A stretch of DNA of 64,000 bases, from positions 36,146,001 to 36,210,000 of the forward strand of contig OZ076419.1 of NCBI GenBank assembly GCA_964187785.1, written 5' to 3'. Under the pieces are notes generated by a model. The model searched no databases. It was not told where the DNA came from and saw only the letters and a list, made by a program, of their open reading frames with translations. Positions within the stretch are counted from its first letter, which is position 1; each line of letters starts with the position of its first letter. Origin of the DNA: Amphiscolops sp. MND2022. Lineage: Eukaryota. Below are positions 1 through 64,000 of this stretch, piece after piece. Both the position numbers and the translations under genes were made by a program.

Positions 1-1299
1 TTCATCGCGATAATGAATCGGAGTCGTAGGGCATTGGATGTACATTGGGCATTGTGTTCTGGGGTTAATTTCACTTTAAAATATTCATTCTTACCAAGGT
101 CAAGTCGGTCTCTCGCAAAAATGTGATGGTAATGAAGAAGAAGATCTTCGACAATGCCTTTTTGTTTTTTGTTACACACAGACTTTTCCCATGGGAACTG
201 TTCTAAAAACTTCCTGCTGTCTTCAACATTTATGATCCAATCAAGGTTCTCTTTAGCTTTCAATTTACAAATTTCATCATAATTCCCTTTTCAAGTCCTG
301 AGAAAGTCTAGGGGTTGAAACAATTCTCTGGTGTGGGGAACCAACGTTCGTTAGTTGAAGGTTTGACTTTGATATCAGAATCTTGGATTAGGGCGTTGAT
401 ATTTTGAATAAAGTACTTGGCAAAAGTTGAGGGTTAATGGGTCGAAGAGATTCATCTTGTTTTGGTTGGAGTTACAATCGTTATTCGTGCAATGATTTTT
501 TTCGGGTTGGCGATTTCGTGAGGTAAGACGTTTGAAACAGCAAATGAAATGTCTTTACTTGCTTTAAGTTTCAGAATAACACCCGTGACGCAAAGACCTG
601 TTTGATTCTCAAACTTCGACTGAGGTTTGATATTCCCAATTGTGTCGTATGGATAAGAAAAATTCGGTGAAGTACAAGGAACTATTTCGTTTGTGTTAGA
701 GGTGATGGAAATTGATATTGAGTTTCGCAAAAAATGATTTTTTTTTCGGAGTGACAACACTTATTTTGCCATTGTTATGAAAACGTTCTTTGAGTTGCAG
801 AGTCAGAGTTGGCAGTAGAGGGGTGCGGCTCTTGGGATGAATAGAACTTTTTTTCGAAAAAGTGCAAACCTAAGATGGTTTGATTCATTGTTTTGAGCAA
901 AAGATAAGTGTCTGGGAACTTTTCGTTGGCATTAGTGAAGTGGCTTGAAATGTTCCAAATGTAGGGACCAGTGAGCCATTAGCAACTTTAATGGTAGTAT
1001 GTTCTGGGTTAGATTTAGAGATACATTGTGGGTTTTCGTTTGTAAACGGTGGAAAATAGACAAGGGAATAGCACTGCAAAGGGCACCTGTGTCGATTAAG
1101 GTTTAAATAGGAAAGTAAAAGTTTATAGGGATAGTAAAAAGTGAAGTTCGATACTTTTGTGAAAGCACATTGATAGAAACAGAAGGATTAAGTGAATCTG
1201 AAGAAATACGATGGGTCGATATTGTGCGACTTACCTAGTTCTTTTTTCATGTTTGCATCGTAGTATGGTGACCACGGTTGTGTGACTGGGTTATACGGC

Positions 1300-2397
1300 G
1301 GAATCATCGGGTTTGTCATCTGAGGCGGTGGTTGTGTGCAAACAGCAATAGTGTGGCCAAACTTAATGCAGTAAGTGCATTATTTCTTCGATGATTGGGC
1401 GTTGTCTCATTTTTGGTTGATCTGTCAACGATGTTGCCAATTGTTTTCCCGTTGGTGTTATAGTTGTTATTGCTATTTTTGTTTTGTCAGCCATTGTTGT
1501 TGTTGTTGTTGTAGTTCTCCATGTAGTTCTGATTGTTGTAGTTTCGGTGGTTGTTCTTGTATTTCTGCTGAATGTTTTGGCGATTTTCTTTCTGATTTCG
1601 GCGGTTATTCCTGCTGATTGTTCTGCTGAGTGTTTTGCTCGGTGATGAGGTTCAACGACACTTGCAAATTTTTGTTAAGTTGTCGCAGTTCATCCGAAAG
1701 TTTGTTGGTCTTTTGTTTAAGGGTACGTTGTGCAAGTGGAAGAGCTTGCATACCTGTCGAAAGTTCTTTAGTTTTGAGGGAGGTTGGGCTGATCTCATTA
1801 AATGCGGAATCGTGGTCCTCAGGGTAGAGAAGATTTCACGATCATGCGACTTGCAGCTTTCGCACAAAGATCATCAATTGTGGTCTCCTCTGGTAATGTC
1901 GTCAGAAAGCTGCGTGGTTTGATAGGGATTCCTTGAATGAAGGATTCACAAACACGCCGTTCACGCTCATGTGCGCGATTTTCGGCTACAACTGCAGGTC
2001 TTCTTCCTGTAGCAGCTCGTGCGGCGACGTCGCGAAATGTTTCCAACACCAAACGTTGTAGGTCGGTGAGGAAATCCTGGGCGCTCTCTCTCGAGTGTTT
2101 GAGTTTTCTTGCGCTGAAACAAGTTTCTGTAGTTGGATTCGCTGGTCGTTCTGATAGCGTTCTCTTAAAGCAGCTACTCCATCATCGTATGCGTTTCTAA
2201 CAGTAGCATCTTAATTGATCCAAGACGGTCAGAGCAACTCCTTTTAGATGTAGGTGAAGATAGCGGTGTCGGGCGGCATCAGCATTTCCTGCAATGGCTA
2301 TACAGCTTTCAAATTGACGAATGAATTCCTTTAGGGTCTCGTTTTCAGTAACCTTGAAGGGTTTTAGATTTACAAATGGTTGGATGGCCGCCATCAC
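1300..2397 (-). pseudogene. gag: Gag (retrotransposon gag domain, Q/T/N-rich linker, CCHC zinc knuckle), fragmented
   Basis: ORF fragments 2197-2397, 1819-2052 and 1652-1867; C-X2-C-X4-H-X4-C motif at 1338-1379. Confidence 0.75.
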
Positions 2398-2650
2398 TCA
2401 AAGTAGGAGTTTGTTTGAGTAATCACTTTTTTCAACACTTCCACTGCAGCCACTTATTCAATTGAAGCAACTCCAAAAAATGCTTCGAAACCTTCTCGAG
2501 CAAAAACACAAGGTATTTGTACCACTCCTGGCGTGACACAGTTTTTTCTCAACTTTCACCCATCTCCTCTTAGAATAGAATACCACTATACACTTGTTTC
2601 CCAGATACCTTTCTCTCAACATTGGTAGTTTCTCACCAGAGGTCACTTAA

Positions 2651-3102
2651 TGAACTGATTTTGGTTCTTTTCAATTTTCAACTCCTCTAACTCCTAAGAG
2701 AGTTGTTGACTACCTTCTTATACCTACACATACTTGTATTTTCATATCATGGCTTGTGGTTCTGGCTGAGCGGTGAATTTTTACAACTTTTTTTGTTTTT
2801 TCTAAGGTGCTAGAGTTCTTCTCCTTTAAGGCTCTCTTAGAAAGTGTGAGAAAAGGTTGATAAAATTTCTTAGCGAAGATAAAGTTTAAGAAATTGTGTG
2901 CGAAAAGAATTATAGTTATAAAGTCAGAGATCTTTATCAGGAGTTTGCGATTGATTGCAGCAGAACGACAGTCTGCACTCTATATTAGTTCTCTGAGTTG
3001 TGTTATCATATGCTTCTTCAGGGGCTCACACATCATCGTCGCTCTGATTGGCTAGGTCTTCTGATTAGTCGATTGGTCCACGTCTGCTTCCTGAACACTT
3101 CA
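2651..3102 (-). repeat. Putative 5' LTR of the left-edge Gypsy element
   Basis: Begins TGAA and ends TTCA (inverted termini) and lies just upstream of gag; two CCAAT boxes on the minus strand. The partner LTR is outside the window and the PBS is degenerate, so boundaries are inferred. Confidence 0.5.
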
Positions 3103-3146
3103 ACGAAATTTTGAGATAATGGACATGAATTATAACATGACATATA

Positions 3147-4540
3147 TACATGGTGTTGTAATAAATATGGAAAACCTAAAATGTTAATTACAAGACATTG
3201 GATCGAATCACAAGGCCAGTTTTTAGCATATGGCTAACAGAGAGGTTTGGAAATTTGTTTTCGGTTAGTTTAAAATGTGCTGGAATTGTCCATCTTAGCT
3301 TGTTGGCGGAAATCCAATCTTCTGTTAGTCGACTGAATACCGCTCAGAATGTCTTCTTTTTCTAACCGGGACAGAATCTCTAAATGACATCCATAAGCTG
3401 GTCCAGGCTTCGTGGCGACTCTCGCTCCACAAAGCTCAACCCATAGCTCCAAGAAGAAGTAGTCTAGAGGGTTCAGGTTCGGACTTTGTGGGGCCAGAAC
3501 ACGGGTCATTTCAAGGTAATTACTCTTCTGTCAAATCTCCCCATGAGCTACTCAATACCTTTTTTGGTTGTGTGACACGCAGCCATATTCTGCATGAACC
3601 AAATATGCCCCAATTTACGCCTTTTGGAGAGATTTCGCCACAGTTTTGTCTGCAGCATGTCCAGGTAAACATATTTGTTCATATTGGTAAACCGTCCATT
3701 TTGATCAATACCCCAAATGGGCCAATAAACCATCAACCAAGTTGCCACACCAAGAAATCACCTTCTGTTCCCCAGTGAAACGGCTCTCTTCATATCTCGA
3801 CGGTTTGACCAGCCCACTTCTGTCCAATGCTCTCATGGTGCAGAACCCTTCGTTTATCGTCCGAAAAAAAGACATTTACACAAAATTGTGGTCCACATTC
3901 TCTGAACCAATAGCTACAGATCAGCTGGAAGTCATTGTTTTGCAGCTCGATCATGTGGATCTTCATCGCTTTGTATGCTTTGAATTTTTCACTTTTCCGC
4001 AAAACTTTCCAGATAATAAAATAACTAAAGTTCAGAGTTTTTGAAGCCTTTCTGTCTGATATGTGTGGATTTGTCACAAAATACTGTACGAATGTGTCCA
4101 CGGTTTCATTACAGGTGGGTTTTGTTTGGTCTCCCGGGTAATCTAATCGGCAATAGGTATATCAGAAACGTTTGCAAAATTTGCAAGAAACCTTTAGGTT
4201 GATAATGGGTTGAAAGCCGAACTTCAATTCCGTATTTTGTACAAAAAATACGTTCGACAGCTGTCGGAGATTCTACTCTGCAATATTGAAGTATGATGAA
4301 TCGAATTGGTTCGTTGGAGAACGCTGTTTCAACTCTCTTTGTGATTTGCAAGTGTGCAGTTTTGAAAGATGTTAAAAACCGGAAGTTGTGAACGATTGAA
4401 AAATTATTCGCAGTTTGCAAAAACGCAGCTTTAGATTTGTTAATGATGCTGATATTGCCCTAAAGTTTCGCATCAATTTGATGTTTGGTTTATGAGATAT
4501 CGTTGATTTACTTTTTCCCTGATTTTAAAAACACCCTGTA
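3147..4540 (-). mobile_element. Degenerate Tc1/mariner-superfamily DNA transposon (~1.4 kb)
   Basis: Imperfect TIRs TACATGGTGTT (3147) and TACAGGGTGTT (reverse complement ending 4540) with TA ends. Fragmented transposase: HTH-like region, VFFSDD, WFMQNMAACH, PQSPNLNPLDYF. Confidence 0.85.
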
Positions 4541-5229
4541 CCTCGTCCTCAACAAGACCCTCATTTTATCATCGCCACTCTTTAACAAAACCTGAATACT
4601 TTTCGTTCGAAAACTGAAATCAACTGAAATTAGAAATCATTCAAGATTTCATAGTCTTCGTTCACTTCCTTTTCCACGTAACTGAAGAGTTAGTTTCAAG
4701 TCACCACCGCATTTGTTTATCACAAAAAACTTGACAATGCATTCGAAACTTACCAAACATTTGAAATGTTTGATACACATAGAAAAAACTAAACCCACGG
4801 TTGGAGAAATTTTGTATGTAATCACCGTTAGTCAAATAGCACGCTGAATATGACGCTACTTTAAAACTCTTAATATGAACGAAGTTTATTCGCATTGAAA
4901 ACGCGTCGAAATTATTGAGGTCACAGCTGCTTTCAAAATTAGAATTGCTTCCTAATGAAACCTGCAAAACTTCGTGTCTCAGAATTGCTGCCAAGTTTAG
5001 GATGCAGATTTTAGGCAGCTTGATAGAATTAAATTGAACCAGTGAGGTCCTATTGCATAGAAGTCTCCTGGAGAAATTTTCAAAATCAAAAAATATAACT
5101 TGGGGTAACCTATAAAAACTTGTAAAAAGTTCAAGCAGTTTCAACCAGAGGAAACATGCGGTTCAATTTCACACCTTCACGCTATGCCCCTCACACGCTA
5201 ACTCGACAAAAAAGTGACTTTTTTCTCAA

Positions 5230-5379
5230 TAAACCCTGCATACATAATATATTCTAACAAGACGCCTGCTAAACACCGGGATGTTTTCCGCCTTGTCAAA
5301 AAAATCAGACGGAGGCGAGATTCGAACCCACTACCTACTGATTGATAGGCGGTTGCACTACCAACTGAGCTATGGTATC
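5230..5379 (-). mobile_element. tRNA-derived SINE (tRNA-like head plus conserved body)
   Basis: A box TAGCTCAGTTGGTAG and B box GGTTCGAATC on the minus strand; the acceptor stem does not pair. The body AAGGCGGAAAACATCCCGGTGTTTAGCAGGCGTCTTGT recurs at ~22356-22393. Confidence 0.65.
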
Positions 5380-6056
5380 TCAAACAGCACCTAGAGTTAC
5401 ATAAATAGTTGAGTATTTTAGTTACTTCAAGTAACTAAAATAATCAGGTATTTATGTAACTGTATTCATGTATTTAGTGAATGGAGATCGTGCAGATTTG
5501 GCGGAAGTTGAAGAAACGCAACACAGATTAGGATTTTCCTCCCCATTATATGTGGACAGAAATTAATAGACCTCATCTATGGGATCCGTCGGTCTATTAC
5601 TAAAATTGGTTTCAACCACTTAATTTGCTTCAATTCAGCCTATCAGGTGTTTAAATTTGTGCGCAAGCTCCTTCCCATTCAAAAAAGACTAGTGTTTTTG
5701 CTGATGTATACGTCAATGCACATTGGAACTTTTTGTCACTGACTCAGATAGTGATCCAGACAAGGTAAATCTACCTAAAATCAACTCCTTATGAAGATTA
5801 GGGCCCACTTTATGCACTTTCATTTTCATCATTAGCGGATGATCCCACCAGTTGAATCCCACCTCCATCTCATATCTCATCTTAGTCATTGCAACGCGTT
5901 TTGCCATACTAAACGATCTAAACTTTTTCATTCAACCCCGGCTAATCCATTCCTAAAATCGAACTCTATTCGCAAAACTTAGCGCCACTCCTCTTGACGA
6001 TCATCCTTGAGCCAGTTACATATCTTTTAAATAGGCAAAACGTTTTCTCAGCATTA

Positions 6057-6341
6057 CAGTGCCAAAAAGGGGTTAGCTGAAACCGAAATCCACTGACGTA
6101 ATACTAAACATGTGTATCACTGATTTTCAATGGATTCCGCTGTAGCCTGTTTTGGATTCCACTAACATATCTAGCTAAAGTACAAAAAGGTACTGCAGTG
6201 AAATTCACTGCGAAGAAATTGCGAAAAAGTGGAATAGACCGCAACGTAACAGCATTTGTTAGTGGATTACACAGCACGCTTTCAAAACTGCCGTCCAGCG
6301 AAATCCACTGCAAAAATTTAAAATACCCATTTTTGGCACTG
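6057..6341. mobile_element. Tc1/mariner-type MITE (285 bp)
   Basis: TIRs CAGTGCCAAAAA(G/T)GGG at both ends, flanked by TA on each side; no coding capacity. Confidence 0.75.
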
Positions 6342-7055
6342 TAATAAGATATACAGTCTATATTGCCATACGCTCTTCGATCATAGTCTGAAAACTAACC
6401 AAAATTCTTGGCAAATACATGATTGAGAACACAAGTCATTACATGTAAATCATTGTACATGTCATTTAGTTACCTTCAAGCATCAATTACCTTCATCTTT
6501 CACCATTTCGCTATTTTGTTTAAATATACGTGTATACACGACAGGACTAGCCAGTCGTCAGTGCAATAATTCAACAATTGCTTGTCCACTAATCATGATG
6601 CTCACCATTTCATTTCATTTGTATTCACATGCAACTATGACTGGATCAATCGGTCGTCCATATCATTTACCAAAAACCATGGTGTTCAAGTTTTCATTCA
6701 ATAACCTTGATATTCGATTTTGTACTTACTCATTTAGTGATCCATCTAATTTCAACAAACAATCATCTATATCTTTACCGATGATTTCAGTCATGATGTT
6801 TATCCTTGAAAGCAATATGAGTAAAACGTCGCCATGATGACCAAAACGTGCAGTCGCGCCCTTCAATCCGTAGTGGTAAATTCAAAATTGGGTGCTGCGA
6901 AGACCGAGAAGTGCAGTCATAGCTTGCACACCATCGCAATAATTGTGTTAGTTGGTTGCTACGACAACCGGAACATACAGTCGTTCGTTTCACCCAGATT
7001 TAAAGATGGTGCTATTTATCCTCTTTTAGTACGCGCAATATTATTGGCAGGTTTT

Positions 7056-7554
7056 TGTAAGTGATAAGACGACGCTGTGATCAGTAGAGCGTCGATTCTA
7101 GTAAGACCACATTACAACTTTGTTACCACGACTGATAGTTACCATCGTACATTGTAATCTTACGTTGAAATTTAGCCTTAAACATTACCTTCTAACCAAT
7201 CTCATATCAACAAATCTCCATAATCTTATCGTTTTATTCATATGGTAGTAACTAGATCGCAAAGCAATAGAAACAATTTGACTGAAACCGAAATCATGAG
7301 CGCCTGTGAAAGTGATCATAACATCCCCGAAGTGCTTTCGAGAGATCAAATGATTGAATTAGATAATTGAGATTTCTTAAATCATGAGAGAGACTACGAC
7401 CGAAACAAGATAGAACAAAGGTTCTCAGATATGAATAGACAGATTGGCGAGGTGCCAATAATTGATTTATCGTTAACTGAAAAAATTTTCCCTGACATCA
7501 GAGAAAAGAATGGAAAAAACGTACTGTCTACTGAATCCAACAGCCGTTCCGACA
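7056..7554 (+). repeat. LTR-like remnant containing a decayed ORF start (MVVTRSQSNR...)
   Basis: Starts TGTAAG and could end ...TCCGACA; ORF from ATG 7242 has an in-frame stop. No TSD found, so the LTR identity is inference. Confidence 0.3.
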
Positions 7555-7729
7555 CTCGCTACACTCGAAAAAGATATTTCCAGTCTTGCTTGGGCTAATA
7601 ACGTCTCTCCCGAGAAACAAAGGGTTCGTTCTAATCCTGAAAGAGTTCCTCTTCTTGCTTTTTTTCTCGACACCACTGATGCAATGTTTGTATAAACACG
7701 TTATTGTCCCATTTATGATTTGGGATAGA

Positions 7730-9300
7730 ATCATTGAAACATCTCCGTCTCATTGTTAAAGTCTCTACAGACACTGACCCGTTCATATTATTCATCCACT
7801 TTGTTGACACCTACCGCTTCTTACAAAGTCTATTAGAAGTCCTTAATCCCGACATTCACTATTTAACCATCTTCACAGTCTATGGTAATGAGTACTTCAA
7901 AGACCTTTCTCTACTTGGAAAAACCCTTCTTTACTCTAAAGATTTAAGCAAATCTCTTCTATATCTAAAACTACCTCAAAACAGTTCGTAAACTTTTCAT
8001 TTTTTCTGCCATTTCTTCACTGCACTTCCCTCTTCGACTCTTTTTTTTCTCATCTTCTTCATCTTCAACTCTTCATCACAAATAATACCTGTTCGAAGCC
8101 GTGACCCCTGAACACCCAGGACTCACGTAACTCTTGGCTTCCATATTGACATTTACTTACCCAACGCTGTTTCCTTTGTGTCAACTGGCTCCTTCAGACA
8201 CCTAAGCGCATCTACACTGGTCCAGCTTTATTGCTGCCTCCAGTAGTTCACATCAGACCATAACTGCGACAATTGCCACCCGTCCCGCGATTGACGAAAA
8301 AGCTAGTCCATGTCAAATCACGGGCGCGACGACGATACACTTTTCCCAGGTATCTACACACCACAGCTAAACCATTTCAACTTATTCACACGTACCAAGA
8401 AACTCAAACCAAGATCTTTAACTATGCGCTTCAACGATATGAATTGTATTTGGAAACGTTGCTGAACTCAACTTCCGATGTAAACGCTTCAGTCCATACT
8501 ACAAATTTGCAAAAATAGACCCAAGCCCTTTTCTAACACCCGTTCTGATTGATGTCGAAACGCTTTGAAACTTCTTCAAAAATTGTTTGCACCCATATAA
8601 ATCTGTTTGTCAGCCGAAACTTGATAAATATCAACCGCCATTCGTACACTAAAATACCTTCAAACAGACCCTTCTAATCTCATTTCGGTAGTAAAAATTG
8701 CTTCTAAATACGTTGTTCATTTGTTCCGGAATTCCGCGTTTTACTTTGCCAATTTTCCAATTTTCAAATACTTGCCAGTTTGACATATTTTTGAACAACA
8801 ATGACTCTCACATTCTTTGTCGTCTCAGAATTTCAATGAAACGAGCGTTGTCTTTAAAGTAAAAACTTAGCTGACAAGAAGGCTAAGAACCTAATAATCA
8901 AGTCTCAACAAGCCAATCAATTTTATTGTTTCCTCATGTGAAGTGTCATTAAAAAGCCACGAAGCAAAGAACCCCCACACACTGGAAGTTATATAATTCG
9001 ACCTTAATTGACCTCTAGAAATTAAACTGATCTATCTTCAACTCTGGAAGTCTCTTTCATCAGAAATAACAGTATTTCAAGATAATATTCATCCTTGAAC
9101 TTCACTAAAAAAGTAGAAAGGTCAAAGTAGACCAAACTTCTGACAGTGATACAACTTTAGTTCATACTCCTTCTACTAATATCTTGCAACCTAAATTCCA
9201 CAAAAACAATACACCTAACCTCTCATTTCAAAATCGATCCATAAAAATTTACCATTTTCTCAAGTTCTCTACGTATACAACGTGACCCACAACACAATTC
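7730..9300 (+). pseudogene. Decayed retroelement accessory-ORF remnant, possibly related to ORF 44054-45178
   Basis: Same C/T-rich coding-strand composition; weak similarity (FNYALQRYELYLETLL vs FNNYMNKLIEFNEILDILL); many stops. Confidence 0.25.
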
Positions 9301-9490
9301 CCAAAGGATGTTTACTATTGTATTTGTTTTCAAAAGCTGTCTGACGATTGTAGTTTTTAAATAGATTATATATGAGGTAATTATTTGTGTGCTGTAGAAC
9401 CTAATCAGATTTAGATGTCTCTTTACTTAAGATTTTAATTTGTATTCCATACGGATGGATGATATACTTTCCTGATTTCAAGTTGTTTTC

Positions 9491-10247
9491 CCCAGCGATC
9501 GAAGACACGCTACGCTTGCCAAGATCATGGTTAATTTTGCTAAATCATAGTTAACCATAGTATCCTTGTCAAGATCATGGCTAATCATGATAAATGGAGC
9601 GCTTGTCAAGATCATGGCAGCATCATGGCAAGATCATGGCAAGATCATGGCCAGATAACCATGGTAAGACATGTGAGCTGTATAATTGTATAATTTATTC
9701 TTTACATAAAAATTTCTTGTCGTCTCCAGTTTTTGAATAAAACGTTGTGATAACTTCAGACATAACCTTTATTTATCGAGAAAACGTGTTTTTAAACTGA
9801 AAAGTATACAACACTTCTCAAAAATTTGCTGCACCTATTGACCGAGTTTTGTTACGTGAGAGCACGGCATCGTTACTACTATCATGAATTATCATACAAA
9901 GTAATCTCCGAATCAAGTAATTGCAACTTGCGGGTTAGCGATATGGGTGTGAATTTTGATGTGACGTGTTGAAATCACTGAGAATGCAATTGAAACCGGT
10001 GAAATAAAAATAAATAGAATTGGAAAATAAAAGTTACCAAAAACCGAATTTGCTACCATGGAACCCTTGTCAAGAACTTGGCATCCTTGTCAAGATCATG
10101 GTGAGACATGATACGCTTGGCACACACGATCTTGCATAATCATGGTATCCTTGGCAAAATTTGGTAAGATCATGGTAAGATCTTAGCAAGGTTAGCTAGC
10201 GATTTACCATGATTCTTAGCAAGCGTACAATGTCTTCGATCGCTGGG
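9491..10247. mobile_element. Non-autonomous TIR element (MITE; CMC/EnSpm-like architecture)
   Basis: ~41-bp imperfect TIRs beginning CCCAGCGATCGAAGACA, with many subterminal CAAGATCATGG repeats at both ends. No clean TSD. Confidence 0.75.
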
Positions 10248-11442
10248 TTGTGGCCAACTTTACATTGCCGCTGTTTTTAAAAATTGGTAGTGAAATTGAT
10301 GTGACTGGAGGATACCAGTCTTTGACCACCAATTAGGAATTTTTTCAACACTACGATGTTGTTCGGTATTTGATTTTTCCAGAAGATGTTCGTTTTGAAT
10401 TAAAGTTTGAATCGCACGAGGTACAATAATATGTTGTGTTTATAAAGTTTTACGTTGGTGGAGTTCTTTAAAGAAAGCAAGAAAAACGCTTTGTTTTTAA
10501 ATTTGTATATAAATGTTTGTGAGCAATGTACGTTTTTCAAATGTAACACAGGACACTGACAGATACTCCAGTGTTTGTCAAAATTTAACGGAACGAAAAT
10601 AACCAATAATTACTATAACGTATTCTAAGTTTCCAGCAATTACTAAAACTACTCCAGCAAACCATGTTCCCAAAAATTTACAACCACAGCACTTTACCAA
10701 CACATCTACCAACCCAGACGGTCGCCTCATGCCTAATTACATCCGCCAAATCGAAGTCAACATGGCAAACCAGTTGAAAAACCACTTCTGGAAAGTTCAA
10801 GTGAAATGTATAAATTATCGTGTATAACCAATACCGAACATTCCTCAGACACCAAAAATACCGTGATTGGGACAAGCTTTCCTTCTAAAAAAGTTTGAGT
10901 AATGTAGAGTTTCAACTAACTGAGTCTTGGTCGTTGTATATTGTATTATTGGGTATTTGGTCTTGTAGTCGTTTTACAGGTAACAAACGTTAAATAACGG
11001 ATGAAGTACGCACTGAAAAAATGGTAAGTACTTCAAGAGCTACTAACAGAGCGATAGTATAAAGTCTATCAAACATCAACCTTAGTTCAAGAGATTATTT
11101 TATATGTCTGCAGTTTTTTCAAGTTGAATTGGTAAGTTTGGAGACGTTTTTCACATCCGATTGGTTAAACAGCACCTAATTTTTATATGTAATACGTCTA
11201 GATAAATAGAGGTTAATAGTTGAGGTTAATATCAAACTCGTATCAAGATCCCTAAACGGAGAATTTTAAAATTTAAAAAATAGACACCTTTTTGGAACGG
11301 CAATCAATAGAGATGCTTGTAACACGGTCAGAGCGGACATTTGAAGTAAATGTTTTCAATTTATATTATGTTCTAAGTGTTGAAAGATGAAACTCGTCTA
11401 ATGGTAATACACGTCAGGCCGAAGCTACACGTTTTATTTTAG

Positions 11443-11726
11443 GTGACTTCACTTTCAGTCCTTCCGATGAAGAAGAAAGAATGGAAAAATATCAAGTCTT
11501 GTACTACTTTTACTACCCAAACTTTGACCTATCATGGTTTTTCGTTTACTCCGTGGGGTATGACTATGCAGTGCTCGCTCTAATGAACAAAATTGTTTTC
11601 GATACTTACAGAAGTTCAATACCGGTGTGCACTGGTGAACAGGGGCGCTCAAATCCCCACAACTACACAGTGATGATAGTTGGCTTGGGTAAAATTGAAG
11701 AAGGAAAAAACCCGGATTTGTATAGG
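11443..11726 (+). CDS. Exon of trypsin-like (S1A) serine protease gene A, catalytic-Asp region
   Basis: Acceptor ttttattttAG and donor GTAAGT; phase 1 to phase 0. Translation (G)DFTFSPSDEEERMEKYQVLYYFYYPNFDLSWFFVYSVGYDYAVLALMNKIVFDTYRSSIPVC...IVGLGKIEEGKNPDLYR matches the HPxY / DIALL / PIC / GWG motifs. Confidence 0.75.
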
Positions 11727-12568
11727 GTAAGTGATTTCGAAATTTGTATTTTACCTTTATTTTCTAGAAGATCAATGAGAAAAAGCGTTCAAAATGCATG
11801 AGTTGATAGGATGGGTACTTTGTCAAGGTTATAGTAAAAATTGTTCCATTCACCTCGACTTTATCATGTTCGAACAAGATAAGTTCAGCACAAGATTGCA
11901 CGATTTTGGTATGCTGCGTGATATGATGTCAATACCTTAGAATGATTTTAGCGAGTGTAACTAAAGAGATACCTTGATCATCAAGCGTTGCAAGTCGCAT
12001 CTCTTTATCGCCGTGGAATTTAAATTACTCGTGACCCTTGAAATGAAGAACCCGGATTTCACTCCCATACAAAAACTGGTTGATCATACTCTGAGCCATA
12101 AACGTTTATGATTCCAGGCTCACCATACTCAGGACCATATGTTGTCCAGAGTATGGTCATCCTGGAACGATAAACGTTTATGATCTAAAGTATGGTCAGC
12201 CTGGAAACACGAATAGAAAATTAGGATATCGTAGTCAATTGACACATTCACTGATGAAATTACTGACATTCCTCAACCGAAGTGCCAATACAATCAAATC
12301 ACTTAACTGAAAACCTTTCGCAATCATCAAAGTTTGGCAAATTTTTGCTGAAATATTGGTAATTATTTTCGAAAGAATCAAAACTAACACTGATAAGTTG
12401 GTTCTGCTGTAACCAAAGTGTTAGTTATCACAAAAGGCGTGGCAAATTGGCGTGAGAACAAATTGAGTGACAATAGTTTGTTTTTAGCTCCGCTAAGAGT
12501 TTAACTGAGATCTAACCTGCAATGCATTGTTCGCAGATATAAAAGGTCGAATATGGCTCTATTGTCGT

Positions 12569-12781
12569 TGTTGTATCTCTAACTGTTACTAGGAAAAGAA
12601 CACAGTTTTCTAAAAGTATCTCTTTACTGTACTCCAGCGTACGCTATGTATCAAGTAACATAAATGAATGTTTCAGTATATATCTACTGTTTGTAAACAT
12701 TAAGCAGGTATGTGTACAACCGGAGTTCGGTAAAGGTCAGTTTATCAGTTTCTTGATGATTGACGGAAGAACCGTCTAACA
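12569..12781 (-). repeat. 3' LTR (213 bp)
   Basis: Direct repeat of 17586-17797, preceded on the minus strand by the PPT. Confidence 0.95.
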
Positions 12782-12800
12782 TTCCCCCTTCTCTCTCTGA
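12782..12800 (-). other. Polypurine tract
   Basis: AGAGAGAGAAGGGGGAA directly before the TG of the 3' LTR. Confidence 0.85.
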
Positions 12801-12999
12801 GGTTCTTTAGGGGCTCGAGGATGTGGTGGGTAGTGTCATATTGTTTGACAAGAGGTCTTGCGGCTTTTGCACGTCTCCCGGTATTAGCTGTGGTGTGCCT
12901 TTTGTTCGGTTCCAAACTTGACCGGTAACATACAAAGTTTTTTCATACCCAGAAATTTATTTTGTAATATATGCTACCGTATCTATTCGGTCTATTGGT

Positions 13000-14525
13000 A
13001 TTTCGGTTTGACGGTCTATGATTATTTTCTGTATTCTCACCCTCGGGCATTTCTCCATCTGTGTGGATTTGTATTGCATCGTTTTCGGGGTCTGTTTGTA
13101 TTGGGGCATATTGTCCCCCTCTCTCCGATGTGGCATAGGTTTTTCCGGCTTCTTCCGGCATTTCTTCTTCGTCATCATCATCATCATCTTCATCTTCCGA
13201 TTCGGTCTCGGTATATTTTTTTGTTTTGCACTATTCGCAGTTTTCCGTTCAGGATGTCTCTTAGGATTTCATCTCATTTCCCGTATTTGCCATCTTGTCC
13301 TCGTAGGCAGTGCCGGTTCTTGGGTGTTATTTCAGCAGAGACTGTTGGTGCCGATTCTCTTCGGTGTCTTTTCTCGCTCTGACATAGTGGACCCGAAATA
13401 TAAGGTTTCGGTGTATTATTTTGCCGTATCTGTTTTTACGGTGTTTTCGGTTCCGCTTATTGCGGTTTGTATTTTTCGTTGAAATCTTCCTTCTAAAGAT
13501 TTTCGGTTGTGTCTTTTTTCAAAGAATTTAAATGGATATCTAACCGAGCTTCTCTTCTTCTTCGTTGATTTTGTTTCCGCAGCCAGTTGCTGTTCTTCGG
13601 TTTTTGTTCTTGCCATCACCAGGTGGTTTGGGCCGATTCGGTGATGAAATGGATAGTTCTGACCAATCTGATAGAAATGATTTTCCGTCTTTTATTATAT
13701 TAGTTAATTCCGTTCTCGGTGTCCGACCGTGATGCAGTTCAAATGGCGTTTTCTTTAATCCCGTGTGTATTGTGAACCGCATTACTCTTAACGCTCTATT
13801 TACGCTTTCGGTTAGGTTGTTACCGTCTTCCATGTTAGCTAATATTAAATTTTTCATTGTTTGTATTGCTCTTTCGACTGTTTCGTTTCCGGTATGCATT
13901 CGCGGAGGACAGTATTGTATTTCTAGGTTTCGGGATTTACAAATTTTTTTTGTATTCGGTTGAAATGAATGCCCCGCCTTTATCGGATTTGATTTTTTCT
14001 GGAATACCGTATAAATTGAATTGGTTTGATAGGAAACCTATGACTTCTTTAGTGTCCGACGTTTTGCATTTTCGATGTCGGCCATTTACTAAATCAGTCT
14101 TTTGCGAATAATATTTGGAGTTCTCCGTTAAAATTTTTGAAATGTAATTTTCCGGTAAAATCTATTTGTAATTCCTGTCCCGGTTCGGATAGGTTTTCTA
14201 ATTTTCCGTATCGGTTTTTTGGAATCTGATATTTAAGATACTTACCTGTAGCTAGGCAGGCTGTGCAGTCTTTAACTTTTTGTTCAATATCTTTCCGCAT
14301 CTCCGGCCACCAGAAGATTTTTGCGTCCGATAACATTTTGGTTGTCCCGGAATGACCGAAGTGTAGTACCTCGATCAGTTTTCTTCGTAAGTCGATTGAG
14401 ACGGCAATTTGGTCGTCTACAAAGACTAAACCCCACCGAATTGATAATTTGTCAAAAACCTGTTTGTAGCCTTCCGGTGCGGTGTCTTTTTCTTCTCTCC
14501 TCATGCTAGCTCGGACACGTGTCAT
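13000..14525 (-). pseudogene. Integrase (HHCC zinc finger, DDE core, C-terminal region), frameshifted
   Basis: LHFGHSG...WWPEMRKDIEQKVKDCTAC; LQIDFTG; VERAIQTMK...TPFELHHGR. Confidence 0.9.
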
Positions 14526-14532
14526 TTCCGGA

Positions 14533-16005
14533 TCAATTGCCGTTTTGGAGATGAGGTTTTTTTAGGTCAAGCATGAAATTGAATTCCGCTTTCTTTATGT
14601 TCTCCTCTGTTAGTTTTTTGTTCTCGGTGATTCTTCCCACTATGTGGTTGATCTGAATGTAGTGGGCTTCTTTACCATATGTGTGGTATTTGCTTAGGTC
14701 GACAATCGGCAAGTTGTCTCCTCGCATTATCACACTGTCTTCCTCGGTATCTACCGTATTTTGTTCGGTTTGTAGTTCTCCTTCTTCTGGTGCCTCCGGT
14801 TCTTCTTCTTCTACTTCTTCGGGTTGTAGTGGCCGGTATCCTCCACCGATTCGATGTGCTCTTTGTGTGAGCTCGGCGTCGATCTCCGCAATTTCTTCGC
14901 GGCTTCTTTTACTCGGTCGTGACGGTGTAAATATCATCCTTGGTGATTGTGTGTCGTACCGTCTCCGCGTAGTTCCGGGTTTTGCAAAGGCTTCTCTTCT
15001 TTCGACTAAACGTCGTGTTTCGGGGCTTTTATTCCGTTTTCTAATTATATCCAAAATTTCTCGGGTTGCTCCCCAGTGGTACAGATTTTCTCGGTTCATC
15101 TTTTCGTTGTCAATGTTTTCTCCACTTGTTATGTTTGAACTTGTCTTTGCGGTGTTAATTTCGGACTGCCCGGATGTGGTTTTCTCACTGTTGTTGGTTT
15201 TGTTCACGTGGTGTTTGATCTGGAATGTTCTATTTTGATGTGATTTGTCTGTGCTTTGCTCAATTTTGTTCTCGGATTGATTTTGTTTTGTCTCGGTGTC
15301 TTGTTTGCTGCGTTCTGATTGGCTGTCGAATAGTGAACTGTATTTTGCGTTCAATTTCGCATGTTCGGTTAATATGTTAATGACGTATTTTTTGTCGTGT
15401 TTGTTTTCTGTTGGTGCTCCCTCTACCGGATTTCTGCTGAGATAGTCGGTAAATTTTAAGTTCTTACCGGCAATATGCTGAACTGCGATGTCAAAATGTG
15501 CTAATCGGTCTAGCCATCTTGTTAGTCTTGCGCTGTATTGGTGATTACTCCGATTCCGTTTTATTAATGGTTCCAGTGCTTGGTGGTCTGTGTATAAAAA
15601 TACTTTCTTTCCGTATAGATAAAATCGGAATTTTTCAAGTCCCCAGCAGACTACTGCTAGTAATTCGAGTTCACCGATTGAATAATTTTTTTCGGTGTCG
15701 TTTAAATATCTACTACCGAATGCGATCGGTTTTATTTCTCCGTCATCTTGTTTTTGCCAGAGTGTTATGCAGAGTGCGGTTTTACTCGCGTCTGTTGTTA
15801 CCATGTTACACTTGTCTTTCGCGTAGTGTGCTAAGCATGGTTTATCAGTCAACATTTGTTTTATTTGTTTGAAGTCTTTTTCTTGTTCTTCCCCCCATAC
15901 CCATGGTTCATTCTTTTTCAACAATTTTCCCAGTCCGTCCGTTTTTTCCGAAAGTTTCGGTAGGAATTTTGCTAAATATTGTATTGCGCCGAGAAATGAT
16001 TTCAG
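14533..16005 (-). pseudogene. RT thumb/connection, RNase H and a long spacer
   Basis: ELKSFLGAIQYL...TTDASK...YSIGELELLAVV...YTDHQAL...DYLSRNP, followed by about 300 aa of low-complexity/acidic spacer before the integrase. Confidence 0.9.
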
Positions 16006-17532
16006 CTCTTTACTGTTATTACTACCGGTGATACAAAACAGTCTTCATCCACGTGATTTATTTTTTCTAGATGTCCGGCTCTTATTAGTTTTTCAAGTTC
16101 TCGTCCCACATCTTCTTGTAGGTGTAGTGGAATCGGTCTCGCTTTTTGTTTTACCGGGAAGTGTCCGGGTTTCAATTGTATATTTATTTCGGTATCTTTT
16201 ATTGTTCGGTTGTTTTCGAATAGGTCCGGGAATTTTTTGATTACTTTTTCTTTTTCCGATTGGTTGGATTCGGTTAATTGTATTCTTCCGATTGTCAATT
16301 TGAATTTTTTCATCCAGTCCATACCCAATAATGGTGTTATATCCGTTCTTTCGGTGATTAGTATTTCCATCTTTTGTTTGTTGTTTTCGTACTCCATGTG
16401 TACCGGTATCTTCCCCGGAATTTTACTTCGTTTTTGTTCACGTCTTGGTATCAGTTTGCTATTTTCTGGATTTCGGTCTTCTTCAACATTTGTTCGTCTA
16501 GTGGCATCATTGTTACTGGGGATCCGATGTCTATTATAAATTCTTTTGGTGTTCCGTTTGTTTCTATTTTTGCTGTGTAGTGTTTCTGTTGTTCTACGAT
16601 CTTCTTTATTTCTTCTATGTGGTATATACTCTCATCGGATTCACTCATCGATTCATTCGGTTCTATTTCTTTTTCTTCGGTAAGTTTTCTTACTGTTCGG
16701 TTGTTCTTTATTCTTTGTTTGCACACTCGTGCGTAGTGTCCTTTCTTTCCGCAATTGTTGCAATTTGAATTCGGTGCGGGGCATTTGTGTATTGGGCTCC
16801 AGTTCGGTGCGTTGCAAAATCTGCATGGTTTATCTTCCTGTTATTCTTGTTTTCGGCCTGGTACCGTAATTTTCCAATCTTTGTCTTTGTTCCTCTTTGA
16901 TTATTTGTTTTTCTTTTGTTGTAATCAGGGCTTCTGGTATTGTATTTTTCTTGTTTTTTTTTCATAGGTATTTTGTTTGATCATTTCGATCGTTTTCTTC
17001 TCTAATGTTTTCTCTTTCAATAGTTTGTCCCGTAGTTTCTTGTCTGTTATCACCGTCATGTGTTTGGATTTTAGTAATTCTTCGGCTGATATACTGCCGA
17101 AGTTGCATTCCTTTTCTATCTCGATGAGTCTTCTCCAAAATTCTTCGGGTGTCTCGTTTTCCGATTGTTTTGCCCAAAAAAGTCCCCTCTATTGTGGTAT
17201 GTCTTGCGTTTTGGGAGGTAATGTTCGGTATACAACCGAATTAGATCTTTGATTTTGATACTGTCCGTTTCCGTTTTGTACTCGGCCCTGGTTATCTGAT
17301 ATAGTGCTTCCGGTCCCACTCCCCGAATAAAGTCTTCTTGGATGTTTGTTTCTCTTTCGGCGGTCCATCCGGCCTCTGTGATATCTTCTCCCTTTATCAG
17401 CGGAGTGATGTCAATTTTGTGTTCTCGTTTGGTTAACTGCCGGAATCTGTCCAGCCATTGTCTTGGGGTAAATATTTGGTTTCCGTCCGATGGCTTTGCT
17501 TCTAGGTTCGGTACGGTGTTCTTTTCTGCCAT
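16002..17532 (-). pseudogene. gag: Gag, protease and RT N-terminus, fragmented
   Basis: gag 17116-17532 (TPRQWLDRF...IQEDFIRGVGPEAL); protease FIIDIGSP (D-T/S-G motif mutated); RT start KARPIPLHLQEDV...FVSPVVITVK. Confidence 0.85.
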
Positions 17533-17568
17533 GGTTCCGGATAAAAATTTTCGGTTTGTTTTTTAAAA

Positions 17569-17585
17569 TCTTGCTTACTGCGCCA
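17569..17585 (-). other. Primer-binding site (tRNA-Ser-like)
   Basis: TGGCGCAGTAAGCAAGA immediately after the 5' LTR. The tRNA assignment comes from resemblance to Ser tRNA 3' ends. Confidence 0.75.
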
Positions 17586-17797
17586 TGTTGTATCTTTAAC
17601 TGTTACTAGGAAAAGAACACAGTTTTCTAGAAGTATCTCTTTACTCTACTCAAGCGTACGCTTTGTATCAAGTAACATAAATGAATGTTTCAGTATATAT
17701 CTACTGTTTGTAAACATTAAGCAGGTATGTCTACCACCGGAGTTCGGTAAAGGTCAGTTTTCAGTTTCTTGATAATTGACGGAGGAACCGTATAACA
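17586..17797 (-). repeat. 5' LTR (212 bp)
   Basis: Direct repeat of 12569-12781, followed by TSD GTCGT. Confidence 0.95.
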
Positions 17798-18161
17798 GTC
17801 GTCAGCCTATAAAGCTGGCGGCTCTCAATATTGAAAAAATTTTGCATTGCATGTCACGTCAAACCGCGTTTGGAAAAAAATATGATTTCAGTTTGATCAT
17901 AATCTGGGCTATTCATGATTCCAGACCGGACCATTTATTGTTTGAAACTGGACCATAGTAGTTTATGGTTCCAAATGAACCATACTCTGAAACATATACC
18001 ATTACGATACATACGCCGCAATGAACTAGCAAGATTTTGACGATTCCAGGTTGATCATGGTAAGACCGTAGAAAAAAATCGTTTGTATGATACTATATAT
18101 GATCAGAGTATTATCAACCTGGCCGGCAAACCCGGGAAATCTAAATCCATTTTTTTTCTTT

Positions 18162-18777
18162 TTATTAGGAGTCGGCAAAAATTCGAAAAAGTTTTTCGAC
18201 TACTTATGCAATCGTGTCGTTTTGTATTTTTTCTACCGACCTTTCAAAGAAACGTTCAAATTTCTTAAAAAACTGTCCATCCGATTTTCATAAAATTTTG
18301 CACAGTAATTCTACAGCTAAAGGAGCACCTGCCTGTGTAAAGGCATCAAAATTCTATGATTGAAATGTGAGAAACCTAGCCAAGATTAGCCCAAAATTGA
18401 ACAAAAAACAGTCACTTTTCGCCATTTTTTTTGATATTTCAAAAACTGTTCAAACGATTCAAACGAAACTTTCAACAGTCATTCTATACCATATTAGATT
18501 CCTATATGTGCAATGGCATCAAATACGTATGGCTAGGATGTGAGAAACATCGCAAAAATTAACCCAAAAAAGGCCAAAAAACAGCCATTTTTCGACTATC
18601 TTCAATTTTCTCAAAAGATCATCTCCCTACGCTTCGAACGAAATTTGCTACAGTCAATCTACGCCCTTTGTATGGTTCCATATGTGCAATTTCAATCAAT
18701 TCGTATAACTGGGATTTGAGTGAGTCAGGAGGAAAAAGACGTAAGCCGACTCCTTTACCGCATATTCGGCTCTGGTT
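18162..18777 (+). mobile_element. HINE/Helentron-like element with central ~172-bp tandem units, copy A
   Basis: 5' AGGAGTCGG (18167) and 3' CCGACTCCT (18746) subterminal inverted repeats, then a 3' palindrome CCGCATAT(T)CGG and CTCTGGTT. Confidence 0.7.
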
Positions 18778-20341
18778 GGCCGCGTCTTTTTGATGGTCTA
18801 AAAGAATGGAGGAGCGGGTAGGGTCCTTTTTAAAAAGACGTTTCCAAAAAGATCAATATGATAAAGATATCAAATTTGCCCTTAGGAAATTCCTGAAACT
18901 TTGCATACGGCCCCGAATTGGTGAGCAATGGAAAAGTGGTAATTTTTCACAATTATCAAATTTAAGAGCCCATTTCTCGTTCCGAGGTGCCGGGAGCGGT
19001 TCTCACGTCGACGCCTATAATGCTCAGCGGTGTTGAAAGAGTGCGGGGACAAATTTTCGTCCCAATCGGATAAAAATTGACTGAGTAAAAACCGCTTTTT
19101 TGAAGCATTTTTTCGGAATTTTTCGTAATTCCAGTCTATCTCGTTTTTTTGCCCAATTTTTTTCCGAGACCCTCTCCTAAAGGCCTTCCCTGGCTGCATT
19201 TCTTTCTAACAAAACCTTTTGGCACTTTTGCCGCAGTTTCAGCGATCCAAGTTTCCCCGGGCAAAAGATAAATGTCTTGGAATTTTTTCAAAAATAAAAA
19301 AAATTCAACTTCAGGCCTCCCAAAGTTAAGAAACTTCCACACAACTAGAATTGCAAGTGGGGGCATGTGGAAAGCCCTTGAACTGAGGAGCAAAATGCCG
19401 TAAAGAACGTCTTTCTATCTTAATCTGACGTTGATCATGATATTTTGAGTGTGAACTTGATATGTGAAAAAAAAATTTAAAATATGAAAATGGAAGCTAA
19501 GTCTCGTCGAAAACTCATGTATTTATCATGAAAGTATTCCATTTTATTGAGATTAAATTTTGTATTTGTCTTTTGTATTTACTTTTGTATAAGCCGGCGT
19601 CCACATACGAACACCAACGACAACCGTCCGTAGGCATGCCGAGGCATGCGTTTCAACGACGTATACCAATTACCAAATGCCACGCAGTCTTTTGCGCTAG
19701 TTTCTGAAGATCTTCATTCATCTTCTAATTTCGGTGTCTTCAAAGTAAGCAATGATTCATCAACAAATCATTTTAAGGATTATGGCTTCAGGATGCAAAC
19801 TATTGAACTTAAGTACTAGCGCAGAAATCTTTGCAAAACTATAGCAACAGTTCCATGCGTCTTCATTGTTATCATCGAATGATTCCATTTGGTTTTTTGC
19901 GTGGGAATATTTGTGACAAAGAAAGGATTGAAAAAAAGCTCAAAAACTTATGTATTATGTTGAACATGTGGCCATAGAAACATATCATTGTTTTCTTTCG
20001 CAAAATTGTTTGTACATGTAATACATTTTAAATATTTCAATTATATTCGTGTACCCTTTGAAATTATGAAAAAGTCAAAACGGGGCCTTTTCTTTTGTTT
20101 GTTAGTTCACCGTATTAGTGCTCCCGCTTGTTCTCTTTTGGTTCAATGTTGCTATTATTGCGATTATGAGTTGAGCTTAGTAAATAACCTATCACCAGGA
20201 GCTTTTGAAGAAGTAACACTGTAGCAATATGTGTTCAAGTGGGCAGGCTTTCTTCTGTCCGTTATTCAAGAATAAAGCGGATAGTTTGGAATTTTTCAAT
20301 TTTGTTGAGTTCGTTTTGCGTAATATTTCAAAAGCTGAATA

Positions 20342-21109
20342 TTTTTAGGGGTCGGAAAAAATTTTCGACTACTTATGCAATCGTGCTGTTTTTTTCTCCC
20401 GACCTTTTCATGAAAATTTCAAATTTCTCAAAAACTGTCCATACGATTTTCACGAAATTTTACACAGTCTTTCCACACCCAAAAGGGCCCCTGCGTGCGC
20501 AAAGGCATCAAAACCGTATGGTTGGGATGTGAGAAACATAGCCAAAATTAGCCCAAAAATGGCCAAAAAACAGCGAATTTTCTACTTTTTTCGATTTTCT
20601 CAAAAACTGTCCATACGATTCGAACGGAATTTTCGACAGTTATTCTACACCATATTAGAGTCTTATATGTGCAATGGCATGAAAATCGTATGGCTGGGAT
20701 GTGAGAAACATAGCCAAAATTAGCCCAAAAATGGCCAAAAAACAGTCATTTTTCGATTTTTTTTTCGATTTTCTCAAAAACTGTCCATACGATTCGAACG
20801 AAATTTTCTACAGTCATTCTACACCATATTATGGTCCTTTATGTGCAGTTTCATTAAATTCGTATGGCTGAGATGTGAGAAACATAGCCAAATTTAGCCC
20901 AAAAATGGCCAAAAAACAGTCATTTTTCGATTTTTTCTATTTTCTCAAAAACTGTCCATACGATTCGAAGAAAAAATTTTACAGTCATTTTCTACACCAT
21001 AGAATGGTCCTATGTGTGCAATTCCAATAAATTGTTATGGCTGGGATTGGGGCGAGTCAGAAGAAAAAAAAACCTAAGCCGACTCCTTTACCGCATATGC
21101 GCTCTGGTT
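20342..21109 (+). mobile_element. HINE/Helentron-like element, copy B (4 tandem units)
   Basis: Unit marker CTCAAAAACTGTCCATACGATT at 20427, 20599, 20773 and 20944 (period 171-174 bp); same terminal motifs as copy A. Confidence 0.75.
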
Positions 21110-21400
21110 TGTAATAATTAGAACTTTGGACCTTTAGAATGGGAAAACTCATTTCGGCAACTTTCTATGAAATGAAATTTCATCCCATCAACTTTGTTGA
21201 AACCGAAATTTGCGCCTGATTCAACATCGACTTGTTTGTTCTAATGATCTTGAAATATTTTTCGAAATCATTAAAAAGTGTAATGCAGGGCTAGAAAAGT
21301 TTGTGAAATCATCTTGAACAGTTAAGCTCTAACAAAATACCAGCAAAATGTGAACAATAGGTCATGTCAAATTAGAATTATTGATCTGTTCTTCTTTCAG

Positions 21401-21458
21401 GAAGCCGAACTAACAGAAGTCAGTGAAGATATTTGTCGGAGAGAATCCGCAATTCATG
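21401..21458 (+). CDS. Short exon of serine protease gene A
   Basis: Acceptor ttcttctttcAG; phase 0 matches the preceding donor. EAELTEVSEDICRRESAIH(G) resembles the trypsin 'Q-A-V-I---C' stretch. The donor G|GTTGGG is weak. Confidence 0.55.
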
Positions 21459-22330
21459 GTTGGGAATACTTCTGTCAAAAATAAAGTTGTATTCAAGATA
21501 ATACCCTGATTGCCCAAAAACACGAGACCAAACCAGTGGAATAACTAGTGTAATACTTCTCTTAAAGAGGCTGTTTCCATGTTTTGTGAGTGCCATTCAA
21601 AAGGTTATACGCAACGGAACATCGGAACGTTATCACGTTGGAAATCGTTGTTTACAAAAACCAATGAAATTAGAACAAAGCACATTGAATTCATTGGATT
21701 ATCGGATCGTGTTGGCTTGTTCATAGTTTTGAACAAGTTCCTTTTAGGCGTTTTTCCTCTATTAGGTGTTTATGATATGTGATCATAAACCATAATTCAC
21801 GAAGAAAATGACCGGACAAGGCTTGATCTTATTCCTGGCCTGGCTCGAGAAAATAAGCTCTTATATAGTTGTACCTACAGACCAGTGTTATATGCTGCTT
21901 TCAACATGGAAAAATGCTAGAAAAAACTTGGTACAATGCAGCATTCACATTTTCAAAGTCCAACATGTTTTCTTGTTTCAACGTTTCGACCTCTTTGTTT
22001 TCACACGTAAACCTCTCAAGTTTTCAAAGTTTGTAATCACTGTTATTATTTTCCGTCCACATATAATGGGGGAGGAAAATCATAGCTGGGTTGCGTTTTT
22101 TTTCCAAATTCTGCCAAATCTCCTCCCAGTTTCTTCGACCTCACCTATAGTAACTAAAATAGTCAAGTAACTAAAACAGCTTAGAGGGGGGAATAATATC
22201 TAAATTGAAAAATGTGAATAAGATCAGAAGGGAACAAGATCTAAAAATTACTAAATTTTAGATCTTATAATATTTTAAATTCTATTACCCTCTCGCAAAA
22301 TACCCTCGCAAAATACCCTCGCAAAATAGC

Positions 22331-22393
22331 TATGGCTCAGTTGGTGAAGGCGAAGAAGGCGGAAAATATCCCGGTGCTTAGCGGGCGTCTTGT
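22331..22393 (+). repeat. Internally deleted copy of the tRNA-derived SINE
   Basis: GGCTCAGTTGGT A box joined directly to the SINE body, which matches the 5230-5379 copy with 3 mismatches over ~36 bp. Confidence 0.55.
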
Positions 22394-23199
22394 CCAAATG
22401 TACGCTGAATATTGCAACACTTTGAAATTTTAACTCAGTACTTTTGAAGTTGATTTGCATTAAATTGATGTGGAAATGATAAAGTCTCAGTTTCTGATAT
22501 AACTGCGATATGACTTTCACTTCATCTCCACTAATCCATTAAAACATAATTCACTTGTAGTCTAGACGTATATAACTCGTCTACCATAATAACTTGTCTA
22601 GCATATAGTCAGAAGTATCAAAGAATCTGTCAATGACTTCAGATATATTATAAATCCAGACGGACAATGAATATTTCTACAACTCCGTTTTTTTTGGGAC
22701 CTGTAATCTGCAACTATAGTAGACTCTCTTGAAAGTACTCCAACGCCGTCCATTTTAAATTGAAGTTTCAATCGTGCCTTCAACTAACAACCAAACAAAA
22801 TACATTACTTTCTAAGTCAACAATGTACTTTGATTGGTGCGACCATATTCGTCTTTCTTTTTCTTAGTCCTTTTTCTGCTTTTTCTCGACAAACCTTCCT
22901 GTTCGACTCAGCCTTAGTAGAAATACTTTTCTTTACTAACCAAATTTGTTAGTTCCGTACTTCAATATTCGTAGACAATTCTGTCATTTTGCTTCTGTAC
23001 CAATCAGCCAATATGACTTCATTTGACATGATGCATGACCTCAAAAATTTTCACAATCCTGAAAGTTCTTCAGACTCTTCGACCGATAAGTTGACAGATG
23101 ACATCTAGTTTAGGAAGTTGACACTTCATTGTTGAAGTTGACATATTGTAATGATTCCTTCACAAATATAATCGTTCTGTTTTTACTTTGTAATACCCT

Positions 23200-23700
23200 G
23201 AAAGATATTTAGTTTTAGTAGTGACTTTTCATTATCGATGTAATCATACGATGTAATCGCCTTAACTTTATGATCAGAGTAACTTGAATTCCTGATTCAA
23301 AAAGGTCTCTCACTATATATCTAGGGAAGATCTACTTAAAGACATCACATAAAAAAATATAGCCCTCTGAGAACCGTTTCGCTCAAAACCAGAAAACTTC
23401 TCATATACCTTTTTGAAAGAATAAAACTACCAACCACAACAGTTTTAAGCAGCACAATTGGTGCAACCAGGAAAATAAATTTCTCCCTACCTCTTTTTCG
23501 AGTACTCTCCTGCTGTACTCGGTTTCTCAGCTTCTTCATTTGCTAGCTCTTTGCCAGAAACACAGTTTCATCTCCACTATTCATCATCTACTGCTGGTAT
23601 ATTAACGTTCCAGCCAATTTTCACAAAAAATCGATTCCTGTTGGTAATTCGCGTCTCCGTTCCAACCACTACAAAGTTATATGTGTTGGTAATTCTCTTC
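23200..23700 (+). repeat. LTR end, PBS and leader of a diverged relative of the 14-kb element
   Basis: AAGCAGCACA-AT-TGGTGCAACCAGG (~23447-23471) mirrors AAGCAGTACA-AT-TGGTGCGATCAAG of the 14-kb element; the leader motifs CGTTCCAACC and TGTTGG follow. Confidence 0.55.
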
Positions 23701-24339
23701 TCCGTTTTTCAAAACACTGAAAAAATGTGGTTCGCGTTGGTGTCTGTTGTTCATGGTCAAACTGCAGACATGCGATTCGTCGTGTTGATTTTTCAAAAAA
23801 AGTGCTATCCAGTAGTTTTGCTATTTTAAAGCTAAGATCAACTTTATTTTTCGTTGACATAACCATGAAACAACCATAAAACGTTCATTCTCTTTTCGAA
23901 AATTTTAGTACAACAAAACTATGTAATCACCCCAACCTATAGCACCTTCCTTATTCTAAATTTCTCGCTAATCCCAAATATCACCAATAAAACACAATTT
24001 AAGATTCTTTCAATGCCTTCTGTTGATGTTTTTGTTCTCAAATTTCAAATTTCTTTTATATCATAATTTTTTAAATACATTTCCTCGAACACCCATTTTT
24101 GCATATATATTTTTGGTACCCCTATGAGATGCTAAGCTCAAAACCACTTTTTTCATTTGAGATTTTATCAATCACACAAATAAAAGTTTGCAACGGCTTT
24201 GATTCATTGCTCACTGGGACTGTATCGGATGAACCTCAAACAGACAAGGAAAAGTTTCAGCATCGAACACCTCCCTTTCCGTTTCGAAGGTATCGACTGT
24301 TTCATTTGCCAAAATATCTTGAGGAGGGACAGCCTGTGA

Positions 24340-24504
24340 AAAAAGGTCATGCAAGAAAACTTGATCCTTGCAAGATTCTTGCAAGATGACAGAAATCATA
24401 CAAGAATCTTGCAAGAAATCTTCCAGATTAATGCATTCACTTGCAGCAATTTGCAAGAATGTCTGTCAGAATCTTGCAAGATATATATGCGTTCCCAACT
24501 AGGG
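24340..24504. repeat. Terminal fragment of a MITE with CTTGCAAG subterminal repeats
   Basis: Clustered palindromic CTTGCAAG units ending in CCCAACTAGGG; the other end was not found. Confidence 0.45.
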
Positions 24505-25929
24505 TAAAATATGTGTATCGTCGTTACCGTCTGTCAAACCTCAGAGAAAACATGATTATTTTGAAGAAAAAACAAAGAAACTGAACATAAAAGACAATGG
24601 AACTCTATTGGTTACAACAAGCCGGGAACGGCCCAAGTCTGCGAAACATCTAAGGCTCAAAAATAGCAGAAGGACTTCAAAGTGTCAAGTATTTTCTTCT
24701 ACAGTACCCGCATGAGGAAAAAATTGAAAAAAAAATGAATTTTTTTTTCAAATTTTTTTTGGTCTCCGGGAAGTCGCATAGTGCCGAAAAATGTAAAAGG
24801 GGACCTCAAAAAAGCCGAATTAACCTCTATCTCAAGTGCCAGTAGTAGTGTGGCATTTAGTGTTAGTTCAAGTCAGCTTATAAAACTTAAAAAATCTGAA
24901 ACTTCGTTGGTCTTAGGAAAATTCACTACTCTAGTCTGCGTTTTCTACGAAAAGCTCCGACTAACATTATGCTTGACGTTTTACGAACTTCCGACTTCTT
25001 CCGAAATATTATACCTAACGATCAGCCTATACCACAAATCAAATTCGTCTCTTACTGTTCTTGAAGAAGGTTTTCCGATATAATTATGGGTAGATCATGA
25101 TCAACCTGCATACAGGAAATGGTTTTAAACATCGATGTTATAGAAACCCTTTAGTGCTGCATGTTCCATACTTTGAAATCATAGCTTTTAAAAATGGCTC
25201 TATCGTTGAACAATCTGAAACCTGTCAAAGCAGACCTTAAATGGCTTCCAATACAGTTTTCGACAACTGAACACCACAAGATGATAATGATAATGTTACA
25301 ACAAAAAAAAGAAAACATGAAAGAATCACAAGTTGAAACGAAGGAAATTCGTACCATAATTCATCAACCAGGCCAATACAATGAAATGCTTGAAAGATCA
25401 TCATCAGCACTAGATGAAACTCTCAAAAAAACCTTCCTACTGATACGTATAGTACAACACCCACCATAGATTCAAATAAACTTATGGTTCCTAACAAACA
25501 AACGATTAAACAAGAGAACAATAATGTTAATCAAAGTGGTTCATCAACACTATCCACATTGAATACAAATTTGAAATACCACAGTTTCAAACACAACCAT
25601 TAGCATGGTAAGTTCTGATCGGCTACCACCAGACGTAAAGCTTCCATAAAATGCTCTTTCTTTTGTACAGATCTTAGTTAGTACATTCGCCTAAACAGTA
25701 CATACAGACAAGATCGTACACAGAAGTACGTAACACAAATGAAAAACCCAAAGATAATAAACGATGTCAACCTTCTAATACATAATGTAGCTCATACATA
25801 CCATACAAATCTGACAAAATTTGATCCACAATCAAATTATGATTTATCATCCACTGATGATACACATCAAACTAATCACTTCTCTTCACATCAAATCTAC
25901 AAGACAGATCCATCAACATCTTTTCTTAC

Positions 25930-27485
25930 ATCCTCTTTTTCTTTGAATATTGTTCAATTTATTTGCTGTACATCAAAAACTCAACAATTTTATTGGGTAA
26001 ACATAAACACTGTTATGCTACTCACAAAAACGATGTTCCAAAATTTGCCACATTTTAAAATACATTTCAAACCAAATGCACATTTAATTACTCAACGTTT
26101 TTCCAAAGTACCACTTCCTTGCAGAGATGACTCAACAATAGTCTTAAAGAACTAGATAAACACAACCTGATTGAAAGAGTTGGTTATTCTCAACAAGATA
26201 AGCTAAAGTGCAACGTATTTAAACCCTCCTAATAATAAACCCAAACGAAACTCCATTAAACTTGTTCTTGATGCAGGACATCTCAATTCAAATACAGAAC
26301 AACCCGATGTGTCAAGGCCCATAGAACCTCTTGCTTCTCAATTAGCACGTGGTAATGGAAAGTGCGAATGTGCTTAGCCCTCATGTACGCCTATGCTCAC
26401 ACACCTCTTGGGGAAGAAACTTTAAAATGCACAAAGTTTTCATCTGGTGACAAATTTTTCGTTTTCATTAGAATCTTTTACGGCCCTTAAAGCCTTCCTA
26501 ACTTCTTCACAAAAATTGTCCTCTTTCTTCAAAACCTTCATTGAAAGCAGTTTTGCTCTTGTTTATAATGACAATCTTCTACTTCTTTGAAACTCTAAAG
26601 AACATATGTTTCAAAAAATTGAAATTCTCATATTATTAGTACAAAACACAATCTAAACCATGCTCCAGATAATTTTTTTTATGTTACCAAAAGTCAAATT
26701 TCGTGAGCATGAAATTGGCTACAGCACAATTAAATTAATCCACTCAGAGTTTGCCGCTCTTTCTTTCTCATACTGGTAAAATTGCTCTTTGGAGCTTCAT
26801 AGGTTCACTCAACTTGTATATTAAACATATCGAGTAGCTTCATATTGATCTGAATCCCTTCTACGATCTATCTTATGACAACATCCCATGGATCATGAAC
26901 TAACGTTAGTTTCAACAAGTAAGCATTGTACTCACCTCTGACACAGAACTTAGAATAGCTAAAACAAATCATCCAATATTCATTACAGTCGGATTCCCTA
27001 TTTCCCTAACTGAAATAGAATTTTTCGTTTTCGAACTGACCAATGATAACAAAAAGAAAATTATATCATACAATTCTCGACTCTAAATCCGCAAGAACAA
27101 AAACTTTATACGATGAACTGTGAACTCTTTTGTATTCTACATGCTCTTTAAACATATGAAATCTACTCATTGGATCTCCACATTCATTTCAAATTTCTAC
27201 AGAGCATAAACATCTCCTCCACTGTAATACCAGAAAAATAATCTCAGTCAACGCATTTACCGCGCTCAAAGGCAATAAACAAAAATTTCGACATTGCTCA
27301 AACACATGGAAAGAACCTTTCTGTAGCTGACATGCCTAATAGATCTTTCATTAAATCCGAGGAACATTCAAACCAACTCAAACACAAAAACTTTCACCTC
27401 AAGTAGACTTTGCTTTTCTACAAAAGAAAACTATAAAACCAATATATTACCTAATTAAGCATGAAGATATACTACCTCATCAAAG
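25930..27485 (+). pseudogene. Degenerate RT-RNase H of a relative of the 14-kb Gypsy element
   Basis: Collinear with 39581-41412: HFKPNAHLITQRFSKVP, LMYAYAHTPLGEET, ALVYNDNLLLL*NSKEHM (YxDD destroyed), SVADM. Confidence 0.85.
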
Positions 27486-27699
27486 CACCCATTGAAACTT
27501 GAAACGTGCACACCTATGCAAGTACTCCACAGCGACTTAGTGACCAAGTTTCAAGGTCATACGCCCAATAAAACCCCTTTTAACCCGCACATGTGTGGTG
27601 TTCAAGGTCATTGAGCCAAAATGTAAATATTATTTTTTACCCATATGACCATTTCAGACTGTAACTCTTGAAATCGATGATTTCCACATCTCAGTATGG

Positions 27700-29930
27700 A
27701 TGGACAAAACATAACCAGCTGAAAACGTGCCTCAGTCCATCCCCTGTACACACTCAAACGCAAGTGTCAAAACCAGTTAGTACAGTACAATCAACGCAGG
27801 AAAGACATTGCCTCGAGAAAGCAAGGGAATTGAAAGCCTCAGTGAAACCACTCTTATTCACAGAATTGGCTGTACGAATTATTGGAAAGGACAGTCCAAA
27901 AACTGACCACGGTGGTGGCAGCCGGAGAGAAACGTTACAGGAAGAAGGGGAAAGTGCCACATCAAAGCCGTGGAGGACCATAAGTGCAAAGCAAAATTGG
28001 TTATCGCAAGCAAACTGAGTGGTGGATTTGAAATACCGCAGTTCGCGAGCACGCATTAGCAGTATATGCCAAATCAAGGGCCAAACATTGCCTCTAATGC
28101 AAGAGACTAGTTTACATCAGTTGTAGCTATCAAAACTCAAGCTGTCAAATTGTCCGGTAACCCCTTGCTACTACTTCAAGCAACCATCCATGCAGCGAAT
28201 AGGGAGGACAATTTGAAGACCAATTACCTGACAACCATGGTCGCGGGCAAAGACAAGGATGCCATCGCTGGCTTGGGGTACACTGATGAGATGTATAATG
28301 GGCGTGGAACGTGCTAGTGTGTAACTTCGGGAAACCTCAAAAGGTTGTGAATGCTCAGCTGAATCGAGACTGCATAGATGACAAAGGCAATGTCGGGCGG
28401 TTGATTAACAGTAATTTCTATATGGTTGATTTTGTGAAGTAGCAGCTTCAAATGAAATGTACAAAAGCTTGTAAAAGTCCTTAGTTGATGACGGTTTTCA
28501 ACTAATGAAATGGATTTGCAGTTCCGTGAAAGTAATAAAAGAAGTATCTCTTGAAAATAGATCAGTCGCGCTAAGCAAGAAATTCGAAGCATAACCGTTT
28601 GCACCCTTAATCATGGGACTTCGGTGGAATGTTAAGTCAGACAGTCTTGAGATCAGCCGTGGCATGGGAAAAGACTTGTTCTCAAGAATCCTCGGTGTTT
28701 TAACCGCTGGGACTGTTTTCTCGTTTCACAGTGAGGATAAAATTGTTGCTCGAAATAGTTTGGACAAAACCTGGACAATTGCGGGAGGAAGAGTCATTTC
28801 CAGAAGACGAAATGATTTTCACTAATTGGGCATAGTCGCTGAGTCACACAAATGAGATGGCATTCAAAAGAAATTTTATCACAAAAATGTTGACGTATTG
28901 GACTTGCATGTTTTTGACAATTCATTCCTGGAAGCCATGAGCATATTAGCTTGCTTTTGAGATCAGCAGACCGAATAAAAAGCCCATGTTTTAGGAAAAA
29001 ATCGATTGGCGCCATTTAGGCAACAATTAATGCAACGAGTAGAGCTGCAAGAAACTAAGAATGGGACCTAATTGGAACAACTCATCATAGACGAGCACGA
29101 CGTTGCAATAAAACGAACTTTTTTGGACAGATTCGACAACTGTTTCACAATGGTTACACGGAGCTGAGAAGAAACAAGCGATTTTTGTCGCAGACAGTGT
29201 CGCTGAAATCCTGGATAGTTCAACCACTGGTCAGTGGAGACATGTCAAAAGAACCTTAAACCCGGCGATACTGGAACAAGAAAATATCTGTTCATGAACC
29301 GCAGAAAAACAAGGCCGGGACGGCATCAAGATTAGGAAGATGCTTGGCCGAAAACCTCATCACAGCTGTTTCAACGGGAAACCGAAGACAGACAACAAAT
29401 CTCTGGCGTCGTGTTGGAAGAAGAGATCAAAGACTTGTAGGATTTCGGTTCTTCTAGAAAAAAGACGCGGATATTCGCCCACTGCCTTCTTTCCCAATCA
29501 AAAGTCAAAGGTAAAATGGTAACGCTAGAAAAAATGCAGCAAGTGATCCAGTTGCTACTGCGAAACAGCCAGATGGATATCTTTGGTACAACATAGGAGT
29601 CATTGGCTGCAGGTTAGCGATCACTGGAACAAAACGTCGGCCTTTTAGACGTTCAGAAACTCATGCGATTGGTAGGACACCTTACTCATGCTTGAAGCGA
29701 GTTACGACATGAAGCATCAAGTTTTCCAAATATAGCTATCTGCGAAGCTTCAATGGTGAGAGAATTGATTGGCGCATGAAATTGAGTGAGAAAATGAGGA
29801 TGCGCAGGAAAAAACCTATCACGAAGACACAGAGTATGTTTGCAGTATTTTGCAGCAAAAGTATTGGATAGTTGGCTTCTGAAATGTTCTCAGAAATTTG
29901 AAAATGAAGTGTCTTAAGTGCAGAGAGCAA
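27700..29930 (+). mobile_element. BEL/Pao LTR retrotransposon remnant with multiple internal deletions
   Basis: Gag-like KDAIAGLGYTDEMY and FGKPQKVVNAQL; GLRWNVKSDSLEI; Pao RNase H LHVF...WTDSTTV...QWRHV...NPA; integrase zinc finger HEDTEY...YWIVG...KCLKC. Confidence 0.85.
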
Positions 29931-30322
29931 TAAGTTGGGGAATTCAACTTTTAATGGCGAATCTGCTCAAAAAAACATGGGAATAATAAGTTTTCAGTTT
30001 TGCCAATACTGGAGTAGAATTCGATTGACCATTCGAAGTAAAATTCCCGAGGAAGTCGATGAAACGATTCTGTTGTTTCTTTAATGTTCGACAACAAGAG
30101 AAGAATATGTTGAAATTGTGCCTTGTTTGGAACTTGACGCCTGTTTTACTGCAAATACGAGATTCATAGCACAAAGGAGAAACTCCAAAATCGATTTTAC
30201 CCATAAGTGAAAGAATTTGAATGCATATAATTATGGTGTAAGAGAATCTCAGTTTGACCAAGAAACAAAAAGTAAATTTTCGGACCAATTTTCCGTTTTC
30301 ACCAGCTTCGCATCTTGACTAG

Positions 30323-31016
30323 TGTAAGGGACAACGCTCCTTATTGTCTCTCAAACCAGCTGCTGATATACAGTCTTTTTTGTAATTTTTGATTTGAATC
30401 GATTCGTATCTTCTCTTTTTTCCTGATTGTCTGGGGACAAACCAGACTCTGTCCGTGTTTCCTGAAAAAGACATAGAGTTGACAATGTCTTGGATCTCTG
30501 GTATGACTCTTTCTGCTATAGCTGAGGTTATTGCTCCATTTATCTGAGTGTGCATCTTGGATACCATTGAGTCCATTTCCTGAGAAAGCCTCATGTTGAA
30601 TTCACAAGTAAAAGTTTCCCTTGTTTCCTGGAACCTATCTTGATCAGGTACTATGTTTTCGTGGACGTAAGGTCCAAACCCTTTTTATTGTGGGATATTT
30701 TCTCTGAACTCAGTGTCACAGAGACTTTCTGAATTTCCAATTAGATTTGAGAGTTAGCGTTCAATTGGGTTGATGTTAACACTTCCGAGTATCACGTCCA
30801 TATTTTCAAAGTCAGACATCATGTCTAGCTCTCCTGATTTTCTAGCTTTCGCCTTTTGTCTGCTAGTGGAAGGCATAAGAGAGTATTGCTAGAGGAAAGA
30901 ATGCAGTATGTCAAAATTCATAATCGACCCCGGGACTGATGTCCTGGATATATATATAAAAGGCCACATAAACATTTTATTGATACCATACCATATAAAC
31001 TAAAGTTAGAAGCACA
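30323..31016 (-). repeat. LTR-like repeat containing a decayed ORF (MPSTSRQKAKARK...QEMDSMV...AERVIPEIQ)
   Basis: TG...CA-bounded segment next to the gap; ORF from ~30876 has stops. TSD cannot be checked because of the Ns. Confidence 0.3.
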
Positions 31017-31017
31017 T

Positions 31018-31217
31018 NNNNNNNNNNNNNNNNNNNNNNNNNNNNNNNNNNNNNNNNNNNNNNNNNNNNNNNNNNNNNNNNNNNNNNNNNNNNNNNNNNN
31101 NNNNNNNNNNNNNNNNNNNNNNNNNNNNNNNNNNNNNNNNNNNNNNNNNNNNNNNNNNNNNNNNNNNNNNNNNNNNNNNNNNNNNNNNNNNNNNNNNNNN
31201 NNNNNNNNNNNNNNNNN
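31018..31217. other. Assembly gap (200 N)
   Basis: Run of N. Confidence 1.
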
Positions 31218-32099
31218 ATGACCTATATTTTTTGGAAAATTGTACATTAGAGTCATACCATACTCGTTAGATACTTTATGACAAAGTAGCTGCAATCGAG
31301 TTGGGTTTCTGACAAAGAGACAATCCTAAGTCTCAAATCTTTACAACGTTTCGCTAATAAGCAAGAAGCGAACTAGATGCTACTCAATTGAAGAGTTGGG
31401 TTGAGTGAATATACACAGCGGAAAGTTTGTTACGGAGTTCAGAAGATCCAAATCAGTGTGAAACGGGATTACAGAAGATCCAATGGTTTGCATGGGACCT
31501 ACGAAATTTCAAGATACAGTCGTTTCCAGCAAGAAAAGTTGAAACGTTTAGTAATAATAGTAATAAACAACGGATCAGAGCGGCATAAAAGTTGTCAAGC
31601 CTCAGCGCAAGATTAAGGCAAGCATTTGTTACAAGTTTGTTAAAACTATATTAGAAAGAGGACCTTTTAAATCAATTTTGCACTTTGTGGATGTTTATGG
31701 TTCTTCGAAAAAAGTGAAGAAACGCAACGAAAAACTATTGTTTCACGTGCGGTTTATTTCATAGAGCGCTGGTCAATATTTGCTTATCAAGAAGCTTGTG
31801 TGAAAATGTGGGCATCTATTGGTTTTTCAGAAAGGTATTAAAAATAACATGAAATACGGTGAATACAAGTATGACAGTTTGATCTTCCAATGGCTGAAGA
31901 TGTGATACAGGAACGTTATCCAAGTTCAAAGGGCCCAATCAAAATTCTGAAGAAACAGTGTTACGGAAATCGGCTTCTCCAGGCTCATTTTTTTGATTTT
32001 GATTGACTCAACCAAGTGTTTGATTTTAGTGTTTTGATTTTTGACTCGATTGGGTTTCAAACAAATTTCAAACAAGATACTTTCTACGTTTTATCACAG

Positions 32100-32239
32100 G
32101 AGACAGTGGCGGTCCAATAGTGCTTTACGACGATGCAAAAGGGTCATCTGTGTGTCTGTATGCCATTTCCAGTCACCGAGGCACAGAAGACTGTGGCAAC
32201 CCGAAAGTAGGATCCATTTCCACAAGGCATGGTTGTTAA
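32100..32239 (+). CDS. Exon of serine protease gene A, catalytic-Ser region
   Basis: Acceptor ttttatcacAG, phase 1: (G)DSGGPIVLYDDAKGSSVCLYAISSHRGTEDCGNPKVGSISTRHGC*. Canonical GDSGGP motif. The 3' end may be spliced to a further exon near 32373. Confidence 0.8.
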
Positions 32240-32544
32240 AAATTAATCGTTAAATGGACAGATCAATCGTTTTGAAAAAAAATCATTTTGGACCTTGGTA
32301 CTTCCAAAATTAGTTTGACAATCTCACAGACTTCTTGTTCTCTATGTTTCTCAGTTATGGTTCTTTTTGCAGGAAATCGACCATCAATTTTGAGTTTGTC
32401 CTTTGGATAATCCAGGTAATTTCACTTGAGTGGCTGTGCTCTGTAACAAGACGGGAACGTCGCAAGTTGGTACTCCTTTTGAGGCTAGAAAGTGTTTTCT
32501 TCTGAATCACGTTAAGTCATCCTGATAGGTGGACACATTTGCGA

Positions 32545-33311
32545 AAGCCCATACGATTCAAATGAAAATGTTACAGTCATTCTGCTGCATATCGGGATCG
32601 TTCGTGGGCAATAAAATCAAAATCGTATGACTTTTGGAAACAAAAACAAAAGTGTATCAAAAATGACCAAGAAGCATAAAATCGTTTGACTGGGATCTGG
32701 GAAAAATAGCCAAATTTAAGCCACAAATAACCTAAATTGGCAAACTTTGGACTGTTTTATATGTTCTTAAAAACTGTCCATACGATTCAAACCAAAACCG
32801 TTCAGTCATTCTACTCTATATTGGGGTCTTATATGTGCAATGACATCAACGTCGCATGACTTGACTCTGAGGAACATAGATAATTTTACTCCAAACGTAA
32901 CCAAAAAACGGCAACTTTTGGACTCTTTTCGATTTCCTGAAAACCGTCCATATCATTCCAGCAAAAATTTTACAGTCATTGTACCTTATATTGGAGTCCT
33001 ATGTGTGTAATGATTTCAAAATCATACGACTAAGCTGAGGAACGTGGCCAAAATTAGACCAAAAGTCACTAAAAACGGAATTTTTTGGACTGTTTCTGAT
33101 TTTCCCAAAAAGTCATTTTGTACCATATTGAGGTCTTATGTGCAAATGATTCGAAAGAAGGTTTTCAGTCATTCTTATAACTTTTGGGGTCCTATTCGAG
33201 CGATGACATCAAAATCGAATGACTGGGATCTGAAAAACGTAGTCAATATTATTTTAAAATTTGCCAAAATACGACAATTTTCCAATTTGTTTCATTCGTG
33301 GGTTTGTTCTG
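32545..33311 (+). repeat. Older, degenerate HINE-like tandem units (copy C)
   Basis: Recognisable AAAAACTGTCCATACGATTC / CAGTCATTCT / TATGTGCAATG units with higher divergence. Confidence 0.65.
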
Positions 33312-33867
33312 TGTACTGCTTAGATTTAGGGTTTAGTGGTAGAGTATGTTTAGGTAATTCTATAGGAAGTTACTCCCATCATAAGCAGAAGCCGCTATTG
33401 ATGTTATTAGAGATCTCTTTCAATGCTTTGCTAAGTCTTCAGAGTATACCTTTCTGTTTCTTCCACTAGTTATTGACTGAGAGAAAACCTATCTATTGAG
33501 AGAAATAAGAAAACTCTGAGTAGATATTTATCATGACATACATCAAAAATTTAACTGTCATCAATAACTGTCTAGATGAAGTAGCATCGCTAAATCGATT
33601 ATAGAATAGTGGACTAGTATCTAAATAATGAAGTATTCGCTAAATAGATTAGAGATTAGTGGGTTGCCATATCAACTTACTGAGAGTCTTTATTAAATAG
33701 ATTAGAAAATAGGTAATGATATCTGGATGGTAAGAGCATTCACTGAATAGATTAAGTTAACTTTAAGATGTCATATGTCAATTTGTCAAAGAAAAAAAGT
33801 TCTAGAAAAATTCTATAAGAAACTATTGAGGTCATGCATCATGGTATCACAGTATCATGGTACCACA
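33312..33867 (-). repeat. 3' LTR (556 bp)
   Basis: Direct repeat of 46746-47300. Confidence 0.9.
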
Positions 33868-34338
33868 ATCAACCGGGTTTTTGAAAAAATTTCCATTATC
33901 GTATTTGGAGAAGTGAATGTTATGTATCTTGTTGGTTTTCAGGTGTTAAGTAAAGTGTGTTGTACGTTTGAGAAGTGTTTTATACTTAAGAGTGAGAGAT
34001 ACCTAAAACGGTTTAGTGAACTTTTTATAGTGCGGTTCAGTTCGTTTTGATGCGAGTTTTTGAAAATCAAAAGGTCAAGTAATTTTGACTGACATTTCGG
34101 TTCTAGTTATTGTTTGACAACATGTTTATGTATTTGGATTCAAATTCAATCAAGTGTCCATTCGTCGGCCTTTTTGAAAAAATCTATCAAAGTAGTCAGT
34201 GAAAGTTTGATGTATCATTAAGTGGCAAGAGACAAAAATATTGTTTTATAGGGTCGTAGTTTTGTAGATAACCCGTTATGCGAGAGTGGTCAATGGTATA
34301 CAGATGTGTCATAGTATATGGTGATGTGTATTTGTAGT

Positions 34339-35796
34339 TTACGAAAATGTAATTTTTCGAATTTTGATGTTTGAGAAAAGTAACGTATGTGTTATGATGA
34401 GTTGCTTTTTGCGAAGATGAAAGAAACGAAGGGTCATCTTCATCAGTTTTGAGATCATAAATTGACGCTCTGAGAAAAATGAACTGAAGTGAGAAAAATT
34501 TACATTACTTTCAATCCAATAATGATATGGTGTCCTTATTTTCGAGGCAATAGAAGTGAAGAAGTCTTGGTATTTGTCATATAGTTTGAAGGTGTAGTCA
34601 GTTGGGTGCATATATAAAGATGTGAGTTGAGATTTGAATGTGAAATTTTCGTTCGATAGAATCGGTATGAGATAATCATCTGTTTGTGTTGAAATTGAAT
34701 CTTTTGGAGAGATGAGTGGTGGATATACAGGAGAAGTACGAAAGATAGGATCTTTCTTTATATTGTATTTCTTTTGCGATGGTGGAGTTATTGATGGAGA
34801 TTGTTCAGGAAGTTTGTGATTTTGAGTTGAAATTTTGTTATTATCAGTATCAGAAGATTTGGAAACATTGTGAGTAGTGTCCATTTGTTTTATCTGATTG
34901 CTTGTTGGTTCAATAGGACTGAGAAAAAAAATCGGTGAATTGTTACACAAAGGTATGTTTGATGGATCTGAGATGTTCGAATTGTATAGTGATTCCAGTT
35001 GTGATTGAAGATCTATATGAGCTTGAGTCATTTTGAAATTTACTAACGAGTGGCTTTATCTTGTTTTGAAGAAGTGGTTTGAGACAAGATGCGAACTTCA
35101 ATTGTAGGTTGGATTGAGCGTTTTATAGATATTTTGATTGAATAATCATTTTTGTTGGACAAGAGGAATCAATGTTGTTGAAAAAAGAAGACTATTTCAG
35201 AGGGATTTATATGGTAGTGAAAGGCGTTCTATGTTTTTTTAGAATGAAGAGCTCTTTGAATTGTTCAAGTCAAAGTGGTGGTCAACTGGTATCACGTGAA
35301 GGAAAGTGCTGAATGACCAATGTTAAAAAGATTGGTGAAACGAATATTTCATTTTTGAATAAATCTTGACAGGAGTTTCCGTTTCAGTGTTGTCAAGTGG
35401 TGTAGAGTTCAACTGGTAAGTGTCAGATTTGGAAGTGACATTTGTATAACGGGGTAATGAAGGATGTGGCATAGATTGTGTGACTGGTTTTGAGTTGTCA
35501 ATAGTGATTGTGTTATAGGATTTACGTTTTGGAAGGAATTTAAGTTTTGACATTTTAGGTAATTTATGTGTAGAACCTTTAGTATAAAACGGAGGTGGAG
35601 ATATAATCCCGTTTGAGTTTAGGTTATCGTTGTTTCGATTTGGAGATATTTGAAGATTATCAGAGGGATAATTTGAATTAATGAACGTTTGGTCTATTGG
35701 GTTTTCAGTAAATGTTGACAAAGAAAATTTTGAAGAAATTTTGTTCGGACCCAATGCTCTTTTCTTAGAAGGAGCGTCTTTTAGGTCATTTATCAT
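34339..35796 (-). pseudogene. Unknown ORF region(s) between env and the 3' LTR (157-aa and 230-aa fragments, S/T/N/P-rich)
   Basis: Open frames on the element's coding strand; no recognisable domain. Confidence 0.45.
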
Positions 35797-35949
35797 TTCA
35801 GATGTAAGAATGTTGAAGAAACCATGTGCAATAGAACTAAAAACAGTTAAGTTTTGGTCAAGATTATATTAGGTAGAAACTGTTTTGTAAACTTTAATAA
35901 GATGTGTTAAGAGTGCTTGTATAAAAAGGAATGTAGAGAAGTATATTCC

Positions 35950-38060
35950 ACATTGTGAAAGAATGTAGCATGAGTACCTAAAAAAAGTTATGAAAGCATC
36001 AGCAAACCATGATGGTGTAAAAAGAGGAGTAAGATATATGAGTTTATCATGTAGTCCAATACGAATAGTATTATAGGGATTTGTTTGAGAAATGTGTGTG
36101 TCAGAATAAACTGGAAAATTAGAAGAAATGAATGACTAACTACGAGCTTTTCCAAGTATGTGAAGGGTTGTATCAGAATGTTTTGAAAAGAGATTTCTGT
36201 TCCAAAATTGATCGAGTTCTGCATTTGAATATTTACCACCATCTTGGGCTGTAAATGTTTTTGGACGTATTGATTTGATTAGGGTTAAACATAAGAGGAG
36301 GTTTTCGTTTGATAGGTTCTGGGCGAAGAAGTTAAAAATCTTGATCGTCAGTAGCAGGGTCAAGTTCTATAATGCTTTGTGGGTGATTATCACAAGCTAT
36401 AGGAGTGTCATAATCATATGTTTGTCGAGTAATGGGATCTACATACATGAAGGTATCTTTGTAATGTATAGGAATTGTATCAAAGCAACGGTCAGCTTTG
36501 TATAAAGGTGATAAGAAATGAGGACAGTCACATACACAAGCTGTAGAGCCTTCTACATAGATAAAGTTACTTCGATTACCCATTAGGAGGAATCCTGCAA
36601 GTTGGGGATTTTGTACGGACATAGCAAGTATTGTAAGAAATTGAATACGTTCTAATTTACAGATGGTATGAAGTGTATTAAGTTCTTGTACAGTCAAAGA
36701 ACGAAAAACGTGGTTAATAGTATAATCTATTTTAGTATTAATATGAGCATCGTGGTCAATGGTTGCAAAATTGTTAGATACATTAAGTGCTGGAAAAACA
36801 TAGTGTTTCGTTGTAGAGTCTAATACTATCTTACCAGAAATATTATAGAATGCGAATTAGGTTGTCCTGTTTGCATATTGAAACCTTCTTGATAAGTAAC
36901 AAAAAGAGCTGAATTTTGTGTGGTTTAAAGAGGTTCAGCTTTGCCACAAAATGTTTGAGTGTGTGAAAGGAGTTGAAAACATGAAAGATTTGGGGTATGT
37001 GGGTTTTGTGTGTCGGATGCATGAATGTATGGAAAGGAAGTGCCTTTGATTCCAGAGGAAGTATCAGATTTATTTGGCAAAGGAGGATGGATAAAGGAGT
37101 CTGTTTCAATCCATTATCTATCATTGACTTTAGTCATTCGACCTACAAAGTCTCGTAGTGTGAAAATTAAACAAAAGTCGTCACTAAACCAAACAAGTGT
37201 CGAAGGAGTTTTAGTAGTAGGTTTACAAAAACCCTTAGCAAAAGAACATGGAAGTGCATGTCCGTCAATTACCATTAGGTTTTCGGTATCGTCATACGTA
37301 AGTTCTACTTCAGAAACGGAATGTCTCCACCTAAGTAAATTCACTTCGAATTGGCTATGTGCTGGACAGTTGTGAAAAGGATTGGTCTTTGGATCATGAA
37401 TCCATAATTTATCTGCTGGCATGTAAGTAAAAGTACCAGTATACATTGTATTGAAGTTATGGACTGTAAAAAAAGTTTGATATTGTTCAAGTTTCTCTCA
37501 GAAATAATGATCTTCCAAGAGTGTAAAAGTACGGTTGTAATTAAAGTTGTTTAATATTTTATTCTTTGTACCATTAGAGATGTCTAATAAGGTTTCACTT
37601 TCTGATGGATCAAGAGTGATAGGAAGAGGTAATGTATTATAGTTCTATACGGTTCGATCAACACGTCTATATTTAACTGAGCCTTGAAAACAAATTTTTC
37701 TTTCCTTCTTAGTGTAAGCTTAACATTTAGAAGCTTTAACGCGTTTAGCTTTAGCTCGAGCATAAACTCGGGCTCAAAATTTAGCATGTTGAATGTTCGA
37801 AGGGGCTTCAGTACATGGTTTGACGTTTAATGAATTGAATTGTCTCAACTTATGTTGTTTTTCACACTCATAGTGAGAAACCTTAAGATTTGTAATATTT
37901 GTATCATCTGGAGGAAGATAATTGTCTGTATCTGTAAGTTCAATAGTTCTTGCATGGGAAAATAAAAGATGTTACATAGAGAAATGTAAAATATTATTTG
38001 TAAATAGATTGTGAACTCAGATAGATAGGCTCAGTGTTTTAGAATGGTGTAGTGTTTTTG
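35950..38060 (-). pseudogene. env: Env-like glycoprotein resembling class III viral fusion proteins, fragmented
   Basis: Cys-rich ectodomain fragments SHYECEKQHKLRQFNSLNVKPC, CSFAKGFCKPTTKTPSTLVWFSDDFC and RCFDTIPIHYKDTFMYVDPITRQTYDYDTPIAC; hydrophobic C-terminal anchor (IPIILFVLDYMINSYILLLF); located after the integrase. Confidence 0.7.
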
Positions 38061-39180
38061 AGGATTGAATATGGGTTGTAAAACATGATTTTACCATATG
38101 ATAAATCAGGAAGGGTAGGATCTCTGTTGAAGTCTACGTATGGAACAATAAAAGGAGCAGGTGTAGTTCTATGTTCTTGTTTTGCTACTAGAAAAACTGG
38201 ATGAGGACTTAATCCCTGAAATCTAATTTTCACTTCAAATTGTAATTCTAGGTTTGGGTGTTGAAGTCTTTTAAGTTCAAGTTCTATACGTTTTCCAGAA
38301 AATGTATCGTTGTTATGTATGAATCGTTGTGCAAGAATAGTAAAACGAGGATCAAATCTAGGTTCGTAAATAGTGATTCCGTCAACACGTAATGGATAGT
38401 CAGCTAAGTTAGAAGTAGGAGTTCTAGAGTTATCGGCAGTGATTCATTCTGAGAGACGTACTGTAGGTTGTTCAGGAGTAGGTACCAAAACTTCGGAGAA
38501 GCCATATCGGTGATAATATATCCTGATCCACGATCAGTGACAAGATATATGGGTGGACCAAATTTGACAATCCAGTGATGTAAAAGTGTCTTAACTGCTG
38601 TTTTAGCATCGTTAGATTTGATTGGTACTGTAACGACAAAGTGACTAAAAGCGTCAACAATGACGTGTATATACGCTTTTGTCTGAGAAGGAGGAGTGAT
38701 AGGAACTTTGGTGTTCATTGAGATGCAATAGTTGAAAGAAGGAGCTTGTTCTGAAAAAGATTGTAGGGGAGCAGTATTAGGTTTCATAATAAAGTGTTTA
38801 TTGCGTTGATATCAAGACAGTCATGTATGAAAATGGACAACCATTTGTCAAAAAATGGAAAAAAAAATTGTGAAAATGTATTGTACGTATTTTTAGTGCC
38901 AGTATGACAATGAGCGTGAAGTTTGTTGAAAGCTGTTTTAAACAGTCTAAAAGGAAGGCAAATCCTGATATTACTATAAACTAAGGGTGTAGTTGTATGT
39001 GATAGTGTATCTGAAAAGGATTTGTTTTTTTTGTCTATAGACTTATGAGGTTAGTGCCATCGTCAATAAAAAGTTGGAAGAAAATTGTGTAATATGCGTG
39101 TAGAAAAAGAGAGCCATGTATTAAAGGTTTAGGATATTCAGGTTTAGCATTGTGACGTATCCAGTGATATAGGGTTTTCA
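38039..39180 (-). pseudogene. Integrase, fragmented and partly deleted
   Basis: IVDAFSHFVVTVPIKSNDAKTAVKTLLHHWIVKFGPPIYLVTDRGS. Confidence 0.85.
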
Positions 39181-39580
39181 AAACAGCATCTTGGGATTGT
39201 TGATTTTGTAATGTAGTAGGTCTAGTGAAAAATCATCAGGTAAGAAGACCTTGAAAGTAGTTCTTGTACTGAAAGAAGGAAGGGTAATAGAAGGGTATGA
39301 GTTGAGAAGTATGTGTAGAGAGTTTAATAGGTTCAGTTGTATCAGTGACAGAAGTTGGTAATGAAGAAGTTTCTGGTTTTGTGAGTGTAGAAGAACTGTT
39401 TGAACGTGAGAGAGTGGGCGTTTGATATGTATCATTGGTTTGATCATTAGATGAAAATGTAACAGATTTTGGAAAACGAGTGTATATATGATCATCATCA
39501 TCACTAGTAACATCAGTATCATTAAAAAGTAAAGATTGTTGATGTGAAGATTTGTTATGTTTTCTAGCAGGTGTTTTAGA

Positions 39581-42253
39581 TTAGTTTTGGAATGGAATTA
39601 TAGATTTGAATGATAATGAGTCTAGAGGTTTGACAATAATGTCGTTACCTTTATCATTTATACGGATGGAGAATTGATCTGTTCCATAATTAGCAAAGAT
39701 AGGGTGAGAATCTTGTTTTTGATGTGGTAATATTATTTCATGATGTATTAAGTAATGAACAGGTGTTAAAAAAGTATTTTGTATTAAAGCAAAATCTATT
39801 AGAGGTGGTGGTTGTTTGGGTTTGAGTTGATTCAGTTGGAGTTCAGTTTTTGTAAAAGAACGACTAAGCATGTCTGCAACAGACAAATTTTTACCTGGAG
39901 TATGAAAAAGTTTAATTGGAAAATTTGGTTAGTTGCATTTGAGCACGGTAAAAACGTTGACTAAGATTTCCTTTTTTGTGAACTAGTGTTACTGAGATTT
40001 ATGATCTGTGAATATGTGAATTGGATGTGGAGATCCAATGATAAGGAATTCGTATATTTGGAGAGCATGTACTTTACCAAGAAGTTCACGATCTAGTGTA
40101 GAGTGTTTTTGTTCTTGTGGATTACGTATTCGGGAGTTGTGAGAAGTAACTTTCATTTTATTATTTTCATTGTGTTGGAAAAGGACAGCGCCTAGTCCAA
40201 TCATCGAAGCATCAACTGTAATGAAAAAGGGATGTTTTGTCTTGGGCATTGTAAGTTCTGTATCAGAAGTGAGAGCGTTTTTTAAATTGTGGAATAAAGC
40301 TTCATGTTCAGTAGTCCATAACCACGTAGTATTCTCATGTAGTAAGTCATAAAAAGGTTTAAGATTAATGTGAATTTTTTCGATGACTTTCGTATAAAAA
40401 TTTAGTGCACCTATAAAACTTAAAAGGGCAACTTTACTAGTGGGAGACGGAATTTTATGAATTGCATCAACTTTAGAGTGCATAGGTTTAATTGTGTTAT
40501 AACCAGTTTCATGTCCAAGAAATTTAATTTTAAGTAACATAAAAAATGATTCCCCAGGAGCTAGTTTCAAATTTTGATTTATACTGATAATATGAAGTTG
40601 TTCACCAAGTTGGAACATATGTTCTTTAGAGTTAGAAAGTAAGAGAATGCTGTCAATATGAACGAGAGCGAAGCCTTGTTCTCTAAGGGATCTAAAGAAG
40701 CAAGAAGTTTGGTAATCCTTTAGGTCCATAAAAACCTCTAATGAATGCAAAGAGTTATCATTTGAGGAAAAACCAGTTAATTTTATGGTTTCTTCATCAA
40801 TGGGAGTGTGAGCATATGCGTACATTAAGTCTATAGCACACTTGTATTTTTTCTTTGCACGAGCTAATTGTGGAGCAAGTGGTTTTATGGGCCAAGCTTC
40901 ATCGGATTGTTCTGTCTTGGAATTCAACTGGCGGCGTCTAAAACACATTGGATAGAGTCACCTTTGGGTATAATAATGAAAGGATTGAGATAAGTTGTAC
41001 CATAGTAAGGTTTGTCTTCAGGAGAAGAGCCAATTTGTTTGATAATGTTATGTTTCTCTAATTTTTTAAGTAAGCTATTGAGTTTTTTTCTATAATGAAT
41101 AGGGACTTCAGAAAGATGTTGCGTAGGAATTTGAGCATTTGTTTTTAAACGTATTCTAAAAGGAGTTGCATTTTTTCCAACATCGTTTTTATGTGTAGTA
41201 TAGCAATTTTTGTGTTTTACTAATAGGTTACACAATGTTACAAATTCAGTATCGACAAGATCAAAAAATTGGAAGTTAAATTTGTATATAAACTTAAGAT
41301 TGTCTTTTGAATATGGTAGTGTACGAAAAATGCGAGACATTGGAGTGTCAGAAGTGGGTTGAACGTTGTATATATTGGAATGAGGTGTATCATGTAATGT
41401 AAGAGATGTCACGTATATTTGATGTAAGGAAAAACGATTTGATGAAGAGGGTATATCTTGTGTGGGCGTATTATAATTCGATAATGGAATTGGTTCTGTT
41501 ATATCTGGGTGATAAGTATGAGCTACAATGTGAACAAGAGTGCTTAGATCATTACCTTGATAGTATTTAGGTCGTTCATTTGTGATTGGTACTTCAATAT
41601 ACCCAATATGTCCTTTTGGAAGTGTTGCAATATGATTAGTAGAGTTTTGAATAATTGTAGAACATATATCAGGTTTGTCGTCAGTGAAAAATTCAATGAA
41701 TTGAAAGTTGTACGAAATTTAGATGAGGAGTAAGTATGTGGTATTGTTGGAAAGAATTTGTTCCCGGGAGTTGTAGCAAAGTGGAGAAGTATTTATTCTT
41801 TATGGGAAAATGAGCAATTTTCGAGGAGTTTGGATTTAAACGTATTTGTGTTTTTGAACTGATTCTGTATATGTACGAGAAATATGGATAGTCTTTTGAA
41901 AGTAGAGAAGTAATATTAGTGGTATTCGGTTGATCTTTGGATTGATATTTGAATTGTAATGTAAAGTCTTGAACATTGAAGTTCTGTATATATTCTTCAA
42001 AGAATGGAGTTCCAAGAAATATATATTTAATATCTGCAACAGCAAATGGGATAACAAACTGTCTAGAAGTTTGTTCCATAGACGTATCTAAGGTAGTAGT
42101 TACATAATGTAAAATAGGAACTTCAGTTTGGTTTGCAACAGTCAATGTTTTTGATGTATGATTTGTTTTGTTGTTACATGTGATGTTGCGGAGCTTTGCA
42201 ATTGTAAGATAGGTAGGGTAGTTGAGTACTGAAATGGAAGCACCACTATCCAT
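39581..42253 (-). pseudogene. pol: Protease-RT-RNase H, frameshifted
   Basis: MDSGASISV; PFRIRLK...PIHYRKKL; IDLMYAYAH; ALVHIDSILLL (YIDD mutated); FITVDASMIGLG; FTDHK; SVADMLSR. Confidence 0.92.
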
Positions 42254-42405
42254 TTAGATAGTGTATGTAAGTATAGAGAGTAAAAACAACTTTTAGGTGT
42301 TAAGGCGTTAGCCAGTTCTGTAGGATGGTAGTTCTGTCATATCTGAATTGGTCTCTAGAGTGAGAACGACATCGATTTTGTGATGAAGTTTTGCGATTTG
42401 TATTA

Positions 42406-43949
42406 CTACGACATGATGTGCTTCACTACAATATCTGTCATAGGATCCTGTAGGTTTGTTGTTTGTTCTGTAAGTGTTTTTCTCACGAGAAGAAAAACGA
42501 AAGTATTGTACAAATGATTTTTGAGGAGATTTAGATCTAGTGTAGGCGTATCTTTTATCTTCATTATCTCGTTGTTTCTTGAAACAGGCAAAGATGGAAT
42601 GATTTGTTCTATGGCAAAATGAACAATATTTTTATATGCAGGTTTGTGTTTGTTATTGGCGTCACTGGATTGTGTAAACATAAGGTGTTCAGATTGTTGA
42701 GTTTCTAAATTTTGTGATTGTAGTTGATTTGTAATAGATTTTACTTCGAGAGTAAGATCATGAGTGTGTATTTTATCAATGGCTATATCTTCAGCGTCTA
42801 CACGTTTTACAAGTGTATGAAATGGTATTGAAGCTTCTAAAACAGCCGAAGTATGTTTCAAGGGTTTTGAAAGACCTTTTTGTAAAAATTTCATTACCTT
42901 CAAGTTGATGGCAGAAGCATTTTCATTACAACAGAATTTTTCAACTAGTTGTTGAACTTTAAGAGCAAAGTGGCGTACCGTTTCATTATCAATTTTGACA
43001 AGCGTTAGGGCTTCAACTTGTGCATAATAAGCATTCTTTTGAGAAGAAAACTGTTTCTTAAAAGCTTGTAGAAAAGCAGACCAGTCTTGTTTGTACGTGT
43101 CGTTTAAGCGAAAGTACCAGCTAAGAGCTGTACCAGTAAGCGAGCATTGTATACAAACCATTCGTCGAGCGTGCCAAAATTTATATTCATGAGAAGTTGT
43201 AGGTTGTAGACCTAAAGAAAATGTAACACGAGCATTAATGTGTTGTAAATATTCTTCAGGTGTATATTTATGATCAAGACCATCAAATGGTTGATTGATT
43301 CTGAAATAGAAGTAGAAGAGTTGATATATGTAGGATTTGAAATGGTTGTGGATGGTTGAGTATAGGGATGTGTTATATGATAGTTTGAATGTGAGGTATT
43401 TGTTTGCAAATTATTAGTGTTTGTTGGAATTTGTGATATAGGTGTAGAATATGGATTGGTTCTAATAGAGGAAGTTGATGGTACTGGAAAATTTTGATGT
43501 TGTAGAGAATTATTTGAAGTAACCGTTTGAGTGTTATGTTCTAGAGATTTTATAGAGTGTTGTGTCATATGTGTATTTGTAGTAAATAAATTATTTCGTA
43601 ATGGGTTGGTAGAAATTGTTTGTAATGGAGGTCTAGAAAGCGTTCTAGAGTTAACAATATTAGAAGGAGGATTTGTATGTATCATATTAATGTTAAAGGT
43701 GGTTGGTATATTTGGATCAGAAGTATTTTGTGCTTGATTATATGGATGTTTTGTAACAGACGTACTTTCAGCAGTTGAAGGAGATTGGAATGTAAATCGT
43801 GCGCTTGTGTTATTTCTAAGACCAATAATATGGTTATTGAAGGTACTGGGTTGTTGAGATGTGGAAAAAGAAGTATATGCATCAGGTTCAGGTGAAGGAG
43901 GTGGATCATAATTTCTAGATATTGGTGGTTGTATTGGTGGTTGTGGCAT
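42406..43949 (-). pseudogene. gag: Gag core (retrotransposon gag domain) preceded by a P/S/T/N-rich region
   Basis: TGTALSWYFRLNDTYKQDWSAFLQAFKKQFSSQKNAYYAQVEAL...ETVRHFALKVQQLV. Confidence 0.8.
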
Positions 43950-44053
43950 ATGGGTATTAGTAGTAGATAAAGTCGAAGAACCTTGGATTGAATTTTGTGG
44001 ATCTTGTCCTGTATTATGTCTTATATCTTCTTCTTCAACATGTCTTACAGGTA

Positions 44054-45178
44054 CTAATATGGCAATTGAATCAACTGTGAGATCTGTACATTGATTATCA
44101 AGTGTAGGACTTGGATCTTGAAGTTCAATTGATCATTATCATTATTATGATTGTCATCGTTTTGAAATGAGAAATATTCAAGATTTACATTAGGTGGTTG
44201 TCGTAATCTTGTTTGTGTTGTTTGTGGACTCTGATGTGAGTATCGAACTTGTGATTCAGATGTATCAGAGAGAAGTTCAATTGGATCATGTATTTGAATG
44301 TTAGTGTTATGAGGTGTTGTATGGATTTCAGTTGTAGATATAGTAATAAATGGACGATTATCCGACGTTTCAGAAAGTTCTACAATGAAGTCATTATCGA
44401 AAGCATACATATCAAAGTATGGTTTATGAAATTTTAGAGGATTGATATACTGTGGATGTTTGAAATCATCTCTTATAATGAAAGGTATTAAATCTACCTT
44501 ATCAAAGGTCTGTGGAAAACTAGTATATGCATATTGATCTTGTTGTACCCATATTAGTTGATAATTGAATCGAAAGAACTTTAGAGGGAATTTTGCAAAG
44601 ACTTGGATAAGTGGTATAGTGTCATCATTAAGTGTAAGATTTTGGAAGAAGTTGTACCGAAAATGTGTAATTTGTAATATATCTTGTTGTAACCTGTAGT
44701 GAGGGTTATTTTGTCTGGTTATCTTCGGGTCAATATCTGGGACTTCAAAATTTTGGTGTTTTTGTTGGAGGCTTTCTAATAAGGAAGGGCGATATAAAAG
44801 TATATCTAATATTTCATTGAATTCAATTAATTTGTTCATATAGTTATTGAAAACGTCTTGTATTGTTAGTTGTATGCTTTGTGGGTATATTGTCCTATAG
44901 TATATTCCTTTGTTAACATTTTCAACAGAGTTAAAAAGGATTTGAAATTGTGTTTGTGATGGAGTTATTTCATAAGTTCGGTATTTAATGTAATAAAGAT
45001 AAGAATCTAGTTGTTCTCTAAGGAGAGGTAAGGTATGTATAGAGTGAGGTTCAGTTTCAAAAGGTAATGGATTTGTATATTGAAAGGAGAGATTGTGTAG
45101 AAAAGGGTTAACATATTGAGTGATTGCACGTACATTAGGAGTTGGTGCAGTACTACATTGAAAGGGAGTAGGAAGCAT
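44054..45178 (-). CDS. ORF-X, 374-aa protein of unknown function upstream of gag
   Basis: Longest uninterrupted ORF in the element, with a globular-looking composition. It may be a separate gene or an N-terminal Gag extension. Confidence 0.55.
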   Translation of the reverse strand: MLPTPFQCSTAPTPNVRAITQYVNPFLHNLSFQYTNPLPFETEPHSIHTLPLLREQLDSYLYYIKYRTYEITPSQTQFQILFNSVENVNKGIYYRTIYPQSIQLTIQDVFNNYMNKLIEFNEILDILLYRPSLLESLQQKHQNFEVPDIDPKITRQNNPHYRLQQDILQITHFRYNFFQNLTLNDDTIPLIQVFAKFPLKFFRFNYQLIWVQQDQYAYTSFPQTFDKVDLIPFIIRDDFKHPQYINPLKFHKPYFDMYAFDNDFIVELSETSDNRPFITISTTEIHTTPHNTNIQIHDPIELLSDTSESQVRYSHQSPQTTQTRLRQPPNVNLEYFSFQNDDNHNNDNDQLNFKIQVLHLIINVQISQLIQLPY

Positions 45179-45907
45179 GTTGGATATTGTAGTTGTGTTT
45201 TCTGAAAGTTCTATAAAACCATGTATTTAAGTGGTAAAATGTTTTTGTAATATAGAGGCAATTGTATATTCTGTACTGAATTGTGCATGATATGGAAAAA
45301 ATTGATCAACAAAAAGGACTCGAAAGAAGATGGTTAAACTGATATCAGATGAGAATTTATATGTATATATTTGTTATATATGTGTTAAAGAAACGAGATG
45401 TATGATATATGTCAAAGAGTCCAAAAAGAAGAAATAAAATGTTGAAAATCATAATATTTCATAGGGTTTAAAACTTTGGCATTAAGGTATAGAAAAGTGT
45501 TTGAATGTTATGGCAATTATGGCAACCTAAGCAAGGAAAAACCAAATGAATAAAATAACAGCAACGAAATAGCCAACAGTAAACATTTGAAGGTGACTTA
45601 TGTCTTGTTCAGAAGTATGTTATTGAAGTGTATCAGTAAGTCTGTTATAGGTGTATCGTATATTGTTATTTATATGGTGTTCTATTTGTGATTTGTATCA
45701 GTGTTTGTCCCTGGGAATGTTATAAAAGTGTTATATTTGTGATACAGTACGATGGTCTGTAGTGTTATAGAAAAGTTAAGAAAATGTGTCAAATGCTTGA
45801 CAGATAAGAAGTTAGAGTGTAAAATCTGTGCCAACTCGAGGAGTTGATCCAGACGGCTAGAACCGAGTCTACTAGCAGGAATCATCGGATAGCACTTTGG
45901 AGAGAAG

Positions 45908-46165
45908 CCAACACGTATCGCACGTCTGCGGTTGGAACGAAAAAAAGACCAACACGAATCACCTTTGCCCGTGGCTGGAACGGAGAAATTTTTTTTACCA
46001 ACACGGATCACTGCGGGAGTGGTTGGAACGAAAGTGATTTGGTCAACACGTATCACATCTTGGGTGGTTGGAACCGAGTAGAAGTTACTGACAGGAGTTA
46101 CGTTGTGTACGCAGTCAGAACCATGCCAACACGAATCAATTTTCTGAGAAAATTGGTTGGAACGA
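45908..46165 (-). repeat. Leader array of five CCAACACG...GTTGGAACG units
   Basis: Units start at ~45908, 45949, 45998, 46043 and 46126; each contains the inverted pair CCAAC/GTTGG. Confidence 0.75.
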
Positions 46166-46294
46166 AAATTAAAAGGTTTAGAATTTTCCAAGAGGAGGAG
46201 ATACAGTGTGTCTGACAAAAAGATATGAATTAGGAAGTTGAAAAAACGTGTACAATGAGAAGAGAGGCGTGAAAAGAAAGGCAGGTAGTATATT

Positions 46295-46309
46295 CTCTTG
46301 ATCGCACCA
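46295..46309 (-). other. Primer-binding site
   Basis: TGGTGCGATCAAGAG, two nt after the LTR end ...GCAGTACA. tRNA identity not assigned. Confidence 0.75.
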
Positions 46310-46311
46310 AT

Positions 46312-47300
46312 TGTACTGCTTAGATTTAGGGTTTAGTGGTAGAGTATGTTTAGGTGTTTCTATAAGAAATTACTTTCATCCTAAGCCGAAACCGTTATTG
46401 ATGTTATTAGAGATCTCTTTCAATGCTTAGTCCTATGTGTGTAATGATTTCAAAATCATACGACTAAGCTGAGGAACGTGGCCAAAATTAGACCAAAAGT
46501 CACTAAAAACGGAATTTTTTGGACTGTTTCTGATTTTCCCAAAAAGTCATTTTGTACCATATTGAGGTCTTATGTGCAAATGATTCGAAAGAAGGTTTTC
46601 AGTCATTCTTATAACTTTTGGGGTCCTATTCGAGCGATAACATCAAAATCGAATGACTGGGATCTGAAAAACGTAGTCAATATTATTTTAAAATTTGCCA
46701 AAATACGACAATTTTCCAATTTGTTTCATTCGTGGGTTTGTTCTGTGTACTGCTTAGATTTAGGGTTTAGTGGTAGAGTATGTTTAGGTAATTCTATAGG
46801 AAGTTACTCCCATCATAAGCAGAAGCCGCTATTGATGTTATTAGAGATCTCTTTCAATGCTTTGCTAAGTCTTCAGAGTATACCTTTCTGTTTCTTTCAC
46901 TAGTTATCAACTGAGAGAAAACCTATCTTTTGAAAGATATAAGTAAACACTGAGTAGATATTTATCATGACATTCATCAAAAATTTAAATGTCATCAATA
47001 ACTGTGTAGATGAATTAGCATCGCTAAATAGATTACTGGACTAGTATCTAAATAATGAAGTATTCACTAAATAGATTAGAGATTACTGGGTTGCCATATC
47101 AAATTACTGAGAGTCTTTATTAAATAGATTAGTGGGTAATAATATCTGGATGGTAAGAGCATTCACTAAATAGATTAAGTTAACGTTAAGATGTCATCAA
47201 AATGTCATATGTCAATTTGTCAAAGAGAAAAAGTTCTAAAAAGTTTTAAAAGAAACTTTTACGGTCATGTATCATGGTATCACAGTATCATGGTATCACA
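46312..47300 (-). repeat. Composite 5' LTR: partial LTR (46312-46428), copy of the left flank (46429-46745), full-length LTR (46746-47300)
   Basis: 46429-46896 matches 32995-33462 with one substitution seen. Confidence 0.9.
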
Positions 47301-48431
47301 TCTGGTTATCTCTGGCATGCGCAAAAACTGGTCGTTTGTACATATGTCGTCCTGTCCGCTGTCACTTTTGTTTCATTTGAACTTGGCCAATTTTCTAAAT
47401 TATCTCTGGACACATCCAGTGGTTGCCAGGTGCCACAGGGGTACACGGTGATGCGATCCAACGGATTAACGTTTTCTAGGACGGGTCGCGATGAATGTGA
47501 CTGTCCCATTGCTTAGCCAGAAAAACTCCGGGGACCGGAGCGTCATTTTTTTGAAGAAAAGTGAACTTGTTCTTCATTTTCGAATTGACGGTAGCTACGC
47601 TCTTCCCCAAAATAAAGAATGGGATACATCGGGTGTTTCAAAAAAAAGTCTCTGTCCCTTGTAATTGATTGTTTTGTTTGAAAATAACTTGCTCAAACCT
47701 AAGGACCGTGACAGAAGATGAGAAATTACTAGAACGTACGTGTCAACCTTCCAGTATAATTTTTCATGCGTCGAACACCACCACACTTAACACAAAAGTT
47801 GCCCTCAATCTATAGAAGACTAACTATCATTCTTTTGTTGATTTTGTTTTTTTTTCGTGTTTATTTGTAGTACTCTTGTCTAAGTGAGAATTGTAAGTGA
47901 GAAATCTTTTTAAAAAGATTCAATGCAGAGGGCTGCGACCGTTTTAAACAAAAAAGTTCTGGCGCTTTCAGTCAGTTTTACAATGACCGCAAATTAATCA
48001 CTGCGTTCTGCGCTCTATATTGTTTGTTACTCGTGTTGCCTTTATCTTGGAGAAGACAAATGGGAATAATGTGGTGGTCGGAAACTGTGTTGGACCTTGG
48101 ACGAAATGACGGAGGAGGTTTTCGATGATATTATTTTGGATGCAAACGTTAGCTGTTTCAAGCTTTTTGCTCGTTTCAGGATATCGTGTGGCGTACAGAA
48201 GGCCGTTTGTTAGCGCGTTTGTTAGCGCGTTTGTTAGCCTGTAGGTGTTTCAGTAACCGTCTGAGAACTGGTTACACGTTGAGAGCAAAGATTTCACGCA
48301 CTGATGACTTTGTGTCTAGCACGGAGGAAAAACGCAAACCAAGACAGTTTTCTGTTGGCCCGGAATTGTTGAAACGTTCAAAAATTCGCAACAACTTTTT
48401 TTGTGCGTATGTTTGGAACATAGAGTTGGAA

Positions 48432-51400
48432 CACAAGAGATTTTTGTGCGTATGTTTGGAACAAAAAAGCCGTTATTGTAATTACTTGGGGTTGAAACAG
48501 AAAGCAACAAGACTGCACTTTTTCATCAAATTCCACGTGCGAGGAGAGTGAAACTTGCTTCTTTTGACAATAGGGACTACACTACGTAATACACGAATAT
48601 CATTCGTGGACAATAGACTGCCGGTTGCGTCAAAGTTGTTTGTACGTGAGTTGCGGTAGGGTAATCAAGCTGTTAGAAAATTTCTATTTTCATGATGTAC
48701 CAGTCACTTTTTTGCCGAACGCACGTTGTATGGATTCCAACTACCTGGGACTTTGTATGCGAGAGTAAATCATGCCTGCGTATTGGAAAAACAAAGCGAC
48801 TTAAAGATCGGGGCATTTTCAGCAAAACGAAGTGACAAATTGTTAACGTACATTAGGCACTGTTTTTTCAGGGCAAAATTTCACAAACAAAATTCTCTAA
48901 TTTGATACCATAACTTAGAAAATAGTAAACATTTGGTGTTGAGATATCCTAAAGACAGTGCAATTTGTACAACTGAAACTCCGCTGTTGTTTCCGGCATT
49001 TTCAATTCACTTTTTAGCCTCAAAACCATCTCATTGACTTCTGAGGGTAGCGCAATGAAAGTTAAACCACCAACGTAAAGTTTTGCGTTCTAAACGTTGG
49101 TCATACTAGTTTTACAATGTTTGAATCCGGACATTTTTCAATTGATTTTGAAAATGAGGCTATTGAGTACCGATAATGTCCAAAAAAGACACAAATTCCT
49201 CAATATCTCCACATTTACTTGTCACGACCCGCTCCCGGTCGGTGTACAACATACCATGAAGGAATTCATCGTGACACAAGACGTTTTGCACAGGGGTATG
49301 GGAAAACTTCTAAACTCATAAATATGCAAAAAATTCTACTTCCAGTACAGCTAAATACAACAGTAAGGATTTTGTTTCTGAATAATAAAAGTTAACATAC
49401 GGGCAACGTAGTACTTTGCAAAATGATTTAATCTACCTAAAACTTCCGGTCTAACATTTTTACGCGTGATCATTTTCACTTCCAGTTTCATCTTCTGAGT
49501 TACACATCTTTCTTTTTCCACCTTGAAATGAAACAATTAGAACAGTATTTAAATCCGTGTTGCCAACGGTTTTCTTATGATCTAAAATGAAACAAACATA
49601 CAGAAAGTATAGTAGATTGTTGGCTAGTACTCAAGTAGTTCAACACTTACAGTCAAGGAAATTAAGAGACCAATTACCACGTTATGACAGCGTCACACAT
49701 CAGAGCTAGTACCCGGTGTTCCTATTTTTTAAGGTTCAATAGCGGTGTCCCTTGCTCCAGCTATTTGCGCTCAGTCCAATAAGAATGATTTTCTCGTGAC
49801 GTTATGTAGAGAATAAGAATGATTGTCTGCGCACTCCACAATCTCTACGTTGGTCGCTGTTCAACTATCAACTATATCTAATCTTAATACTTACGGAGAC
49901 GTTACAGAGCAAATTGTAAAATTGTATCTATGAAATGAAGCTCCAGGCCAACAGTTGAACACTATTTCTTCGAGATACGATGCATTAAGAAAATTTCAAC
50001 ATGAGGATCTAGGATGTCTAAAGCTGTACTGTGAGGTGAATCTCTGTGTTGTGTGCTAATCTCTACATCTGCGAAATTAAAGTTTTGTTTATGAAACGCT
50101 GACTTACGTTGACAAATTAACTCCCATGCCAGGGAGGTTCTCGAGCGTTCTGAATACCGTTTTGCATCTATAAGTGGATAATCCGGAATGTCTACGGAAG
50201 GTCACCGTTTTAGCAACGAGTGAGTAAATGATGAAATTCCCACCTTAATGAAATATGTCCCTAATTTCACGTACTCAACACGTTAACTTCTCATTTTTGT
50301 TACAAGTTCTTTGCGATCCTAATTTTCCCGACTGTGTTGTGTCGTATCTTTAGAAGCAGTGATGATGTAAATTTGTATTCATTGAAACTAGTCACATCCT
50401 AACTATATTGGTCAGTTGCTTAGTAGTGATACTTTTCATTGAAATTGTCAAAAACCTGCGATATTTGATTCAGTTAATATGTTCTCTTTTGTTGTTGTTA
50501 AACATGTAATGTAGCGGTATGAATTGTATATAGTTACCCTGTTCCGGACAAACCACGTTTTATTCTTCATGTGAAAAACCTCCTCTGCATCATTTGTTTC
50601 TCTGACCGTTTTTACTTAGATATTTCCGACCTTGAAATTATTTGCTCCATTTCAGTCGGGTTGATATTTTTGCGTGTCATACTTTTGTCTCAGTCTTCAG
50701 AATTCCCAATTTGGAAATTGACTACATGATCACGCCGTGCCTTCGTCGATGAAAACATTGAGCAGACTTTTTTTGTCGCCATTTCAAGTCCAAACAGAAA
50801 ACGCGTTGGGATGAACAAAAATGATTTCAACAAATGCTACGGAAGGGTGACGCTTCCGATAAAGGTATCTCAAAATTGTTTCAGATGTTCCTTTTTTGCC
50901 ACGAGTTTGTCTCCCTTGTAAAAAGTACTGCGTATTTTCACTCGATACCTTTTGTTTTCCTTTTTCCAAACGTTCTGGGTTTTTATACCAGCAATATAGC
51001 AACGGTTGACGACGGATCAAAAGAGATAGGTGTTCATTCAGTTGTTTGTATTACTTCTTATGTCTGAATTACTTACAACTCATGTCCATGAAAGTTAACA
51101 GATGGTTGGATGATAAAACCTTCAATTCAACTTGGCGAAAACTACCAATCATCTTGACTTAAGGGATTCTTTTTATGGAGCTCGGTGGAAAAAATGGGAT
51201 GTTTTGAGAGCTCTGGGAGAAACTCTCAGGGCTTAGCGCTCAGTAACTTAAGTCTCTTTTGCCAATTTGGTGACTTTTCAAAAATAAAATCATTCTTTTT
51301 TCAAAACGTTTGTTTTCACATTGCATTTGCAATTCAATATTAATTGCCAATAAGTCGTTACAAGACCGGCAGGATGTTGTTACAAATCAGCTGTTTTTCA

Positions 51401-54400
51401 CGCTGGTAACTTTTTAGGCAAAAACTAAACAGGGCAAGTCTCTAGGGCCTAAAAACAAAGGCCCTTTCCTGGGGTTTTGAAGCTAGTCAGGAGGAAGCCC
51501 AAGGTTGTTATCTGCTTCCTATTCGGAAAAAGGTCCAAACCAGTGGGTAACGTTCACTAAATGTCCAGATAAGTTCAGTACCTAAACTTGTACCTCAGAA
51601 AAAGCTTTCGAACCTTTTTTAGGAGTCGGAAAAAGTTTTCGACTGCTTATGCAATCGTGTCGTTTTTTTTCTCCCGACCTTTTCATGATAATTTCAAATT
51701 TCTCAAAAACTGTTTATACGATTTTCATAAAACTTTGCACAGTCATTCTATATCCAAAGGGGCCCCTGCGTGCTCAAAGGCATCAAAATTGTATGACTTG
51801 AATGTGAGAAACATAGCCAAAATTAGCCCATAATGGCCAAAATTAGCCCAAAAACGGCCATATTTAGACTTTTTTCGATTTGCTCAAAAACTGTCCATAC
51901 GATTCGAAGGAAATTTTCTACAGTCATTCTACACCATATTAGAGTCCTAGGACCACAAGAGATTTTTGTGCGTATGTTTGGAACAAAAAAGCCGTTATTG
52001 TAATTACTTGGGGTTGAAACAGAAAGCAACAAGACTGCACTTTTTCATCAAATTCCACGTGCGAGGAGAGTGAAACTTGCTTCTTTTGACAATAGGGACT
52101 ACACTACGTAATACACGAATATCATTCGTGGACAATAGACTGCCGGTTGCGTCAAAGTTGTTTGTACGTGAGTTGCGGTAGGGTAATCAAGCTGTTAGAA
52201 AATTTCTATTTTCATGATGTACCAGTCACTTTTTTGCCGAACGCACGTTGTATGGATTCCAACTACCTGGGACTTTGTATGCGAGAGTAAATCATGCCTG
52301 CGTATTGGAAAAACAAAGCGACTTAAAGATCGGGGCATTTTCAGCAAAACGAAGTGACAAATTGTTAACGTACATTAGGCACTGTTTTTTCAGGGCAAAA
52401 TTTCACAAACAAAATTCTCTAATTTGATACCATAACTTAGAAAATAGTAAACATTTGGTGTTGAGATATCCTAAAGACAGTGCAATTTGTACAACTGAAA
52501 CTCCGCTGTTGTTTCCGGCATTTTCAATTCACTTTTTAGCCTCAAAACCATCTCATTGACTTCTGAGGGTAGCGCAATGAAAGTTAAACCACCAACGTAA
52601 AGTTTTGCGTTCTAAACGTTGGTCATACTAGTTTTACAATGTTTGAATCCGGACATTTTTCAATTGATTTTGCAAATGAGGCTATTGAGTACCGATAATG
52701 TCCAAAAAAGACACAAATTCCTCAATATCTCCACATTTACTTGTCACGACCCGCTCCCGGTCGGTGTACAACATACCATGAAGGAATTCATCGTGACACA
52801 AGACGTTTTGCACAGGGGTATGGGAAAACTTCTAAACTCATAAATATGCAAAAAATTCTACTTCCAGTACAGCTAAATACAACAGTAAGGATTTTGTTTC
52901 TGAATAATAAAAGTTAACATACGGGCAACGTAGTACTTTGCAAAATGATTTAATCTACCTAAAACTTCCGGTCTAACATTTTTACGCGTGATCATTTTCA
53001 CTTCCAGTTTCATCTTCTGAGTTACACATCTTTCTTTTTCCACCTTGAAAGGAAACAATTAGAACAGTATTTAAATCCGTGTTGCCAACGGTTTTCTTAT
53101 GATCTAAAATGAAACAAACATACAGAAAGTATAGTAGATTGTTGGCTAGTACTCAAGTAGTTCAACACTTACAGTCAAGGAAATTAAGAGACCAATTACC
53201 ACGTTATGACAGCGTCACACATCAGAGCTAGTACCCGGTGTTCCTATTTTTTAAGGTTCAATAGCGGTGTCCCTTGCTCCAGCTATTTGCGCTCAGTCCA
53301 ATAAGAATGATTTTCTCGTGATGTTATGTAGAGAATAAGAATGATTGTCTGCGCACTCCACAATCTCTACGTTGGTCGCTGTTCAACTATCAACTATATC
53401 TAATCTTAATACTTACGGAGACGTTACAGAGCAAATTGTAAAATTGTATCTATGAAATGAAGCTCCAGGCCAACAGTTGAACACTATTTCTTCGAGATAC
53501 GATGCATTAAGAAAATTTCAACATGAGGATCTAGGATGTCTAAAGCTGTACTGTGAGGTGAATCTCTGTGTTGTGTGCTAATCTCTACATCTGCGAAATT
53601 AAAGTTTTGTTTATGAAACGCTGACTTACGTTGACAAATTAACTCCCATGCCAGGGAGGTTCTCGAGCGTTCTGAATACCGTTTTGCATCTATAAGTGGA
53701 TAATCCGGAATGTCTACGGAAGGTCACCGTTTTAGCAACGAGTGAGTAAATGATGAAATTCCCACCTTAATGAAATATGTCCCTAATTTCACGTACTCAA
53801 CACGTTAACTTCTCATTTTTGTTACAAGTTCTTTGCGATCCTAATTTTCCCGACTGTGTTGTGTCGTATCTTTAGAAGCAGTGATGATGTAAATTTGTAT
53901 TCATTGAAACTAGTCACATCCTAACTATATTGGTCAGTTGCTTAGTAGTGATACTTTTCATTGAAATTGTCAAAAACCTGCGATATTTGATTCAGTTAAT
54001 ATGTTCTCTTTTGTTGTTGTTAAACATGTAATGTAGCGGTATGAATTGTATATAGTTACCCTGTTCCGGACAAACCACGTTTTATTCTTCATGTGAAAAA
54101 CCTCCTCTGCATCATTTGTTTCTCTGACCGTTTTTACTTAGATATTTCCGACCTTGAAATTATTTGCTCCATTTCAGTCGGGTTGATATTTTTGCGTGTC
54201 ATACTTTTGTCTCAGTCTTCATAATTCCCAATTTGGAAATTGACTACATGATCACGCCGTGCCTTCGTCGATGAAAACATTGAGCAGACTTTTTTTGTCG
54301 CCATTTCAAGTCCAAACAGAAAACGCGTTGGGATGAACAAAAATGATTTCAACAAATGCTACGGAAGGGTGACGCTTCCGATAAAGGTATCTCAAAATTG

Positions 54401-55472
54401 TTTCAGATGTTCCTTTTTTTGCCACGAGTTTGTCTCCCTTGTAAAAAGTACTGCGTATTTTCACTCGATACCTTTTGTTTTCTTTTTTCCAAACGTTCTG
54501 GGTTTTTATACCAGCAATATAGCAACGGTTGACGACGGATCAAAAGAGATAGGTGTTCATTCAGTTGTTTGTATTACTTCTTATGTCTGAATTACTTACA
54601 ACTCATGTCCATGAAAGTTAACAGATGGTTGGATGATAAAACCTTCAATTCAACTTGGCGAAAACTACCAATCATCTTGACTTAAGGGATTCTTTTTATG
54701 GAGCTCGGTGGAAAAAATGGGATGTTTTGAGAGCTCTGGGAGAAACTCTCAGGGCTTAGCGCTCAGTAACTTAAGTCTCTTTTGCCAATTTGGTGACTTT
54801 TCAAAAATAAAATCATTCTTTTTTCAAAACGTTTGTTTTCACATTGCATTTGCAATTCAATATTAATTGCCAATAAGTCGTTACAAGACCGGCAGGATGT
54901 TGTTACAAATCAGCTGTTTTTCACGCTGGTAACTTTTTAGGCAAAAACTAAACAGGGCAAGTCTCTAGGGCCTAAAAACAAAGGCCCTTTCCTGGGGTTT
55001 TGAAGCTAGTCAGGAGGAAGCCCAAGGTTGTTATCTGCTCCCTATTCGGAAAAAGGTCCAAACCAGTGGGTAACGTTCACTAAATGTCCAGATAAGTTCA
55101 GTACCTAAACTTGTACCTCAGAAAAAGCTTTCGAACCTTTTTTAGGAGTCGGAAAAAGTTTTCGACTGCTTATGCAATCGTGTCGTTTTTTTTCTCCCGA
55201 CCTTTTCATGATAATTTCAAATTTCTCAAAAACTGTTTATACGATTTTCATAAAACTTTGCACAGTCATTCTATATCCAAAGGGGCCCCTGCGTGCTCAA
55301 AGGCATCAAAATTGTATGACTTGAATGTGAGAAACATAGCCAAAATTAGCCCATAATGGCCAAAATTAGCCCAAAAACGGCCATATTTAGACTTTTTTCG
55401 ATTTGCTCAAAAACTGTCCATACGATTCGAAGGAAATTTTCTACAGTCATTCTACACCATATTAGAGTCCTA
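48432..55472. repeat. Recent 3.5-kb tandem duplication (48432-51949 and 51954-55472)
   Basis: Period 3522-3523 bp, only a handful of differences, 4-nt filler GGAC at the junction. Confidence 0.95.
51615..51949 (+). repeat. HINE-like copy D, truncated at the duplication junction
   Basis: TTTTTTAGGAGTCGG 5' end plus about two units. Confidence 0.7.
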
Positions 55473-55741
55473 TATGTGCAATGGCATCAAAATCGTATGG
55501 CTGGGATGTGAGAAACATAGCTAAAATTAGCCCAAAAATGGCCAAAAAACATTGAAACATTGAAACATTGAAACATTGAAACATTGAATTTCATTGGATT
55601 AATATACATGACATACATTAAAGTATTCATAAAGGTATAGAAAATCCAATGTGGACACAAAATGAGCATCAGTGCTCTTCAAGTTTGTGCCCATTTGATC
55701 AATCTCAGCACAATTAAATATTAAGTATTGCTAAAACACTT

Positions 55742-58608
55742 TTAGTAAAATATTTCCATCAAACCTCTATTGTTCATGATGTAGACTGACAAAATGTCCT
55801 TGATATACATTTTGATTTGGTTTTTGTTTAAATCTCCTAAGTTCTCTGGAATTAAATCAAAATCCAGCAACCAATTATAAGCTCTTATCATAGTATTTGA
55901 CAACGATTTTCGCTTCACTATTGTTCGGCTACAAGGTACATCCAGAAATCCTTTAACCGCCCTCCTAGTGCTTATTGATTTGCCTGTAGTAAAAGTTAGA
56001 GACAGTTCCAAAGATGATTCCTTTCGAATTTGCTTGAACAACTCTTGAATTACTTCCACCATGAAAAGTTCAAAAACGTTGAGAATTTTGTTGTCTGCTA
56101 ATACATTGACCATTGAATCAAACTTCTTTTTGAAAAAAATTGCTCTCAATATTCGCCTCTGTGCACATTCAATTTTTTGTAAATTTGTTTTCGCTGCACT
56201 ACCATAAACCAGTAGACCATAGCAGATAACTGATTTAGCAAAAGAGTTATAAAACATTAAAAGACATTTCCGTGGATAAAAGTGACGGACTCTGTATATA
56301 AGACCACAGAACTTATTTAGTTTTTTTACAACATAATCTATGTGCTCTCGGAAAAGGAGTTTTTTATCCAAGTGAACTCCCAGATACCTACAGGATGCTT
56401 TATAATTCAATTCGGAGACCCCGATTTTAATTGTGTCCGGTTTCCCATAACCAAAACACATTGCTTCACATTTTTCAGGGTTAACTGTCAATTTATTTGA
56501 TGAGAACCAATCCCGTACGCAATTAATTTCTTGGCTAAGAAGAGGATCAACTCTTTTTCCTGATTTAATTAGAGTCGTATCGTCAGCAAACATTGCTACT
56601 TCTGCCTTCTCACATGAATCAGGAAGGTCATTGATGTATATAAGGAAAAGAAACGGTCCCAGAACAGATCCTTGTGGTACACCTGTTTGGACAGTTAGTT
56701 TATCAGTTTCGATTTCATTCAATCTGACATATTGCTTTCGATCTCTCAAAAAACTTCCTAAAATTTCGTTAATTTTTCCTCTAAAACCATAATTTTCCAA
56801 CTTGTTTAATAAAATTTCGTGATTTAAAGTATCGAAAGCTTTTTTGAGGTCAATGAAGCATGCTTGTCCAGTCATTTTTTTGTCAATTTGCTCCCGTAGA
56901 CATTCTGTTACTCTGATGATAGCTTGTACACATGACATCTTTGGTCGAAACCCAAACTGGGCTGATGTGAGAATTTTATGCTTTGAGCAAAAAGACATCA
57001 TTCGTTTCAATAGAAGTTTTTCAAAAACCTTACTTAGGGAACTTATCAAACTGATGGGGCGGTAGTTCTCTGGGAGGTTTCTATCACCTTTTTTATACAG
57101 GGGAGTAATTTTTGCTAATTTCATCCAATCTGGGTATATCGAAAATTCAATCATCTCATTGAAAATTTCTGCAAGAATTGGTTCTATGACTGGTGAGCAA
57201 CACTTGAGAATTTCATTTGAGATTCCATCATGACCACTACTTTTTTTGTTTTTTAGGTGCTTCAGAATTCTCGCAATTTCTTGTAAGTTTGTTGGAGTTG
57301 TAACCATTGTGTCTTTCACTCTGTTAATCTTAATTTTGTTATCAATAGGTTTAATTTCCGCAGCGAGAACAGATCCAATCTGGGCGAAATATTCATTGAT
57401 TGCATCCGCATCCGGTGCAAATTTACTCATCTCACTCTGTCGTTTTTTAGATTTGAGCGTTGCATATATTTTCTTGGGACTAGGATTTTGACCAAGTGCG
57501 TCGAAATTAGCTTGCTTTTTTCTGTCCGTATAATGTGAGTAACTTTGTTGCGTATAGTTTTGTACGCTATATGGTTTTCTTCTGTCGGACTAAGTATCCA
57601 TTTTTGGAACAGTGCGTCTCGTTTTGTGATTAGATTTTTTATTTCGTTTGTTATCCATGATTGTTTTGGCGTTAATTTATTCATTTTTCTCTCGGGTGCA
57701 TATTTATCAACACATCTCATGATTGTTTTAGCAAGATATTCAACTTTATCATCAATTGGAGCAGCTTTGTTCATTTTACCTAACTCATGATTCAAGAAGA
57801 AAAGAAATTTTATTGCATTTTCATTCTTTAGGTTTCTCAAATTTCGGGAAGTGTAACTATTTGTATTACTATAGGACTCTGTTTTGATACCGAGATCAGC
57901 CATAACTGTGAAATGATCACTTATGGTAGTTTTGATGGTGTCGGTCTGAATATTTTTTTGGGTAATTATATGATCAATGCAGCTTTTGGAGTTGATTGTT
58001 ATCCTTGTAGGTAAATTATTTTGAATTTCAAAACCAAATGCCTTCAGTAGATTTATGTACTTTCTACTCTCAGTGTCGTCTATGAGTGTATCGATATTGA
58101 AATCACCGAAAATAACCGTTTCTGACCTGAGTGAGCTGAGAAAATGTAGTAGTTTCTCGAAATGATCCAAAAACTTGTTCACTCGAAATGTATCCGGTCG
58201 GTAGATGACACAAACATTTTTGGTGTTGTTATCGTCTAGCCTAATTTCTATGATAGAACATTCAATTTCTGTATTGAAGCCGATGGGCTTGAAATAATAG
58301 CCATCTTGGACGTAAAATGCAACACCGCCTGATCTTCTCTTGCAGTTCAGCCTGGGGGTAGATTCAATTGGTTGATATCCTAAGATGTCGTATTCATCAA
58401 GGGGGTCATTTTCAGCTATCCATGTTTCTGTTAGTGCCAGAACAACCGGTTTATGCTCAAAAGTATTTAGTAATATGTTTAACTCGTCATGATGGAATCC
58501 CAAGGACCTAATGTTTAAGCCTAGTAGCGTTAATAACCTAGAATGTGCTAATGATTGATCAACATCAAAGTTTTTAATCAAATTTGGAGTTTCCACTTTC
58601 ATTCGCAT
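55742..58608 (-). CDS. LINE ORF2 (APE endonuclease plus reverse transcriptase), split by one frameshift at ~57516-57521
   Basis: APE: LNIRS, LTETW, GGVAFY, GDFN, IDH, SDH. RT: NYRPISL, QFGFR, DLKKAFD, GVPQGSVLGP, FADD. Confidence 0.92.
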
Positions 58609-59396
58609 GCATTAGCGCCGCCCAGTGCCTCCAGTGTTGGCGAATTGTTATTGTTGAGCTTCTTCATAATAGGCGTAGCCTCATGTGTACTCATATTGTT
58701 AGTCTCTGCGTTCTCAACGTCCTCTAAATTGCGTTTATTGTCTTTTCGCTGCATACTGACTTTGTCATTCGTTCTGGGGGACCGTTTAATGGCTTTGTCC
58801 TTTAACTGCTTCACTGCGAGAGTTGAACCCACTTTTTGACTATAAACCATTCCTTTAGGGTCCTTCAGAAAAACTTTGACCTCGCAATTGTGTGTTGTAG
58901 TTACTAAATTTTCTTCTTCACATGCTTTTTTGACTTCAAGTGCAGCTGCAGGAAGTCGTTCAGTAATGAAAAGATTTTTACCTTTGAACTGAAAACCAGC
59001 GAGCATTTTCCTTCTGGCATAGATTTCGTTTTTGTCCCGGAAGTAGATGAATTTTATTATTATTGGAACGCTCAAACCTGTGTTTTGGGGTCTTCTGAGA
59101 GGATGACAGGCTTTCAGATCACCTGGAGACAGCTCATAATTGAAGTGATGTTTGATGGCCCTGCACATGTCGATATCCAAATCATCTGAAGCAGCATCTA
59201 TCGGGAAGTTGTAGAATATGATACAGTCTTTGCTTGTATATCTCTCTTGCGCCGATACCCTTTCTTTGAGATCCGTAAGTTCATTTGTCAAAGTAACAAT
59301 CTGGGATTCTTGGCGAGTAACTTTTGCTTCAAGCTGCTCAATTTTTCCTGATAATTTGAGTACAAGTTGTTTCATTTCGGAATCCGATAACTCCAT
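58599..59396 (-). CDS. LINE ORF1 protein (coiled coil plus RRM-like region), 265 aa
   Basis: Heptad-rich N-terminus (LSGKIEQLEAKVTRQESQIVTLTNELTDLKERV), KDCIIFYNF, IIIKFI, LFITERL. Confidence 0.85.
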   Translation of the reverse strand: MELSDSEMKQLVLKLSGKIEQLEAKVTRQESQIVTLTNELTDLKERVSAQERYTSKDCIIFYNFPIDAASDDLDIDMCRAIKHHFNYELSPGDLKACHPLRRPQNTGLSVPIIIKFIYFRDKNEIYARRKMLAGFQFKGKNLFITERLPAAALEVKKACEEENLVTTTHNCEVKVFLKDPKGMVYSQKVGSTLAVKQLKDKAIKRSPRTNDKVSMQRKDNKRNLEDVENAETNNMSTHEATPIMKKLNNNNSPTLEALGGANACE

Positions 59397-59849
59397 TTCA
59401 AAGATTGAGATGTCAATTTCAAGATAAATTCAAAGGATGAAGCTCTGCAATGTATTAAATTGAATGCTATTACGTAATACTGTCAACAATAAAGCGAGCG
59501 CCTGCAAACGAACGCGACTGAACTCTAGCTGCACATGTTGTTTTTGGATTTTTTTTGATTTTCGCAAAAACTGTCCATCCGATTCGAACGAAATTTGTAC
59601 AGTCCTTCTACACTATACTATGGTCCTTTGTTTGCATTTTTAATAAATTCGCTTAACTGGGATTGGAGCGAGTCAGAAGGAAAAAGACCTAAGCCGACTC
59701 CTTTGTCGCATATGCACCTCTGGTTAAACGTCTTTTTGTTTCGCCAGACGTCGGGAATACATAGAAACTCAAGCATTCTGCTAGAAAGAAACCTGCAGGC
59801 AATCTTGTTCAAAATTATGGAAACAATCTTAGATTTTCCAGTTTTTTTA

Positions 59850-60790
59850 TCCAGTCCCTACAGGTCCGATAAGCAGGGTTTTGATAAAACACCAATTTTG
59901 ATATAATAAAAAATAATAAAAATACAATGAAAAAAGTACAAAAAAGGGAATATCCAGCGTGACAATAACTTCTTTCAAACCAAAAACGGTATAGAAAATG
60001 GGAAGGAAACCCTTTGGAGACGTATTTCTACAAATGTAGTACTCTGCGGAGTTCGAACCCATGTAACCATGCTCCCCAGCTCAGTGATTCGTACGGACAC
60101 CAAGGCTAAACATTAGGCCAAACGGAACATGATTTCCATCCATATCGTTGTTTTAGACAAAAGTTATTGGGAAAAGAAAGAATAAGGAACGGCTTCAATT
60201 CTAAGGTGTTTCAGTTTCTTAGAAAAATGGGAAATTATCAAGTATGCACAAAAATTGAAAAAAGATGGTCCGCACAATGTGAACAGTCCGTTTTGGCAGG
60301 TTTTTGCTACCTCAGGCAGCAACAAAGCCATAACGCCATATGCCATGTTCGCGAAGATCACGAATACACCTGTGATTCTTCTCTTTCCGTTAAATTCACA
60401 GTTCTCATTTTCGGGCGGGTACCGCATCTGTTCGCTTCTGAGTCTTCAGTCGATATGGTACAGGATATGCTCAGGTACAGGATATGCTTAAGTACCACAT
60501 CGAGTGGTAGTTGTGATTTCTGGTGCAAAATTGCTTCAACGTTCGCTATGCCTGTGAACATCGCTCCTATGATCTCGGGAATTTTCAGAGCAGAGTAACA
60601 AGGACCTTCAAAACACTTTTCTGTCCACAGTTTACTAAACATTTGATGAAATTTTTAACATACCTGCCAACAGAGCTCAATACTATTACGATAACGAATT
60701 GCTTCAGATGGATGTATTGATTGGCAGGGATTATCGCCCTTCGATCAAATACCCATTTTTGGTCAGAGTTTTTACGTACAACGACGGAGA
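59850..60790 (-). pseudogene. Possible XK-related (XKR/CED-8-like) multipass membrane protein pseudogene
   Basis: Motifs in the expected order: LSSVGRY, VEAILHQKSQL (cf. LEAFLESAPQL) and IWMEIMFRLA*CLAL (cf. LW..EI..R.LAL). Hydrophobic segments, in-frame stops and a 17-bp tandem duplication frameshift at ~60455-60489. Confidence 0.4.
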
Positions 60791-61197
60791 ACACAGGTTA
60801 ACCAGTATTTTCATTTGATTATCTTTATTTTACTTGTTCAGAGGAAAAAGTTTACAACTGTTTCAAGCGTTGCGATTTTTTGACAAATATTCAAAAGACG
60901 TAGATTTGTTTGACTTCATGAATTTCGAAGCATTGCAAAATAGAGTACACTGAAGTTTTAGTAATCGCCATTGAGAGTCATTGAAATTAGTTATAGCTGA
61001 TTTGCTAAAATTGAAATAAACTACTGCAACCAACTCTTGGTGGAGGCTGAGATATGTAAAATAAGGGACGCAAAAAGGCCCATTTTTGGTGCATTCTTGG
61101 TGTATTATTGGTGCAAATAAGGCAGAGAGTGGTTTGCGAAGAGAGAGGCTCATTTTGCCCAACATACAGGTCTGAATAACTTTTCCAATCAATGTAG

Positions 61198-61269
61198 ATC
61201 GCTAAGCGTGGACAACTTATTTATGTTATTGAGAGACAAAACCTGCTGCCAGCCAGTCTTGAATCTGCG
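61198..61269 (+). CDS. Probable upstream exon of serine protease gene B
   Basis: 72 nt, phase 2-2, open; followed by a 41-nt GTAATT...TTTTCAG intron and in frame with the His exon. Confidence 0.4.
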
Positions 61270-61310
61270 GTAATTTCTTTTCGATAATTTTGTATCATTT
61301 TTGTTTTCAG

Positions 61311-61417
61311 AATGTGTGGTGGCACGATTATCACTTTCTCCCACGTGGTCACATCTGCCCATTGTTTCAATTTCCACGGAACGTGGATTGATGCGAAACA
61401 AGTAGACGTGCGAACAG
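61311..61417 (+). CDS. Exon of trypsin-like serine protease gene B, catalytic-His region
   Basis: Acceptor ttgttttcAG, donor G|GTAGGC. MCGGTIITFSHVVTSAHCFNFHGTWIDAKQVDVRT(G) contains the CGG...TSAHC motif. Confidence 0.85.
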
Positions 61418-61455
61418 GTAGGCGATCTCAAAGCAGGCACCAACTACATCACAAA

Positions 61456-61998
61456 TTTTAGGATTCGGAACAAAATTTCAACTACTTATGCAATCGTGAC
61501 GTTTTTTTTTCTCCCGACCCTTTAAGTCATTTTACATCCGAAGGTGCTCCTTTATGCGCAATGGCATCAAAATCGTATGAATGGCATCTGAAAACATAGC
61601 CAAAATTAACCCAAGAAGACCAAAAAACAGCTAGCCATTTTTGGACTTTTTCCTTTTTCTCAAAAACTGTGAATACGATTGGAACGAAATTTTGTACAAT
61701 AATTCTAAATCATATTAGAGTCCTATATGTACAATGCCATTAAAATCGTATGTCTGGGATCTGAGAAACATAGTCACAATTAGTCCAAAAATGACCAAAA
61801 ACTTTAGAACCAGCCAATTTTAGGCTATTTTCGATTTTCTCAAACACTTTAAGGTTTGAAAAACTTTTTATGCATTCTGTCTACACCATAAAAAGGCTGA
61901 ATACGTGCAATTTCATCAAACTCGTATGACTGGGATATGAGCGAATCAAAAGGAAGAAGACCTAAGCTGACTCTTTTACCGCACATGCGGCTCTGGTT
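61456..61998 (+). mobile_element. HINE-like copy F (intronic)
   Basis: Degenerate subterminal inverted repeats, tandem units and the 3' CCGCACATGCGGCTCTGGTT end. Confidence 0.7.
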
Positions 61999-62099
61999 AA
62001 TGGAAGTTCTTTCAGTTTTGAATTAGAATCATAAATACTACTAACCCTCTGAGATATCGCTTTAAGCTCTTACAATTTTGTGAAACCTGTAGTATGAAT

Positions 62100-63800
62100 C
62101 TAGGCCAGATTCTTATCAAGACCGTCGAAAAAATGTACAATATTCCAAGATATTGCCAAGAATTCAAGAGAACAACTGAGAAAAATGAATGAAAAAGCTG
62201 ACTTCGGGTTGACCATTTTACATATTATATCACAGCTGTTAATTACCAACCAAGGATTTACGTTCTGAATTTCAAAACTTTGTCTGAAGTCAAAACTTCG
62301 AAGACTCTCAGTTAAGCTGGTAGCGCAAACAATAGCAAACTCATATACGTATAACTCATATACGTGAAACCGTATATCCACACCCCTACAGGATTGTTAA
62401 AACGTGGAGTAAGAACAGTGCAGGAAACATTGCTGGCGCAAATAAAAGCGGGTGAAATTCCCAGTAAAGCGATAGATATAGCGCTCGACGTAATAAGGAG
62501 AACACCCCATACGAGGTTAAAGAAATCCTTTATCGACTTATACTTCGGTCAAGAACCAAACACCGAAATGTCAACACGCTAAACCTAGATACGTTAAAAA
62601 ACATAACAAGAACTTGTATTTCAGCAAAACCAGATAGCTTACAGATATACTCATTCAACGGAGCTGGCGGTGCCTCTGACCACCTGCTGATGAATTAGCA
62701 GAAAGGAACAAAAGGAGTCACTAAAAAACCATTACTTTTCGTGGAAACAATAGCAAAACTAAAGTTCGATTGTGTATATTCCGATAAAACAAAAATTGCT
62801 GTGGCGGGCACAAAACGTACAATAACGACCTCTGACAATAAACTTTTACATCGAACACACATCAGTAGACCAGTTTCTGAATTCACATAGGAGCCCATCA
62901 CCGAGCAACTTCCCAGGAGCGGATACAACTCAACTCCCCACTACGCCAAAGACGAACGATTGAGCGTGGAATTCAGGAGTGGACGGCCGAAGCTAGTCGG
63001 GAACCGCCAGGACTCCGGTTCACTCATGGGTTCACTCATACAAATAGATCACGAGCAAAACAGTACCGGCCTGTTAACAGTCTTAACGGAAAACACGACG
63101 GACGCGGAAAAAGACAGTGTCATTGAGGACGCCAGAAGGGCAAACACGGAGCTGCACCTCCCGGACAACAACGGGAAGGTAACTGAAAATCTTTCCTAAA
63201 CCCCAACAGAGAAGAAGCAGACAACGTTAAAAAAACTTTGATGCAGAAACATCAGAACCAAAACTAAGAACAGGTACCGAAAGAGAACAAGACATGGAAG
63301 AACACAACCTAATTGATCAAAACCCCGACAAATTTAATCTCATCGTTAGATTAAATAGACCAGTACCATCGGATTACAGGAAACAACTTCAAAAGGCTGA
63401 ATGCTCTGGAAAATATCCCGGACATACTAGACAGCCCGAGCAACTAACCATTTCAACAATTGAACGGACAGGACCGTCCATGAAAGTACCATCAGTACCT
63501 GGCGCGGAACACCGCGGAATCAAACAACAGCCACGGACGGACATCCGCCATAGAAGAGAACACGTTCTCCGCGTTGGCAAACTCGGAGCGGGGAATGAAG
63601 TATAGCTAGAGGAAAAAATCCTGACACTGTTATGATGATAGTATTGAAAAATTGAGGTAATTTGTCTGATGCGTGCAGTACCTGCTACTGTATTATCATG
63701 TTGTAAAGGATAGCAAAGGATAGCGATGAAAAAGTAGTTTTTTATCACAATACCTTTTTGTATCAAGAGAATACAACATTGTAAATCTCGAAACCTGAAA
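62100..63800 (+). mobile_element. Gypsy 3' remnant (integrase core and C-terminus, PPT, LTR start)
   Basis: TPTGLLKRGVRTVQE...RTPHTRLKKSFIDLYFGQEPNTE resembles the integrase of 12569-17797; PPT GGAGCGGGGAA (63585-63595) precedes TGAAG. Confidence 0.75.
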
Positions 63801-64000
63801 AAGTGATGATATGACAGAAATGAAGCAAAAGTCGTCAAAAAATTGATTTGTTTTGTCATGACAAGGTCTCAACGTTTCTGTCAGCATAAAACCCTGAAAC
63901 AGGATGTTTCTCGTAAGTTTTCATGTTAGTTACGCTACCTAGTTTTTGGAAGATCATCTCATTTTTTAACATTACCTTACTTATTATTTAAGTGGGCGCA

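Follow-up and report, generated by a model that had tools for sequence, protein, structure and literature searches.

The window, a 64-kb stretch of DNA (64,000 nt), contains an LTR retrotransposon spanning nt 47300 to 33312 on the minus strand. It is a decayed, twice-deleted copy of an abundant Ty3/gypsy family of about 18 kb that carries an envelope gene (env) of the gB/chuvirus type. The 5′ LTR (46312–47300), defined by LTR pairing, is followed directly after its CA end by a primer-binding site, TGGTGCGATC (46300–46309), the first 8 nt of which are common to the related families A, A2, B and E; the corresponding tRNA type has no entry in the table of PMC13524379, as far as the accessible part of that paper goes. 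A broken gag gene (42479–45178) was delimited by tblastn to an unbroken relative and retains a Retrotrans_gag domain (Pfam E 5e-8). The broken pol gene (38501–42253), assigned by Pfam matches and sibling copies, encodes protease, reverse transcriptase (RT), RNase H, plus the first half of the integrase (IN). Next come the last third of an accessory gene, ORFX, corresponding to its conserved C-terminal domain (38039–38500; profile E 9e-68), the broken env gene (35323–38097), the first two thirds of a second accessory gene, ORF4 (34208–35031), recognised by comparison with relatives, and the 3′ LTR (33312–33867), again defined by LTR pairing. All of these features are on the minus strand.

Both large deletions are private to this copy, since its siblings do not have them. 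The first, of about 1.96 kb at 38501/38500, truncates pol, the missing part of which is retained in siblings, and also removes the CUG start and the YNLR motif known from the ORFX of relatives, so that the IN core ends at 38501 and is fused to the ORFX remnant (38500–38039). The second, of about 2.2 kb at 34208/34207, takes the end of ORF4 together with ORF5. With true LTR halves that match at 91.5% and 93% identity and closest siblings at 82–87%, the window copy is old. Within the 5′ LTR, a 434-nt piece (46429–46862) is a near-exact copy of the 3′ LTR end and its flank (32995–33428), matching at 433 of 434 positions (99.8%) although the LTRs otherwise differ by 7–8%; misassembly and recent conversion are both possible readings. 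The element sits in one of the arrays of a ~172 bp satellite that are dispersed in the window (18219–21109, 32500–33300, 51656–52028, 55179–55612 and 59543–61998). A tandem duplication occupies 48428–54714, with a spacing of ~3,522 nt and blocks that are 100% identical.

The env stretch first singled out (35950–38060) lies inside the LTR pair. The gene runs from an ATG at 38097 to a stop at 35323 and comprises about 925 codons, with a predicted signal peptide, an ectodomain, a predicted anchor near 35900 and a tail of about 200 aa beyond it. The initial annotation described a decayed ORF of ~700 aa after the integrase. The decay is evident from 11 in-frame stops, of which 9 fall in aligned segments and 2 within the first 50 codons, and from lasting frame changes at two places, near 36841 and near 36270; the length was underestimated, the long cytoplasmic tail past the anchor having been overlooked. 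The gene is indeed downstream of the integrase core domain (rve, E 7e-11), but it does not follow it directly, as the deletion joins IN to the ORFX remnant. The three Cys patterns reported at the outset are present in minus-strand frames (SHYECEK..SLNVKPC, ALPCSFAKGFC..TLVWFSDDFC and RCFDTIPIHY..VDPITRQ..IAC). A signal peptide and C-terminal anchor, also proposed then, are predicted from the hydropathy of unbroken relatives, with peaks at residues 27–45 and 715–733 of relative P0001.

The proposal that the product is a class III fusogen of the chuvirus G/herpesvirus gB type, and not a baculovirus F-type protein, agrees with both profile and structure searches. The profile match, which could have fallen on a non-fusion protein or on baculovirus F, was to PF24664 (Monjiviricetes_fusion), with E 1e-12 for one unbroken fragment from the window and E 3e-24 for an unbroken natural relative. 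A structure model was built with AlphaFold on an unbroken natural relative from the same genome (716 aa, monomer) and is of middling quality (pLDDT 69, pTM 0.43). Against BFVD its top match was chuvirus G (E 2e-27), and related negative-strand virus glycoproteins were matched as well; against the PDB it matched herpesvirus gB (best E 1.7e-10), which filled all 35 rows among the matches listed, and the TM-scores were low (0.26–0.42). The env sequence profile gave no match to PDB sequences. No R-x-K/R-R furin site was found in P0001, P0002, P0024 or P0028, relatives representing the four closest families. Because the Pfam and fold matches are to class III proteins and these relatives have no furin site, env encodes a class III fusogen, and not a baculovirus F protein; its ectodomain is predicted to have a gB-like fold.

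The backbone is that of a Ty3/gypsy element, as had been annotated. The domain order between the LTRs is gag–PR–RT–RNase H–IN, with gypsy-type Pfam families, and the RT is nearest to that of Ty3 (E 6e-38), with lower-scoring matches to foamy virus (9e-18) and MLV (5e-7). Peptidase_A17 is the marker family of BEL/Pao pol. A BEL/Pao backbone was rejected, as a query of 1,955 aa from PR to IN matched gypsy-type families, with Peptidase_A17 absent at E values up to 1. The linkage of env to this RT, which the initial annotation had assumed, holds across copies: every one of the 20 young copies retrieved together with long flanking sequence has gag–pol upstream of env, as do 6 of the window copy's 10 siblings, and the remaining four siblings are truncated or rearranged, with none carrying another RT. 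The RT and env phylogenies proposed earlier were reconstructed on a limited scale, with 12 rows each and copies from this genome alone; they give identical groups and place the window copy beside families A and A2.

Relatives elsewhere in the window had also been announced. A gypsy element at ~23400–27484 (plus strand) is present, but as a decayed pol remnant that has an LTR end and a related primer-binding site, is truncated within RNase H and lacks env. Another copy, older and env-bearing, is faintly preserved at 4644–7916 (plus strand), where an ORFX end, an env start (E 6e-6) and an ORF4 end follow in order. A further decayed gypsy pol remnant lies at 15430–16005 (minus strand). Two distant gypsy families with a gB-type env were found elsewhere in the genome (G000:C7:23197679, L056:3377-4357; G000:C5:2194742, L060:3360-4130), with RT 43–45% and env ~27% identical to those of family A. 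Their pol–env spacing is 3.0–4.6 kb, with small ORFs within it, and downstream of env they carry an ORF encoding a TRAF/MATH domain (four of four copies tested; Pfam E 1e-10 to 1e-22), possibly a signalling decoy. A MATH_TRAF domain has been reported in the planarian element Burro, according to the accessible part of PMC6431247.

The host's COX1 fits mitochondrial code table 5 (AGR read as Ser, ATA as Met, AAA as Lys), which suggests a bilaterian invertebrate that is not a chordate, echinoderm or rhabditophoran flatworm. A search of the 1.07-Gb genome with an env fragment gave 6,945 first-look candidates. By a hand count, which is biased towards the best matches, about 93 of the best 150 env matches lie in open frames of at least 900 aa, and four further env families gave 50–62 scored matches each, mostly unbroken. 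Intact copies, for which the initial annotation had proposed a search, turned out to be present as many young, unbroken elements in the same genome. Exact matches to a 20-nt pattern that marks the start of ORFX in families A and A2 number 1,542 in the genome (control, 0), and there are at least 1,542 young relatives. The LTR pairs of young copies are 96–100% identical, and the family has amplified recently. Comparison of A with A2 (dS 1.3–2.0) gave dN/dS values of 0.040 for RT–RNase H and 0.051 for the env ectodomain; for the ORFX and ORF4 domains they were 0.074 and 0.070, respectively. The env, ORFX and ORF4 genes are under purifying selection, and env is about as constrained as RT.

According to the initial annotation, a gypsy backbone with such an env would be a distinct virus-like family. 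This headline is not new, because gB-type env genes on Ty3/gypsy elements are described by Chary and Hayashi (eLife 2026, PMC13524379), whose accessible text reports HSV/gB-type env on such elements across many animal phyla, about as commonly as the F-type. What distinguishes the present family is its accessory-gene layout and a translation signal, both of which are hidden by the deletions in the window copy. Complete copies of ~18 kb have the order LTR–PBS–gag/pol (one frame of ~2,730 aa)–ORFX–env–ORF4–ORF5–LTR.

In families A, A2, E, B and B2, ORFX lies between pol and env and extends over 410–446 codons from a CTG without a single Met codon. This CTG is found 6–44 codons after an upstream in-frame stop, and its context, A-n-n-CTG-G (A at −3, G at +4), is conserved in 20 of 21 young copies of the five families and in five of the seven old siblings that could be aligned (three further siblings have lost the region). 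The sequences flanking the CTG differ between families, CTG makes up 0–6% of Leu codons, and A-n-n-CTG-G occurs in frame just once among the 15,941 codons of the other ORFs. Within A/A2 there is a weak contrast between synonymous loss of the CUG (15) and neighbouring synonymous change (33), the former being about half of the latter. Formal p-values are too small, because they overstate the independence of five related families (B and B2 closely so), though silent sites between families are saturated. Readthrough or frameshifting from pol into ORFX was considered and rejected, given the stop before the CUG and a distance to the pol stop that varies from ~80 to 350 nt.

The stretch that runs from the CUG to the start of env specifically avoids AUG. 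In all five families it contains 0–3 ATGs, compared with 7–11 in shuffled sequences, and no depletion was seen in any of 16 control stretches. The avoidance is visible at the level of single codons. Where an Asn, Asp, His or Tyr codon precedes G, so that a T in the third position would create an ATG, T is used at 7 of 32 sites in ORFX, compared with 512 of 654 across pol, env and ORF4. Such a difference is not seen for other pyrimidine-ending codons before G (150/182 in ORFX, 884/1,077 elsewhere). A CpG-island effect fails as an explanation, because these other codons behave alike in ORFX and in the remaining ORFs. Among the residual ATGs (up to three), one in A and one in B have a purine at −3, and the context of the env AUG is only moderate in A and A2.

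These features are probably best explained by translation of ORFX from its CUG and leaky scanning to env on one subgenomic RNA, in an 18-kb Ty3/gypsy family with a class III env. A minority of ribosomes would start ORFX at the CUG and most would scan a further 1.2–1.4 kb to the env AUG, which would fix a low ORFX:Env ratio; the shared subgenomic RNA would arise from an internal promoter or by splicing. A shared splice acceptor upstream of the CUG was looked for and not found. Both splicing and internal promoters occur in gypsy elements, as described for the Tor elements in the accessible part of PMC4402516. A precedent for the scanning step is rice tungro bacilliform virus (RTBV), in which ~10% of ribosomes initiate at an AUU, the others scanning through 900 bases free of AUG (PMC5902531, in the part accessible).

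ORFX could instead be a second exon spliced to an upstream AUG exon, with env expressed from its own spliced RNA and CTG-GA acting as a cis-signal. The frame is already open for 6–44 codons before the CTG, B-type copies have long pyrimidine tracts upstream, and parallels exist in the accessory genes of complex retroviruses and in the spliced env RNA of Tor3a (PMC4402516, accessible part). Splicing, however, would require neither the absence of Met nor the loss of out-of-frame ATGs, both of which are avoided across 1.2–1.4 kb; B and B2 lack an AG in the 150 nt that precede the CTG, and the conserved letters are those of a start-codon context, in frame. We consider this explanation unlikely.

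A different possibility is that the region between pol and env, as in Tor4b, mainly provides env with an internal promoter or with a long 5′ leader that ribosomes scan; avoiding AUG would then benefit env only, and ORFX would be a by-product or a regulatory upstream ORF with a protein of no importance. This too would predict AUG avoidance, env of Tor3b/4b is transcribed from an internal promoter according to the accessible part of PMC4402516, and ORFX has no fold match. It is nevertheless very improbable in our estimation: the frame is open over 410–446 codons in five families, and its C-terminal domain has a dN/dS of 0.07 between A and A2, is ~40% identical across families with saturated silent sites, and folds at pLDDT ~80 (residues 70–195 of the model).

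The N-terminal part of ORFX is Ser/Thr/Pro-rich and has a disordered region, with R-x-x-Y-N-L-R in all five families. This resembles the chromatin-binding sequence GGYNLRPR of foamy virus Gag, in which the Tyr and Arg contact the nucleosome acidic patch (PMC12125541 and PMC6021111, accessible parts), although the motif is short and the proteins are unrelated. ORFX may bind nucleosomes via YNLR, four residues only, and is predicted to be a nuclear, chromatin-tethered regulator or integration helper. The integrase tails of A, A2, B and B2 end in Y-x-L-R (YKLRQ, YNLRQ, YNLRP and YNLRS; for example, L031 near 5840), a motif of the same type. Structure and profile searches left the folded C-terminal domain of ORFX unmatched, the best values being E 0.16 in the viral Foldseek search, Z 3.3 with VIA, E 0.3 for the PDB profile and 0.81 in the Atlas, there for an unnamed entry. 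The idea of a negative-strand virus matrix protein drew only weak scores (best Z 3.3, best Foldseek E 0.16) and was not adopted; absence of a match does not prove a new fold. Within ORF4 (447–500 aa), ~235 aa form a conserved domain on which purifying selection acts in all five families, and ORF5 differs between A/A2, B and E; neither has a Pfam, PDB-profile or Atlas assignment. Profile searches found no homologues of ORFX or ORF4 in the distant families C and D.

Env likely serves cell entry, because it is constrained and constantly linked in cis. On particles, it would mediate cell-to-cell entry towards the germ line. It might alternatively be kept for a role other than infection, such as cell-surface fusion or interference against related elements, with spread occurring purely inside germ cells; env transmission is unproven outside Drosophila, as stated in the accessible part of PMC13524379. 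That env is found in cis in every transposing family examined, at the same constraint as RT, fits a role in the element's own replication and makes a non-infectious function rather unlikely.

Comparison with known systems supplies partial parallels, drawn here from the accessible parts of the cited papers. The HSV/gB-type errantiviruses (PMC13524379) are alike in that their Ty3/gypsy pol precedes a gB-type env that has a signal peptide and an anchor, that they are multicopy and that env diverges with pol, but the present family is larger (~18 kb), with three accessory ORFs and a pol–env spacing of 1.3–2.1 kb. As the prefilter of that survey allowed 1 kb gaps and 10 kb regions, elements of ~18 kb may have been missed; its main text, as far as accessible, says nothing about a CUG, leaky scanning, splicing or accessory genes. 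Mosquito BEL/Pao elements with a chuvirus-like G (PMC7642597, PMC13524379) share the fusogen family (PF24664), whereas the backbone here is Ty3/gypsy; homologues of that G are also reported to adjoin gypsy pol (PMC13524379). Tor3b/4b of Oikopleura (PMC4402516) are gypsy elements with env and a pol–env spacer or internal promoter, but no Met-less coding ORF comparable to ORFX is reported in the accessible account of the spacer. The Burro elements of planarians (PMC6431247) are giant gypsies with accessory domains including MATH/TRAF, in which env is inside the polyprotein, unlike here; that additional ORFs can lie between pol and env, or after them, is generally known (PMC6431247).

For the translation signal, the closest likeness is to ORFs I–II–III of RTBV (PMC5902531), with a non-AUG start, then a long AUG-free stretch and scanning to a downstream gene. 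RTBV is a plant pararetrovirus that uses AUU on its pregenomic RNA, whereas the family described here consists of animal LTR elements, with a sequence-inferred CUG upstream of env. The dicistronic vpu–env RNA of HIV-1 and rev–env RNA of SIV (PMC5902531) are similar in that a single RNA carries an accessory gene with env downstream of it, scanning sorting the two; they differ in their AUG starts, short upstream ORFs and class I Env, and there is no homology. A literature search, confined largely to papers available without subscription, turned up no LTR retrotransposon reported to have, upstream of env, a gene that is bicistronic or starts at a CUG.

How env is expressed in gB-type gypsies, and whether they are infectious, is an open question in the accessible part of PMC13524379. 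With its many young, unbroken copies in a single genome, the family described here allows a sharp prediction to be tested, namely a single RNA on which ORFX starts at a CUG and AUG-free scanning leads to env. ORFX would exemplify a conserved gene class missed by AUG-based annotation and by filters for short pol–env gaps, and its signature (a Met-less ORF, A-n-n-CUG-G and ATG avoidance upstream of env) could be screened for in the 1,512 published elements. Tentatively, the family may represent complex, still-active, gypsy-derived invertebrate retroviruses that combine a class III envelope with an accessory protein that is initiated at a CUG, binds nucleosomes and is translated from a bicistronic env RNA; they would also have other accessory genes and, in sister families, TRAF-domain decoys. 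If this is true, accessory-gene regulation would have been invented independently of lentiviruses and foamy viruses, in elements present in thousands of copies in one animal genome.
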